Made by a program: the position numbers and the translations under genes
Origin: Octopus sinensis
Taxonomy: Eukaryota
Reading direction: 5' to 3'
DNA length: 64,000 nucleotides
Assembly (NCBI RefSeq): GCF_006345805.1
Contig: NC_042997.1
Span: 42,532,001-42,596,000, forward strand
Part shown: positions 1 to 64,000 of the stretch, in pieces
Numbering within the stretch: the first letter of the stretch is position 1
Layout of the letters: the number at the start of each line of letters is the position of its first letter
The notes under the pieces: generated by a model
The model's database searches: none
Told to the model about the DNA's origin: nothing
The model's input: the letters and a program-made list of their open reading frames with translations, nothing else

Positions 1-880
1 GCGTATGAGGTAGAAGGCTTTCCACTACAACCTAGCCACACCATCTCCGGAGGGTAATGACTATGGCATTAGATCAAAAAACACCTGCCCAGAATCAAGG
101 ACCTTGAACCCTCTGAAGTGGACTTGCTGGGAAACATCCCAAAACTGAAGTTCCATAAGTCCTCTTCCCCCTTCCAAGCTCTGGGCTGATATTAGATTAT
201 TAAAAAACTCAGGTGGGTCCCTAATCTTCTCTGATAAGATGAAGAATTTATAAAGGTTTGACACCTTAGAATATGATAGACTACTAGAAAATAACATCAC
301 ACAAAACTATAAGCATCCCCCGCACACATATAGCAACATCAACAGTGAAGCACAAAAATTAGCTAATACACTAGAGATAACAGATAGGATAAAGATCCTA
401 GCTAAAGGAAATGCTTTCATCACCATAAAAGATCATAAACTGAACTTTGTCTCTAACCCTAAATGCACCTGATCAATCAGGCTAGCGTTTTGGTAACAGG
501 TGCAGCACCAACATCATGCGCACATAGAAATACATTGGATGTGCTGGGAATTCTCTCAAACAATGCATTTCCAACCATAAATCCCCCTTTAGGGTCCTGG
601 AAAGAAGATATGTAACATCCCTGGCCAGTCACGTCTGGTAACTAAAAGACGACAGAATCCCACACTCGACCTCAGGGAAAATCCTCGAAAACCCAGGCCC
701 CCACCTCAACGGGATGAAGCACAGCAAGTTATGCATAGCTGAACACACGAGAATCCTAAAAGACTCGCTCAAGTCAGGGAACATCCTTAATTTCAGAACA
801 GAGATTTTTGGGCCATGTATGCATTTTAGGAAATTCCTGCTAGTATTTTGGAATCCGCAAGAATCCAGAAGTCAATAGCC
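1..880 (+). mobile_element. Penelope-like element relic (Naiad/Chlamys-like), internally deleted: N-terminal/pre-RT region joined to GIY-YIG C-terminus
   Basis: Translation of ~210-484 gives IFSDKMKNL*RFDTLEYDRLLENNITQNYK...INSEAQKLANTLEITDRIKILAKGNAFITIKDHKLNFVSNPKC. Translation of 528-878 gives KYIGCAGNSLKQCISNHKSPFR...TSLASHVW*LKD...KLCIAEH...ILNFRTEIFGPCMHFRKFLL. These match remembered Naiad-type PLE motifs (FITLKDHK..NPxCRLINP; YIG..LN.R.EI..CRH..KFLL). Contains stops and frameshifts. Confidence 0.75.
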
Positions 881-889
881 GAAGGCAAC

Positions 890-1620
890 GTGAGATAATC
901 CCTTATTATTTACCTTCATAGCTTTTTGGAGACTGCAAGATGTTACATTCATAATGAAGCCTTTCCCCCTCCATATTTTGAAGAGGTCTTAGGCTAACAG
1001 GTTTTGGGGTCTGATGATACACCATAAAGTTAAACCTTTTATGGACAGGTCTATCTAAAAAGGTTGAAATGAGTTCGCAAGAATGGAGAGAAGAGCAGAT
1101 GTCAACTCAGGATTTGCGGTTGCTTTTGGACAATTCCTTAGGCACCCATTTTCCAAGTTTAGGAACCTTTCCAAGTTGTTGAAGATGACGATGAACAGTT
1201 GTATGGTTTGATCTAAGCTTTATTGCCAATTCTTCAACTGATAATGCAGTATTTTCTTCAAGTAATGCCTCAAGGAGCTTATCATCAAATTCAACTGGGC
1301 ATTCTGTTCAATCTTCATCTTCAAGGCTGAAATCTCCAAATCTGAATTTTGCAAACCATCTTCTGCAAGTTCTTTCAGTCAAGCATTCTTTCCCATAAAC
1401 TGAGTGTATGTTTCAAGTTGCTTTGGCTTCAGAGTTTCCTTTTTTGTACTCATAAAGCATTATGTGCCTCAAATGCTCTTTGGATACTTCCACGCTAGAA
1501 AGGGTTTTAATTAAAGAAATTTTAATTCTATTATTCTGTAAGTTAGCATTTAATTAGTGTAAATGTACACAAATGCATAAAAATAATTTTTAATTCCATC
1601 AGACATTCTAAAATACTATT
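890..1620 (-). mobile_element. mariner transposase relic (N-terminal HTH to WVPHEL region), internally deleted
   Basis: Minus strand from 1493: VEVSKEHLRHIMLYEYKKGNSEAKAT*NIHSVYGKECLTERTCRRWFAKFRFGDFSLEDED...TTVHRHLQQLGKVPKLGKWVPKEL. Several stops. Outer limits are approximate. Confidence 0.85.
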
Positions 1621-1715
1621 AAATTTCATTCAGTTTTAAAAAAGGTAAAATCGGACAGAACTTATGGGATGACCTGATAAATGCACATACATACATACAC
1701 ATACATACATACATA

Positions 1716-3250
1716 CAGTAGAACATCGCAGAATGAGTGCACCATTGTACATGTAATTTGAAGTATGAGCCAAGGCTCATGTGAATTTCTGTCTTGAAAT
1801 ATGAGCAGAAATCCGCAGTACGAGTGAGTTTCATGCCAGTGGCTCCCAGTAGGTGCTGAGCTCACACATGCTCTCCCAACAAGTGCAGTTTCCACTTCCT
1901 CAGTTCATGTGTTTATCTCGTTGTGGCAGCATCCCTGTTGTTTTTTCCTAGTGTTTTTGTTCGGTTTTGTGCATTGTCTACTATTATTTTATAATAATTA
2001 GTTGTGTTAGCCATGGGTCCTAAGAATGTTTGTGCAAAGGACAGTGCTGAGAAGAAGAAAAAACTAATTATGATAGAACTGAAGAAAGAAAGCATTGATA
2101 AACACGAGAGAGGGGTGCATGTAGTGGACATAGCACGTCAATACGACCGAAGCACGTCAACGATCTGCACCATCCAGAAGAAAAAAAGACGAGATCGAGG
2201 CCATTACAACAGCAAAGTGTGTCTTCAGGCTCTCTAAGCAACACACATCTGTCCACGAAGGGATGGAAAAATTGCTTCTTCCGTGGATCAATGAGAAGCA
2301 ACTCTCAGGAGACACGACGATTACGGAGACTGTCGTCTGCTAGAAAGCACGAGCGCTGTATGGGGATCTCCTGAAGCAGAACCCTGAAACATCGACGGAG
2401 GAGACATCAGCAGACACATTTAAAGCCAGTCACGGCTGATTTGATAATTTCAAGAAGAGGACTGGTGTTCATAGCCTCGTCAGGTATGGAGAGGCAACGA
2501 GTTCTGAAACGGAGGCAGCTGAGGATTTCGTGTGTGAATTCCATCAGCTCATTGCATAACAGGTATTTAACTGTGATGAGGCTGGCCTTTTTGGGCAAAA
2601 AATGCCCAGAAGGGAAGAAAATGCCAGGCCACAAGCCTATGAAAGATAGGCTAACTTGCCCTTTGTGCCAATGCAAGTGAAAACTCTGAAAATCCACGAG
2701 CATTCAAGTCACACAAAATCCTGAAGGAGAAGCTGCAGTTCATGTGGAGGGAAAATGTTAAAGCCTGGGTCACCTGGCAATTCTTCAAGTGGGTTGATCT
2801 TGTCTTTAGACCAGCAATGGAAAAGTACCTTCTAGAGAACAATCATTCTCTCAAGGCCCTCCTCATCCTCAACAATGCTCCTGCTCACCCTCCTAACCTT
2901 GAGGATGATATCCTGGATGAATTTAAATTTATAAAAGTTCTCTACCTTTCATGCAACACAACTCCTATCTTGCAGTCCATGGACCAACAGGTAATTTCTA
3001 ATTTTAAGAAATTGTGTACCAAACACCTTTTTCATAGGTGTTTTGAAGTCACCAAAATACAAATCTAACACTTCATGAGTTTTGGAAAAAGCACTACAAC
3101 ATTGTAAACTGCCTGAAAATCATCGATATGGCCTGGCAGGATGTAACAAGGAGAAGGATGGATTCTGCAGGGAAAAAACTGTGGCCTGACTGCGTTTCCA
3201 AAAGAGATTTTAAGGGGTTTGAGTCTGTAGCATAGACTTGTTTGTAATTC
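1716..3250 (+). mobile_element. Tigger/pogo DNA transposon with disrupted CENP-B/DDE transposase
   Basis: TA|CAGTAGAACATCG left-TIR-like start at 1716. ATG at 2013 gives MGPKNVCAKDSAEKKKKLIMIELKKESIDKHERG..., later VFNCDEAGLF, KPMKDRLT, WRENVKAWVT, LLILNNAPAHP, TTPILQSMDQQVISNFK, WKKLWP-like. Frameshifted. Right TIR not found. Confidence 0.9.
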
Positions 3251-3284
3251 CTCTCTCTCTTTATTATATATATGTACATTCGAA

Positions 3285-3445
3285 CATAGCAGAGAACAGC
3301 TAGCCTTTGGCTGCTATTTGGATCCCGTTGTGTCCATTACTCTGATTTGTCTCTTGCTCAATTAAGCCAAGTGCCATGTATAACCAGTCAGAGGCCCTTA
3401 ATATGATCATGTGGGACAACCTGTTCACTACCCATTTGAGCCTAC
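3285..3445 (+). repeat. Diverged partial copy of the LTR-like repeat at 23014-23343
   Basis: tagcagagaacagctagcctttggc...gttgtgtccattactctgatt and ccatttgagccta align with tagcagataacagctaacctttggc...gttgtgtacactactctgatt and ccatttgagccta near 23016 and 23178. Confidence 0.55.
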
Positions 3446-3674
3446 TTTTCCTTCCAAAAACTCACCTTCTACTCATTTCGAAGTTTTTGGTTCCAGACCA
3501 AAGTGTGTGTATGTGTGTGCATGCATGCATGCAGACATCCAGATAGACACACACACACACACACACACACATATACTCATAATCTCTCATCACATTGCAC
3601 AAAGCCACCTCCCTCAATACTATTCCCTACCTCAGTTGAGGGTTCTTTGTCTTGCAAGTTACTTGGTGACCTCA

Positions 3675-3862
3675 CCAGTGCTGGCGCCACATAAAAAGCA
3701 CTCACTACACTCTGTGAAGCAGTTGACATTGGGAAGGGCCATCCAGCCATAGAAAGTTTGCCAAGGCAGACAATAGAGCTCACCAACTCCATCAAACTAT
3801 TCAACCCATGTCAGTATGGAAAACAGGTATTAAATGATGATGATGATGATGATGATGATGAC
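3675..3862 (+). mobile_element. Old RTE 3'-UTR fragment with (GAT)n tail
   Basis: ggcgccacataaaaagcactcactacac...ggaagggccatccagcc...aacccatg...taaatgatgatgat is homologous to the RTE 3' ends at 24900 and 39284. Confidence 0.7.
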
Positions 3863-4105
3863 AGTATATATTAAAACAAAGACTAGAATTTATAGTATGG
3901 TTTTTAAATTCTGTGGATACAATTACTTCAATACAACATGGAAAATACGTTTATGAATATGAATATTAATATTCATGTTCATAAGATGTATTTTTGATGT
4001 TGTATGAATTAAAATAACACTATAAACTCCAGTCTTTGTTTTAGTATAAACATCCTCTTCTGCTTGACCAAGAATTTTAACTTGCAGGGTTAGTTTTCTC
4101 CTTAA

Positions 4106-4325
4106 CCTTTTAGCATTTAAACCAACTATATCCAGCCTAAATATTCTATCTGTTTTGTGACCAAATTAACCAGATCCAGCCTCCGACATCTACCTTACAA
4201 TATCATTCTACAAAAATACAATTATACTATTGAAATCTTGAAGCTAGAAGATAATGCATGATTAATTTAAAACACTGTGCATGAATACGCATTACATTTG
4301 ACAAAGCAATCTGAATACTAAAAGG
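4106..4325. mobile_element. TTAA-type (piggyBac-like) MITE, old
   Basis: ttaa|ccttttagcatt ... aatactaaaagg|cta imperfect TIRs. A related truncated copy lies at 46708-46917. Confidence 0.5.
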
Positions 4326-4425
4326 CTACAGATAAAAAATCTACATATGTACAATTGACAGCCAGGATTCACAAAAGTGCTTCATTAGCACACAGCTTGG
4401 ATTTTAATCTCTTTTGTATAATGCA

Positions 4426-4458
<33 letters not shown>

Positions 4459-4460
<2 letters not shown>

Positions 4461-4965
4461 GGGCTGCCCCAAAATAGCTGATAACTCAATTTTCATTCCG
4501 TTTTAGAGTTAACTCATTAGAAATAATGAAGGAAGTCAGACTAAAATTTGAACAAAGGAAATTTAACCAAGAGTGCTACTGGAAGTTTGAAATGAAGTGC
4601 AAAAACAGCTTAGGAGGGTGTTTCAAACAGATTGCCTAACTATATAACTCACCATCATTCCAATTAAAGATACATTTGAAGCAGATAGAACTGTTTGGAA
4701 TGTCCACAAGAAATGTTCTGGAAGACCATGGACATTGTCAAACCACCACAAAGCGAGAAAGAGTACTAGAAACATCTTGCCAGAGTTTAAGGGAATCTGT
4801 GTGGCGAGCAAGTCTTGAGATAAACATTTCAAAATCAAGTGTCCATCACATTTTAAGAGATATCATTGGAAATGTTATATTTCAAGAATAGTCCATGCTT
4901 TCAATGAGAAAGACTGACTGAAGAGTAGAGTTTTGTAAGTGGTACTTGCAAGATGTGTTGAAGAT
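4459..4965 (+). mobile_element. Tc1/mariner-superfamily (rosa/maT-like, DUF4817-type HTH) transposase 5' fragment
   Basis: TA|CAGGGCTGCCCCAAAA start. MKEVRLKFEQRKF...DTFEADRTVWNVHKKCSGRP...SLRESVWRASLEINISKSSVHHILRD. Degenerate and truncated by a SINE A. Confidence 0.6.
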
Positions 4966-4967
4966 GC

Positions 4968-5329
4968 ACCACATGGTTGCGGGTTCAGTCCCACTGCGTG
5001 GCATCTTGGGCAAGTGTCTTCTGCTATAGCCCTGAGCCGACCAATGCCTTGCGAGTGGATTTGGTAGACGGAAACTGAAAGAAGCCTGTCGTATATATGT
5101 ATATATATATGCATGTGTGTGTGTGTGTTTGTGTGTCTGTGTTTGTCTCCCTAGCATTGCTTGACAACCGATGCTGGTGTGTTTACGTCCCCGTCACTTA
5201 GCGGTTCGGCAAAAGAGACCGATAGAATAAGTACTGGGCTTACAAAGAATAAGTCCCGGGGTCGATTTGATCGACTAAAGGCAGTGCTCCAGCATGGCTG
5301 CAGTCAAATGACTGAAACAAGTAACAGAG
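4968..5329 (+). mobile_element. SINE family A (tRNA-type, internal TA/TG microsatellite), 5'-truncated
   Basis: ggttcagtcccactgcgtggcatcttgggcaagtgtcttc...gactgaaacaagta, near-identical to the full copies at 17367, 31664 and 38694. Confidence 0.9.
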
Positions 5330-5852
5330 AAACTCTCCAACAAAGATTATTTCAAGTGATGAGGCTATATTTAAATTAAATAGCTCAATTAACTGCCACA
5401 TTTGCACCTACTGGGGACCTGAGAACTGTATATTACAGAGGAATATCATGTTAATTTACCAGGAGTGGTGCAACTTATCATTGGAAGGATTAATTAGACC
5501 ATTCTTGTTTTGACAGTATTATGATTGGTCCCATTTACTTTAATTTGCTGTGAAAATCTATCATGCCAAGTATTCAAATAAGCTTTGAAGGTGTGACATA
5601 CCTATACGACCACAGTTATGTAAGGGACTACCTTGATAAGATTTTGCTGAACAGGTAGATGGTATAAAAGAAATGTCTCAGAGGAAATATTTCGTCTATT
5701 CTTTGTCATGCTGGTCCTCACACAGCACAAGTGTAACATGAAATGAAGTGTTTTGTTTAAGAATACAACATACCCCCTGGTCCAAGAACCAAACCCATAA
5801 TCTGGCAATTGTGAGAGCAACACTCTAACCACTCGGCCTCATGCCTTGAATG

Positions 5853-6040
5853 GATGGAAGCACTCCGTCGGTTACGACGACGAGGGTTCCGGTTGATCCG
5901 AATCAACGGAACAGCCTGTTTTCGCTCAATAAACAGGTGTTTTCGCTCAATAAACACTCACAACGCCCGGTCTGGGAATCGAAACCGCGATCCTATGACC
6001 GCGAGTCCGCTACCCTAACCACTGGGCCATTGCGCCTCCA
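5853..6040 (-). mobile_element. SINE family B, internally deleted, inserted in the head of an older SINE
   Basis: 15-bp TSD ctcatgccttgaatg (5838-5852 and 6041-6055). Head tggaggcgcaatggcccagtgg with B-box-like ggtttcgattcc on the minus strand. Confidence 0.9.
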
Positions 6041-6494
6041 CTCATGCCTTGAATGAGAAGATGCATAAATACAAACAATGATCAGCGGTACCTAAAGGAG
6101 AATGGCCATCAGTTAGAAAAGAGGCCTTCAGAGATAATTTAACTCAACAGATTCTAGTATATTTTGAAAATGATATGCATTTTAATAAACATTGATTCCA
6201 TAATCATTCAATGTGTGTGTGTGTGTGTGTGTGTGTGCACATGTATGTGAGTGTGCATGCGTATTTTCGCCATCATCATCATTGTGTCTACATCCACTTT
6301 TACATACTTGCATGGGCCAGATGGAATTCTAAGCTTAACATTCTAAAATTAGTTCTTACTACAGGGTACTATTTCATTAATGATCTCATTCTTTATATGG
6401 ACATTAAACTGGTGATTTGGTTACTATGGTTATAACAAATAATATGAATTTGTCAATTCTGTTCTACAATGTTTCCTTATTACATTCTTTAGTG

Positions 6495-7020
6495 GTTGCT
6501 TAGTGGTTGGGGTATTTGGCCACATGGTCATAAGGTCATGAGCTTGATTCCCACCATTTTATTTCACATTGCTCTAGCTGGCAAAAATGAATAGTAGGTG
6601 TATTTCAAAGGGCCAGCCTTATCACATTCTGTGTTGTGCTGAATCTCTCTGAGAACTATGTTAAGGGTAGGCATGTCTGTGGAGTGCTCAACCACTTGCA
6701 TGTTAGTTTTGTGAGCACATTATACCATCAATCAAGTCAACTGGAACCCTTAGGGTGGCAAGCTGGCAGAATCGTTAGCACGCCGGGCGAAATGCATAGC
6801 CGTATTTCGTCTGCCGTTACATTCTGAGTTCAAATTCCGCCAAGGTTGACTTTGCCTTTCATCCTTTCGGGGTCGATAAATTAAGTACCAGTTACGCACT
6901 GGGGATCGATGTAATCGACTTAATCCGTTTGTCTGTCCTTGTTTGTCCCCTCTATGTTTAGCCCCTTGTGGGTAGTAAAGAAATAAGGTCAACTGGAACC
7001 CTTGTTGTTGTAACAGACAG
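6495..7020 (+). mobile_element. Old SINE B-related copy interrupted by SINE D
   Basis: tgtatttcaaagggccagccttatcac...gtctgtggagtgctcaaccacttgca...actggaaccct matches the SINE B body and resumes after 7003. Confidence 0.7.
6752..6987 (+). mobile_element. SINE family D, full length
   Basis: 16-bp TSD gtcaactggaaccctt (6736-6751 and 6988-7003). A-box-like tggcagaatcg, B-box-like gagttcaaattcc, tail taaagaaataa. Confidence 0.9.
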
Positions 7021-7189
7021 AGTATCATTTTGTTTGTTTTTTTATTACTTTCCTTTGGAAGGTAATCATGAAAATGAACAAACATCAAATGAAAGAAACA
7101 AAAGAAGAATATTTGACAAATTCATATTTTGTCAGAATTACTACAACCACCGCAAGAAGTATTATGACTTCCATTATTCTCAGCTACAT

Positions 7190-8040
7190 TTGAACGTTGG
7201 GTCTCACAGAGGCAATGAGATCTCTGGAGATATGTGGAAGCACTCCGTCGGTTACAATGATGAGGGTTCCGGTTGCTCGTGAAATTAACGTGTAAGTGGC
7301 TGAGCACTCCACAGACACATGCACCCTTAATGTAGTTCTCGGGGATATTCAGCGTGACACAGAGAGTGACAAGGTCGGCCCCTTGAAATACAGGTACAAC
7401 AGAAACAGGAAGAAAGAGTGAGAGAAAGTTGTGGTGAAAGAGTACAGCAGGGATCACCACCATCCTCTGCCGGAGCCTCGTGGAGCTTTTAGGTGTTTTC
7501 GCTCAATAAACACTCACAACGCCTGTCTGGAGATATGCTGTGACTGTGAAGACCCGACAAATAACATGAGTTCATGGCTGTTTCCTGCACCAGCTTCACA
7601 TAGAAGGATGGCCTGCTGTACTTACCTTGGATCGTAGGGCAACCTGCTGTGCTTGAGGAGACCTACTGAGTCAAGTACATCAACATCAAAAAATCATATA
7701 GAAATTGTAGTTGTGATACCTGTGCCAGTGGTACGTAAAAAGCACCATCCGAACATGGCTGATGCCAGCACCGCCTTGACTGGCTTCCGCGCCGGTGGCA
7801 CGTAAAAAGCACCAACCAATCATGGTTGTTGTCAGCCTCTCCTGGCACCTGTGCTGGTGGCACATAAAAAGCACCCACTACACTCACTGAGTGGTTGGCG
7901 TTAGGAAGGGCATCCAGCCGTAGAAACACTGCCAGATCTGACTAGAGCCTGGTACAGCCTCCTGACTTCCCAGATCCCGGTCGAACCGTCCAACCCATGC
8001 TAGCATGGAAAAGGGACATTAAACGATGATGATGATGACA
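7190..8040 (+). mobile_element. 5'-truncated RTE (ORF end plus 3' UTR plus (GAT)n), interrupted by SINE B
   Basis: ggtctcacagaggcaatg encodes GLTEAM, like the RTE ORF end. Three ggtggcacgtaaaaagcacc-type motifs follow, then ggaagggcatccagcc...aaacgatgatgat. Confidence 0.75.
7235..7525 (-). mobile_element. SINE B, head-truncated
   Basis: 12-bp TSD tctggagatatg (7223-7234 and 7526-7537). Body matches 11608-11990. Confidence 0.9.
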
Positions 8041-8336
8041 TTATCAAGACCTCTGCCATACCATCGTCATCTCCTTTAGTGCCATCATCTCTGCTTTTCC
8101 TTACACTATCATTTCCATTATCATCTTTATATTTACTAAAAATAAATGAAGTGCACTTCCAAATGATCTAATTTATTAGTATCATGTCGCTCCTTCCTAA
8201 CTGTTAGTCAATCCAGAAAAATTTTTGTAAAGCGGTCAGTTAAGTGGGCTTTAGCAAAAGTTATTAATACAAGTACTTAACAGACTACTTGAATAAATCT
8301 AACAGTGCAGCTAAAAATGGGGAAAAAAATTGATGT

Positions 8337-8730
8337 ACAGGCATGGCCGTGTGGTTAAGAAGCTGGATCCCTAACCATGTGGTCTTTGGTTCAGTTGCGC
8401 TGCACAGCAACTTGGGCAAGTGTATTTTACTACAGCCCTCGACCAACCAAAGCCTAGTGAGTGGACTTGATAGACAGAAATTGAAAGAAGCTTGTTCTAT
8501 ATATACAAATATGTATATGTCTGTATGTGTGTCTGTGTATTTAACCCCACTACTGCTTGACAAGTAGTATTCATTTGTTTATGTCTCTACAACTTAGTGG
8601 TTCGGCAAAAGAGACCAATAGAATAAATATCAGACTTTAAAAAATAAGTACTGAGTTGAATTGTTTGATCAAACCCTTGAAGGCAGTACCCCAGTACGGC
8701 CATAGTCCAGGACTGAAGCAAGTAAAAGAA
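8337..8730 (+). mobile_element. SINE A, old diverged subfamily
   Basis: acaggcatggccgtgtggttaagaagc...cttgggcaagtg...gactgaagcaagtaaaagaa. Confidence 0.8.
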
Positions 8731-9659
8731 GGCAACAGATTTCCTCTACTTTCAACATTCTGGAAGTTATGACAATCAGTTTTTGCATTACGTAATTGAT
8801 ATCAAAAAGGGGCGAGGCAGAAATAAAAGAATTTCTGGTTTTCAGCTTTGTCAGCTGAATTTTTAATAAACTCATTAGATTAATTTTACCCTTAATTCCA
8901 AATGAAAAGCAATCAACTTTTTTTCATCCTTGAAAGGTCCAACAAAATAATGTACCACTCAAGTCCTGGGATTGATTCCGATAATGCATCCTACATGTGA
9001 ATGGAATTATGATGGAAGATTTAGATTATCAAACAAGCAAATCTCTCTCTCTCTCTCTCTCTCTCTCCCTCTCTCTGCCTGTCTCTTCTCGCACTCTCCC
9101 CCTCTCTCTTCATATATATATAGAAATTTCTTCATCCTCAGGCACAAAGCCAAATCTCTTATGTGAAGTTGTACAAACAATTGAATCAATTCCAGTATAT
9201 TATGGATCTGATTATTTTGTTGGTGTTCTGAAAGGATGGAAATCAAAATTAGAATTGGGAATTGGTGTCATTTGAATTCAAAACCCCAAAACAGAAACAA
9301 TGCGAAACAAAACTGAAACCAAATATTGCAATCCAAATCTGAAATGTTTTGGCCATTATTCCACACAATAGAGGTACTTATTAATACAGAAAGAGATTAG
9401 GCAATTTGGCAGAAATGCTAATGTACTTAGTTTCATTCTTTCTGAGGTCAATAACATATGTACCAGTTGTTTTGATGTTGTTGTCATCATCCTTGTTGTT
9501 ACATAGCCCTAAGTCAGTCTTAACTCAGCAGATCCATGATCAAAGGTATTCCTATTCCATCCATGACCATTCCGTCTGTTTCCTAAGCACAGTGCACTGA
9601 ACATCACATTGTGTTTTCTTTTATTACTAATAATATTTTTGTTTTGTTTTTGCTAAGAG

Positions 9660-9803
9660 AGGTGCAGGCATGGCTGTGTGGTAAGAAGCTTGTTACCAGC
9701 CACATGGTTCTGGGTTCAGTCCCACTGCGTGACACCTTGCACAAGTGTCTTCTACTACAGCCTCAGGCGGACCAAAGCCTTGTGAGTGGATTTGGTCGAT
9801 GGA

Positions 9804-9840
<37 letters not shown>

Positions 9841-10092
9841 ATATCTATGTGTGTGTGTCTTTGTGTCTGTTTTTGCCCCCCCCCCCAATCACCACCATCC
9901 ATTGACGACCGATGCTGGTGTGTTTACATCCCCCGCAACTTAGTGGTTCAGCAAAAAGACAATGATAGAATATGTACTAGGCTTACAAAGAATAAGTCCT
10001 AAGGTCGATTTCTTCAATTATAACCATTTTAAGACAGTGCTCCAGCATGGCCGCAGTCAAATGACTGAAACAAGTAAAAGAATAAAAGAAGA
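9660..10092 (+). mobile_element. SINE A, older subfamily, full length
   Basis: aggtgcaggcatggctgtgtggtaagaagc...(TA)n...gactgaaacaagtaaaagaataaaag. Confidence 0.85.
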
Positions 10093-10204
10093 GTAAGATA
10101 TTATTTGAGGAGGAGATTTGACTGCTTTTTCTAACAGTCCAAGCAACTGCATCGTGGTACACTTATTGGCTTGAATATGTACCAAATACTATATTACATG
10201 AGGT

Positions 10205-10752
10205 ACATCATCACCATCTTCTTCTCCTCACCTCCACCAACTCCACCTCCACTTCCTCATCCACCTCCACTACCACCTCATCCTCCACCTCCTCCTCCTC
10301 CACCACTACCACCTCATTCTCCACCTCCACCTCCTCCTCCACCACCACCTCCACCACCTCCTCATCATCCACCTCCACCTCCTCCTCCTCCACCACCACC
10401 TCCACCTCCTCATCCACCTCCTCCACCACCACCACCACATCCTCCTCCTCCTCATCATCATCATCATCATCATCATTACCGTTGTTGACATTGTCAACAT
10501 CATCATGATCATCATCGTGTCATCGTTGTTATCATCGTTGTCGTCATCACCAAATCCACCACCACCACCTCCTCCTCCTCCTCCACCACATCCTCCTCCT
10601 CCTCCACCACCACCTCCTCTCCTCCTCCACCACCACCACATCCTCCTCCTCCTCCTCCTCATCATCATTACCGTTGTTGACATTGTCATCATCATCATGA
10701 TCATCATCGTGTCATCGTTGTCGTCATCACCAAATCCACCACCACCACCACA
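10205..10752. repeat. Compound trinucleotide microsatellite (CCA/CCT/CAT) with an internal 192-bp duplication
   Basis: ttaccgttgttgacattgtca...tcaccaaatccacc occurs at 10476 and 10668. Confidence 0.9.
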
Positions 10753-11607
10753 ATCGTCATTTTCATTATCGAAATGAAAAGAAATCAATATTTTAACATT
10801 TACCCTAAATATTCTCTTTGTCTCCATATTTATATTTTTGCTTTGCATCCCTTTTCAGGAAAGCAGTGAAGGATATTCAAAACTTGTTGTTTTTCCCCCC
10901 TTTTTTTTAATAGATGGGAGACGTTGAGTTTTGAAAGCTGCAATAAACAGCTGTAAATAGAAATTATTATTTTGTTCTTCTGGACATAGAAACTCTGCCT
11001 CAGTAAACTCCATCCTACTCATGCAAGCAAAGTGAATGTTAAAATGATGATGATGATGAGGAGGAGGAGGAGGGGGAGAGGGATGGTGATGATGAGGTGG
11101 TGGAGGAGGATGACAATGGGCTTCCATACAGTTTCCGTCAACCAAATTCCCTCACAATGCATTGGTCAGCCTGGGGCTATAGCAGAAGACGCTTCCCCAA
11201 GATAACAGAGAGGAACCAAGCTTCTTGACCACACTGTTTGCCAGTAAAAATAAAATTCATTTCTTTTTAAAATTATAAGATTTTTGGGCCTTAGGAAACA
11301 TGGAATCCCTATTTTTAAGTTGTTTTGTCTGCTTTGTTAAGCAAATGTGAACACTGTATAAAAATGAGCTAATGAGAGAGCAAGAAATAGCAGTCAAGTC
11401 TCTCTCGAATCACACTCTGCTGTCTTAAAAAAAGATAACGATGTACTGACACACAAAAAAGAAGGGGTTCATATCAGAATGGGTTTGATTATGGAGCTGC
11501 TGCTTGGTAAGGGCTGACCTTGAACTTATAAGGGCTGACCTTGAATTTATAAAAACCTTTGTTGACTTATGACTGAGTAGATATGGATCTGATAGAATAG
11601 AAATCTT

Positions 11608-11990
11608 GAAGCACTCCGTCGGTTACGACGATTAGGGTTCCGGTTGATCCAAATCAACGGAACAGCCTGCTCGTGAAATTAACGTGTAAGTGGCTGAGCA
11701 CTCCACAGACACGTGTACCCTTAACGTAGTTCTCGGGGATATTCAGCGTGACACAGAGAGTGACAAGACTGGCCCTTTGAAATACAGGTACAACAGAAAC
11801 AGGAAGTAAGAGTGAGAGAAAGCTGTGGTGAAAGAGTACAGCAGGGATCACCACCATCCCCTGCCGGAGCCTCGTGGAGCTTTTAGGTGTTTTCGCTCAA
11901 TAAACACTCACAACGCCCGGTCTGGGAATCGAAACCGTGATCCTATGACCGCGAGTCCGCTGCCCTAACCACTGGGCCATTGCGCCTCCA
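11608..11990 (-). mobile_element. SINE B, full length
   Basis: Reverse complement runs from tggaggcgcaatggcccagtggttagggcagcggactcgcgg to gacggagtgcttc and is near-identical to 30798-31182. Confidence 0.95.
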
Positions 11991-12312
11991 CTGAATAGAT
12001 ATAGAAATAGTTCAAATAACTGAGGAGTTGATAGTGTATACATATGGAACTGACAGAGCAGAAATGAAGAAGATATAGTAAATATGGAGAAAGTAAGATT
12101 AAGTTAAAGGAACTGTGTCTTTCATAGTGAAGAAAAATCAATTCTCTAAATGTAAAGATTGCTCAAAGGATACTCAGTTATATATACTCAGAGGATATAA
12201 AAGAGTTGGTTCGTAGCTAATTTGTTGTCAGAGAAACAAGATGACTCAAAATGTCATACATCAAACACAATATTTATATCATAAGTAACGACCCATTTTG
12301 AAAGGAAATACA

Positions 12313-12637
12313 CCGGGCCGACCAATGCCTTGTGAGTGGATTTGGTAGACGGAAACTGAAAGAAGCCTGTCGTATATATGTATATATATATATTTATGTG
12401 TGTATGTGTGTGTATGTTTGTGTGTCTGTGTTTGTCCCCCTTGGCATTACTTGACAACCGATGCTGGTGTGTTTACGTCCCCGTCACTTAGCGGTTCAGC
12501 AAAAGAGACCGATAGAATAAGTACTGGGCTTACAAAGAATAAGTCCCGGGGTCGGTTTGCTCGACTAAAGGCGGTGCTCCAGCATGGCCGCAGTCAAATG
12601 ACTGAAACAAGTAAAGGAGTAAAAGAGTAAAAGAGTA
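12313..12637 (+). mobile_element. SINE A, 5'-truncated
   Basis: ccgggccgaccaatgccttgtgag...gaaacaagtaaaggagtaaaagagtaaaagag. Confidence 0.9.
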
Positions 12638-12651
12638 TGCACTCAATCGCA

Positions 12652-12878
12652 TACAAGAGGGTACTGGAAAGTTCCTGGCTTTAAGGGTACCATGAAAGGC
12701 CTGGTTGGAGGCCCAACATTCTGAGTTCTTTTTGTACAGGGCTTAGAAAAACTGAAGGACCACTGCAATAAGTGTGTGAATCTGAGAGGGGAATATGTTG
12801 GATAAAATCATAATTAACTGATCCTCCTGTATTTTCATTTACCCAAAGCCAGGAACTTCTCAGCCCCACCCTCACATG
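12652..12878 (+). mobile_element. mariner-derived MITE (~230 bp)
   Basis: TIR gagggtactggaaagttcctggcttt (~12657-12682) pairs with aaagccaggaacttctcagccccaccctc (12845-12873). The interior retains the transposase C-terminus GLEKLKDHCNKCVNLRGEYVG*. Confidence 0.8.
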
Positions 12879-13014
12879 TCATGGTAATGTTTCTCTGCCT
12901 TATATCTTTTATGAATGTGTGCATGTTTTTATATGTCTGTATGTTTAGGAGCACACATTCACTATTACAGTTCAGCTTTATGCCAGGAAGAAGAACTATC
13001 AGTGTTTCTACTTA

Positions 13015-13250
13015 ATAATAATAATAATAATAATAATAAAACATTGTGTACAGTGCTCAGGTGCACTACAACTCATCTAAAGTGTATGTATAGTACATAG
13101 GGTAATGTACAAGCGTCAGGAAAAGAACAGTGCATGAGTCATGACATACACATATGTGTATGAGTATGGAAGGGGGACAGTCAGGTGTAGTTTCAGCGGA
13201 TTTCGGAAAGCATGAGGGCCTTAAAGGGCCTTAGTGAGACAACTTCGGAA
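13015..13250 (-). mobile_element. CR1/L2-like LINE 3' end with (TTA)n tail
   Basis: Minus strand ...gaagttgtctcac...ctcatgctttccgaaatcc...gtgcacctgagcactgtacacaatgtttt followed by (att)n. Confidence 0.45.
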
Positions 13251-13294
13251 GTATTTAGCTAGGAGTCAGTCACTTACTCTGTTTAACTCTTGTG

Positions 13295-13760
13295 AACATG
13301 AGAAGGCTTTGACCAGATTTGACACACTGTAATCTGGGCCCTAGATGGTAGATGAATGGTTTATTTGGAGATGCAGTCAGCAAGGTGTGCATTTACAATA
13401 AACAAAGTATGAAATATAGTGTGCATGTAGGAGTTCAACAGGGCTCAGTTTTCAGTTCCTTTTTATTTATTATAGTCCTTTGGGCAAAATCAAAGGAGTT
13501 TAGTTTAAAACTGAATTTCTTAGAGGACCCTAGTATGCTGATGGCATAACTGTTACAGATATATTTGTAAAAGAGTTAGAGAAGAAATTCCAAACAGAAA
13601 CAAAGCCTGAAATTGAGAGGCTTCAAAGTAAACATAGCAAAGACTAAAGTTCTAATAAGTAGAAAAGAAGACAGGTACAGCTATCAGGGAAACAGATGCT
13701 GAACATGCAGAAAAGGAGCAAGTGGAAACTTCAGTGTAAACTATTGATGCACAAGGGATG
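13295..13760 (+). mobile_element. Degraded RTE RT fragment
   Basis: catgagaaggctttgac (DMEKAFD-like), VGVQQGSVFSSFLFIIVL, tatgctgatggc (YADD-like), aaagtaaacatagcaaagactaaagtt. Homologous to the RT at 39873-41783. Confidence 0.7.
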
Positions 13761-14183
13761 GGGGGAGGGGTTACAGAGAGGCTAACAAAATAACAGGCCA
13801 ACCGCAAAATAGTAATTAAAATAGTAGTAGTGATAGAAGCTACAATGTACTTATCTACATTTGTGCTTCTATCAAGTTTATATCTATCACTCCTCCTCTA
13901 TGACTCACCCTGTCTCTCCTGTCCACTGTACCATGGGCCCTGTGTCACAAGGAATGACATTGGGTCTGTCTGTTTTCAATACCCCTTCCATTACCCTTCC
14001 ACTCTATTTCTCTCCCATCACAGTGCCTGAATAATTAAGGATGGCCTCCAGATCTGTTTGTATTCAATACCCTCTCATCATTTTACTGTACAAATAACCT
14101 TCATTCCTTCTTTCCCAGGACAATCATCATTGACATCCATCACTCTCTCTTTCCATCATCCATCACACATACACACACGCATA

Positions 14184-14246
<63 letters not shown>

Positions 14247-14429
14247 GCTATAATAGAAGACACTTGCCCAAGGTGCCACACAATAGGACTGAACCTGAGA
14301 CCATGTGGTTGGTACCACACAGCCACTCCTGCACCTACATATTCAAATTGTTGACAATAAAGTTCTGCAGTGATGCTTTTTCCCTCGTTCCTCCACTAAA
14401 CACACAGCAAAATCTTCTTTGAGTGTTTG

Positions 14430-15057
14430 GGTATTGGTTTGGGTATTGGAAATGGATTTTCATTTGGTGAGAGTCACTACTTCTTATTTCATCATTGGCG
14501 TAGACTATCCATTTCTGACCATCTGTTATAATTCAATGAAGGCATTTGTTCATTCCTGATTAGCAAATTGTTGAACCGCTTTATTGTCAGGGCACAACTC
14601 ATGAAGACCCCACTTTTCTTCTCTGTTTTACTTTCCAAATATACTTCAGATGATCCTTCACAAATGGACCAAAGTTTATTAAGCTTCCAGGATAAGTCCC
14701 TGATACTTTGATGCAGATCTTCTTCAATTGCTGTTTCCACTATCTCATTATAGAGAACAGTTGGTCTTTCTGGTCGACAACTATCCAAAAGATCAAAATC
14801 ACCATTTTTGAATTTGTTAAACCACCTTTGGCATTTTGCAACACTCACATCATCATCATCATCATATACAACACATGTTTTCTCCTGTCCATGTTGAAGT
14901 GTTGTCCTTATGACATTTGTAAAGCATGCAATACTGAATAAACAGCTCACTAATGTCCACATCAACATTTGGTCATTAACTCAATGCTGATTGGTTGATA
15001 GCAAGGACACTTTTTATTGGCTTGTAAATTATTTGTGATATGATGTCAGACCATGTA
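14430..15057 (-). mobile_element. mariner transposase N-terminal relic with a (GAT)n expansion
   Basis: ORF 14492-14968: VSVAKCQRWFNKFKNGDFDLLDSCRPERP...IEEDLHQSIRDLS. A WGLHEL (WVPHEL-like) motif lies near 14600. Confidence 0.75.
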
Positions 15058-15183
15058 CAGCACCTCTAATATATATACTTCTAGTTTTTCACCTGGCATG
15101 TGATGGAATCTGTTTTCTGTACAGGCATGTGACAGAATAGAAAACAGATATACATGTATACACACATGTATATATATTTTTAT

Positions 15184-15430
15184 GTGCCAGTGGCACATAA
15201 AAAGCACCATTCGTTCGTGGCCGTTTGCCAGCTCTGTCTGGCACCTGTGCAGGTGGCACATAAAAAGCACCCACTACACTCACGGAGTGGTTGATGTTAG
15301 GAAGGGCATCCAGCCATAGAAACACTGCCAGATCTGACTAGGCCTGATGAAGCCTTCTGGCTTCACAGACCCCAGTTGAACCGTCCAACCCATGCTAGCA
15401 TGGAAAACGGACGCTAAACGATGATGATGA
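15184..15430 (+). mobile_element. RTE 3'-UTR fragment (2 hairpin units) with (GAT)n tail
   Basis: Matches the 3' terminus of the RTE at 24900-25130. Confidence 0.85.
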
Positions 15431-15559
15431 AATAATAAGGGATTACTCCAAACGTTTACCAGTTTGCTCTCAGTTGGGTATTCAAAATAGGTTATTCAAC
15501 AGTTTAAACATGTGGAAGTCTATGTAAGGCTGTATATATATCTCTCTATATATAAAGAA

Positions 15560-15950
15560 CTAGCAGTATCGCCCGGCGTTTGTAAGGGAAATAACTATAT
15601 AAGCATTTTTAGAGATGTAAAATATAATAGCCATCTCAATATGGCTAACCACAAAGAGGGGGGGGGTGTTACTGTAGCTTTTTACGTTCTGAGATTTAAT
15701 AATAAATTTTTAGAGAGTTACTTCCCTTATATATGCCAAAAATGCATTAAAAATGGGAAAAATTGATGGTAAATTTTTTTTTAAATCGTAGACTCATCGT
15801 AGACGTGCATTAATACCCAGAAGGGCTCAATATGAATCACGACTATAAGATACCCGGTTTTGGTTAAACTGCACCGCAAAATGTGGGAGTAGTTAGGAAT
15901 CTAAATCATAGGAGACAGACAGCACACAACCTCACTTTTATATATAAAGA
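15560..15950 (-). mobile_element. Non-autonomous Helitron
   Basis: Minus strand reads A|TCtttatatataaaagtgagg...gccgggcgatactgCTAG|T, with 5'-TC and CTAG-3' termini at an AT site and no TSD. Homologous to 45772-46161. Part of the subterminal hairpin is deleted. Confidence 0.8.
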
Positions 15951-16246
15951 TTACAGGTAATGCTATGCCACTTTGTAATAATCCTTATTATTATTATTAT
16001 CATTATTATTATTATTATTGATATATATATTTTCATATAGAAGTAATAAAGATTCAGTTGAATTAGGTACTGAAGCTGAAGCACCAAGTCAGTCCAGTGT
16101 TATCTGCACAGCTCAAAGTAAGGTGTATTTAAATTGATGTAATGATTACATTGTTCAATTAAATGGAGCCACTCAAAACAGTTGTACTGCATTACTACTT
16201 GACATCCTGTTACTCATTTTGATTTTATATATATATATATATATAT

Positions 16247-17355
16247 CTCCGAGACATCCGCCTCGCCAATGACACTCCAGTCTCACGCCATTTCCGCTCC
16301 ACCGGTCACTCCTTGCAACACCTGTCTGTGTTCAGATTGTCCTTGCACAGAGGCCATCCGGATTCCCGCTTGCGCCGTGAACAGGGATTAATCTTCTCTC
16401 TTCGCTCTTTTACGCCATTTGGGCTCAACTCTCCCCCCCTTTTCATCTAACCTCCTCCCCGACTCCTACTTCTCTTCAGTCCTTCATCGTTTCACCCCTA
16501 CTCTCTTTCCTTCCTCTTCCCTTCTTCCCTCTTCTCCCCTACTCTCTTTCTCTCTGCTCCCTCACTCCCCTTCTCTCTCCTCTCCCCTCCCTCCTCCCCT
16601 CTCTCTCCCCCATCCCCCGTCCCCCTCTCTTCTCTCCTTCTCTCCTCCTCTCTTTCCTCATATATGCACCTTCCCCTCCCCCATAAACCCACCCATCCCT
16701 ACTCTACCCCACACCTCACCCCTATCCCACACATCTCCCCTACATACCTCACCCCTATCCCATACCCCTCCCCCACATACCTCACCTCTAATCCCACCCT
16801 CTATCTACCCACAATACCCACTCTACCCCAGCCCCAGCCGAACCCACACCCCACCTGTGCTTTCCCCACTCTCGCCTCCCCCACCTCCCCACAACATCAC
16901 ACCACACTACACTACACCATACAACATTACACATCACATCACATCACAACACATCACCCACACACCCATCCCCACATCTCCACACCCACACATACATACA
17001 CACACACGTCCAGACCACCAGCCCTCTTTCACACGCACATACATACTCTCTTATACGCACACGCACCTTTGTGTTGGGGGCACCTTCATTTTGGAAGTCA
17101 CTTGACCCTGTTATCTCCCCTGCTGTCCCTCTAACGTCTGACCGCTGCCCGAAGTCAGGACGCCATGATAGACCGTTAGCTCCTACACGCATTTTTTTCT
17201 CTCCTTGTTTTTTCTGTGTATCTTTCTGTTGAAGAGCGTAGGCTCGAAACGTAAAAGACTTGTTTTATTTCTATTCCTGAGCGCTATACTAATACATTTG
17301 TTTGTTTGTACTCCACCTGCCTTCGTCTTTTGTTTATTTTCGTAAACTTTCCCTT
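16247..17355 (+). mobile_element. PLE family 1, 3' part: GIY-YIG C-terminus plus pLTR/3' UTR
   Basis: 16247-16450 encodes LRDIRLANDTPVSRHFRSTGHSLQHLSVFRLSLHRGHPDSRLRREQGLIFSLRSFTPFGLNSPPLFI* (PLE endonuclease end). A low-complexity UTR, hammerhead and T-rich end follow. Flanked by (TA)n on both sides. Confidence 0.85.
17221..17258 (+). ncRNA. Minimal type-I hammerhead ribozyme (variant core) in PLE1
   Basis: Stem I UCUUU, core CUGUUGA plus an extra A, stem II GAGC(GUAG)GCUC, GAAAC-GU-A, then AAAGA pairing with stem I. Confidence 0.75.
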
Positions 17356-17366
17356 TATATATATAT

Positions 17367-17792
17367 ATAGGCGCAGGAGTGGCTGTGTGGTAAGTAGCTT
17401 GCTAACCAACCACATGGTTCCGGGTTCAGTCCCACTGCGTGGCATCTTGGGCAAGTGTCTTCTGCTATAGCCCCGGGCCGACCAATGCCTTGTGAGTGGA
17501 TTTGGTAGACGGAAACTGAAAGAAGCCTGTCGTATATATGTATATATATATATGTATGTGTGTGTGTGTTTCTGTGTCTGTGTTTGTCCCCCTAGCATTG
17601 CCTGACAACTGATGCTGGTGTGTTTACGTCCCCGTCACTTAGCAGTTCAGCAAAAGAGACCGATAGAATAAGTACTGGGCTTACATAGAATAAGTTCCGG
17701 GGTCGATTTGCTCAACTAAAGGTGGTGCTCCAGCATGGCCGCAGTCAAATGACTGTAAAAGAGTAAAGTAAAAGAGTAAAGAGTAAAGAGTA
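17367..17792 (+). mobile_element. SINE A, young full-length copy
   Basis: ataggcgcaggagtggctgtgtggtaag (A-box-like), ggttcagtccc (B-box-like), internal (TA)/(TG), and (gtaaaaga)n tail. Confidence 0.95.
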
Positions 17793-18369
17793 TATCTATA
17801 GATTGCATTTCAAGGGGGCCATTCCGTCAATGAAAACCCAGACAGTGCTTGAAATTCTTATTTCTTTTGTTACCAATTTATTCATTAACAATCTAAAAAA
17901 TGAGCGAAAGCTGGTATAATGACTCACTGAAAATATATGTTTCAACAGATGGTTCCATAATCAGGATCTTGCTGAATGAATACAATATAGGTAGATGCAT
18001 AGACAGACAGACAAACAGCTAGACAGACAGACAGCTAGACAGACAGACAGTGTATGCATGCATGTTTATTTGAAAATGCAAATGTTGTGTGTGTATGTGA
18101 GTGTGTGTGAGTGTGTGTGTGTGTGTGTGCATGGTTGTATTAATGAATGAATGGATGGATGAAACAAAGTAAAGTGGCAGAATGGGATTTTCAAATAAAA
18201 ATACTTCATTGTACTTCGTGAAATTTGGTTTCATCGTCATCACATACCTTTGAAATCAACAGGGTGAATTTAGTCATTCTTCTTACCAATATGAATAAAT
18301 ACCAGTTAAAGGACTGGGTTTAATCGGCCACAGTTCTATGACTGACAGTGGCAAACAAACAAAAGAAGA

Positions 18370-18473
18370 TCTCTTTTACCCTCTATATCTATCTATTTAT
18401 CTATCTCTCTATCTATCTCTCTATCTCTCTATCTATCTATCTATCTATATATCTATCTCAATCTATCTCTCTA

Positions 18474-18506
<33 letters not shown>

Positions 18507-18535
18507 ATCTGTTTCTCTGTCTATCTATCTACAAA
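18370..18535. repeat. (TCTA)n/(TC)n microsatellite
   Basis: Direct inspection. Confidence 0.95.
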
Positions 18536-18708
18536 CACACACACACACGACTGTAGTTAATAAATTTTTTTGCAGCCACATGATTTTGGGTTCAGTCCCA
18601 TTCAGTACCATTTTAGGCAAGCAATTTCTACTAAAGCCCCGGGCTGATCAAAGCTTCATCAATGGATTTGGTCAACAGAAACTGAAAATACCTCATTGCA
18701 GCGAGTAC

Positions 18709-18768
18709 TAAGGTGGCGAGCTGGCAGAAACGTTAGCACTCTGGGCGAAATGCTTAGCAGTATTTCGT
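18709..18768 (+). mobile_element. SINE D 5' head fragment fused to U6
   Basis: taaggtggcgagctggcagaaacgttagcactctgggcgaaatgcttagcagtatttcgt differs at 4 positions from the head at 18880. Confidence 0.9.
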
Positions 18769-18790
18769 ACTAGCTACGGCGGTACATATT

Positions 18791-18823
<33 letters not shown>

Positions 18824-18869
18824 GGCCCCTGTGCAAGGATGACATGCAAATTCGTGAAGCGTTCCATAT
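18767..18869 (+). pseudogene. U6: Full-length U6 snRNA retrocopy
   Basis: gtactagctacggcggtacatattctaaaattggaacgatacagagaagattagcatggcccctgtgcaaggatgacatgcaaattcgtgaagcgttccatat. The ACAGAGA box and AGC triad are intact. It ends in an A-rich run instead of an oligo-T terminator and has no upstream TATA/PSE context. Confidence 0.95.
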
Positions 18870-18879
18870 ATAAAAAAAA

Positions 18880-19099
18880 TAAGGTGGCGAGCTGGCAGAA
18901 ACGTTAGCCCGCTGGGCGAAATGCGTAGCCGTATTTCGTCTGTCTCTACGTTCTGAGTTCAAATTCCGCTGAGGTCGACTTTGCCTTTCATCCTTTCGGG
19001 GTCGATTAAATAAGTACCAGTTACGCACTGGGGTTGATATAATCGCCTTAATCCGTTTGTCTCCTCTGTGTGTAGCCCCTTGTGGGCAGTAAAGAAATA
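18880..19099 (+). mobile_element. SINE D, full length (3' part of the U6 chimera)
   Basis: Homologous to 6752-6987. Followed by the second copy of the 24-bp TSD. Confidence 0.9.
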
Positions 19100-19293
19100 A
19101 GAAACTGAAAATACCTCATTGCATATATGCTTACTTGCTTACGACAGCCCATTAAAGGTGATGATAGTGTCAGTTCAAGACATCCAAGTCTATATGTATG
19201 TGTCTCCCTATCTTGACATCATATGCTGATTGCAAGGAAATGCCACCATCAGATAAGTACTGTTGCTCGTTTGCAATCTTTTTTGAAAATATG

Positions 19294-19470
19294 GCCATGG
19301 CTGTGTGGTAAGGTGCTTGCTCCTCAACCATATGGTTCAGGGTTCTGTACCACTGTGTGGCACCTTGGGCAAGTGTCTTCTGCTAGAGCCCTGGGATGAC
19401 CAAAGCCTTGTGAGTGGATTTGGTAGGCAGAAATTGAAAGAATCCTGTCGTGTATACATACATACAAGCA
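19294..19470 (+). mobile_element. Old SINE A 5' half
   Basis: ggccatggctgtgtggtaagg...caccttgggcaagtgtcttc...gaaattgaaagaatcctgtcg. Confidence 0.8.
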
Positions 19471-19473
19471 TAA

Positions 19474-19512
<39 letters not shown>

Positions 19513-19513
<1 letters not shown>

Positions 19514-20541
19514 TATGGCTGCCCCCTCGTTATCGAGTATGGCCATTGCACGAAGCTTAACTGTTACTGGTGCTGTGATCGAATGTGACTTTTTAGCCCA
19601 GCTAAAGATCTACAATGTCTTGTACAGATTTGGCAGCTAAAACCTTTACTGGTAATAGCCGGCTGTAGTTGTAACTGGGCTTCATGTACCTGTGCATGTC
19701 GTTTAAATCCTCCTGCCGAATTACACTCTCTTCCACATGCCTGACAGATATGATTAGTATGGTGTGTTACACCACCACCAGTGGCCAGGTTGTCACTCAT
19801 CTGTCTCGTTTTATGACTACGAAGATGACTCATGAGTCCAGCTTTACTGAGGCAGGGTCTTGCACAGACATTGCATGTCAGAATCAAAGGAAGACCCTTC
19901 CCTTCTGGAAGTGTAACAGCGATGCCCTTCCTGACATCCCTCCTTACTTTCTCATGTGCAACTCGAGATTTCTCAAACGCGGCTGTCCCCTCATGCACAA
20001 TCCTTCTCCACCTGCTACGATCAATAGCTATGCCTTCCCATGTGTCAGGAGAGATGCAAGCAGCTCTTAAGGAAGCCTTCAGCAAGTCATTATACCTCTT
20101 CTTTGATTTATGTGGAGGTCATTCTCCTTTAGCTAACTCTCCATAAAAGAGTTGTTTTGGCATCCTTGAATCCTTCATTCTGACCAGATGACCACTCCAT
20201 CTGAGCCTTTGCTTTAACACAAGAGCTTCTATACTTACACACCAAGAGCCTTCGAGTATTTCAAGATCACTGATGCGGTCCTTCCACTTAATGCTATCGA
20301 TCCATCTGAGGCACATCTGATGGAAACGTTCCAGATGTTTAAGGTGGTATCGATATGTGACCCACGTCTCGCAAACATATAGAAGAGAAGAGAGCACACA
20401 TGCCTTGTACACCTTTATCTTTGTCTTTCTGTATATGTCTCGCCGACTCCAGAGGCGCTTTTCTAGCCTTCCAAAAGCAACACTTGCTTTCCTAATTCTA
20501 TATGGAACTTCATCATCCACATTGCCATATCTATTAATAGT
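19513..20541 (-). mobile_element. RTE-clade LINE family 2, 3' part (RT thumb region plus three C2H2 fingers, short 3' UTR, (TATG)n tail)
   Basis: TINRYGNVDDEVPYRIRKASVAFGRLEKRLW...YKACVLSSLLYVCETW...QRLRWSGHLVRMKDSRMPKQLFYGEL, then one frameshift into ORF 19564-20085. Confidence 0.9.
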
Positions 20542-20542
20542 T

Positions 20543-20932
20543 AGAGGGAAGAAATCGGAGCCCATTTCAATACAAAATGGAGTGAAACAGGTGGATATTC
20601 TGGCACCGACCCTATTTTCCAAATATTTCACAATGGTGTTCTGTATTGCATTCAGAAACTGCAGATATGGTGTTAACGTCCATTAACGAACCTCTGGCAG
20701 CATATTTAATATCAGGCGCCTTGCTGCAAAAACAAAGATATTTACCTCTGTCATAAGAGACCTTTTGTATGCTGATGATTGTGAGCTTGTAGCACACAGA
20801 GATTGATATGCAACACATTTTGAATGCATTCTCTGATGCTTGCACTGCCTTAGAATTGACAGTCAATCTCAAGAAAACTGTCGTCATGCATCAACCTGCC
20901 CCTGGTAAGCAGTATAGTGTACCAAATATTAT
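20543..20932 (+). mobile_element. Inverted upstream RT segment of the same RTE family 2 element
   Basis: Plus strand: GKKSEPISIQNGVKQVDILAPTLF...[14 protein letters not shown]...LTVNLKKTVVMHQPAPGKQYSVPNI. Confidence 0.9.
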
Positions 20933-21040
20933 GTGTTGGATTCCATAGGTTTTACAGAATTTCATTCAATTGATTTTGCTGTAATTGTCTCCCTCACTAG
21001 CCTGTTTAGGGAGACAATTGTTCATGTCTGTCTGTCTGTA

Positions 21041-21082
<42 letters not shown>

Positions 21083-21241
21083 GATAGATGTGTGTGTGTG
21101 TGTATGGCTTCAGTTCCACTATGCAGCACTTTGGACAAGTGTCTTCTACTAGTCTTGTGAGTGAATTTGGTGTATAGAAGTTCTGTCATGTGTATACATG
21201 TGTGAAAGTGCTTGTGCCTCCTTTGCTCTGTGTGTGTGTAC

Positions 21242-21297
<56 letters not shown>

Positions 21298-22400
21298 GTG
21301 CATCTTAAAAACCTCCTAGAGTTGGTTTTTTTTGTTTACTAACTGCATGAATAATCTTAGTTAATCAGTTTTATTTTTTTGTTACTGTTTTCAACTCTTT
21401 ATATTAAATAAGTAAATGTTCTACTGTATTTGAAATTAATATGTGAAACCAATTCTCTCTTGAACTATTTTCCTTACCCGTATTGTTGATGGTTATATTT
21501 ACTGATGCAGTTTAAAGTTTATGCTAAGATTATTAGACTTTGAGAGTAAAATCATCACATGTTATAAAGTAGACACATGCTAAAGTAAAGATTATAAAAT
21601 ATTTGTATGTGTGTTATCGTTTTGCAATTCAAAGTGTCCTTTATAATAGTTCTTACTCTGTTAAAAACTTCTGTGAGAGAACCATACACTTACTAAGTCA
21701 ACACTAAGTGCACACACTTCAGTCCATTATTGCTCAGGTAGTGCTATCATGATATGTCACTGGTCCGTGTTTCTACAGTTGAAAAAAAGGAATGAAGGAT
21801 GTTCACACATACACAAATATGCACACACATTCACACACCGACACAGACATATATATTCGTGCATGCCTCAAAAATCGGTTTCTTTTTTATTTTATTTTTT
21901 AAACATTATTAATTGACATTGACACAATAAAACAATGTCAGTTTAGCAAGATAAAAGCTAATGACAAGAGTTTACACTGCCGTATGTGACACTTGATGGA
22001 CTACTTCATGCGTTCACATGAGAATTTGATATTAAATTAAAGAAAGGCAAAACACTTACAGACAGTGAAACAAGTTCAAGGTTTCCTTCTCTTAGTGATA
22101 ATCACACCCTTCCCATTTTCCTATTTATAATGTTAATTAACAGTTTCATTATGTCAATGAAATTTATTGGTCATGAAGAGGGAATGGCAAAAATAAAATA
22201 AAAACACTTGACTGTTAATATTTAAGTGTAAACAAAAAGAAAAGTTCAATCTTATTGGAAAATGTTATCATTCAGATTTGATTCATATGTGATATTTTTA
22301 TTGATCTTTGGAACATTTGATAATTACTTCCTACTTGTAGCTGGTATAGTTATATTCAAACAATACAGTAGTCTTATTTCACATGGCATCGTTTAATTAA

Positions 22401-22620
22401 CCCTTTTGTAACTGTATTTAGTTTGAGATGCTTTGTTTCTTTCAATTAATTTTAAATATAACAAAGAATTTAGTAAAATAGCTAAGTTATCATTAGCTAA
22501 CTGTTAGGAACATAAATTACGAATAAGGTTTGGTAGAAGATTTTAATTCAAAACTTATGAAAGCAAGACATTTGTACTTCAGAGCCAGAGCCGGTTTCAG
22601 CTGGGTTGGTATCAAAAGGG
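22401..22620. mobile_element. TTAA-type (piggyBac-like) MITE
   Basis: ttaa|cccttttgtaac ... ggtatcaaaaggg|ctaa. A similar right end occurs near 62520-62538. Confidence 0.55.
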
Positions 22621-22676
22621 CTAATGCCAATGTGTACCTGTGTGCCTGCATGTGCACCTGGTTATATTTCATTATA

Positions 22677-23609
22677 ATCTGATGGATATATAAAATTAAA
22701 TGCAGGTTAATTTTATATATCTCTAAAGTTAGCTATAGAAGTGGAAAATAGAAAACAAATCAAGTCAGGAAATTACCAGATGAAAAAAAAAAAATCATTG
22801 GCTCCAAATAAAGGCACTGATATCATTTCATAGTTTCTACATATGAACCAATGATGTTCTAAAGCCTAATATTTACTATGGTCCAGTAAGATACTCCATG
22901 TCACTATAATTTGTTTTTGTGCACTGATATACTGGTATATCATCAACATCATCAATATGTAGTGGATGCTTAGTGAAATTCTCTCTCTTTCTCATATATA
23001 ACATAAACACGGATGTAGCAGATAACAGCTAACCTTTGGCCGCTTGGGCCCTGTTGTGTACACTACTCTGATTGGTTGGATTTGGTGCAGTTTGTATCTT
23101 GCTCTATCCCGTGCCAATGTGCAACCCAACCAATCGCAGCCTTCTGATAAGGTCCTGTGACAGTTTTTCTATATCTCCATTTGAGCCTATAATTTGCTAT
23201 AAAGCACAGTGATTCATCGAGTCGAGCGTCTTTGGTTTTAGACCACTGACCACAGAGCGACACAGCCAGTTCCAGCGACTACACCAGCAACAACTTGGTG
23301 AATCAACTCATTTGTCCAGCATTATTCAGGACCTCCATCTCCATCTGATGGATACATAAAATTAAATGCAGGTTAATTTTATATATCTCTAAAGTTAGCT
23401 ATAGAAGTGGAAAATAGAAAACAAATCAAGCCAGGAAATTACCAGATGAAAAAAAAAATCATTGGCTCTAAATAAAGGCACTGATATCATTTCATAGTTT
23501 CTACATATGAACCAATGATGTTCTAAAGCCTAAAATTTACTATGATCCAGTAAGATACTCCATGTCACTATAATTTGTTTTTGTGCACTGATATACTGGT
23601 ATATCATCA
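22677..23609. repeat. ~268-bp direct repeat pair (22677-22945 and 23343-23609) around a ~400-bp spacer
   Basis: By-eye alignment shows 5 substitutions plus a 2-nt difference in an A run. Confidence 0.95.
23014..23343 (+). mobile_element. Solo-LTR-like element
   Basis: Starts TGTAG and may end CCA. Contains several CCAAT/ATTGG boxes and TATAAA at 23198-23203. Second copy at 3285. No TSD seen. Confidence 0.4.
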
Positions 23610-24508
23610 TCAACACTTAACATCCATTTTCCATTGCTGGCATAGGCTGGACAGTTTGACAGAATTCAACGAGTCACAGAGCTCTATCATGCCCCAGTGT
23701 CAGCTTTAGTATAATTTCTATAGTTGGATGTCCTTCCTGATGCTAACCACATTTCCCTATCTCCATCATTTATTACAACCCACCACCATACATCTATATC
23801 ATTACAATGTCTATGATCTACAATAGCTTTCAAAAATAGTGGCATAGCATTACAATTTATTACATTAGTCTTCATTCCTCACACTTACCACGACCCATTG
23901 GGTAATAAGAGCTCTACCTAGTACAAATGCAAGTCCTGTCATGAGCCTGCTCCCAAGCCATACCAAGCCCTTATCTGCTAGGTCTTCCTCTACAGTACTC
24001 GACCAGACTTTAACAAAACTATTTCACTTCCTATGCCCTCTTTCTGGCCTCCACTTGAGAAAGACACTTAATGCTCTCCTCATAGGTCTCGTCATGGCCA
24101 AGTATTTTCCATTGTCTCACAATGATAGTATCCTATAATTGACTCAGTCCAGTCCTTCTACATAAGTGATGTAGAAATGCTTAGAATTCCTTTCATAATC
24201 CACTGTAATCCACAGCATTATCACCATATCATCATAACCTATAATGATTTATCATAATTCACTGATATACTCTCATGCAACTATACCTTTAATCTGCTAT
24301 AGCCAATTGGTACATTTTTATGACATTATGGTGTCTATAATATGATAGGTGCTTACGTGGCTGTGTGGTTAAGAAACTTGCTTTCCACTTCCAACTGCAT
24401 GGCATCATGGACAGGTGTCTTCTACAAGAGCCCTGGGCTGATCAAAGCCTTGTAAGTGGATTTGGTTGACAGAAACCAAAAGAAGCTCATTGTAAGTATG
24501 TATGTATA

Positions 24509-24897
24509 CTCTTTTACTTGTTTCAGTCATTTGACTGCGGCCATGCTGGAGCACCGCCTTTAATCGAGCAACTCGACCCCGGGACTTATTCTTTTGTAAG
24601 CCCAGTACTTATTTTATCGGTCTCTTTTGCCGAACCGCTAAGTAACAGGGACATAAACACACCAGCATCGGTTGTCAAGCAATGTTAGGGGGACAAACAC
24701 AGACACACAAACACACACACGCATATATATATACATATATACGATGGGCTTCTTTCAGTTTCCGTCTACCAAATCCACTCACAAGGCTTTGGTCAACCCG
24801 AGGCTATAGTAGAAGACACTTGCCCAAGGTGCCATGCAGTGGGACTGAACCCGGAACCATGTGGTTGGTAAACAAGCTACTTACCACACAGCCACTC
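24509..24897 (-). mobile_element. SINE A, nearly full length
   Basis: Reverse complement of the family A consensus. The head is cut at gccactc next to an RTE tail. Confidence 0.9.
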
Positions 24898-24899
24898 AT

Positions 24900-26255
24900 A
24901 TCATCATCATCATCATCATCATTTAGCGTCCATTTTCCATGCTAGCATGGGTTGGATGGTTCAACTGGGGTCTGTGAAGCCAGAAGGCTTCATCAGGCCC
25001 AGTCAGATCTGGCAGTGTTTCTACGGCTGGATGCCCTTCCTAACGCCAACCTATCCGTGAGTGTAGTGGGTGCTTTTTACGTGCCACCTGCACAGGTTCC
25101 AGACAGAGCTGGCAAACGGCCACGAACGGATGGTGCTTTTACGTGCCACCGGCACGGGGGCCAGGCGAGGCTGGCATCGGACACGGACGGATGGTGCTTT
25201 TACGTGCCACCGGCACAAGGGCCAGGCGAGGCTGGCAACAGACACGAGTGGATGGTGCTTTTACGTTCCACCGGCATGGGGGCTAGGCGAGGCTGGCAGC
25301 AGACACGAACGGATGGTGCTTTTATGTGCCACCGGCACGGAGGCCAGACGGGGCAGCTCCGACAACGACCACGATCGGATGGTTCGCTTAACCACAGCTG
25401 CAATTTCCACTGATGTTGATCGACCTCAATTTTGGTTCTGCTTTCTGATATCTGATTTGATTTGGTTTGATTTTGACTGTTCTCACTGGTCTTGCCGGGT
25501 CTTCTCACGCACAGCATACTTCCATAGGTCTCGGTCTCTAGTCATTTCCTTGGTGAGACCTAAAGTTCGAAGGTCGTGCTTCACCACCTCGTCCCAGGTT
25601 TTCCTGGGTCTACCTCTTCCACAGGTTCCCTCAACTGCTAGGGTATGGCACTTTTGCACACAACTATCTTCACCCATTCTTGTCACATGCCCGTACCAGC
25701 GCAGACGTCACTCTTGCACACCACAACTGATGCTTCTTAGGTCCAACTTTTCTCTCAAGGTACTTACACTCTGTCGATTATGAACACTGACATTACACAT
25801 CCATCGGAGCATACTGGCTTCATTTCTTGCGAGCTTACGCATATCCTCAGCAGTCACAGCCCATGTTTCACTACCATGTAGCATGGCTGTACGTACACAT
25901 GCATCATACAGCCTGCCTTTTACTCTGAGCAAGAGGCCTTTTGTCAACAGCAGGGGTAAGAGCTCTCTAAACTTTGCCCAGGCTATTCTTACTCTAGTAG
26001 TTACACTTTCAGCACCCCCATCCCCGCTACTGACTTGGTCACCTAGGTAGCGGAAGCTATCAACTACTTCTAGTTTTTCTCCCTGGAACGTGGTAGAAGT
26101 TGGTCTCTGCACATTTTCAGTGTTTATTGCTCCTGAGCATCTGCCACAGACAAAAACTATTTTTCTAGTTAGCCTTCCTTTGACATTGCTACACCTCTTA
26201 TGTGTCCATAGCTTACACTTGGTACACCTTATAGAGTTTCTACCTACACCTTTTC
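24900..26255 (-). mobile_element. RTE-clade LINE family 1, 5'-truncated (ORF end plus 3' UTR with 5 tandem units)
   Basis: ORFs 25708-26112 and 25483-25686 (GEKLEVVDSFRYLGD...MLHGSETW...CGRGRPRKTWDEVVKHDL). The 3' UTR ends in (GAT)n. Confidence 0.95.
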
Positions 26256-26281
26256 TTTTTTTTTCTACCTACACCTTTTTT

Positions 26282-26319
<38 letters not shown>

Positions 26320-26900
26320 CGGGAAGGTTTACAAAAATAAACAAAAGACGAAGGCAAGTGGAGTACAAACAAACAAATGTATTAGTATAGTGCTCGGGAA
26401 TAGAAAAAGTCTTTTACGTTTCGAGCCTACGCTCTTCGACAGAAAGATAAACAAAAAAAAACAAGGAGAGAAAAAAAAGCGTGTAGTGGCTAACGATCTA
26501 TCATGGCGTCCTGATTTCAGGCAGCGGTCAGACGCTAGACGGACAGCAGGGGAGATAACAGGGTCGAGTGACTTCCAAAACGAAGGTGCCGCCAACACAA
26601 AGGCGCGTGTGTGTATAAGAGAGTATGTATGTGCGTGTGAAAGAGGGCTGGTGGTCTGGACTTGTGTGTGTGTATGTATGTGTGGGTGTGGAGATGTGGG
26701 GATGGGTGTGTGCCGTGGGTGTGTGGGTGGTGTGTTGTGATGTGATGTGTAATGTTGTATGGTGTAGTGTAGTGTGCTGTGATGTTGTGGGGAGGTGGGG
26801 AGGCGAGATTGGGGAAAGCCCAGGTGGGGTGTGGGTTCGGCTGGGGGTTGGGGTAGAGTGGGGGTTGTGGGGAGAGTGAGAGGGGGAAATAAGAGAGGGG
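26320..26900 (-). mobile_element. PLE family 1 pLTR/3' UTR, second copy
   Basis: Reverse complement aligns with 16818-17355. Followed by (TA)n at 26285-26318. Confidence 0.9.
26410..26446 (-). ncRNA. Minimal hammerhead ribozyme (variant core CUGUCGA)
   Basis: Reverse complement tctttctgtcgaagagcgtaggctcgaaacgtaaaaga, with the same stems as 17221-17258. Confidence 0.75.
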
Positions 26901-26904
26901 GTCG

Positions 26905-28260
26905 GTTCTCTGGTACTGTTCACTGACGTCATATAATTCCAAACCAATCAAAACCAAACTTCAACGAATATAAGGAAAAGACCCATAACTGTATCCTGTT
27001 AGGAAACCAACCAAGCAGGACGACAAGCTAGACGAAGGAAGAAAAACGTCATCAATTTTTTAACGAATCAAAATCAGAACTGACCCATAACTGTATCTTG
27101 TAAGGAAACCAACCAAGCAGAACGACAAGCTTGACCACAGAGGTAAAACGTCATCAATTTTTTAACGAATCAAAATCAGATCCGCTCGCAGAGAAAAAAT
27201 CTTTTTATAAATTCATCATTCCCTAAGACATACCACTGCCAGTGGGAGTGACTGTTTAAGGATCTGAGAAATTGTAATTCCCCCACCTCCACTATTTTAA
27301 TTCTCTCACTGTGGCCGTAGCAGTAGGAGGCTGTTGATCGTAGCAGCAATGGTAGTGACCACGGTGGTTGTAGTAGTAGTGCTAGTGGGAGCAGTCGTAG
27401 TGGTTGTGGTAGAATTTCATTTTTCTTTTTCGGAAGACCAATGTTTTGTTTTAATATTCCTGGCCTAGGGTGTTCAAACTTGGTCTAAATTTTTTGATGA
27501 AATAAAGTTCTTTATTTTGGCGTTGTGTGAAGGTTACGCTGTCACTGAATTTGTAAAGTGGGTAAGTTGTAAATTTCGGATTTTCATTTGCAGCACATCT
27601 ATCTATGTGTCCGCTGACCGGTATTTTCCGGTATTCAGGGTTTCTAATTTGTGATTTATGCACCGCCATCCTGTTACGTAAGCTATTTTTTGTATGGCCT
27701 ATATATTGCCTATTGCAGCCTGTGCATGTTAAGACGTAAATTAAGTTTTCTGATGCACAGGTGAAGTTTGTTCTAATGGTGAACTGATGGCCTTGTTCTA
27801 GTATAAATTCTGAACCTTCTACCAAGATGACACAGATTCAGCAGTTGGGCCTTCCACATTTTCTAACTGCTGGTTTTGTGGTTGATGTTGAGTGCAGTTT
27901 AGCTTGGGTTAAAATCCTTTTCAAGGATTTTGGTTGCCGTTTACTTTTAATGATGGTGTGTGTTTCGAGGATCCGGTTCATCTTTGGGTCTCCCTTTAGT
28001 AGGGCTGTGCTTTGTAGTATGGTGCTGAAGGCCTCATTATTAAGTGGGTTGTGTGTAGAGATGTAGGGAAGGGTTTTTAATTGTTCTTTCTTTTTTGGTT
28101 TTGTTTGTCTCAGGTCTTCCATACTTAATTTAAGTGCCCGTTGGATTGCACTGTCTATTAGGGGCTGTGGATAGTTTCTATTTATGAGTGTGGTTCTAAG
28201 TTCCTGGAGACGTGTGTGTCAGGTGTTTGTGTCTGATATTATGGTGCAAATCCTTCTAGC
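26905..28260 (-). mobile_element. PLE family 2, 5'-truncated: linker, CGRPNC motif, GIY-YIG endonuclease and 3' region
   Basis: ORF 27838-28122 (LPYISTHNP...KSKRQPKSLKRIL...KCGRPNC) and ORF 27451-27825 (FTCASENLIYVLTCTGCNRQYIGHTKNSLRNRMAVHKSQI...ELYFIKKFRPSLN), separated by one stop. The 3' region has a ~107-bp tandem duplication at ~26980-27180. Confidence 0.9.
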
Positions 28261-28301
28261 TAGACAAAAAGGGACATTTATTCTAGTGTATATATATGTA
28301 T

Positions 28302-28555
28302 TATTTTTGTATTCTTATTCGTGTAACATAATCCGTTTTTCTGTCCTTGTTTTGTATACATTCGGAGCTTTTTTCCAAGGAATCTAATGCCCTTAGCTTA
28401 GTTTTTCCTTGGGGCTGGCCAGATCGGAGCAATCTCAAGGTTAATCAGCTGAAATTGCGAGGATGATCCGGTTCTTGACTGAAGATTGAAGGCTTCGAAT
28501 GTCCCGTTTTTTGTACTGTCTTCTGTTTTGCGTTCTTGTCCTAGTTTGTATTTAT
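28302..28555 (+). repeat. Structured T-rich repeat (probable PLE pLTR, family 3), copy 1
   Basis: Near-identical to 28955-29222. Contains the hairpin ccaagga...tccttgg and ends in a T-rich tract plus (TA)n, like the PLE1 end. Confidence 0.6.
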
Positions 28556-28954
28556 ATATATATATATATATATATAGCGGCGTACGTACCCTCTCTCTTA
28601 TATGTAAGTATGATTCTACAACACTTGGTACGACTCTACAACACTGTCTCTTCCCCTTCTCCTACATTTCTTTGCTCTTCACTTTGTCCCTGTGTTTTTT
28701 TCTCGCTCTCTCTCTCTCTTCTCCTTCTCCTTAATTCCTCTGTCCCTCTTTTCCTCTCGCTTCTCTTCACACGTGACTGACTACTGGCCTTTTGGGTCTG
28801 GCAGCGGTCTGGCAGTGGTAACATCAACATTTTTTTTCTCTGCCCCAAGGCACATTCCTAACACGCCAGCTGAGTTTAATTCGTCTAAGTCAAAAGACGC
28901 CTGTTTGTGACGTCCTGTTATTGTTATTATTATTATTATTATTGTTTTCACATA

Positions 28955-29222
28955 TTATTTTTGTATTCATATTCGTGTAACATTGTCCATTTTTCTATCC
29001 TTGTTTTGTATACATTCGGAGCTTTTTTCCAAGGAATCTAAATGCCCTTAGCTTAGTTTTTCCTTGGGGCTGGCCAGATTGGAGCAATCTCAAGGTTAAT
29101 CAGCCGAAATTGCGAGGATGATCCGGTTCTTGACTGAAGATTGAAAGCTTCGAATGTCCCGTCCGTGTTTTTTGTATCGTCTTCTAAATGTTTTGTGTTC
29201 TTGTCTCAGTTTGTATATTTAT
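28955..29222 (+). repeat. Structured T-rich repeat (probable PLE pLTR, family 3), copy 2
   Basis: Direct repeat of 28302-28555 at an offset of ~655 bp. Confidence 0.6.
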
Positions 29223-29226
29223 ATAT

Positions 29227-29600
29227 ACCAACCACATGGTTCCGGGTTCAGTCCCACTGCATGGCATCTTGGGCAAGTGTCTTCTGCTATAGCCTCGGGC
29301 CAACCAATGCCTTGTGAGTGGATTTGGTAGACGGAAACTGAAAGAAGCCCGTCGTATATATGTATGTATATATATATGTGTGTATGTTTGTGTGTCTGTG
29401 TTTGTCCCCCTAGCATTGCTTGACAACCGATGCTGGTGTGTTTACGTCCCCGTCACTTAGCGGTTCGGCAAAACAGACCGATAGAATAAGTACTGGGCTT
29501 ACAAAGAATAAGTCCTGGGGTCGATTTGCTCGACTAAAGGCGGTGCTCTAGCATGACCGCAGTCAAATGACTGAAACAAGTAAAAGAGTAAAGAGTAAGA
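29227..29600 (+). mobile_element. SINE A, 5'-truncated
   Basis: accaaccacatggttccggg...gaaacaagtaaaagagtaaagag. Confidence 0.9.
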
Positions 29601-29834
29601 GTATATATATAATACAAGCAAATTTGTTCATTTCCAGTCTTCTATGAAAAACATGTCTGGCCATGGGGAAAAGTTACCTTGCATGGAAACAGGTGAGAGT
29701 TGGGTATGAAGAAGCACACCTGGTCAAAGAAAACCTGCCTCAATAGACTGCATCCAAGTGATACAAGCAAGGAAATGTGAACATTGAAATGATGGTGATG
29801 ATGATGATGATCCTACTGTAGTCTATGTCACTAT

Positions 29835-30224
29835 GTGGAAGCACTCCGTCGGTTACGACGACGAGGGCTCCGGTTGATCCGAATCAACGGAACAGCTTGC
29901 TCGTGAAATTAACGTGTAAGTGGCTGAGCACTCCACAGACACGTGTACCCTTAACGCAGTTCTCGGGGATATTCAGCGTGACACAGAGAGTGACAAGGCC
30001 GGCCCTTTGAAATACAGGTACAACAGAAACAGGAAGTAAGAGTGAGAGAAAGTTGTGGTGAAAGAGTACAGCAGGGATCACCACCATCCCCTGCCGGAGC
30101 CTCGTGGAGCTTTTAGGTGTTTTCGCTGAATAAACACTCACAACGCCCGGTCTGGGAATCGAAACCGCGACCCTATGACCACGAGTCTGCTGCCCTAACC
30201 ATTGGGCCATTGCGCCTCCACCGC
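29835..30224 (-). mobile_element. SINE B, full length
   Basis: 13-bp TSD tctatgtcactat (29822-29834 and 30225-30237). Confidence 0.95.
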
Positions 30225-30797
30225 TCTATGTCACTATAATAGACCTATGAAAGTTGAGTCTCTATATTGAGATTGATTATCAACTTCCTTGCAGAAAATG
30301 CATTCTTCAATATCTATAAATGCTTTATTCACAAAGGAATCCCTTTGCTACATTTCAGCTGGTATCCTGCTGATGTTCTTTCTTACTTTAATCAAGTTCA
30401 GAAGTATATTTCCAATATCATTGGTTCTGTTTTGACAGCTAAACTTTAACCATTCTCACGCCACCTGGACATTGATTCCTTATCCCTATTCCATAAATAA
30501 TTCCATTGAACTTTCTCCTCTTAAAATTACTAGTCATGTAGCTCATCTTTCTCCAATTTATCCTTTTCACTGTTGTTATCCTTCCCTATAAGAAATGTTT
30601 TGATTCCAGCCATTTCTGTCCTTGAACAGCTGTCTTACAGATCCCTTTTTTTTTCTTGTTTCCATAGATAAATACAATCTTAACTCTTTTAATTCTTGCA
30701 TTAATTATTTTATAATTCTTCGGGCAGATTCTCATTAGATTTTTTTCTTTCCTTTTCTCTGGTACTCCCATCATACTAAGTGGTTAGTTGAAGAATG

Positions 30798-31182
30798 TGG
30801 AGGCGCAATGGCCCAGTGGTTAGGGCAGCGGACTCGTGGTCATAGGATCGCGGTTTCAATTCCCAGACCGGGCGTTGTGAGTGTTTATTGAGCGAAAACA
30901 CCTAAAGCTCCATGATGCTCCGGCAGGGGATGGTGGTGATCCCTGCTGTACTCTTTCACCACAACTTTCTCTCACTCTTACTTCCTGTTTCTGTTGTACC
31001 TGTATTTCAAAGGGCCGGCCTTGTCACTCTCTGTGTCGCGCTGAATATCCCCGAGAACTACGTTAAGGGTACACGTGTCTGTGGAGTGCTCAGCCACTTA
31101 CACGTTAATTTCACGAGCAGGCTGTTCCGTTGATCGGATCAACCGGAACCCTTGTCGTCGTAACCGACGGAGTGCTTCCCTA
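30798..31182 (+). mobile_element. SINE B, full length
   Basis: 13-bp TSD agttgaagaatgt (30786-30798 and 31183-31195). A-box-like tggcccagtgg. Confidence 0.95.
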
Positions 31183-31663
31183 AGTTGAAGAATGTTTTAT
31201 TGTTAGTTGCTTGCCACCTTGTTTGGAGTGGCTTCCAAAAAAAAAAAATAGTCTACTCACACTCACTAGAACCCAGAGGTTCTCAAACTGACCCACCCTT
31301 ACCCCATAAAAAAAATAATAATTAGGGATTTGTTTTGCCCATATAATTCTTCTCTCATTGCCATGGTGCTGGTTAAGTTTAAAAGTTTAAAACCATCTTG
31401 ATTTTATTAAATATGGTATTTTCATTCACCCATTTTCAGTCTTCATAGATCCACCCTCAGGAAGTGAGAGATTTTGACTCCCCCAATGAGAAACTGTTAT
31501 AACCTACGAAATCTATAGTGGACTGATAGACAATAAGCTTTAAGTTAGCCATAGATTTCCCTATAAGCTCTATTGTTTACGAAAATTCACTGATAAACAG
31601 CCGTCCTTATAATTGACAAGATTAATTACCACTTCACTACGGAGTTTACAATCTTACTATGTC

Positions 31664-32063
31664 ATAGGCGTAGGAGTGGCTGTGTGGTAAGTAGCTTGTC
31701 TACCAACCACATGGTTCCGGGTTCAGTCCCACTGCGTGGCATCTTGGGCAAGTGTCTTCTGCTATAGCCCCGGGCCGACCAATGCCTTGTGAGTGGATTT
31801 GGTAGACAGAAACTGAAAGAAGCCTGTATATATATATGTATGTGTGTGTGTGTGTTTGTGTGTCTGTGTTTGTCCCCCTAGCATTGCTTGACAACCGATG
31901 CTGGTGTATTTACGTCCCCGTCACTTAGCGGTTCGGCAAAAGAGACCGATAGAATAAGTACTGGGCTTACAAAGAATAAGTCCCGGGGTCGATTTGCTCG
32001 ACTAAAGGCGGTGCTCCAGCATGGCCGCAGTCAAATGACTGAAACAAGTAAAAGAGAGAAAGA
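31664..32063 (+). mobile_element. SINE A, full length
   Basis: ataggcgtaggagtggctgtgtgg...gaaacaagtaaaagag. Confidence 0.95.
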
Positions 32064-35000
32064 GTCACTAAATATAAAATGATCTACTATAATCCACTGT
32101 AATACTTCTACCAAAACTATGATCTTGTATAGCCCACTTCTTATATATTATGTAAGTTACATATAATTAGTGATCAAAAATAACATTTCTGTCCGATGGG
32201 ACGTTCGCCTTTTTTCTGAATCTGCAACTGTGCGTGTGTGAGTGTCCTATTTTTGATTAGTTACATAATCAAACGTAACAGATCTGTTGATATATTTAAA
32301 GTTGGTGACGCCTTTTAATAACATCAAAACTGTTTTCATTGCTTCGGTTGTTGAAGCCTTTAACAGTTTAATCATCACAACCCAAGCAGTACTTAGTTGT
32401 TGACTGTTGTTGTCTCAGGAATAAAAAACTCAAACTTATGCTATGCTAACGATGCTGATGTTGACACTTAAGAAGTGGATGACAATGTCACGTATGACAG
32501 TGATGATGGTGGTGGCGGTGGGGGTGATATAGGAGGAGGAGGAAGGGATGGTGGTGACGGTGAATAACGAAGAGGAGGTTAACAAAAGCAGCAACAATAA
32601 TACTTCTGTTGTAGCTGATGATGACGATGATGATGATGATGGTGATTACAACAGTTATTGTTGCTCAGTGCTGTCAACTTCTTTCAGCAACTATATTAAC
32701 CTAACAAGTGATCCATAATTAATTATAGTACTGCTGTACTTCCCACTCGGCCCGACAACTTAACATCCTATCTCTCAGTGAGTAGAGCATACACGGAAAG
32801 AACGGACACACGGACACACACACACACATGTAAATAGTGTGCATTGGGTGTTGGAGTCATCTCCTCTTCTCTGTCCTAATCTCTACTTGTTTATGGTATG
32901 ACTGCCCTGTAAACTGGACGAGCCTTTGTCTTTAAGGGCCAGAAATATAATCCACCCATGTTTACTTATCCGATACTTTTTTTCTGCCTTCGCCGCTGCA
33001 CCACCCTACACGACTCAAGTGGGTAACTTGCCAAACATTTTTTCTACATGCTACAGATATACCTGTCTGCTTGCCTACCTGGCTACCTGCACACACTGCT
33101 CTCTCTCTCTTTTTCTCTCTCTCCACACGCACACACATATCTCACAGAACTGAAAAGAACACACCCACATTTCACCTTGTTACTTTACGGCTCTACCAAT
33201 ATAGAAATTTGTTTCTTCACAATAGGTTTTGGTATTGGGATAATTACAACTATGCCTGGTTGTTTACTGCAGTTTCAGGACACGCGGTAGTAGCTGCTAT
33301 TTAGCTACAGGCCAACCCTAATCGAACAAGCTAATGATCTACCATGTTCCAGACGTGACCATCCTCTTTTTTTTTCTTTACATAGGTTCACATTCTCCTC
33401 TCTGTATGTGTGTATGTGTGTAAATTTAGCTTCTATTTCTAGCAGGTCGAATGACTTCTTAGAGACCTGCCTCTTTTGCTTGGGTTGTGTCGGTTCACTC
33501 TCTGTGGTATGTGTGTGATTTCAGTTACGTGCAACAGTTTGCAGTCTGTTGTTTGTACTTGGGATTTGGTTTACATGTGCTTTATGTTGTTTACAAAACT
33601 ATTGCGTTGTTTTGCTTCGTACAACTGTTAACAGGGGGGCGGTTGTTTCTTACTTCCATAAATAACAATTAGAGATAAAAACAACGCACAGGATGGAACA
33701 ACGTCGAAGGAACTATGAATAGAAATGTATAAAACAATGAATTTAATAGTCTTTTGGAACAAACGTGCATAAATGGGGAAGCTAATGGCATAAGTTCAGA
33801 TTGGAGCTCCTCGACTTTGTTTCCTCATGCCTTTTTGCAAAATACATCATTCAATGAAATTTTGCTGGCACATTTTCAGCAATTTTACTTTTTTTTTTGT
33901 CTTTAAAACATTATCATTATGTAATTTACTCTCTCAAACTGTATTGCTACAAAACGTCATTTAAAAATATTCAGAGAGCCATGCCTAAACTATGTTGACT
34001 GGGTGGAGCACCAATCTGCAGTTATGCCAAACGGATAGGAAATAAAAATTCAGTGTGTTGCATCAATTCTAAATAAAGATTTTCTCAAAGTATTTCTCCG
34101 AAAGCTAAGGTACTTTAATTTTCTTTTGAAGTAAACTTACTAGTCCACATCTATGAAAGAAATTTGACAGGCAAACTTCCAGGTTACTCGCACAAACACA
34201 TTATTAACTTGTTATCTATTTACTTTATATATATATATATATATAATATATATATAACTTTTCGGACCTTTGTAATTTCATTCCCTTCCTATTAATTCCA
34301 GTCAATACATTTCTCAAGTTTGTTGCATCTCACCTCTCTGAACCCATTCAAAAGCCTTTTCCACAAACTCTACCCTACTGGACTTCTATTCCAACGGTAC
34401 CAGCGACTATCTTTGCCTCTATGTTCTCTCTAACCTCCAATAATTCACGTTAATCATTAACTATACTCACCTCAGTCAGCCCTGGCTGATAGAAAATATA
34501 CACGTGTGTCATTACACTTGTATTGAAAGGTCAGTTAGTGAATTTAATATAGTAAACATCTATCAATAGATGAACCATAGGATAAAAGTATATCCTCCCC
34601 ATCAGACACGGATTATCATAAACAATATTTAACGCTGGTTAAACTATAACAAAATAACCCCAAGTCATGTCACTGAAAATACTAATCTATAAAAACAGGA
34701 TGATTTGCAAAATATTAAAAAAAAAAACATGAGTACGTTGCAAAATAACATTTTCTGGGGCAGAAAATGGAAAACGTTCAGTATTGGTAGTTAGTGGTCA
34801 TATAAACATATAAACAACATATTACGCATTGAATCTAAAGTTTGAAAATTCTTAGCAGATTTTGTTAATTCTTGTACAAATCACGAACATTCTCATGGCA
34901 CGTATGACGTTAGTTTCTAGTACTGAGAAGATCAAATAATCTGCATGATCTAATACATTTTATAAGTTTTCACGAAAGCCTGAAAGCTATTCCTCACAAC

Positions 35001-36734
35001 TGGTTAAAGTAAGGCAGTTTAGGTATTCAGTAGTATTCTACTTAAAAGCAAACAAATTCATTCCATCTTGTTTGTTTCTATAAAGCCTCATGTCATCATC
35101 GCTCTGACAGACAATGGAAATTATGCAGTTTAGTATTAAATGCTTACTGCTGGATAGCCTCAAGTTAGTAAACACGATTAAAGATGTTCTTGTGTGACTA
35201 TCTCATCATTTTACATATAAAGGACACACTGCACTATATTACCCCACCCTATTAATATCATTTAAAATGATAAAGATATAGTTTGAAGGAGACTTGGCTG
35301 TTATTTTTAGCTGCTCGAATAACTGCGTAGCGGTTCACGCACCAGCTCGCAGAGATGAAAGCTTTTTTTTTTTTGATCAATGGCAATTAACCATCTCTCA
35401 CCAGAATAACTTTTGAAAGGCATCTGAAGTATTTTTAAAAAAGAAATTAAACTTTATAAAGTTTAAGGCTTCCTATAGAATAACGACGAAAAGTTCAAGT
35501 TAAAATTTTTAAGAAATACATTTGACTCGAATAAGTCTTATTTCATTGAAAGTTCTCATTGCATCTAATTAAAGAAAATTTGAACGAGACGGGTGCGTGT
35601 GTGTGTGTAATGTTTACATGGCAATTTAGTTAACAGCCATAAGTTTTATTTCTTCCTAGATACTTCGAGGTAGCCCGCTCGTAATAAAATGAATTGATAA
35701 AAGGAAACTTTCGATATTCATATTATTTATTCAACAATCAACGTAATTTCATTTTTTTAGGCTGCAGAAACGTCGCATCGTACATAATAAGTTTTGTAGG
35801 CATAACTGGTGAGGATGAGAGTGTAAGTGCACTTCTTGTATTTCTACGATTTGAAAAATTAAGTTTGAAGTTTGCTCAGTAAAAAAATACAGTTTAACTT
35901 GTAACCTATTTCGTAGACTTTTTTTAAATAACGCATAACATCCCCCCCCCTCTGAAGTATAAAGTCTTTAGTGTATGTATATATATATAGACAACAGTTA
36001 CAAAGAATACGGGATATATTAAGGTCAATCAACTTGAATTGCTCGAATAACGGTAGGGGCAAAGGGGTTAGTGCCCAGCAGTAGAAGCAGCAGCCGTTAG
36101 TCAATGTCAGGGGGTCAGCAGTAGTGCGACGTCACTGTCTGTACATGTCTTGCCCTCCCCTTCAAACTACAAAGTTTTATTTGCTGCGCAGAATCTCGAA
36201 CTTCCTCCTTCTCCTTTGCTTTGTTGTACCTTAAAGTGTCTGCAGTCCAAAACAATAGAGGTTTACCCCATGTTCCTTCCCGTCTCTCTAAAATAATTAA
36301 AACGTTAACTGGGTTACTATACAGAACCTGCAACGCTTCTAACGCCCTCAACGAGCACCTGCACATTTTCCTTTGTTGTTGTTTGATCTAATTTCGATCA
36401 TTTTCCTTTGTTTATATATTTGTTTCTGAGCGATTCAAGAGAGGCATACATATTTACCCATCTATTAAATCATTTAAAGAAATTCTTAGTAATTTCTTCC
36501 TCCCACCGTTCAATCTGACTTATTTCTAGAACTCCCTTTTTCGAATTTTTAACAGAAGTCTGACTTCCGGTTTGTAAACACACAAAACAATCGGAATTAT
36601 TTATTTGCAATAAATAAAATATTAGACTACTAAGCTGAGTTCGTTACTATTAAATGTGTTTCACGATCGGTTACGATATGCTATGTGTTCCAGTTCAGAT
36701 CGTTGTTGGGAACCTGAGGATATTGGGACGGTTC

Positions 36735-36908
36735 GTTACGTTCTGAGTTCAAATTCCGCCGAGGTCAACTTTGCCTTTCATCCTTTCGGGGTCGATTAAA
36801 TAAGTACCAGTTACGCACTGGAGTCGATGTAATTGACTTATTTATTCCCTTTGTCTGTCATTGTTTGTCCCCTCTAGGTTTAGTCCCCTGTGGGCAATAA
36901 AGAAATAT
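36735..36908 (+). mobile_element. SINE D, 5'-truncated
   Basis: gttacgttctgagttcaaattccgccgagg...gggcaataaagaaata. Confidence 0.85.
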
Positions 36909-37218
36909 AAATGGAATAGGATTTTATTTTTGTCAACGGCAATTAACCATCTTTAAACCTAAGGGTTTAAGGGGATATTTTTTACCTTTCGTTTATTTCA
37001 GTCATTAGATATCGACATTGCTTGGGCATCGCCCTGAAGAATTTCTAGTCGACTGAATCGACCCCAGTACATTTCTTTAAGCTTGGTACTTATTTTATCA
37101 AGTCCTTTGCCGGACCGCTAGGTTACGAGGACGTAAACATACCAATACCGGTTGTCAAGCAGTGGTGGGAGACAAAACACACACACACAAACAAACATAC
37201 ATACATACATACATATAT

Positions 37219-37265
<47 letters not shown>

Positions 37266-37679
37266 AGATATATGTGAATATGCGGGTGTGTATATGTGTA
37301 TATATATATATATGTAGATGTACAAGTGAGAGCCTCCCCACTTACCTAAAACTCTATTTTTCTATTTATATATTTTTTTATCTTTTTATTCTTTTATTTA
37401 TTCTTTTATCTACTTTACCACCGATTCCTTTGACCACTCCCCTAATAATGACAGTTTTGCGCCATGCCTACCCCCAAAAAAGTCCCCCACCACCACCCAT
37501 TTAAACCTGCCTAAATGTATAAATGCCAAAACAACTCTTGTCTACTAGCTTCCTGATGATTTCTCTTGAATGAAACAGTTCTAGTCCTGTAGAAGCTCCT
37601 TCTATAAAATAAATTAATTTACTCTGCTATGTATTGAGTACCTTATTTACTGTGGTTAACCCCGACTCAACCCGGGACC

Positions 37680-37710
<31 letters not shown>

Positions 37711-37869
37711 TTCTGAGTTCAAATTCCGCCGAGGTCGACTTTGCCTTTCATCCTTTCGGGGTCGATTAAATAAGTACCAGTTATGCACTGGGGTCGATGT
37801 AATCGACTTAATCCCTTTGTACTTGTTTGTCCCCTCTATGTTTATCCCCTTGTGGGCAATAAAGAAATA
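37711..37869 (+). mobile_element. SINE D, 5'-truncated, next to (TA)n
   Basis: ttctgagttcaaattccgccgaggtcgactttgcc...gggcaataaagaaata. Confidence 0.85.
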
Positions 37870-38062
37870 TATATTATCCGAAATGTATAATATTAAATAT
37901 CTATGATGGCTGATCTTACCAATCAGTTTTGCATAAAGAATAAAATAACACAATGGTGTGTTAGGTAATAATCTGATTATATAACTTTATGCTCATCAGA
38001 GTTAGCCAATATGGAAGGGAATATGGCAACTGTTCTCTGTTATTGGAGATGAATTATATTAT

Positions 38063-38280
38063 ACGCGGGGCTTCCTTCAGTTTCCGCCTACCAAATCGAC
38101 TTACAAGGTTTTTTGGTCGGCTGTAAGCTATAGTAGAAGACACTTGCCCAAAGTACCACTCAGGGTGACTCATCCCAGAACCATGTGGCTGGGATACAAT
38201 CCATCTTACCACTACCACTCAGGGTGACTCATCCCAGAACCATGTGGCTGGGGAACAATCCATCTTACCACACAGCCTAT
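38063..38280 (-). mobile_element. Old SINE A 5' half with a 59-bp tandem duplication in the head
   Basis: taccactcagggtgactcatcccagaaccatgtggctggg...ccatcttacc occurs at 38154 and 38213. Confidence 0.8.
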
Positions 38281-38693
38281 ATCTAAAAATTCTTTTTAAA
38301 AACATTTTCATTGGGAATTATTCTGTGAGTTGTTACACACAATGATCAAACTGCGCAGAAAAAGTTGACACACATACATATGGGTACATACTAACGTTTA
38401 TTTTCAAATTATTATTTTACCGTTTGTTCTCCAGAGTGGCACATAAACATAATAAAGAATGTTTATGTAATAAAAGTTGCGATGTTGCTTTCAAAGGATG
38501 ATGAATTTCTGAGTTATTCGTTTGAAAATCACTAAATGTATAGGACGGTTAACCATGAGAGAAGTTCAAAATATGGGAGAAGTTATTTATCTGAATACCC
38601 ATAAAAGTATCACCCTTTAGAGTCTATTGTTCAATAAACTATTAAATAGATTTTTTTTTAAAATGGGTCCTCTATCCATTAAAACACATACAC

Positions 38694-39091
38694 ATAGGCG
38701 CAGGAGTGGCTGTGTGGTAAGTAGCTTGCTAACCAACCACATGGTTCCAGGTTCAGTCCCACTGTGTGGCATCTTGGGCAAGTGTCTTCTGCTATAGCCC
38801 CGGGTCGACCAATGCCTTGTGAGTGGATTTGGTAAACTGAAAGAAGCCTGTCGTATATATGTATATATATATATATATATATATACGTGTGTGTGTGTGT
38901 GTTTGTCCCCCTAGCATTGCTTGACAACCGATGCTGGTGTGTTTACGTCGCCGTCACTTAGCGGTTCGGCAAAACAGACCGATAGAATAAGTACTGGGCT
39001 TACAAAGAATAAGTCCCGGGGTCGATTTGCTCGACTAAAGGCGGTGCTCCAGCATGGCCGCAGTCAAAATGACTGAAACAAGTAAAAGAGT
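38694..39091 (+). mobile_element. SINE A, full length
   Basis: ataggcgcaggagtggctgtgtgg...gaaacaagtaaaagagta. Confidence 0.95.
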
Positions 39092-39099
39092 AATATAAT

Positions 39100-39282
39100 A
39101 CATACGTTTATACCACATGTGGAGCATTGGCGATTTTTTTCCTCCATTTCCTGTTTCTGACGAAGAGCTTCGCTTGAAATGTAAAAACTACCTTTCTTTC
39201 TTTCCCTCGGTATCTGCTAATACTTTGCATGTACCACATCCTCACATTGTTGCTTTTTTCTTGTGTTTGTTCTTCGTTTATA
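39100..39282 (+). mobile_element. PLE pLTR 3' fragment (another family) with a decayed hammerhead at ~39154-39188
   Basis: ttt-CUGACGA-A-gagc(ttc)gctt-GAAAU-GU-A-aaa followed by a T-rich tail. Confidence 0.6.
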
Positions 39283-39283
39283 T

Positions 39284-42200
39284 CATCATCATCATCATCA
39301 TCATCGTTTAGCGTCCTCTTTCCATGCTAGCATGGGTTGGACGGTTCGACTGGGGTCTGGGAAGCCAGAAGGCTGCAACCAGGCCCAGTCTGATCTGGCA
39401 ATGTTTCTACGACTGGATGCCCTTCCTAATGCCAACCACTCCCTGAGTGTAGTGGGTGCTATTTATGTGCCACCGGCACAGGTGCCAGACGATTCTGGCA
39501 AACGGCCACGATCGGATGGTGCTTTTTATGTGCCGCCGGCACGGGAGCCAAGCGAGGCTGGCAACGGCCACGAACGGATGGTGCTTTTTACGTGCCACCG
39601 GCATGAGACCAGTCGGTGCGGCGCTGGCAACGGCCACGTTCAGGATGGTTCTCTTACGTGCCACCGGCACTGGTATCTCAGCTGCAATTTCCATTGATCT
39701 ATTTCGATTCTCACTTGCCTCAACAGGTCTTCACAAGTAGAGTTTTGTGTCCCAAGAAGGGAAGGTATGCATAAGTGGACTGGCTACATCCCGTGTAGAA
39801 GGCCACGGGTTATGGTCTCACTTGTCCGGCCGGGTCTTCTCACGCACCGCATACTTCCAGAGGTCTTGGTCTCTAGTCATTTCCTAAAGTTCGAAGGTCG
39901 TGCTTCACCACCTCGTCCCAGGTTTTCCTGGGTCTACCTCTTCCACAGGTTCCCTCAACCACTAGGGTGTGGCACTTTTTCACACAACTATCTTCATCCA
40001 TTCTCGCCACATGACAATTCCAGCGCAAACGTCTCTCTTGCACACCACATCTGATGCTTCTTAGGTCCAGCTTTTCTCTCAAGGTACTTACACTCTGTCG
40101 AGTGTGAACACTGACATTACACATCCATCGGAGCATACTGGCTTCATTTCTTGTGAGCTTACGCTTATCCTCAGCAGTCACAGCCCATGTTTCACTACCA
40201 TGTAGCATGGCTGTACGTACACATGCATCATACAGCCTGCCTTTTACTCTGAGCGAGAGGCCTTTTGTCACCAGCAGGGGTAAGAGCTCTCTAAACTTTG
40301 CCCAGGCTATTCTTACTCTAGCAGTTACACTTTCAGCACACCTGCCCCTGCTACTGACTTGGTCCCCTAGGTAATGGAAGCTATCAACTATTTCTAGTTT
40401 TTCTCCCTGGAAAGTGGCAGAAGTTGGTCTCAGAGCATTTTCAGGGTTTATTGCTCCTGAGCATCTGCCACATACAAATAATATCTTCCCAGTTAGCCTT
40501 CCTTTGATATTGCTGCACCTCTTATGTGTCCATAGCTTACACTTGGTGCATCTTATAGAGTTTCTACCTACACCTTTTCTACAGATCGAGCAGGGCCATC
40601 TACCTGAAGGCGTTTGTGATTTGTCTACCTTCCTACTTATTAGGACTTTGGTTTTAGCTAGGTTGACTTTGAGGCCCTTCGATTCTAATCCTTGCTTCCA
40701 CACCTGAAACTTCTCCTCCAGTACTGATTGTGACTCAGCAATTAGAGCAAGGTCATCAGCATAGAGGAGCTCCCAGGGGCATCCTGTCTTGAATTCCTCC
40801 GTTATTGCCTGGAGGACTATGATAAATAGGAGGGGGCTGAGGACTGAGCCATGGTGGACCCCTACCTCTACCCGGAATTCTTCACTGTACTCGTTGCCAA
40901 CCCTCACCTTACTAGCAGCGTCTCTGTACATGGCTCGCACAGCTCTCACTAACCATTCATCTATCCCTAGTTTCCTCATTGACCACCAGATAAGGGGTCG
41001 GGGGACCCTGTCGAAGGCTTTCTCCATGTCAACAAAAGTCAGGTACAGGGGCTTATCTTTGGCTAGGTATTTCTCCTGCAGCTGCCTTACCGGGAATATA
41101 GCATCAGTGGTACTTTTCCCTGGCATGAACCCAAACTGCATCTCATCTAAACTAACTCTCTCTCTAATTAGTTGGGCTATGACCCTCTCCGTAACCTTCA
41201 TTACCTGATCCAACAGCTTGATACCTCTGTAATTATTTGTATCTAGGGCGTCACCTTTACCTTTGTAGCAGTTGACTATTATGCTGCTACACCAGTCATT
41301 GGGTATGACTCCTTCGTGTATCACCTGATTAACTATACGGGTGACTAGGCTATAGCCGACACTACCAGATATTTTGAGCATCTCTGCAGTGATTCCTGAT
41401 GGGCCTGGGGCTTTCTCTGTCTTCATGCTTCTAATTGCCTTAACTACCAAGGAACTGTCAACTCGGATAGCTGGTCCCTCTGTTGGGTCAACATTCGGTA
41501 GACTCTCTTTATCCAATTCATTTTCTTTATTCAGCAACCTTTCATAGTGGCATTTCCAAACCTCTCTCTTTGCATCCTCATTTAGCGCAAGTGAACCATC
41601 TTCCATGCGAACACACTTCTCTCCTACCACATCGCAATTCTCTCTCACACACTGTCTTGCAACACGAAACACCTCCAGTCTTTGGTCCTCACGGCGCAGA
41701 AAGTTGGCAAATTTTTTCTTATCTGCTTCCCCTCTGGCTAGATAAACCTGTCTCCTAGCTTCCCTTTTGGCAGTCTGATACAATTCCCTGCTACCACTCT
41801 TCTTCCAGTCCTTCCAAGCCTGTCTCTTTTCTCTAATAGCCCTGTCTACAACACTGTTCTACCACCACGTTACCTTGGGACGAGAGGGGACTTTGCACCA
41901 GCCACAGATCTGGTCAGTGGCTCTCAGCAGGTTGTCCCTTAGAAACGTCCAGTTGCCTTCTACCCCATGTGATACTCTATCCTCTTCTACTTCGTCAAAG
42001 CCTTCAAGTAACATGTCCCTAAATCTCTGTCCATTCGCAGGATCTTTAAGCTTCCAGATCCTTCTTCTCCATGTTGGTGATCTTCTGGTTGTCCTCTTAG
42101 TCCTGATCCTAAAGTCACTAACTACCAGTCTATGTTGCGGGGTACATTCTTCGCCTGGGAAGGTTTTGGCATTTATAAGCAGCCATCTTTCCCTTTGCCT

Positions 42201-42365
42201 GGCAAGGATGTAGTCAATTTGGCTGGTATGTTGGCCCGATTGGTAGGTGCCTGGTAGGTTTCCTGAAGTTTGTGTTGCAAACCATAAGATTATTTGCATT
42301 GCAGAACTCCAGCAGCCTGGTTCCCTCCTCGTTTCGGGAACCATAGCCATTGCCTCCATGTACAC
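39284..42365 (-). mobile_element. RTE-clade LINE family 1, 3.1-kb 5'-truncated copy (APE C-terminus plus complete RT)
   Basis: ORF 41859-42368 (SQIDYILAR...CTPQHRLVV, APE end). A TGG>TAG nonsense lies near 41860. The 636-aa ORF 39873-41783 has RT motifs (NYRGIKLL, FVDMEKAFDRV, GVHHGSVLSPLLF, LYADDL, YLG). The 3' UTR has 4 units plus (GAT)n. Confidence 0.97.
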
Positions 42366-42744
42366 CATTTGATGAAATTTGTCAAAGCAGATTTTCTCCG
42401 ATTGATGGCCATCCTGTCCCCAACTCTCAATTATTTCCTAGCAAGACAATATTTCCCCATGACCAAACATGTTTCTGCAGATGATTGGAAACAAACGACA
42501 CTGCTTGTAAGACAGTGATATGCATTTACAACTATCATGCGATATCAAGATGAGGAGATAAAACACACACACACACTCATGCATGCATGCATACACACAC
42601 ACACATATATACATCAGGTTTCTTTCAGTTTCCCTCTACCAAATCCACATCCAAAGTTATAGTAGAAGTATAGTAAAGTGCCACACAATGGGACTGAAAA
42701 CATGAGGTTGAGAAACAAATTCAACCACACAGTCAAGGATATAT

Positions 42745-43760
42745 GAATGGCTTGTAAAATCTATACAATACATGTACAGGGGTGCTGTCGGTAAGGTGAG
42801 AGTTTGCAAAGAGTACAGCAATGAATTTAGAGTACAGGTAGGAGTTCATGAAGGTTTGACTCTCAGTCCCCTCCAATTCATCATTGTCATCCAGGCCATA
42901 ACAGAAGAATTTAAGACTGGCTACCCTTGGGACATATTATATACTAACAACTTCATAGAATTAGAAAAAAAATTTCAGGTGTGTAAGCAAAACTTTGAAG
43001 CTAATTTAGCAAAATTCTCATTAGCAGGAAAGCAAACAGGACTTTACTCTCAACAGTAAATGGCCCTGCTCAATATGTAGGAAAGGTGTTGCCAGGAATT
43101 CTATTTGGTGTATTCAGTGTGTGCTATGGACATACAAGAAGGACAGTGGAATCACAGGAAGGTTGTCAGAAAAAGTAGCAATAAACACTAGATTTTCTTG
43201 AATGCTCTGTAGGTCGCAGATAGTTTCTGTCACCTAGGTGACCTAATTAGCAAAGGAGGAGGATGTTCTGAAGGTATAGTTGCTAGGATAAAAATAGGTT
43301 GGACAAAGTTCAGAGAGCTGTTACCGTCAATAAGAGTCTCTCCCCCCAGTCTCTCTCTCTCAGTGAAATTGTATGATGTTTGTGCATGAACAACAATGCT
43401 ACATGGTAGTGAGTTGTGGGCTCTAAATGTAGAGGACATGCAAAGACTAGAAAGGAGAGGAGCTAGTATGCTCTGATGGATGTTGTACATGTATGACAAT
43501 GTGTTGAGAGAAAAATTGAGCATAAGCGAAATGAAAGCATGTAAGAAAGAAGACTGGCCTGGTTTGGTCATGTGATGAGGACAGCTGTGTAAAGAAATGC
43601 TGGTTGCTTAATGTGTATGAAATTTATGGAAGATCGAAACTCAGGATGACATGGGATGATGTAGTGATGGTTAATCTCAAGAAATTAAGCCTCATGGAAG
43701 GGATGACGAAGGACTGAGATGATTGGTGATTCATTGTGCTTGAGAAAACATGTTAATCAG
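42745..43760 (+). mobile_element. Old degraded RTE family 1 RT/3' fragment
   Basis: MYRGAVGKVRVCKEYSNEFRVQVGVHEGLTLSPLQFIIVIQAITEEFKTGYPWDILY aligns with the RT at 39873-41783. Confidence 0.85.
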
Positions 43761-45360
43761 ATTGAAACTTAGGCCCTAAAAGCATTATGTTTATGCCTGT
43801 ATATGCTGGACCCTGACCCTGCATCCAGTCTTCCCCTGCTGAGCATTCCATCTTACCTTCTTAATTCCCATCTCTCCAACACTCTTCTAACTATGGTACT
43901 ACTCAGCTGCTATTATCATTTGAGAGCAGAATCTGTAGTGTGTGCACGATTTGAATATAAAGGCACCTACCTTCTGTTCCTAGTGACGGAGACCCTCCAG
44001 TGGTAACTAGTCCTTCGACACAGCCCCGACCCAAACACTAACGATAGCAGCTGCTAGCCCAAACCCTTAGCGACATCCTCACATGTCTTGTCACCTGCAC
44101 GACCCACGTTGGAAAAGGCCCAATTGACCGCTCCCTGCGCACGCCTGTCGGCGGTCCCCTTCCGGTTGCCCCAGCTTCCGGTCAATGCACCCAGCTGCTG
44201 ACGTCATCCCACAGAATCTGCACATATTTCACCCCCACTTTTATGCTATTGGTACCTACCTTCTATCCTTGGAATCACTTTCTATAACATCCATTTCTCA
44301 TAATCATTTCTTCCCCCATTTTTTGTTCACTAATCATCCTCTTTCTGTGCATCTAGTTATCTCTCCCTTTTCCTCTGAACTATACCTTAAGAATACCACA
44401 CCTCATCTTTAACACCTCTCGTATCTGCAATCATTCTCAGTACCTTCTCATATCTGCCACAAATGCCCACCCATTATCACCCTACCCACTGTAGCCACCT
44501 TTATGTACCACTCACCTCCATCTGTCACTGTTCAATGTGATTAAATGTGATTAACATGTTTTCTCAAGCACAGTGAATCACCAATCATCTCAGTCCTTTT
44601 CACACTTCACATCATTTCCCTACTTTCTGATCTACCTTTAGATTTATGAGACTGCTGCTTTTCTTCCTTCTTGTGCTGCTCTTGTCATCTCCGCTTTCCT
44701 GATCCACTTCTATCTCTCACCTTTCCCCCTTCCATACTAATATTTACCATCAACCGCATCATCATCCTTGTTCATCATTTACTACATTATCCTCTACCCT
44801 CGCCTCTAACCAGCACTTACTTTCTTCTCACACTCTTATGAAATTACCTCCCCTCGCTGATCCCTTGTCCCTATTCTCTCTTATACACACTTTCTCGTAC
44901 CTTGAGAGTTTGCTCTAGCACCTTATCATCACTGTCTTCATTTTATTTCCAGCTACTCTCAAGCACCCTTATACAATGTGGAGCAATCGTGTATCCTCTC
45001 TGTAGCAAAACTGTGCTTGTCCCTCTATGATACTTTAGCCTTTCAATACTTGACACAAAGCCACCAACCCCTTTTTCACTCCCACTCAGTTGAGGAGGCT
45101 TCTTTTTTTTTTAGTTGTCTTGTAAGATATTAGGCAACCTAGTGTCAGTATCACAAAAGAAGCACCCAATACGCACTGTAGTGATTGACTTCATAAAAGG
45201 GATCCAACTATAGAAACCATAGCAAAGCTGACACTGAAGTTCAGTAGAGTCTTGTGGGTGGCTCAGTGGATCCTCTCCAACCATGAAACTCATGCTAGCA
45301 TGGCAAACGAATGTTAAACAATGAGGATATTAATGATGATCTCACACACACACATACATA

Positions 45361-46161
45361 TCTATATATATAAAAGTGAGGTTGTGTGCTGTCTGTCTGT
45401 CTCCTACGATTTAGATTCCTAACTCCTCCCACATTTTGCGGTGCAGTTTAACCAAAACCGGATATCTTATAGTCGTAATTCATATCAAGCCCGTCTGGCT
45501 ATTAGCGCGCGTCTACGATGAGTCTACGATTTTAAAAATAATTTAACATCATTTTTTTATTCCATTTTAATGCATATTTTTTCGTGTGTCGATGGCGGCG
45601 GAGTTGGCGTCCATGCTCAAACACCTGCACCTGTGTTTGCTTCTCCCCCTTCTTCCCTCCCTCGTGAAGCTGTGGGGAAGGGAGTGTAAGGAAATCAACG
45701 TCGTAATGCGTTGTCAAGGAGACCAGCGTTCTTTTAGAACAACGACTTCATGGCTTGAAGACACCAAAACAATATATAAAAGTGAAGTTGTGTGTCTGTC
45801 TCCTACGATTTAGATTCCTAACTACTCCCACATTTTGCGGTGCAGTTTAACCAAAACTGGGTATCTTATAGTCGTGATTCATATGGAGCCCTTCTGGGTA
45901 TTAGCGCGCGTCTATGATGAGTCTACGATTTAAAAAAAAATTTACCATCAATTTTTCCCATTTTTAATGCATTTTTGGCATATATAAGGGAAGTAACTCT
46001 CTAAAAAATTTATTATTAAATCTCAGAACGTAAAAAGCTACAGTAACACCCCCCCCTTTGTGGTTAGCCATATTGAGATGGCTATTATACTTTACATCTC
46101 TAAAAATGCTTATATAGTTTTTTCCCTTACAAACCCGAGCAACACCGGGCGATACTGCTAG
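45361..46161 (+). mobile_element. Composite non-autonomous Helitron with two 5' ends
   Basis: A|TCtatatatataaaagtgagg at 45361. The 5' segment repeats from ~45772. Subterminal cccgagcaacaccggg hairpin and CTAG|T at 46158-46161. Confidence 0.8.
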
Positions 46162-46707
46162 TTTTATATATATATATATATATATAACTTACAACAACAT
46201 TTACAATATTCTTCATTAGAATCTACTGTTACTGAACAACATTTCCACTAAATGCCTACTTGACGACGACGACAACGACAACAACAACAACAAAAACAAC
46301 AACAACAACAACAACAACATATAAAAAACCTACTGATTTTTTTTTTACCAGTGATCACTGATTGACCTAATGATCAATTAGCATACATAGGTGGCTACTC
46401 CTAATATGTAGATAATGTATGTTGGTGATTTTGCTATAGTTACCATTCAACAAGTTTGAAATGAATGGACTTGATGGAAATAATTGGATGTACGACTGTA
46501 ATGATCTACCCTTATCAGTACCCACAATCAATATACTATAGAAAAATATTGGATAACAACCCATCAACTCTATGTTACATAACTCTATGATTATGTCTCC
46601 AACACTCTTCTTTCTGTACATTAACAAAACTACTTGCAATCACAAACACCAATTTTTACTCCAGTGCAGGTGAAATTACTCTTCATTTCTTCTTAATGTT
46701 CTGTGTA

Positions 46708-46917
46708 TAACCCTTTAGCAGTTAAACCGACCATATCTGGCCCAAATATTCTACATGCTATATGTCCAAACTGACCATATCTGGTCCAAATATTCTACAT
46801 GCTATATGTCCAAACTGGCCAGATTTGGCCTTTCATTGCTATTCTACAATATCATTCTAAAAATAAACAATTACATCATCAAAATCTCAAAGATACAAGT
46901 TAATGCATGATTAATTG
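46708..46917. mobile_element. Truncated TTAA-type MITE with an internal ~43-bp tandem duplication
   Basis: taaccctttagca start. gaccatatctgg.ccaaatattctacatgctatatgtccaaact occurs twice. Homologous to 4106-4325. Confidence 0.55.
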
Positions 46918-47085
46918 ACCTCACTAGTACTAGAGGCATGGAAAAAGCATCCAGTACATGCTGTAAAGTAGGTGATATTAGGAAGGACATCTACCTGTAG
47001 AAACAATGCCAAAGCAGACCCTAGAGCACGATGCGGTCCTTGGGTCCATCAAATCCTATTAAACTGTCTAACCCATGGACATTAA

Positions 47086-47117
<32 letters not shown>

Positions 47118-47356
47118 GGTACATTATTGCTATGTTTCAAAGTACAGAATATATCTATAGATTTTAGCCAATATTAGGGCTTGTCTACAACTATCATGCA
47201 ATGTCAAAGCAAGGAGACAGTAATGCCCACACACACACACACGCATATGTGGGTGTGTATACATATGGATACATATATCTAGTCAAACTGTCCAACCCAT
47301 GCCAGTATGGAAAACAGACGTTACAGGAAGATGATGATGACGTAGATTTATATATA

Positions 47357-47514
47357 ACAGGCTTCATTTAGTTTCTGTCTACCAAATCCACTTACAAGGC
47401 TTTGGTCAACCAAGGTCTATACTTGGCCATCCAAGGAACCATGCAGCAGAACTAAACTGGGAACCAAGTGATTGGGAAGCGAACTTCTTACCACACAGCC
47501 ACCCCTGCACCTGT
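47357..47514 (-). mobile_element. Old SINE A 5' half whose head is the first unit of the satellite
   Basis: acaggcttc...accaaatccacttacaaggctttggtc...cttcttaccacacagccacccctgcacct is the reverse complement of SINE A. Confidence 0.85.
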
Positions 47515-50500
47515 TCCACCCTTGCACCTGTTCCACCCCTGCACCTGTTCCACCCCTGCACCTATGCCACACCTGCACCTATGCCACACCTGCACCTATG
47601 CCACACCTGCACCTATGCCACCCCTGCACCTATTCCACCCCTGCCACTCCTGCACCTGTTCCACCCCTGCACCTGTTCCACCCCTGCACCTGTTCCACCC
47701 CTGCACCTATGCCACACCTGCACCTATGCCACCCCTGCACCTATTCCACCCCTGCACCTATGCCACTCCTGCACCTATGCCACACCTGCACCTATGCCAC
47801 CCCTGCACCTATGCCACCCCTGCACCTATGCCACCTCTGCACCTATGCCACTCCTACACCTATGCCACCCCTGCACCTATGCCACCCCATGCACCTATGC
47901 CACCCCTGCACCTCTGCCACACCTGCACCTATGCCACCCCTGCACCTGCACCTCTGCCACACCTGCACCTATGCCACCCCTGCACCTATGCCACCCCTGT
48001 ACCTATGCCACTCCTGCACCTATGCCACTCCTGCACCTACTCCACACCTGCACCTATGCCACCCCTGCCACACCTGCACCTATGCCACCCCTGCACCTAT
48101 GCCACCCCTGCACCTCTGCCACACCTGCACCTATGCCACCCCTGCACCTCTGCCACACCTGCACCTATGCCACCCCTGCACCTATGCCACCCCTGCACCT
48201 CTGCCACACCTGCACCTATGCCACCCCTGCACCTATGCCACTCCTGCACCTATGCCACCCCTGCACCTCTGCCACACCTGCACCTATGCCACCCCTGCAC
48301 CTATGCCACCCCTGCACCTCTGCCACACCTGCACCTATGCCACCCCTGCACCTCTGCCACACCTGCACCTCTGCCACACCTGCACCTATGCCACCCCTGC
48401 ACCTCTGCCACACCTGCACCTATGCCACCCCTGCACCTATGCCACACCTGCACCTATGCCACACCTGCACCTCTGCCACACCTGCACCTCTGCCACACCT
48501 GCACCTATGCCACCCCTGCACCTATGCCACACCTGCACTATGCCACACCTGCACCTATGCCACCCCTGCACCTCTGCCACACCTGCACCTCTGCCACACC
48601 TGCACCTATGCCACCCCTGCACCTCTGCCACCCCTGCACCTATGCCACACCTGCACCTATGCCACCCCTGCACCTATGCCACACCTGCACCTATGCCACC
48701 CCTGCCACACCTGCACCTATGCCACCCCATGCACCTATGCCACCCCTGCACCTCTGCCACACCTGCACCTATGCCACCTATGCCACCCCTGCCACACCTG
48801 CACCTACTCCACCTGCACCTATGCCACCCCTGCACTATGCACCTATGCCACCCCTGCACCTCTGACCTCTGCCACACCTGCACCTATGCCACCCCTGCAC
48901 CTATGCCAACCCTGCACCTATGCCCTCCTATGCACCTATGCCACACCTGCACCTATGCCACCCCTGCACCTATGCCACACCTGCACCTATGCCACTCCTG
49001 CACCTATGCCACTCCTGCACCTACTGCCACCCCTGCACCTATGCACCCCCCTGCCACACCTGCACCTATGCCACCCCTGCACCTATGCCACACCTGCACC
49101 TCTGCCACACTATGCCACCTATGCCACCCCTGCACCTATGCCACACCTGCACCTATGCCACACCTGCACCTATGCCACCCCTGCCACCTATGCCACACCT
49201 GCACCTATGCCCCCCTGCACCATGCCACCACCTGCACCTATGCCACCCCTGCACCTATGCCACACCTGCACCTATGCCACCCCTGCACCTATGCCACCCC
49301 TGCACCTATGCCACACCTGCACCTATGCCACTCCTGCACCTATGCCACCCCTGCACCTATGCCACCCCTGCACCTATGCCACCCCTGCACCTATGCCACC
49401 TCTGCACCTATGCCACTCCTACACCTATGCCACCCCTGCACCTATGCCACCCCATGCACCTATGCCACCCCTGCACCTCTGCCACACCTGCACCTATGCC
49501 ACCCCTGCACCTCTGCCACACCTGCACCTATGCCACCCCTGCACCTATGCCACCCCCTGTACCTATGCCACTCCTGCACCTATGCCACTCCTGCACCTAC
49601 TCCACACCTGCACCTATGCCCCCCTGCCACACCTGCACCTATGCCACCCCTGCACCTATGCCACCCCTGCACCTCTGCCACACCTGCACCTATGCCACCC
49701 TGCACCTCTGCCACACCTGCACCTATGCCACCCCTGCACCTATGCCACCCCTGCACCTCTGCCACACCTGCACCTATGCCACCCCTGCACCTATGCCACT
49801 CCTGCACCTATGCCACCTGCCACCTCTGCCACACCTGCACCTATGCCACCCCTGCACCTATGCCACCCTGCCCACCTCTGCCACACACCTGCACCTATGC
49901 CACCCCTGCACCCTGCCACACCTGCACCTCTGCCACACCTGCACCTATGCCACCCCTGCACCTCTGCCACACCTGCACCTATGCCACCCCTGCACCTATG
50001 CACACCTGCACCTATGCCACACCTGCACCTCTGCCACACCTGCACCTCTGCCACACCTGCACCTATGCCACCCCTGCACCTATGCCACACCTGCACTATG
50101 CCACACCTGCACCTATGCCACCCCTGCACCTCTGCCACACCTGCACCTCTGCCACACCTGCACCTATGCCACCCCTGCACCTCTGCCACACCTGCACCTC
50201 TGCCACACCTGCACCTATGCCACCCCTGCACCTATGCCACACCTGCACCTATGCCACCCCTGCCACACACCTGCACCTATGCCACCCCATGCACCTATGC
50301 CACCCCTGCACCTCTGCCACACCTACCTATGCCACCTATGCCACCCCTGCCACACCTGCACCTACTCCACACCTGCACCTATGCCACCCCTGCCACACCT
50401 GCACCTATGCCACCCCTGCACCTCTGCCACACCTGCACCTATGCCACCTATGCCACCCCTGCCACTCCTGCACCTATGCCACTCCTGCACCTACGCCACA

Positions 50501-53500
50501 CCTGCACCTATGCCACCCCTGCACCTATGCCACACCTGTACCTATGCCACTCCTGCACCTATGCCACTCCAGCACCTACTCCACACCTGCACCTATGCCA
50601 CCCCTGCCACACCTGCACCTATGCCACCCCTGCACCTATGCCACACCTGCACCTCTGCCACACCTGCACCTATGCCACCCCTGCACCTCTGCCACACCTG
50701 CACCTATGCCACCCCTGCACCTATGCCACCCCTGCACCTCTGCCACACCTGCACCTATGCCACCCCTGCACCTCTGCCACACCTGCACCTATGCCACCCC
50801 TGCACCTATGCCACACCTGCACCTCTGCCACACCTGCACCTATGCCACCCCTGCACCTCTGCCACACCTGCACCTATGCCACCCCTGCACCTCTGCCACA
50901 CCTGCACCTATGCCACCCCTGCACCTATGCCACACCTGCACCTATGCCACACCTGCACCTATGCCACCCCTGCACCTATGCCACACCTGCACCTATGCCA
51001 CCCCTGCACCTCTGCCACACCTGCACCTATGCCACCCCTGCACCTCTGCCACACCTGCACCTCTGCCACACCTGCACCTATGCCACCCCTGCACCTATGC
51101 CACACCTGCACCTATGCCACCCCTGCACCTATGCCACCCCTGCACCTATGCCACCCCTGCACCTATGCCACTCCTGCACCTATGCCACTCCTGCACCTAT
51201 GCCACCCCTGCACCTCTGCCACACCTGCACCTCTGCCACTCCTGCACCTATGCCACCCCTGCACCTCTGCCACACCTGCACCTCTGCCACACCTGCACCT
51301 CTGCCACTCCTGCACCTATGCCACCCCTGCACCTATGCCACCCCTGCACCTATGCCACCCCTGCACCTCTGCCACACCTGCACCTATGTCACTCCTGCAC
51401 CTCTGCCACACCTGCACCTATGCCACCCCTGCACCTCTGCCACACCTGCACCTATGCCACCCCTGCACCTCTGCCACACCTGCACCTCTGCCACACCTGC
51501 ACCTATGCCACCCCTGCACCTCTGCCACACCTGCACCTATGCCACCCCTGCACCTCTGCCACACCTGCACCTCTGCCACACCTGCACCTATGCCACCCCT
51601 GCACCTCTGCCACCCCTGCACCTATGCCACCCCTGCACCTATGCCACCCCTGCACCTATGCCACCCCTGCACCTATGACACTCCTGCACCTCTGCCACTC
51701 CTGCACCTATGCCACCCCTGCACCTCTGCCACACCTGCACCTCTGCCACTCCTGCACCTATGCCACCCCTGCACCTCTGCCACACCTGCACCTCTGCCAC
51801 ACCTGCACCTCTGCCACTCCTGCACCTATGCCACCCCTGCACCTATGCCACCCCTGCACCTCTGCCACACCTGCACCTCTGCCACTCCTGCACCTATGCC
51901 ACCCCTGCACCTCTGCCACACCTGCACCTCTGCCACACCTGCACCTATGCCACCCCTGCACCTATGCCACCCCTGCACCTATGCCACTCCTGCACCTATG
52001 CCACTCCTGCACCTACTCCACACCTGCACCTATGCCACCCCTGCACCTATGCCACCCCTGCACCCCTGCACCTATGCCACCCCTGCACCTATGCCACCCC
52101 TGCACCTATGCCACCCCTGCACCTATGCCACACCTGCACCTCTGCCACACCTGCACCTATGCCACCCCTGCACCTATGCCACTCCTGCACCTACTCCACA
52201 CCTGCACCTATGCCACCTATGCCACCCCTGCCACACCTGCACCTATGCCACACCTGCACCTATGCCACCCCATGCACCTATGCCACCCCTTCACCTCTGC
52301 CACACCTGCACCTACTCCCAACGCACCTATGCCACCCCTGCCACACCTGCACCTATGCCACACCTGCACCTATGCCACCCCTGCCACACCTGCACCTATG
52401 CCACACCTGCACCTATGCCACCCCTGCACCTCTGCCACACCTGCACCTACTCCACACCTGCACCTATGCCACCCCTGCCACACCTGCACCTATGCCACAC
52501 CTGCACCTATGCCACACCTGCACCTATGCCACCCCTGCACCTATGCCACCCCTGCACCTATGCCACCCCTGCACCTATGCCACCCCTGCACCTCTGCCAC
52601 ACCTGCACCTATGCCACTCCTGCACCTACTCCACACCTGCACCTATGCCACCCCTTCCACACCTGCACCTATGCCACCCCTGCACCTATGCCACCCCTGC
52701 CACACCTGCACCTATGCCACACCTGCACCTATGACACTCCTGCACCTCTGCCACACCTGCACCTATGCCACCTATGCCACCCCTGCCACACCTGCACCTA
52801 TGCCACACCTGCACCTATGCCACCCCATGCACCTATGCCACTCCTGCACCTATGCCACTCCTGCACCTACTCCACACCTGCACCTATGCCACTCCTGCAC
52901 CTACGCCACACCTGCACCTATGCCACCCCTGCACCTCTGCCACACCTGCACCTACTCCACACCTGCACCTATGCCACCCCTGCCACACCTGCACCTATGC
53001 CACACCTGCACCTATGCCACCCCATGCACCTATGCCACTCCTGCACCTATGCCACTCCTGCACCTACTCCACCCCTGCCACACCTGCACCTATGCCACCC
53101 CATGCACCTATGCCACCCCTGCCACACCTGCACCTATGCCACACCTGCACCTATGCCACCCCTCCCACACCTGCACCTATGCCACACCTGCACCTATGCC
53201 ACCCCATGCACCTATGCCACCCCTGCCACACCTGCACCTATGCCACCCCTGCCACACCTGCACCTATGCCACACCTGCACCTATGCCACCCCTGTCACAC
53301 CTACACCTATGCCACCCCTGCACCTATGCCACCCCTGCACCTCTGCCACACCTGCACCTATGCCACTCCTGCACCTACTCCACACCTGCACCTATGCCAC
53401 CCCTGCCACACCTGCACCTATGCCACACCTGCACCTATGCCACCCCATGCACCTATGCCACTCCTGCACCTATGCCACCCCATGCACCTATGCCACCCCT

Positions 53501-56123
53501 GCACCTCTGCCACACCTGCACCTATGCCACCTATGCCACCCCTGTCACACCTGCACCTATGCCACACCTGCACCTATGCCACCCCATGCACCTATGCCAC
53601 CCCTGCACCTCTGCCACACCTGCACCTATGCCACCCCTGCCACACCTGCACCTATGCCACACCTGCACCTATGCCACCCCATGCACCTATGCCACTCCTG
53701 CACCTATGCCACTCCTGCACCTACTCCACACCTGCACCTATGCCACCCCTGCACCTATGCCACCCCATGCACCTATGCCACCCCTGCACCTATGCCACAC
53801 CTGCACCTATGCCACCCCATGCACCTATGCCACCCCATGCACCTATGCCACCCCTGCACCTCTGCCATACCTGCACCTATGCCACCTATGCCACCCCTGC
53901 CACTCCTGCACCTATGCCACTCCTGCACCTACGCCACACCTGCACCTATGCCACCCCTGCACCTATGCCACACCTGCACCTATGCCACCCCTGCACCTAT
54001 GCCACCCCTACACCTATGCCACACCTGCACCTATGCCACCCCTGCACCTATGCCACACCTGCACCTATGCCACCCCTGCCACTCCTGCACCTACGCCACA
54101 CCTGCACCTATGCCACCCCTGCACCTATGCCACTCCTGCACCTACGCCACACCTGCACCTATGCCACCCCTGCACCTATGCCACACCTGCACCTATGCCA
54201 CACCTGCACCTATGCCACCCCTGCACCTACGCCACACCTGCACCTATGCCACCCCTGCATCTATGCCACCTATGCCACCCCTGCCACTCCTGCACCTATG
54301 CCACTCCTGCACCTATGCCACACCTGCACCTATGCCACACCTGCACCTATGCCACCCCTGCACCTATGCCACCCCTGCACCTATCCCACACCTGCACCTA
54401 TGCCACCCCTGCACCTACGCCACACCTGCACCTATGCCACCCCTACACCTATGCCACACCTGCACCTATGCCACCCCTGCACCTCTGCCACACCTGCACC
54501 TATGCCACCCCTGCCACTCCTGCACCTATGCCACTCCTGCACCTATGCCACCCCTGCACCTATGCCACACCTGCACCTATGCCACCCCTGCACCTCTGCC
54601 ACACTGCACCTATGCCACCCCTGCACCTATGCCACCCCTGCACCTATGCCACCCCTACACCTATGCCACACACCTGCACCTATGCCACCCCTGCACCTCT
54701 GCCACACCTGCACCTATGCCACCTATGCCACCCCTGCCACTCCTGCACCTATGCCACCCCTGCACCTATGCCACCTATGCCACCCCTGTCACACCTACAC
54801 CTATGCCACCCCACCCCTGCACCTATGCCACACCTGCACCTATGCCACCCCTGCACCTATGCCACCCCTGCACCTATGCCACACCTGCACCTATGCCACC
54901 CCTGCACCTATGCCACCCCTGCACCTATGCCACCCCTGCACCTATGCCACCCCTGCACCTATGCCACCCCTGCACCTATGCCACCCCTGCACCTATGCCA
55001 CCCCTGCACCTATGCCACCCCTGCACATGCCACACCTGCACCTATGCCACCCTGCACCTATGCCACTCCTGCACCACCTATGCCACCCCTGCACCTATGC
55101 CACCCCTGCACCTATGCCACCCCTGCCACTCCTGCACCCCTGCCACTCCTGCACCTCTGCCACACCTGCACCTATGCCACCCCATGCACCTATGCCACCC
55201 CTGCACCTCTGCCACACCTGCACCTCTGCCACACCTGCACCTATGCCACCCCTGCACCTCTGCCACCCCATGCACCTATGCCACTCCTGCCACACCTGCA
55301 CCTATGCCACTCCTGCACCACCTATGCCACTCTCTGCACCTCTGCCACCCCATGCACCTATGCCACTCCTGCACCTATGCCACACCTGCACCTCTGCCAC
55401 CCCTGCACTATGCCACTCCTGCACCTATGCCACTCCTGCACCTATGCCACACCTGCACCTCTGCCACACCTGCACCTATGCCACCCCTGCACCTATGCCA
55501 CTCCTGCACCTATGCCACACCTGCACCTCTGCCACCCCTGCCCCTATGCCACCCCTGCACCTATGCCACCCCTGCACCTATGCCACTCCTGCACCTCTGC
55601 CACACCTGCACCTATGCCACCCCATGCACCTATGCCACTCCTGCACCTCTGCCACCCCTGCCACACCTGCACCTATGCCACCCCTGCCACTCCTGCACCT
55701 ATGCCACACCTGCACCTCTGCCACACCTGCACCTCTGCCACCCCTGCACCTATGCCACCCCATGCACCTATGCCACCCCTGCACCTATGCCACACCTGCA
55801 CCTCTGCCACACCTGCACCTATACCACCCCATGCACCTATGCCACCCCTGCACCTATGCCACCCCTGCACCTCTGCCACCCCTGCACCTATTCCACCCCT
55901 GTCACACCTGCGCCACCCCTGCACCTATGCCACACCTACACCTATGCCACCCCTGCACCTATGCCACACCCACACCTATGCCACCCCTGCACCTATGCCA
56001 CCCCTGCACCTATGCCACCCCTGCACCTATGCCACCCCTACACCTATGCCACACCTGCACCTATGCCACCCCTGCACCTATGCCACCCCTGCACCTCTGC
56101 ACCTATTCCACCCCTGTACCTAT
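47498..56123. repeat. 8.6-kb tandem array of a 17-bp unit (GCCACCCCTGCACCTAT and variants), about 500 units
   Basis: Unit variants CCCC/CACC/CTCC and CTAT/CTCT/CTAC. The 17-aa period in all three plus frames confirms a 17-nt period. Confidence 0.98.
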
Positions 56124-56598
56124 GAAGAAATTACTTCTCTTTGACATTGATGAAGACTCCCTAACTCAATATCTCACTTGTTTGGGGCTGAGGACAGAAA
56201 CGTCGTTTCTCAGTGAAGAGGTCAGGGCTATTACTGGATTAACTGGCTATTCATATAAACTGGACACGTTTTTATTAACCTCTGAAACCAACAAAATTCA
56301 ATGGCTATGATGATAACCAATGTAGTTTTTCCCTATAACTTCAGAATAAAGCAACATATTAGCAATCAGTACAGCATTGACTAAAATGTATTGCATTATT
56401 TGTGCCAGCCAAGATAATTAGCTGGCAGGATTGTTAATATTGCTTAGAGGCATTTCTTCAAGCTTTATGGTCTGAGTTCAAATTCCACATCATTTTGGGG
56501 TTAATGAAATATAGTACGAGTTGGGCTCATGGGATGATGTGATCAACTACACTTTCCCACTGAAAAAAAAATCTCAGTCCTTAAGCCTACAGTAGAAA

Positions 56599-56922
56599 TC
56601 ATCATCATCATCATCGTTTAACGTCCGTTTTCCGCGCTAGCATGGGTTGGACGGTTCGACCAGGGTCTGGGAAGCCAGAAGGCTGCACCAGGCTCCAGTC
56701 TGATCTGGCAGTGTTTCCACAGCTGGATGCCCTTCCTAATGCCAACCACTCCGTGAGTGTAGTGGGTGCTTTTTACGTGCCACCGGCACAGGTGCCTGGG
56801 GGGTCTGGCATTGGCCACGATCGGTCGGTGCTTTTAACGTGCCACCAGCACGGAAGCCAGCCAAGGCAGCGCTGGCATTGGCCACATTCGGATGGTGCTT
56901 TTTATGTGCCACCGGCACAGGT
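56599..56922 (-). mobile_element. RTE 3'-UTR fragment (3 units)
   Basis: (CAT)n then gtttaacgtccg...ggtgctttttacgtgccacc-type motif three times. Confidence 0.9.
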
Positions 56923-58091
56923 AAAGAAGAAAATCATTTGTTCCGACTCTTTGATCTGAGTTGAAAGGGGATCAATAAACAAGTACCAGTCCAGAGCAGT
57001 GGACTGGCAAAATTGTCAGAGCATTAGACAGAGATGCTTTTGTGGTACTTGTTCCAGCTCTTTATGTTCTGTGTTCAAATTCTGTTGATGGCCTGGGTTA
57101 ATCATCTGACTATGGGACAACAGATGGTTACAAACTTATGAAAGCTGCAGTAAGTGCAGGACGAGTGTGGCCATCTACTACTGAAGTTGAATGACAATGA
57201 TGACGAATGAATGAATGTATTCTCCCCATCTATTATTAACCCTACACCAGCAAATCGAATTAAACATTAATCAGTTATCCATTTATCTCAATTCCCCATT
57301 GTAGACTGGCCTTGAATATTTCTCAAAATAGCCAATATTAAATAGCATGTCAGGATGTGCACAGTCTAATCCGAATATCTCTGAGAGCTGTTTTCACAAT
57401 TTCCATTGCTACACATTGTCCTTTCATTTACAAGAGACAACCACATTTATCAGACTATAATAATCTGTTCTTTTCTATTCTATCCTATCCTTTAGCAGAG
57501 GATTTGGCGTTGACACTAGAAACTAGCAAATTACTTGTCAGTCTCCATTTAATGTATTGTCCTACTTCAGAATGATCTGCTCTGTTTTTACATGCTCTAC
57601 CGAACTCTTTAGGTAGAAAGGGACATCAACACCTTATGTATCTAGTCTCTGTAACTCCCCTGGCTCCATGAGAGTCTTCACGTAATCACTTAAACTACCA
57701 GAAATAGCAGTTAAATCTGCCTCATATCATACCCTCTCATTTTATAAAAAGTTGTAAGCAATGGATAAGGCAATCCTAGATATTACAGTGAAGAAAAAAA
57801 AAAGAAAAAGAAATGAAGACAGGATGTGAATAAAAGCTATGCAATTCTAAATTTTAAGGTCAAAGTTCAAATGTCACCAGGTCAAACTTGCTTCTTAATC
57901 TGTATGGGCAATGATTAAAAATGTACAAGTAATCATTTTTCTAGGAAATCCTTATCAAAAAGTATTAAGATTGCTATTGTGTTTGGATTCTCAGTTGACA
58001 AATGTTCAATTGCTCTTTTCCTAAAATATATCATGAATCAGTTCTTCTTATATTTACTCTTTATCCACTCCACACAAAATATCCTATTCAT

Positions 58092-58465
58092 TCATCATCA
58101 TCATCATCATCGTTTAACGTCCGTTCTCCATGCTAGCATGGGTTGGACGGTTCGACCGGGGATCTGGGAAGCCAGAAGGCTGCACCAGGCTCCAGTCTTA
58201 TCTGGCAATGTTTCTACAGCTGGATGCCCTTCCTAACGCCAACCACTCCGTGAGTGTAGTGGGTGCTTTTTATGTGCCACCCGCATAGGTGCCAGGCGAG
58301 GCTGGCAACGGCCACAGTCGGATTGGTGCACTTTACGTGCCACCGGCACAGAAGCCAGTCGAGGCGGCACTGGCATCGGCCACGATTCGGATAGTGCTTT
58401 TTACGTACAACCAGTCCAGGGGTCCTGGCATCTGCCGGGTGCCAGTCATAGGATTGGTTCAATGT
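58092..58465 (-). mobile_element. RTE 3'-UTR fragment (3 units)
   Basis: Same terminus as 56599-56922. Confidence 0.9.
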
Positions 58466-59151
58466 TAAGAGGTGGTGCATGGTACCAGAATTTTCGGCTC
58501 GAGTCAAATATAACGGACTATTCCAAGTTGTTGTTAAAGCATTCACAGAAGTGGAGTCAAGACTGGTTAGTTTGTATTGGCCTTGAGTCATATTAGTTGT
58601 AATAATAAAATCAAACCAAATAGTAAAATGATTTCAAAATGTCAGTATTTAGTTTGACTTCATTATTACAACTATATATATTCTTTTATTCTTTTACTTG
58701 TTTCAGTCATTTCACCGTGGCCATGCTGGAGCATCGCCTTGAAGGGGTTTATCGAACAAATCCACCCTAGGAGTTCATTTTTTTGAAGCCTAGTACTTAT
58801 TCTATTGGTCTCTTTTGCTGAGCCACTAGGTTCGTGGACATAAACATTGGTTGTCAAGCAGTGATGAATGGACAAACACTGACACAGACATGTGCGCGCA
58901 CACACACACACACACAGATACATGCATACATACGTACATATATATATTCTGTGGCCATACTGGGGCACTGCCTTGAAAAATTTTAATCAAATGAATTGAG
59001 CCCAGTGCTTATTTTTTAAGCCTGGTAATTACTGTATTATCTGCTTTTGTTGAACTGTTAAGTTACAGGGATGTAAACACACCAACATTGGTTGTTGAGT
59101 GATGGAGTGGGTGGGGGACAAACAAACACAAAGACATACACACACACACAC

Positions 59152-59225
<74 letters not shown>

Positions 59226-59227
<2 letters not shown>

Positions 59228-59460
59228 CATCATCATCATTTAACATCCGTTTTCCGTGCTAGCATGGGTTGGACGGTTTTGACTGAGGGCTGGTGAACCA
59301 GATTGCTGCACCAGGCTCCAGTCTTGATCTGGCAGAGTTTCTACAGCTGGATACCCTTCCTAACGCCAACCACTCCGAGAGTATAGTGGGTGCTTTTTAC
59401 GTGCCACCTGCTCGGGGGCCAGTCAGGCGGTACTGGCAACGCCCTCGCTCGAATCTTTTA
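59226..59460 (-). mobile_element. RTE 3'-UTR fragment
   Basis: (CAT)n tail and ggatacccttcctaacgccaaccac...ggtgctttttacgtgccacc. Confidence 0.85.
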
Positions 59461-60345
59461 CACATATGACAAGCTTATTTCAGTTTCTGTCTACCAAATC
59501 CGCTCATAAGGCTTTGGTTGGTCCAAGGCCATAGTAGAAGGCACGTGCCTAAGGTGCCATGCAGTGAGACTGAACCCAGAACCACCTGATTGGGAAGCAA
59601 ACTTCTTATCACAGTCATGCATTTCTTTTCATTATCTTTTTTGCTGTGATGTACATTGTAACTGCTCAACTAACAGCTTCCCAGTCAAATGTTTTCTCTT
59701 AAGATATTTCATGGTATCTTTTGTTTAATACATCAATAATATGATTGTTAAAATTATATTTCTGATATGTATCAATATCCTGTTTGGAAGATACTGGCTG
59801 ATGGAGATCATTGATTGGCTGAATTTGAAAAGTAATAAATAAAATATCTCAAATGTTTTAAATTATATTCTAAATTCAAGCCTTCTTTTGGCTTTTTACT
59901 CAACTTTTCTTCCTAAATCAAAAAATGCTTTTAATTACAACAATCACTAGTTTCATCAGAGAGTTGCAAGTTTTTACTCCTTTCTTTAGCTTTATTCTTC
60001 TATGGTCTATATTGATAAAATAAGTACTATTAATGTACTGAGTTGATTCAATCAGCTACTTACCTTCCCGACACTATGCATCAAATCAATACGTTGTCTA
60101 GTGTATTAAAAAATCAAGGTAACTATGTACATAGGTATATAGATTCTGATACGTGTGTATTTGTACTTTTATGTGGATACAGAGATGGCTAAGTGGTTAA
60201 GAACTTTATTTTGTAATTATGACCCAAACTTTGTGAATGAAATTGGGTTGACGGAAACTGTGTGGAAGCCTGATACATGGACTGTATCTATAGTTCAAAA
60301 GGTCATCCTTGTCGTGTACAACCACACACATATATATATATATAT

Positions 60346-60642
60346 ACGAATCGTGGCTGAAGCCAGTGCTGCCTTGACTGGCTTCCGTGCAGGTGGCACG
60401 TAAAATGCACCAATCCGACCGTGGCCGATGCCAGCCTCGCCTGGCACCAGTGCAGGTGGCACGTAAAAAGCACCCACTACACTCACGGAGTGGTTGGCGT
60501 TAGGAAGGGCATCCAGCTGTAGAAACACTGCCAGATAAGACTGGAGCCTGGTGCAGCCTTCTGGCTTCCCAGATCCCCGGTCGAACCGTCCAACCCATGC
60601 TAGCATGGAGAACGGACGTTAAACGATGATGATGATGATGAT
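60346..60642 (+). mobile_element. RTE 3'-UTR fragment (2 units)
   Basis: ggtggcacgtaaaatgcacc and ggtggcacgtaaaaagcacc, followed by a (GAT)n tail. Confidence 0.9.
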
Positions 60643-61479
60643 ATGAAGGTTTTTTTTCAATCCCATAAAGCAAGTACATAAATGTTTTATGAACCAATCA
60701 CCTTTTTTAGTAAAATCAATAACAATGAAACAGACTTCTCTTCATGACTGTCTCCCCTGTTATATTTCTAAATCACATTGTTATGTCATGGCAGTTTCTA
60801 GAAATCTTGCAAGACACATTTCCGATCTCAACTGCTGGTTCATAGCAACATGTCAACAGTAAACGTTTTCTGTTTTGTCCCTTAAAACATATACATTACC
60901 TTTTGCTATCTGGAAATGGAGTTGGGGATGATGAGAGATTCTCTACCTGCTTTTGATAACTTGTGAAAATAGTATCTGTAGCATTCCAAAAACTGGGAGT
61001 TTTTCTACTGAATGAATGTCAAGTCACATCCTTCTGACATTGCATTGTTTGGACAGCACAATATAAAAAAAACCCCAACAAAGTCACTAAACACACGTTA
61101 GGTACCACAGTCACTGAAGATCTCTCTTAGCCATCTTACATCAATAACATCCCAAAGACTTTCCTTCCTCTTATGTGTTAGGAAATACTTCGGCTCTTGA
61201 TGGTGACTAACTTTTTATAAAGCTCAAATGAGACTTGGGCCAATCAAACGAGTGGCATGTTGCTTCCAAATGAGACTTGGAATGCTTAGTTGCTACACAC
61301 ACACAAACATCCTAGCTATATCACCCCAAAAGTACCTGGCTAATTGGAAAACACTCACTCACCTGTACACTCCAAACTCTAGCCTATATTCCTACCTTTC
61401 TCTCTCTTGTAATCTAGTCTCTGTATTTTCTCACAAGCCTCACTCTAACAACTAAACCTACTTCTCCTTCCGCATAATC

Positions 61480-61770
61480 TTGACACTCTGTTATTCCTTT
61501 CCTGTCCATATTTTTCTGTAGACATTGACTTGTAGTTGTTAAGCTACATCTAGCAAATGAAAAAGAAAGCCATCCAGCGAATTGCAAAAGACTCATTCAC
61601 TGATACACTCCAAACTCTTGTCCATCTTATTGTTTTTCTTCTTCTTGCAATCAATTCTCTGTCTTTCCTCCCAAACCCCTCACTAACAACATTATCTACT
61701 TTTCTCTCCTTAGAATGTCACCTTCCTGGAATTCCCTTCCGGCTGTTTTGCTGAATATCAACAACATCAA
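61480..61770 (+). mobile_element. Very degraded CR1-like LINE 3' ORF fragment
   Basis: QMKKKAIQRI..DSFTDTLQTLVH and SPSWNSLPA resemble CR1 C-terminal motifs (RIQRKAIRLI; WNSLP). Confidence 0.4.
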
Positions 61771-61811
61771 TCCGACTAGTCTTGGTGGATCTACAAAGAA
61801 CATGGACACAG

Positions 61812-61963
61812 TCAGGGCCACTTTATGGTATGGGCATGTTGGGCAGTTGCCCAGGGGCCCAATTCTGACCTATGCATGTTGTGACTTGATGTCAATATAT
61901 AGATACTATAGGGCCCAGTGCATTGATTAGCTAGGAGGTTTACAATGCTGCTGAGGCTGCCCT
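61812..61963. mobile_element. Possible GC-terminal MITE
   Basis: cagggccacttta...gggcagttgcccaggggccc...ctgaggctgccct. The TIRs are weak and imperfect. Confidence 0.3.
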
Positions 61964-62859
61964 AAACACACTTTCTTCCTTTTGAGAAAAACCATCAAGA
62001 AAAAAATTTGCTTTTCTGCAGTTCCTGTTTCTGATTTCACTTGATGAAAAAAAGGGTATTTTTCCCATTTTGTTATTGTAACAATGAAGGCAATAATGTT
62101 GATTTGTATTTTTTCATATTCAAGTAACTATTAAATGTGATTATTTTATATTCATCAGTTCATACAATGACCTTATGAAAACACATAAAACAACCTACAA
62201 TGACAACTGCAACAATAAATGACCTAAACATCCACCAGTATGAGGTCCCTTAGAAATGAATAAAAGGTGTTTATATACACAGTCTTCAAGATTCTGCAGC
62301 TGTCCGTTCTAGTCTTTCCAGAAATTTCTTGCAGTCCTTTTGTGAACATATTTGTTGGCACACACTATCTTTGTTTCAATCAATTTTGAAATGAAGAAAA
62401 AAATTTAGCAAAAGAACTTTATTATTCAGATGGTATTTGGAACAAATTAACATGAGATTTTTACGGAAAGTTTAAATTTAGATCACTTTAGAATGGGAAG
62501 TTTGTATCATAGAACAAGTTGTTATCAAAAGGGCTAAATTTTGCTGAATCTTGTTATTTAACACTTGTTTAACTAGATGTCTGTCAACATTATCCTTGCT
62601 AGCAAGACTTCTAATTTAATTTTTTCCATTCACCCAATTGATACCATTCAGGATGTCCCCTTCTCTGAGACACTATCCATCCTTGCTACTTTGTATTCAT
62701 AGCTATCTCTTTTATAACTTCCATTAGTTTTTTACTGGCCTGGGTCTGGAGAAAAGGAATTGTTCCCATGGCCTTCATAGACCTTCCATAACTATTGAGT
62801 TTATATTGTTAACATTCTACCTAACTTGTTGCAAGTTAACAGCTACAGGAAAATATATT

Positions 62860-64000
62860 TGCTGGGAGGGAATTCTGAAGGAGCAACATTCTTGGGCAGA
62901 AAGATTTGGTGGAGTGGCAAATGTGGAGTCCAGAGTAAGAAGTGGACATGAGTGATAAGAAGAGGAGATAAGAGTGAGTTAAAAGTGCTTGAGTGATGGT
63001 GGTACAAAAACTGCCACCTCTGCAGCAGGGGTCACAGGAGTTGTGATAGAAAAGGCAAAGAAAAAAGACAAAATATCTGAGGTTGGAGTTTGAATGTGAA
63101 TTCTTGTTGATCAGTTCAGTGGCCTTTCTTGGAAGTCATCTAAGTTGACTGTAGGTGGAGCAGCAGCAGCAATTTCTCAGATGTGTAGATGTCACCAGAG
63201 TTTTGTAGAGCATTACTTGTTGGAGGCTGAAATATTTTGTGGTCCATTGGAATAAAGTCAATCTTTGCTATGGTTAGGATGTGCATATGCCAAGAGAAAC
63301 CCTCAGTGATAGTGAGGCCAAGCATTTTTTAAAGCAATCATTAGGATTCTTATCTGTGCAGGTGGCACGTAAAAAGCACCCACTACACTCGCGAAGTGGT
63401 TGGCGTTAGGAAGGGCATCCAGGGTAGAAACTCTGCCAGATCAGACTGGAGCCTGGAGCAGCCCCTGGCTTCCCAGACCCCGGTCGAACCGTCCAACCTG
63501 TGCTAGCGCGGAAAACGGACATTTAAACGATGATGATGATGATGGTGTTTATGCTTAATGGGTGAAGTAAAATGCAATAATTTTTTTGTTGATATGTGTA
63601 GAGATTATGTTGTTTTGTTGTTTAAGCAAACAAGATTAGCACGACCCCCACTGGGGAATATTTTCAAGGCTTCTGGTCATGAAGTCAAAACTGAATAAGT
63701 GCAATGGGTTTAGGTTGCATATGGATGATGCTTGGTTGGGATCAGAAGATTAGGGAGGAATGAAGGCTAATACCATCTGTATCAAAGAAGGTGCTGCTGG
63801 AGAGGGATGACAAATTGATTATTGAAATATCAGATGAATAGTGTAGGGAACAAAACCAAACTCAGTGGCACACCAAATCGAGAGTGTCAGGGTGAGCGCC
63901 ATCAGCACATTCTATGATATCGTGATTTGGCAGGAAACCACTGGTTACAGAGAAACATAGGAGTCAATAAGTGGGTAGTTTTAGTGAGAGAATTGCATGG
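62860..64000 (-). mobile_element. Degraded CR1-like LINE (RT to C-terminus), interrupted by an RTE 3' fragment at 63355-63545
   Basis: Minus-strand remnants resembling GVP.SLVL.PTLF (63850-63880), QWG..NLV (63630-63660) and LGLTITEGFSW.MHI..IAK (ORF 63140-63325). Read across frameshifts. Confidence 0.55.

Follow-up and report, generated by a model that had tools for sequence, protein, structure and literature searches.

Our analysis of a 64-kb stretch of octopus DNA (hereafter the window) revealed a composite in which the head of a SINE D element, a U6 snRNA copy, and a second, full-length SINE D lie within one pair of target-site duplications, and this composite is a dead tripartite chimeric retrocopy, neither a gene nor a new SINE. 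Its structure is best explained, and was probably produced, by a single LINE-mediated TPRT insertion with two template switches. By comparison with published cases, it appears to be of a kind already known from mammals, lizards, and fungi, here in a new host lineage; considered alone, it is a neutral fossil in decay that shows no hint of a function.

Within the repeat pair, eight extra nucleotides, the SINE D head, U6, an A-rich linker, and a full SINE D follow one another from 5′ to 3′ (Table 1), with the head, U6, and SINE D all in plus orientation and joined by a 2-nt overlap and a 10-nt A-run. The identical 24-mer that the original prediction had placed on both sides of these parts, AGAAACTGAAAATACCTCATTGCA, was exact at the two positions and occurred exactly twice in the window, against a chance expectation of 0 even at 3 mismatches. 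The eight extra nucleotides, the 60-nt head, and the A-rich linker that it had described were confirmed by sequence reading and alignment. The insert comprises a 399-nt block plus one copy of the repeat. Alignment to SINE A copies showed that the left duplication falls where SINE A reads ggaaactgaaagaagcctgtcgta, and 18560-18700 joined to 19124-19175, with a single repeat copy retained, was colinear with 8 other SINE A copies. Because the joined flanks are colinear with SINE A, the whole block behaves as one insertion relative to that element, and removing the insert restores a continuous SINE A, in agreement with the earlier claim that the unit sits inside an older copy of this family. Direct observation thus establishes which parts are present, how they are ordered and oriented, and where each begins and ends, as well as that there is one duplication and that the empty site can be restored. 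An assembly artefact was considered and rejected, since the sequence contains no Ns, the two heads differ, and U6 stands between them.

Table 1. Components of the composite and of its SINE A host, in positions of the window.
Feature	Position	Strand	Remarks
Host SINE A (CORE-type octopus SINE), upstream part	18573..18676	+	At least 15 further copies within the window match it
Left target-site duplication, 24 bp	18677..18700	+	Exact repeat of 19100-19123; SINE A 3′ sequence
Filler GCGAGTAC	18701..18708	+	8 nt at the 5′ junction; matches neither SINE A, SINE D, nor U6
SINE D head, nt 1-60	18709..18768	+	56/60 identical to 18880-18939
U6 snRNA retrocopy	18767..18869	+	From nt 1 to CCAUAU, U-tract missing; GT 18767-18768 common with the head
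A-rich linker ATAAAAAAAA	18870..18879	+	Read directly from the sequence
Complete SINE D, 220 nt	18880..19099	+	Family tail ...GTAAAGAAATA; 85-88% identity to 6751-6985, 37711-37869, and O. vulgaris L002:10143-10375, copies that start and end alike
Right target-site duplication, 24 bp	19100..19123	+	Exact repeat of 18677-18700
Host SINE A tail remainder	19124..19150	+	Degenerate TA/TG-rich end; SINE A alignment

SINE A, with at least 15 copies in the window, carries CCTTGGGCAAGT, a type of motif known as a hallmark of the CORE domain (PMC5786205), and the octopus CORE-SINE OR1 is a probable relative. Immediately before the host copy there is a (TATC)n microsatellite (18386-18531), and a neighboring SINE A at 19312-19450 has an (ATAC)n tail (19454-19512); such microsatellite tails gave weak chance Rfam matches to miRNA families.

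SINE D covers only about 1-2% of the sequence. Translated SINE D matches an Octopus bimaculoides protein and a second query matches an Octopus vulgaris protein, and SINE D is also present at the corresponding loci L001 (O. bimaculoides, 76 kb) and L002 (O. vulgaris, 20 kb), which identifies the window as octopus DNA; a LINE RT query and a concatenated SINE-peptide query yielded only L002 as a further octopus locus. Together with the 64-kb window, these loci make up the ~160 kb of octopus DNA that was compared. The ends of SINE D were defined from independent copies at 6751-6985, L002:10143-10375, and L001:40900-40605 and from copies 5′-truncated at 36737 and 37711. The family starts with (T)AAGG(T/C)GGCGAGCTGG and ends in ...GTAAAGAAATA with no poly(A), and the same tail closes the copies at 6985, 37869, L002:10375, and L001:40605; no A-run precedes the 5′ end of the other copies. 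Both SINE D pieces of the composite begin at the first base found in the independent copies. The downstream piece had been described as complete, which is correct for its start and end, as these are the same as in its relatives, but not for its interior, from which ~15 nt have been deleted. Target-site duplications of four other SINE D insertions measured ~11-21 bp; that at 6751 is 16 bp long, L001 gave ~11-14 bp, and the L002 example spans ~21 bp and includes 2 mismatches. The duplication at the focal locus has 24 bp.

The two heads differ at four sites, as originally reported (18738/18909, 18740/18911, 18754/18925, and 18759/18930). Divergence from consensus amounted to 2/60 in the first head, 3/60 in the second, ~6-7/160 in the SINE body, and three changes in the U6 core, and this similar divergence of all parts fits one event. 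No private mutation is common to both heads; the "gctggg" that they share is also found in the O. vulgaris copy. At nt 51, the two heads carry A and C where most other copies carry G, a pattern that is easier to obtain if two different SINE D RNAs were copied and that mildly favors such an origin. The fact that all four head differences are transversions was also considered as a clue and set aside, since comparison with the family consensus gives one transition and four transversions, which is not significant (transition share in the family, ~60%).

O. bimaculoides additionally has a sister subfamily of SINE D with a different tail. On the minus strand of L001, at 65980-66640, three copies of this subfamily lie head-to-tail, the tail ...gaatat of one directly abutting the head aaggcggc of the next, an arrangement that could stem either from tail-targeted insertion or from end-to-end template jumps between SINE RNAs. 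If end-to-end jumps made it, the triple would be relevant to the mechanism at the focal locus; it was not retained as a sign of frequent template switching, since it could equally reflect tail-targeted insertion. A SINE segment duplicated around 10 Ns at L001 ~40790 (minus strand) was rejected as an assembly-gap artefact of the O. bimaculoides chromosome and not a biological structure.

The U6 segment matched Rfam RF00026 at 18767-18873 with 103.7 bits (gathering threshold, 44; E = 6.6e-26; model positions 1-105) and was the sole U6 in the window, even when permissive thresholds were included. Its 5′ stem-loop, GUACUAGC-UACG-GCGGUAC, folds intact with a UACG tetraloop and departs from the Rfam consensus by compensated changes, indicating that the copy derives from a genuine lineage-specific U6. 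The conserved core carries three changes, namely two CpG to TpG and one A to T. The description of this U6 as complete held for its 5′ end, which reaches model position 1, but not for its 3′ end, where one U of the terminal U-tract is left, followed by ATA8, the tail having been replaced by ATAAAAAAAA. The GT microhomology that had been noted at the head/U6 junction is present: the dinucleotide closes the head and at the same time opens U6. Judged by context alone, this U6 is a retrocopy and not a gene: the 60 nt upstream are the SINE D head, and the 3′ end reads CCATAT followed by the linker with no TTTT, so that neither promoter nor terminator context is present. The linker would represent the oligo(A) tail of the U6 RNA. 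A shortened U-tail followed by poly(A) was frequent among the U6 matches listed in our protein search, and U6-poly(A) copies are a recognized pseudogene class that has been attributed to adenylated surveillance intermediates (PMC4476161).

In the mechanism that we propose, an octopus LINE enzyme that normally moves SINE D via its ...GTAAAGAAATA tail would have nicked a SINE A copy, and a SINE D RNA would have been primed at the nick through this tail and copied to its 5′ end. The enzyme would then have made an end-to-end jump onto the 3′ end of a U6 RNA with a trimmed, oligoadenylated U-tract and copied U6 to nt 1, after which a second jump, assisted by the 2-nt GT microhomology, would have led into a SINE D RNA at nt 60, to be copied to nt 1. 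Eight extra nucleotides would have been added as the cDNA was joined to the upstream DNA, and staggered nicks would have given rise to the one 24-bp target-site duplication. Here we infer in what order the jumps were made, that the U6 template was adenylated, and which enzyme acted. The filler may be an untemplated addition or the product of a micro-jump at the 5′ junction; the 5-mers that GCGAGTAC shares with SINE D and U6 are expected by chance.

Several observations favor such a single event, which was also the first of the two origins put forward in the original prediction and is now the best-supported explanation. One perfect 24-bp duplication brackets everything, excision of the insert restores SINE A, and the length of the duplication fits that of the other SINE D insertions. 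All parts share one orientation, and each upstream part reaches exactly to an RNA 5′ end, as template copying predicts, while the 3′-most part bears the intact SINE D tail that is needed for priming. Among the five structural criteria for LINE-mediated chimeric retrocopies (Buzdin/Gogvadze), four describe the octopus locus: direct fusion in the same orientation, one flanking repeat pair with a reconstructable empty site, upstream parts copied to RNA 5′ ends, and a 3′ part bearing the TPRT-priming 3′ end of a retrotransposon. The fifth, parts without duplications of their own, is ambiguous here, as U6 and the A-run are bounded by the repeated 60-nt head; geometry and length argue against this repeat being a true duplication, though not to the point of exclusion. 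A rough prior calculation, for which we ourselves estimated, to the order of magnitude, SINE D insertions, U6 retrocopies, and how often templates are switched, placed the single event ahead by about two orders of magnitude. Two features weigh on the other side. The head repeated on both sides of U6 and the A-run is also a signature of nested insertion, and the 3′ SINE is full length while the 5′ part is an internal-entry fragment, whereas typical chimeras show the reverse, with a 5′-truncated 3′ part and a whole RNA as the 5′ part (PMC2104539). Neither the window nor L001 or L002 yielded a LINE ending in the SINE D tail.

Published precedents lend further weight to the single event. Two tripartite B2 SINE-U6-L1 chimeras with 15-16-bp repeats are known from mouse (Gogvadze et al. 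2007, PMC2104539), and a WEIRD-Mg-SINE-MGL tripartite chimera with a 14-bp repeat is known from Magnaporthe (PMC2104539). Like the octopus composite, these join copies of three RNAs in one orientation within one short perfect repeat pair, and the mouse order corresponds to that in octopus, a 5′ SINE being followed by U6 and then by a retrotransposon 3′ end. The octopus locus differs from them in its longer repeat (24 bp versus 14-16 bp), in that its 3′ priming part is a full-length SINE and not a 5′-truncated LINE, and in that one SINE family supplied both its first and its third part, hence the ambiguity with nested insertion; moreover, its U6 is joined through an A-run and not a U-tract, its SINE tail is non-poly(A), and its host is a cephalopod. 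Bipartite chimeras were described in platypus (U6-Mon-1, U6-L2) and Anolis (U6-AnolisSINE2, U6-L2, U6-RTE) (Doucet et al. 2015, PMC4476161), where U6 template switching emerged as a general LINE property demonstrated outside the L1 clade (PMC4476161). In the SINE-bearing ones, as in octopus, U6 lies upstream of a SINE moved by a stringent LINE that recognizes its tail, and target duplications are present. However, they are bipartite, platypus U6 is mostly 5′-truncated with duplications of 1-9 bp while the octopus U6 is 5′-complete, and stringent LINEs were not observed to carry a U6 extended by poly(A) (Doucet et al. 2015), in contrast to the A-run that follows U6 here. A search of the literature, which was not exhaustive, found no report of a U6 chimera in cephalopods or other molluscs.

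The alternative that survives best is a sequence of two insertions, in which SINE D with the 8 filler nucleotides first entered SINE A and generated the 24-bp duplication, and U6-oligo(A) later entered SINE D with a 60-bp duplication of nt 1-60. This was the second origin put forward in the original prediction; it remains live but weaker, requiring an oversized duplication at the exact SINE start, and we consider it unlikely. U6 with an A-run inside a direct repeat is the arrangement of the known U6-poly(A) pseudogene class (PMC4476161), which shares with the octopus locus a shortened U-tail, a following A-rich tract, and a direct repeat around them, and tripartite structures may arise from two independent events (Doucet et al., PMC4476161). 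Four differences in 60 bp are also about what is expected of two copies when the other parts are ~3-5% diverged. The octopus repeat, unlike that of these pseudogenes, is 60 bp long, coincides with the SINE 5′ end, and is enclosed in an outer duplication. The supposed duplication would have to begin exactly at the first base of the SINE and would exceed ~2.5-fold the length of every target duplication that we measured (11-24 bp), and the insertion would have to adopt the orientation of the SINE and land in a family that makes up so little of the sequence. Position 51 would require two changes, or C to A, in one copy, and the presumed nick, ..GTAC/TAAGG.., lacks the T-richness that would go with a poly(A) tail. 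For a nested U6-poly(A) insertion, one would expect a target duplication of ordinary size and a nick of the LINE endonuclease type; the absence of both here lowers the probability of this route without reducing it to nothing. Nesting also predicts that the outer repeat is the older and hence the less well preserved; in fact it is the inner one (56/60) that has diverged more than the outer (24/24), but the comparison of 4/60 with 0/24 differences is not significant (p ~0.25), and divergence does not separate the single and nested models.

Fusion at the RNA level, in which a head-U6-SINE D RNA formed by ligation (RtcB-type) or trans-splicing was then copied in one pass, would also yield a single duplication and a common orientation, and ligation is an accepted alternative for U6/LINE-1 chimeras (PMC11838501). 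For the octopus locus, we regard it as quite improbable: RtcB-type ligation joins the 2′,3′-cyclic-phosphate U-tail of U6 to a 5′-OH RNA, while the octopus copy has lost its U-tract and shows an A-run instead, two ligations would be required, and both SINE pieces start at natural 5′ ends and not at cleavage sites.

Less probable again is the possibility that the composite was copied secondarily from another head-U6-SINE D locus in the genome, transcribed by Pol III from the head or by read-through and moved via the SINE D tail as part of a young U6-SINE family. The unit does have a LINE-recognizable tail, its 5′ head contains an A-box-like motif, and the 8 extra nucleotides could be the 5′ flank of a source locus. 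The SINE D head resembles a degenerate tRNA, with an acceptor-like GG(T/C)GGCG 5′ arm followed by a D-arm, GCTG...TAGC, that includes the A-box-like AGCTGGCAGAA (18719-18729), and then by a further arm; neither ARAGORN nor Rfam called a tRNA on it. The B-box-like (T-loop) motif GAGTTCAAATTCC corresponds to SINE nt 76-88 (18955-18967) and therefore lies beyond the 60-nt head. The A- and B-box assignments were made by eye, from D-arm- and T-loop-like motifs. The A-box-like motif of the full SINE D (18890-18900) is correctly spaced from its own B-box-like motif, while the only B-box-like motif available to the A-box-like D-arm of the 5′ head is ~240 nt downstream, so that no A/B pair of the kind that marks a SINE family stands at the 5′ end of the unit. 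With the proper pair in the downstream SINE D, the favored Pol III transcript would be a plain SINE D, leaving U6 outside the main transcript. TFIIIC can span a long A-B distance, ~200 bp, in yeast SNR6, and the composite is accordingly poorly equipped to act as a single Pol III unit, an arrangement unfavorable rather than impossible. TTTT is indeed absent from 18701-19099, up to and including the tail, as the original prediction had stated, with the next T-run at 19279; this carries little weight, because 18% of composition-matched shuffles likewise lacked TTTT.

The ~160 kb of octopus DNA (the window, L001, and L002) contained no second copy of the composite, a sample far too small for copy number, and no U6 was detected in L001 (76 kb) or L002 (20 kb). 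When the minus-strand ORF at 18777-19115, which runs through SINE D and U6, was searched against 5.8 billion proteins, a database with almost no octopus SINE ORFs, none of the matches listed (120 realigned) spanned the junction; these 120 comprised one O. bimaculoides SINE D match together with U6 translations. Exact look-ups of window ORFs close to the locus likewise gave no recorded match. A U6 3′ end with a SINE D head no more than 25 nt behind it gave 0 hits in metagenome contigs, and the SINE D-head control also gave 0 in this collection, which is without octopus DNA; the SINE D core gave 0 hits in prokaryote genomes and 0 in viral contigs, again collections without octopus DNA. The copy itself is ~3-5% diverged and bears the 15-nt deletion. 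The proposal of a nascent U6-containing SINE transcribed as one Pol III RNA was therefore not upheld, given a head without a B box, a U6 without promoter and terminator, and a diverged copy. Least probable of all the claims considered here is that the composite is a member or founder of a transcribed head-U6-SINE D unit copied more than once by its partner LINE, or, in a milder form, that U6-SINE chimeras are frequent in octopus. If true, the transcribed composite would be the first SINE-like family carrying U6, arisen in cephalopods. A point of comparison is SINEU, described from crocodilians as multi-copy SINEs with U1 or U2 at the 5′ end (Kojima 2015, as cited in PMC5786205); they share with the octopus locus an snRNA-derived sequence and a LINE-dependent tail, while the octopus U6 is internal, known from one copy, and without a promoter of its own.

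The remainder of the window is rich in other repeats, and no host gene was evident in its 64 kb. A LINE at 39873-42368 (minus strand) retains an open 636-aa RT ORF with RVT_1 and a PHD finger, with fragments at 25708-26112 (minus) and 42772-43059 (plus); its best database relatives are only ~57% identical, many of them with an AP-endonuclease domain, and it could be recently active in octopus. At its 3′ end, this LINE bears no match to the tail of SINE D. Some 450 bp beyond the composite on its downstream side, a LINE 3′ fragment at 19564-20631 (minus) encodes C2H2 zinc fingers and the C-terminal region of an RT. Transposon remnants include GIY-YIG (Penelope-like) sequence at 27451-28122 (minus), DDE_1 (pogo-like) sequence at 2742-3068 (plus), and a Mos1 HTH (mariner-like) at 14492-14968 (minus). 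An ORF-bearing repeat with the motif ...GAFYVPPAQVP... was found on both strands (24952-25783, 39263-39740, 56642-56959, 58214-58591, and 60295-60606); it adjoins LINE copies twice and may represent either the 5′ part of a LINE or a repeat family in its own right. Finally, an 8.6-kb tandem array of the 17-nt unit GCCACCCCTGCACCTAT (47498-56100; ~514 copies, 85% matches) produces spurious ORFs of up to 2890 aa.

If the composite did arise in the single LINE-mediated insertion that we favor, the reverse transcriptase that moves a major octopus SINE makes both end-to-end and microhomology-assisted jumps and can capture U6, an ability documented so far from vertebrates and a fungus. Template jumping is a proposed route by which new SINEs gain heads and tails. 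Octopus genomes are unusually SINE-rich, and a census of chimeras in them could show the origin of this SINE diversity.

Follow-up and report, generated by a model that had tools for sequence, protein, structure and literature searches.

A multi-kilobase tandem array very probably grown from the 17-nt head of an old SINE in an octopus genome

The window, that is, the whole 64,000-nt stretch of octopus DNA analysed here, lies at 42.53-42.60 Mb of a 213.4-Mb scaffold, in the chromosome interior, and holds at a single locus an 8,626-bp tandem array of a 17-nt unit. The array adjoins a SINE on the minus strand, called the host SINE below. The features of the locus, followed by three reference copies of SINE A, are listed by position and strand.

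46672..46680 (-): weak candidate target-site duplication, 3' copy, a 9-nt exact match to 56127..56135
47115..47240 (-): what may be the degraded 3' half of the host SINE, weakly similar to nt 200-330 of SINE A (low-confidence local alignment, score 46)
47280..47339 (-): piece of another interspersed repeat, CATCATC...CCATACTGGCATGGGTTGGAC (blastn and direct reading)
47349..47497 (-): host SINE body, nt 18 to ~170 (blastn against SINE A, 47512-47349, and direct reading)
47498..56123 (-): 17-nt tandem array, ~507 unit-equivalents (TRF and unit census)
47498..47514 (-): proximal unit ACAGGTGCAGGGGTGGC, at once the last repeat unit and the SINE head, in register with the body
47498..49023 (-): SINE-proximal 1.5-kb block, one copy of an internal segmental duplication (local alignment)
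49053..50578 (-): second copy of the 1.5-kb internal duplication (local alignment)
56107..56123 (-): distal-most unit ATAGGTACAGGGGTGGA, which begins at SINE nt 1, with unique DNA (...gtaatttcttc) directly before it
56127..56135 (-): weak candidate target-site duplication AGTAATTTC, 5' copy, a 9-nt exact match to 46672-46680
17367..17775 (+): full-length SINE A reference of the youngest subfamily, single head ATAGGCGCAGGAGTGGC (blastn and head search)
31664..32052 (+): third SINE A copy, single head ATAGGCGTAGGAGTGGC (blastn and head search)
38694..39086 (+): second SINE A copy, single head (blastn and head search)

TRF reported positions 47498-56100 as a repeat of period 17 with 514.1 copies, 85% matches and 6% indels (consensus GCCACCCCTGCACCTAT), while our own parse ran from a first unit at 56123 to a last one at 47514, with an exact length of 17 nt in 366 of 458 parsed segments. 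The array has a GC content of 0.63 and a GC skew of -0.64. Its minus-strand unit, ATAGGTGCAGG(T/G/A)GTGGC, corresponds to SINE nt 1-17 and is identical to the SINE head at 15-16 of 17 positions; a search for the head with at most two mismatches returned 291 matches, where shuffled sequences lead one to expect none. The SINE A heads from which the original prediction started were found where it had placed them, exactly at 17367 and 38694 and with one mismatch at 31664. Two units dominate the array, ATAGGTGCAGGTGTGGC (132 sliding-window matches, 105 parsed units) and ATAGGTGCAGGGGTGGC (100 and 94, respectively), each with two mismatches to the SINE A head. The form gccactcctgcacctat, which had been named as the common variant, turned out to be a minor one, with 33 sliding-window matches and 26 parsed units, or ~7% of the units. 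At the distal edge, ...ttcttc is followed directly by ATAGGTACAGG, and the array starts exactly with SINE nt 1 (ATAGG) at 56123, so that the clean stop predicted for this position, at the SINE 5' end, was recovered. At the other edge, ACAGGTGCAGGGGTGGC passes on the minus strand without a gap into TGTGTGGTAAGAAGTT... of the SINE body.

This gapless, in-register junction agrees with the earlier claim that the array runs on from a minus-strand SINE A, but the assignment to SINE A does not stand. Along 170 nt, the host SINE has 75% identity to SINE A (blastn), and its closest copy elsewhere in the genome is only 80-81% identical. Its box A reads TGGCTGTGTGG, and its B box has decayed to AGTTTAGTTCT, compared with GGTTCAGTCCC in SINE A. 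Judged by these sequence comparisons, the host SINE is related to SINE A but old and diverged, and is not SINE A proper. The fragment at 47280..47339 comes after the central (TA)n of the host SINE and interrupts or truncates it; flank positions 173-232 were found again by blastn at 10 other places in the window. No convincing target-site duplication was found around the SINE plus array, the best candidate being the 9-nt match listed above, for which a chance expectation of ~0.03-0.1 makes it suggestive only.

A 25-mer spanning the array junction occurs 211 times in the 2.72-Gb assembly, and all 211 occurrences lie inside the array. A degenerate head-to-head 17-nt junction (at most two mismatches) was found 594 times genome-wide, 393 of them in the array. 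Local alignment of 47498-49023 with 49053-50578 gave 97.6% identity, compared with 93-95% for in-register controls at other offsets, and long exact repeats recur within the array at offsets of 1558-1565 nt, the longest exact internal repeat being 189 nt. Strings of unit types show recurring multi-unit motifs, that is, higher-order patterns; the CpG of GGCGCAGG is retained in one of ~500 units, with nine CpGs in the entire array; and GGAACAGG units are confined to the SINE-near part as locus-specific edge variants. The 1.5-kb duplication, the higher-order unit patterns and the near-total loss of CpGs together point to growth in place. The prediction that a single SINE head multiplied in place to about 500 copies is thus well supported, given also that the array joins the SINE body in register, ends cleanly at SINE nt 1, is found in its variant form at a single locus, contains internal duplications and has independent replicate loci of the same architecture, described below. 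We consider it very probable that the array is a SINE-derived minisatellite in which the 17-nt head of an old SINE was amplified on the spot.

The starting point would have been an old, 5'-complete copy of an abundant SINE on the minus strand, the 5'-terminal 17-nt segment of which was tandemly duplicated into a small seed. The seed would then have expanded in place to ~500 units (8.6 kb) by unequal exchange or replication slippage, in steps acting on single units as well as on multi-unit blocks. Judged from the architecture alone, the SINE would have come first and the expansion later, and most of the amplification probably took place after the founder unit had lost its CpGs. Part of the array length and of the 1.5-kb internal duplication could stem from the assembly. 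It is nonetheless improbable that a real array owes its size and internal layout chiefly to a long-read mis-join or to over-expansion of a shorter repeat. The assembly is presumably a long-read plus Hi-C build at scaffold level, and an adjoining near-identical 1.5-kb block is a feature that mis-assembly can create; against this, the units are heterogeneous and fall into consistent variant classes with edge variants (GGAACAGG near the SINE only), the two blocks are separated by 36 substitutions plus indels, and an independent array of similar size lies on another contig.

An origin of this kind is not confined to this locus: roughly 100 or more other loci carry smaller arrays of like design with units of 17-37 nt, including a second multi-kb array. 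Locus patterns were searched as exact matches only, and all counts given here are lower bounds biased to young copies. Among 29,787 exact head-plus-body SINE copies in the genome, 35 have a second 17-nt head; these young copies bear 2-9 tandem heads, and 6, 7 and 9 perfect 17-nt heads precede SINE A at three loci. Nested insertion into an older SINE was excluded for the multi-head copies, the 3' flanks of which are unique DNA. Dozens of further loci have head units of 21-37 nt, among them one array of 18 units of 37 nt and one of 7 units of 33 nt, and an unplaced contig (C39) holds the second multi-kb array, 7.0 kb made of 279 x 25 nt, which starts cleanly at ATAGG and then runs into a SINE body, as do the arrays designated C18 and C25. 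Unit length is constant inside every array (18 x 37, 7 x 33, 279 x 25). The genome check of whether other 17-nt arrays also adjoin SINE bodies gave a positive answer for those examined, with the exception of locus L031, where no SINE body was seen adjoining ~14 CpG-rich units of the 17-nt repeat. Head arrays are a genome-wide class arising by a recurrent, family-wide process, of which the 8.6-kb array is the extreme case.

These replicate loci also bear on a reading in which an unrelated GC-rich minisatellite happens to lie beside the SINE and resembles its head by chance. GC-rich, strand-asymmetric minisatellites with 15-20-nt units are common, and the array unit presumably resembles classical minisatellite core sequences. 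Nevertheless, the unit agrees with the head at 15-16 of 17 positions, both ends of the array are exactly in phase, and the design of a head array plus SINE body recurs at many independent loci with differing unit lengths; the replicates, including the C39 array and those of 18 x 37 and 7 x 33 nt, effectively refute a chance resemblance, to which we attach next to no probability.

By size (unit ~10-100 bp, array ~0.5-30 kb, discrete locus) the array falls among minisatellites. The original label of a satellite holds in the sense of a minisatellite-type array, with its 17-nt unit and 8.6 kb at one locus, but not in the classical sense of tens of kb to Mb at many heterochromatic loci: 393 of the 594 junctions sit in the 8.6-kb locus, a genome-wide count to be read in the light of the frequent under-assembly of satellites. 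With GC-rich minisatellites (VNTRs) the array shares the 17-nt unit, the single-locus array of 8.6 kb, the GC content of 63%, a strong strand asymmetry and an internal variant-repeat structure, and it differs from them in that its origin is traced to a transposable-element terminus.

SINE-derived satellites (sSats) are known in squamates (Vassetzky, Kosushkin and Ryskov 2023, Mob DNA 14:21, PMC10702118), and the array is an extreme case of this known kind of repeat, not a new kind. Its unit has homology to part of a SINE in the same genome (15-16 of 17 positions against nt 1-17), a longer terminal unit leads into the SINE (~150 nt of SINE body in register at 47349-47497), and loci range from short to long (35 with 17-nt units, dozens with 21-37-nt units, and two multi-kb arrays). 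The subtelomeric tendency of sSats, which is no strict criterion, is not seen at 42.53-42.60 Mb of the 213.4-Mb scaffold, the ends of which are presumed to be telomeric. In the sections of that paper drawn on here, squamate sSats likewise consist of SINE-portion units, with an array end that passes through a longer terminal unit into the SINE; they comprise many loci of 2-8 units and rare loci of hundreds to ~1000 units, and they show alternating subvariants and independent emergence from differing parts of SINEs (PMC10702118). Their units, however, are 67-215 nt long and mostly internal, e.g., nt 42-108 including box B, whereas the octopus units measure 17-37 nt and start at the first 1-3 nucleotides of the SINE. 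Squamate sSats are also described in reptiles, from hundreds to thousands of loci that favour subtelomeric regions, whereas the long 17-nt form here occupies one interior locus and the head arrays belong to a cephalopod-type genome. A frequently 5'-truncated outer unit is seen here, and the same sections contain no description of one for squamate sSats (PMC10702118). Amphibian tandem families related to tRNA, namely newt PolIII/TAN and Xenopus satellite I/OAX, are described there as having units of 200-750 nt that contain a whole tRNA-like gene, with an unproven link to SINEs; they resemble the octopus array as tandem repeats with Pol III-type tRNA-like sequence (PMC10702118), but the link to a SINE is direct in the octopus array and its unit is only a 17-nt fragment.

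How the seeds arise was approached through 82 parsed loci, at which the repeat restarts at SINE nt 1 (40 loci), nt 2 (13) or nt 3 (12). The 5'-terminal 17 nt of the SINE comprise a 4-nt leader, a 5' acceptor-like stretch and the start of box A (4 nt), and breakpoints lie inside or just after box A (nt 14-24) at 51 of the 82 loci, with breakpoints sampled outside nt 18-20. At least one extra nucleotide is present at 38 of the 82 junctions, and 24 of these have only 1-3. The outermost head is cut to 5-14 nt at 12 of the 35 loci, the shortest ones (5-7 nt) being within chance expectation, and 5'-truncated outermost units also occur in arrays of longer units. The youngest subfamily accounts for all 20 complete multi-head copies with 17-nt units, compared with 15 of 40 controls, and multi-head copies make up ~0.1-0.3% of young SINE copies. 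The restarts at SINE nt 1-3, the frequent 5' truncation of the outermost unit and the restriction of complete multi-head copies to the youngest subfamily suggest that the seed, of two or a few heads, arises or travels via retrotransposition and not through random DNA slippage. Identical junctions recur: a breakpoint at nt 17 is shared by ~30 loci, one at nt 22 by 15 or more and one at nt 24 by 8 or more. Such recurrence fits inheritance from multi-head source genes and a de novo hot spot equally well.

In mouse L1, the 5' promoter monomers are ~200 bp long, act in Pol II transcription and are a fixed feature of the family. By analogy, the multi-head state may be a heritable promoter-repeat structure, with source SINEs transcribed from an upstream head, each extra unit adding a whole or partial box A, and copies spreading as small subfamilies; the window array would then be the runaway expansion of one copy that may once have been a source gene. 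We regard this as possible but doubtful. The same junction types at many loci, the clustering of breakpoints in or just after box A, outer units truncated as in L1 monomer arrays, and complete multi-head copies only in the youngest, most active subfamily argue for it. Multi- and single-head young copies, however, share their diagnostic positions, with no separate lineage within 150 nt; no offspring of the window array exist, its 211 junction 25-mers all being local; the B box of the host SINE is decayed; and a Pol III transcript of 8.6 kb is implausible. As an analogy only, the likeness to L1 lies in a variable tandem number at the extreme 5' end, an often truncated outermost unit, and units that overlap the promoter region, here apparently part or all of box A, whereas L1 monomers are fixed in the family and multi-head SINEs form but the small fraction of young copies given above. 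Tentatively, SINE heads might behave like L1 monomers as segments running from the Pol III start site to a point in or just after box A, which are gained or passed on in the course of retrotransposition. It is likewise conceivable, at a similarly tentative level, that multi-head RNAs propagate and seed multi-kb satellites by occasional DNA-level slippage. If this is true, retrotransposon promoters would give rise to satellite DNA directly and recurrently, by a defined mechanism. SVA, a composite, Pol II-transcribed element, carries a 5' (CCCTCT)n repeat and an internal VNTR, the hexamer not being derived from a promoter head of its own; it is comparable as a non-autonomous retrotransposon whose length-variable 5' tandem repeats are passed on by retrotransposition while changing length.

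Seeds might instead be made anew at each event, if the LINE reverse transcriptase, once at the 5' end of the SINE RNA, jumps or realigns to a site 17-37 nt from such an end, on this SINE RNA or on a second one, and recopies the head, with DNA-level slippage expanding the repeat later. Restarts do coincide with 5' ends of the RNA (both nt 1 and nt 3 are adenines, and single copies are seen to begin there as well), template jumps of non-LTR reverse transcriptases reportedly leave extra bases, as seen at 38 of the 82 junctions (24 with only 1-3), and outer units are truncated. On direct reading, however, the RNA 5' end (ATAG) and the sequence beyond the breakpoints share no microhomology, independent jumps would not yield a constant unit length per array, and copies with 3-9 heads are far commoner than a per-jump probability of ~0.002 predicts. 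We surmise that jumping of this kind is a rather unlikely source of the seeds.

The original prediction further held that the array junctions match the first 8 nt of the A-box consensus. The literal 8-nt match is confirmed in 440 of the 488 TGGC-initiated junctions, among which TGGCATAG accounts for 344 and TGGCAGAG for 96. Over the full consensus TRGCNNAGTGG, however, the junctions TGGCATAGGTG and TGGCAGAGGTG match 7 of the 9 specified positions, compared with 8 of 9 for the SINE's own TGGCTGTGTGG. No intact box B (GGTTCGANNCC) was found at a workable distance downstream, the host SINE having AGTTTAGTTCT and SINE A GGTTCAGTCCC, and, except for the nearest ones, the units are hundreds to thousands of nt distant from the host B box. 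The idea that hundreds of partial A-boxes now lie upstream of a B-box accordingly found no support, with the host B box decayed and no offspring carrying the array junction. Because of this decay, the 7/9 match and the lack of offspring, it appears unlikely on sequence grounds that hundreds of A boxes form a working Pol III unit at this locus. The agreement of 440 of the 488 junctions with the first 8 nt of box A could also suggest a functional cluster of TFIIIC or Pol III binding sites, e.g., an insulator or chromatin boundary, which we judge highly improbable. The full match to box A is just 7/9, box B, which chiefly determines TFIIIC recruitment, is not in the units and is decayed in the host SINE, and the sister arrays, with units of 17-37 nt, include some with box A and some without, which implies that the shared factor is the SINE 5' end and not a binding site. 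In our reading, the array is probably without function, a neutral by-product and not a Pol III unit.

The SINE itself carries a box A, a box B and a CORE-like motif, the box A-like and box B-like motifs having been spotted by eye. ARAGORN found no tRNA in the window, and Rfam gave no tRNA match on the SINE A head even at E<=10. The motif CTTGGGCAAGT is visible in SINE A by direct reading; we take it to be the CORE central-domain motif, which makes this a candidate CORE-type SINE. Octopus OR-type SINEs are described as tRNA-derived and CORE-type (Ohshima and Okada 1994, as cited in PMC4758252 and PMC4824008).

The dominant tandem repeat of the window was placed by TRF at 47498-56100, with a period of 17 nt, 514 copies, 85% matches and the consensus GCCACCCCTGCACCTAT. 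Its G+C content is 63% with a GC skew of -0.64, whereas the kilobases on either side have 33-47% G+C. The unit is ATAGGTGCAGGNGTGGC in minus-strand orientation, and parsing the array into units yielded 458 segments, of which 366 have a length of exactly 17 nt.

Unit types of the array in the minus-strand parse, with number of units
ATAGGTGCAGGTGTGGC, 105
ATAGGTGCAGGGGTGGC, 94
AGAGGTGCAGGGGTGGC, 54
AGAGGTGCAGGTGTGGC, 30
ATAGGTGCAGGAGTGGC, 26
18-nt variant, 21
26-nt variant, 14

The variant that the original prediction described as common is minor among the array units. From their sequence, the dominant units look like doubly CpG-decayed forms of ATAGGCGCAGGCGTGGC, and the intact ATAGGCGCAGGCGTGGC head variant is present in other, older arrays (genomic loci L031 and L034).

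The continuity claimed between the array and a SINE was borne out at both ends. On the minus strand, the last array unit, ACAGGTGCAGGGGTGGC, passes without a gap into the SINE body, TGTGTGGTAAGAAGTTCGCTTCCCAATCAC..., while the distal edge reads ...gtaatttcttc followed by ATAGGTACAGG, a start exactly at SINE nt 1. The SINE family is represented by about 20 copies in the window, and young full-length SINE A (17367-17775, 31664-32052 and 38694-39086) starts with ATAGGCGCAGGAGTGGC followed by TGTGTGGTAAG. The host, however, is not SINE A itself, as had been proposed: the host SINE (47512-47349) aligned to SINE A nt 3-172 with 75% identity, and in a DNA search of the rest of the genome its best other copy was 80-81% identical. 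As judged by these alignments, it is an old relative of SINE A. A search for target-site duplications around the window array returned only a weak 9-nt candidate, 670 nt past the SINE body. Neither ARAGORN nor Rfam (at the gathering threshold and also at E<=10) matched the head to a tRNA, and box-like tRNA motifs are visible by eye only. On the basis of a sequence motif, the family is probably the octopus OR-type CORE-SINE. Many of the older copies (e.g. 19298-19464, 38060-38277 and 59459-59613) reach only from nt 1 to about nt 170, stopping at a central (TA/TG)n microsatellite, and thus the SINE A of about 400 nt may be a composite of a short SINE and a second module.

Amplification in place, the second part of the original prediction, was supported by several observations. 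In assembly G000 (2.72 Gb, 13,516 contigs), on which all genome-wide counts are based, the junction-spanning 25-mer CTGCACCTATGCCACNCCTGCACCT occurs 211 times, and all 211 lie inside the window array; this array variant is restricted to a single locus. A degenerate head-to-head junction (up to 2 mismatches) was found 594 times genome-wide, 393 of these in the window array. The order of unit types contains recurring multi-unit motifs, and internal exact repeats reach 189 nt. Moreover, the 1.5 kb next to the SINE (47498-49023) shares 97.6% identity with the neighboring 1.5 kb (49053-50578), compared with 93-95% for in-register controls. Close to the SINE, over about 200 nt, the array carries edge-specific GGAACAGG units. 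The CpG of GGCGCAGG survives in a single unit, and 9 CpGs remain in the array as a whole. Most likely, the founder of the amplified array was already CpG-less before amplification, so that most of the expansion would postdate the arrival of the SINE by a considerable margin.

By its assembled size and number of loci, the window array is a minisatellite rather than a classical satellite, and it is most likely neutral DNA. On the plus strand (47598-56144), all three reading frames across the array contain few or no stop codons, giving a stop-free frame of about 8.5 kb, and the longest ATG-to-stop ORF has 2,848 codons (others 2,401, 1,365 and 1,181). These frames are a mechanical result of the unit sequence, since the unit is C-rich, lacks TAA, TAG and TGA, and its length of 17 is coprime to 3; the ORFs were accordingly set aside as a gene. 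Gene finders could nonetheless be misled here into calling a giant Pro/His/Cys/Thr-rich 'protein'. The array is likely hypervariable and, as such, may be of practical use as a marker.

The window array is the extreme of a family-wide phenomenon, and its architecture has been independently replicated many times. Genome-wide counts were obtained with exact or near-exact patterns and are lower bounds skewed to young copies. The exact pattern of one head plus body matched at least 29,787 copies, with a further head upstream in 35. All 35 multi-head loci were retrieved: about 15 carry exactly two complete heads and two carry three, while loci with 6, 7 and 9 heads (3/35) are the only ones in the genome with at least four near-perfect SINE A heads. 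The outermost head is cut to its last 5-14 nt in 12, among which L036, a locus with two complete heads plus a truncated outer head, was counted, and units are longer in 3 of the 35. Relaxed breakpoint patterns gave 101 and then 226 further matches, with head units of 21-40 nt. Each such locus that was examined (the arrays on contigs C18 and C25 plus several loci of 2-3 units) continues into a full SINE.

Further head arrays in assembly G000
C18:42214568-42215207 (L114), 18 units of 37 nt, very homogeneous, outermost unit 5'-truncated, followed by a full SINE
C25:8423174-8423382 (L115), 7 units of 33 nt, very homogeneous, outermost unit 5'-truncated, followed by a full SINE
C39:9248-16226 (L111, L112), on an unplaced 22-kb contig, 279 units of 25 nt, 7.0 kb
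C5:18076700-18076940 (L031), about 14 copies of CpG-rich ATAGGCGCAGGCGTGGC in 17-nt units

In the C39 array, unique DNA gives way to ATAGG at a clean start, and the other end runs in register into a SINE body. Its unit corresponds to SINE nt 1-25, is partly arranged as 50-nt dimers and has intact CpGs, so that this array is probably younger than the window array. The expectation that other arrays of 17-nt units would also abut a SINE held for those examined, except L031: no SINE body was seen beside it, and the one side traced leads into the 3' part of a SINE in inverted orientation. L031 is the sole examined array of 17-nt units outside the layout of an array plus its own body. At L037 (contig C994, about 3100-3500), a (TA)n tract separates two SINE copies whose heads face one another; both copies bear a few degenerate head repeats, and the arrangement is palindromic.

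The origins of satellites and minisatellites are mostly reconstructed after the fact. Here a birth series is kept in one genome, from about 30,000 single-head copies through about 100 with 2-3 heads and a handful with 6-18 to two arrays, one with 279 units and the other with about 500, and every stage except L031 is still joined to its parent SINE.

Unit boundaries were analyzed in 82 loci parsed from a pattern with the restart point left free. SINE nt 1 is where the second copy begins anew in 40 loci; in 13 others it begins at nt 2, in 12 at nt 3 and in 17 at nt 4-7. Breakpoints fall at nt 21-24 in 51 loci, with a tail reaching nt 40, the patterns covering breakpoints at nt 17 and from nt 21 onward and restarts from nt 1 onward. 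With the nt-17 class included, the nt 21-24 breakpoints group within box A or just beyond it (nt 14-24). No extra nucleotides occur at the junction in 44 loci and 1-3 in 24, no microhomology was found at the breakpoints, and unit length is constant inside any one array. All 20 complete 17-nt multi-head copies belonged to the youngest subfamily, compared with 15 of 40 control copies taken from the same pattern list. No separate multi-head lineage was visible, as multi-head copies cannot be told apart, over the first 150 nt of the body, from youngest-subfamily copies with one head.

As a source of seeds, tandem duplication in situ of some random stretch does not fit, for it would not start at the first base of the element and cannot leave a 5'-truncated outer unit. 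Nested insertion, in which a new SINE lands at nt 17 of an older one, was ruled out because at the 35 multi-head loci the 3' flank consists of unique DNA or of a full, independent SINE and never of the SINE remainder from nt 18. A scripted exact-match search for target-site duplications gave possible short matches at 9 of these 35 loci. Only at L040, L067 and L069 do they directly follow the SINE tail, that of L069 being of (TA)n-type low complexity; the remaining 6 are too short, too distant or too low in complexity to count.

We propose that RNA is the route by which seeds with two or a few heads arise or travel, because restarts lie at the SINE 5' end, outer units are often truncated, the youngest subfamily is favored and nested insertion is excluded. 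Multi-head source genes transcribed from the upstream head could supply such seeds; so could a reverse transcriptase re-copying the 5' end of SINE RNA. Both models stand, given that multi-head and single-head young copies are alike over 150 nt and that the breakpoints lack microhomology. After such RNA-linked seeding, arrays would lengthen by slippage and unequal exchange at the DNA level. A link between retrotransposition and satellite seeding is testable, as the boundaries are non-random and lie at the SINE transcription start and box A, and as many outer units are 5'-truncated.

The array junctions were also suggested to supply partial A-boxes for Pol III. Their sequences were as described (TGGCATAG in 344, TGGCAGAG in 96), and they resemble box A because the unit opens with ATAG and closes with the initial 4 nt of the real box A. 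Nevertheless, a functional Pol III role at the window array seems unlikely: the junction 11-mer agrees with the box A consensus at 7 of 9 specified positions, where the SINE's own box agrees at 8, box B of the host SINE carries four changes relative to SINE A, no offspring of the array was detectable with the junction 25-mer across the whole assembly, and units of sister arrays vary in how much of box A they hold, from part of it to all of it to a stretch running beyond it. In young two-head copies, we hypothesize that multi-head RNAs could owe their making to the extra box A, whether partial or complete.

SINE-derived satellites of this layout have been described in 56 squamate genomes (PMC10702118). 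As far as that account goes, the terminal unit likewise extends into the SINE, and many short loci occur alongside rare ones of hundreds to about 1000 units, as in octopus. In contrast to those satellites as described there, the octopus arrays have a very short unit anchored at the extreme 5' end of the SINE and truncated outer units, and belong to a different host lineage. The 5' monomers of mouse L1 are only a functional analogy to the SINE heads. No prior report of head-derived arrays in cephalopod SINEs was found in the literature searched, and our results appear to extend SINE-derived satellites from squamate reptiles to an octopus genome.

Several other features of the window were recorded.

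18767-18873, plus strand, a full-length U6 spliceosomal snRNA gene (Rfam RF00026, 103.7 bits, E 6.6e-26); no other Rfam match in the window reached the gathering threshold
25069-25354, 39455-39603 and 58263-58406, a different interspersed repeat with internal 61-63-nt tandem repeats (GGTGCTTTTACGTGCCACCGGCAC...), 2-5 copies per element
10236-10660 and 16524-16957, long C/T-rich simple or low-complexity tracts with (CCT)n, (CCACCT)n and C-rich 15-33-nt periods

Fragments of the GGTGCTTTTACGTGCCACCGGCAC-bearing element, starting with (CAT)n...CCATGCTGGCATGGGTTGGAC, adjoin many SINE copies, including the host SINE (47280-47339). The C/T-rich tracts share the strand bias of the array and are unrelated to it in sequence.
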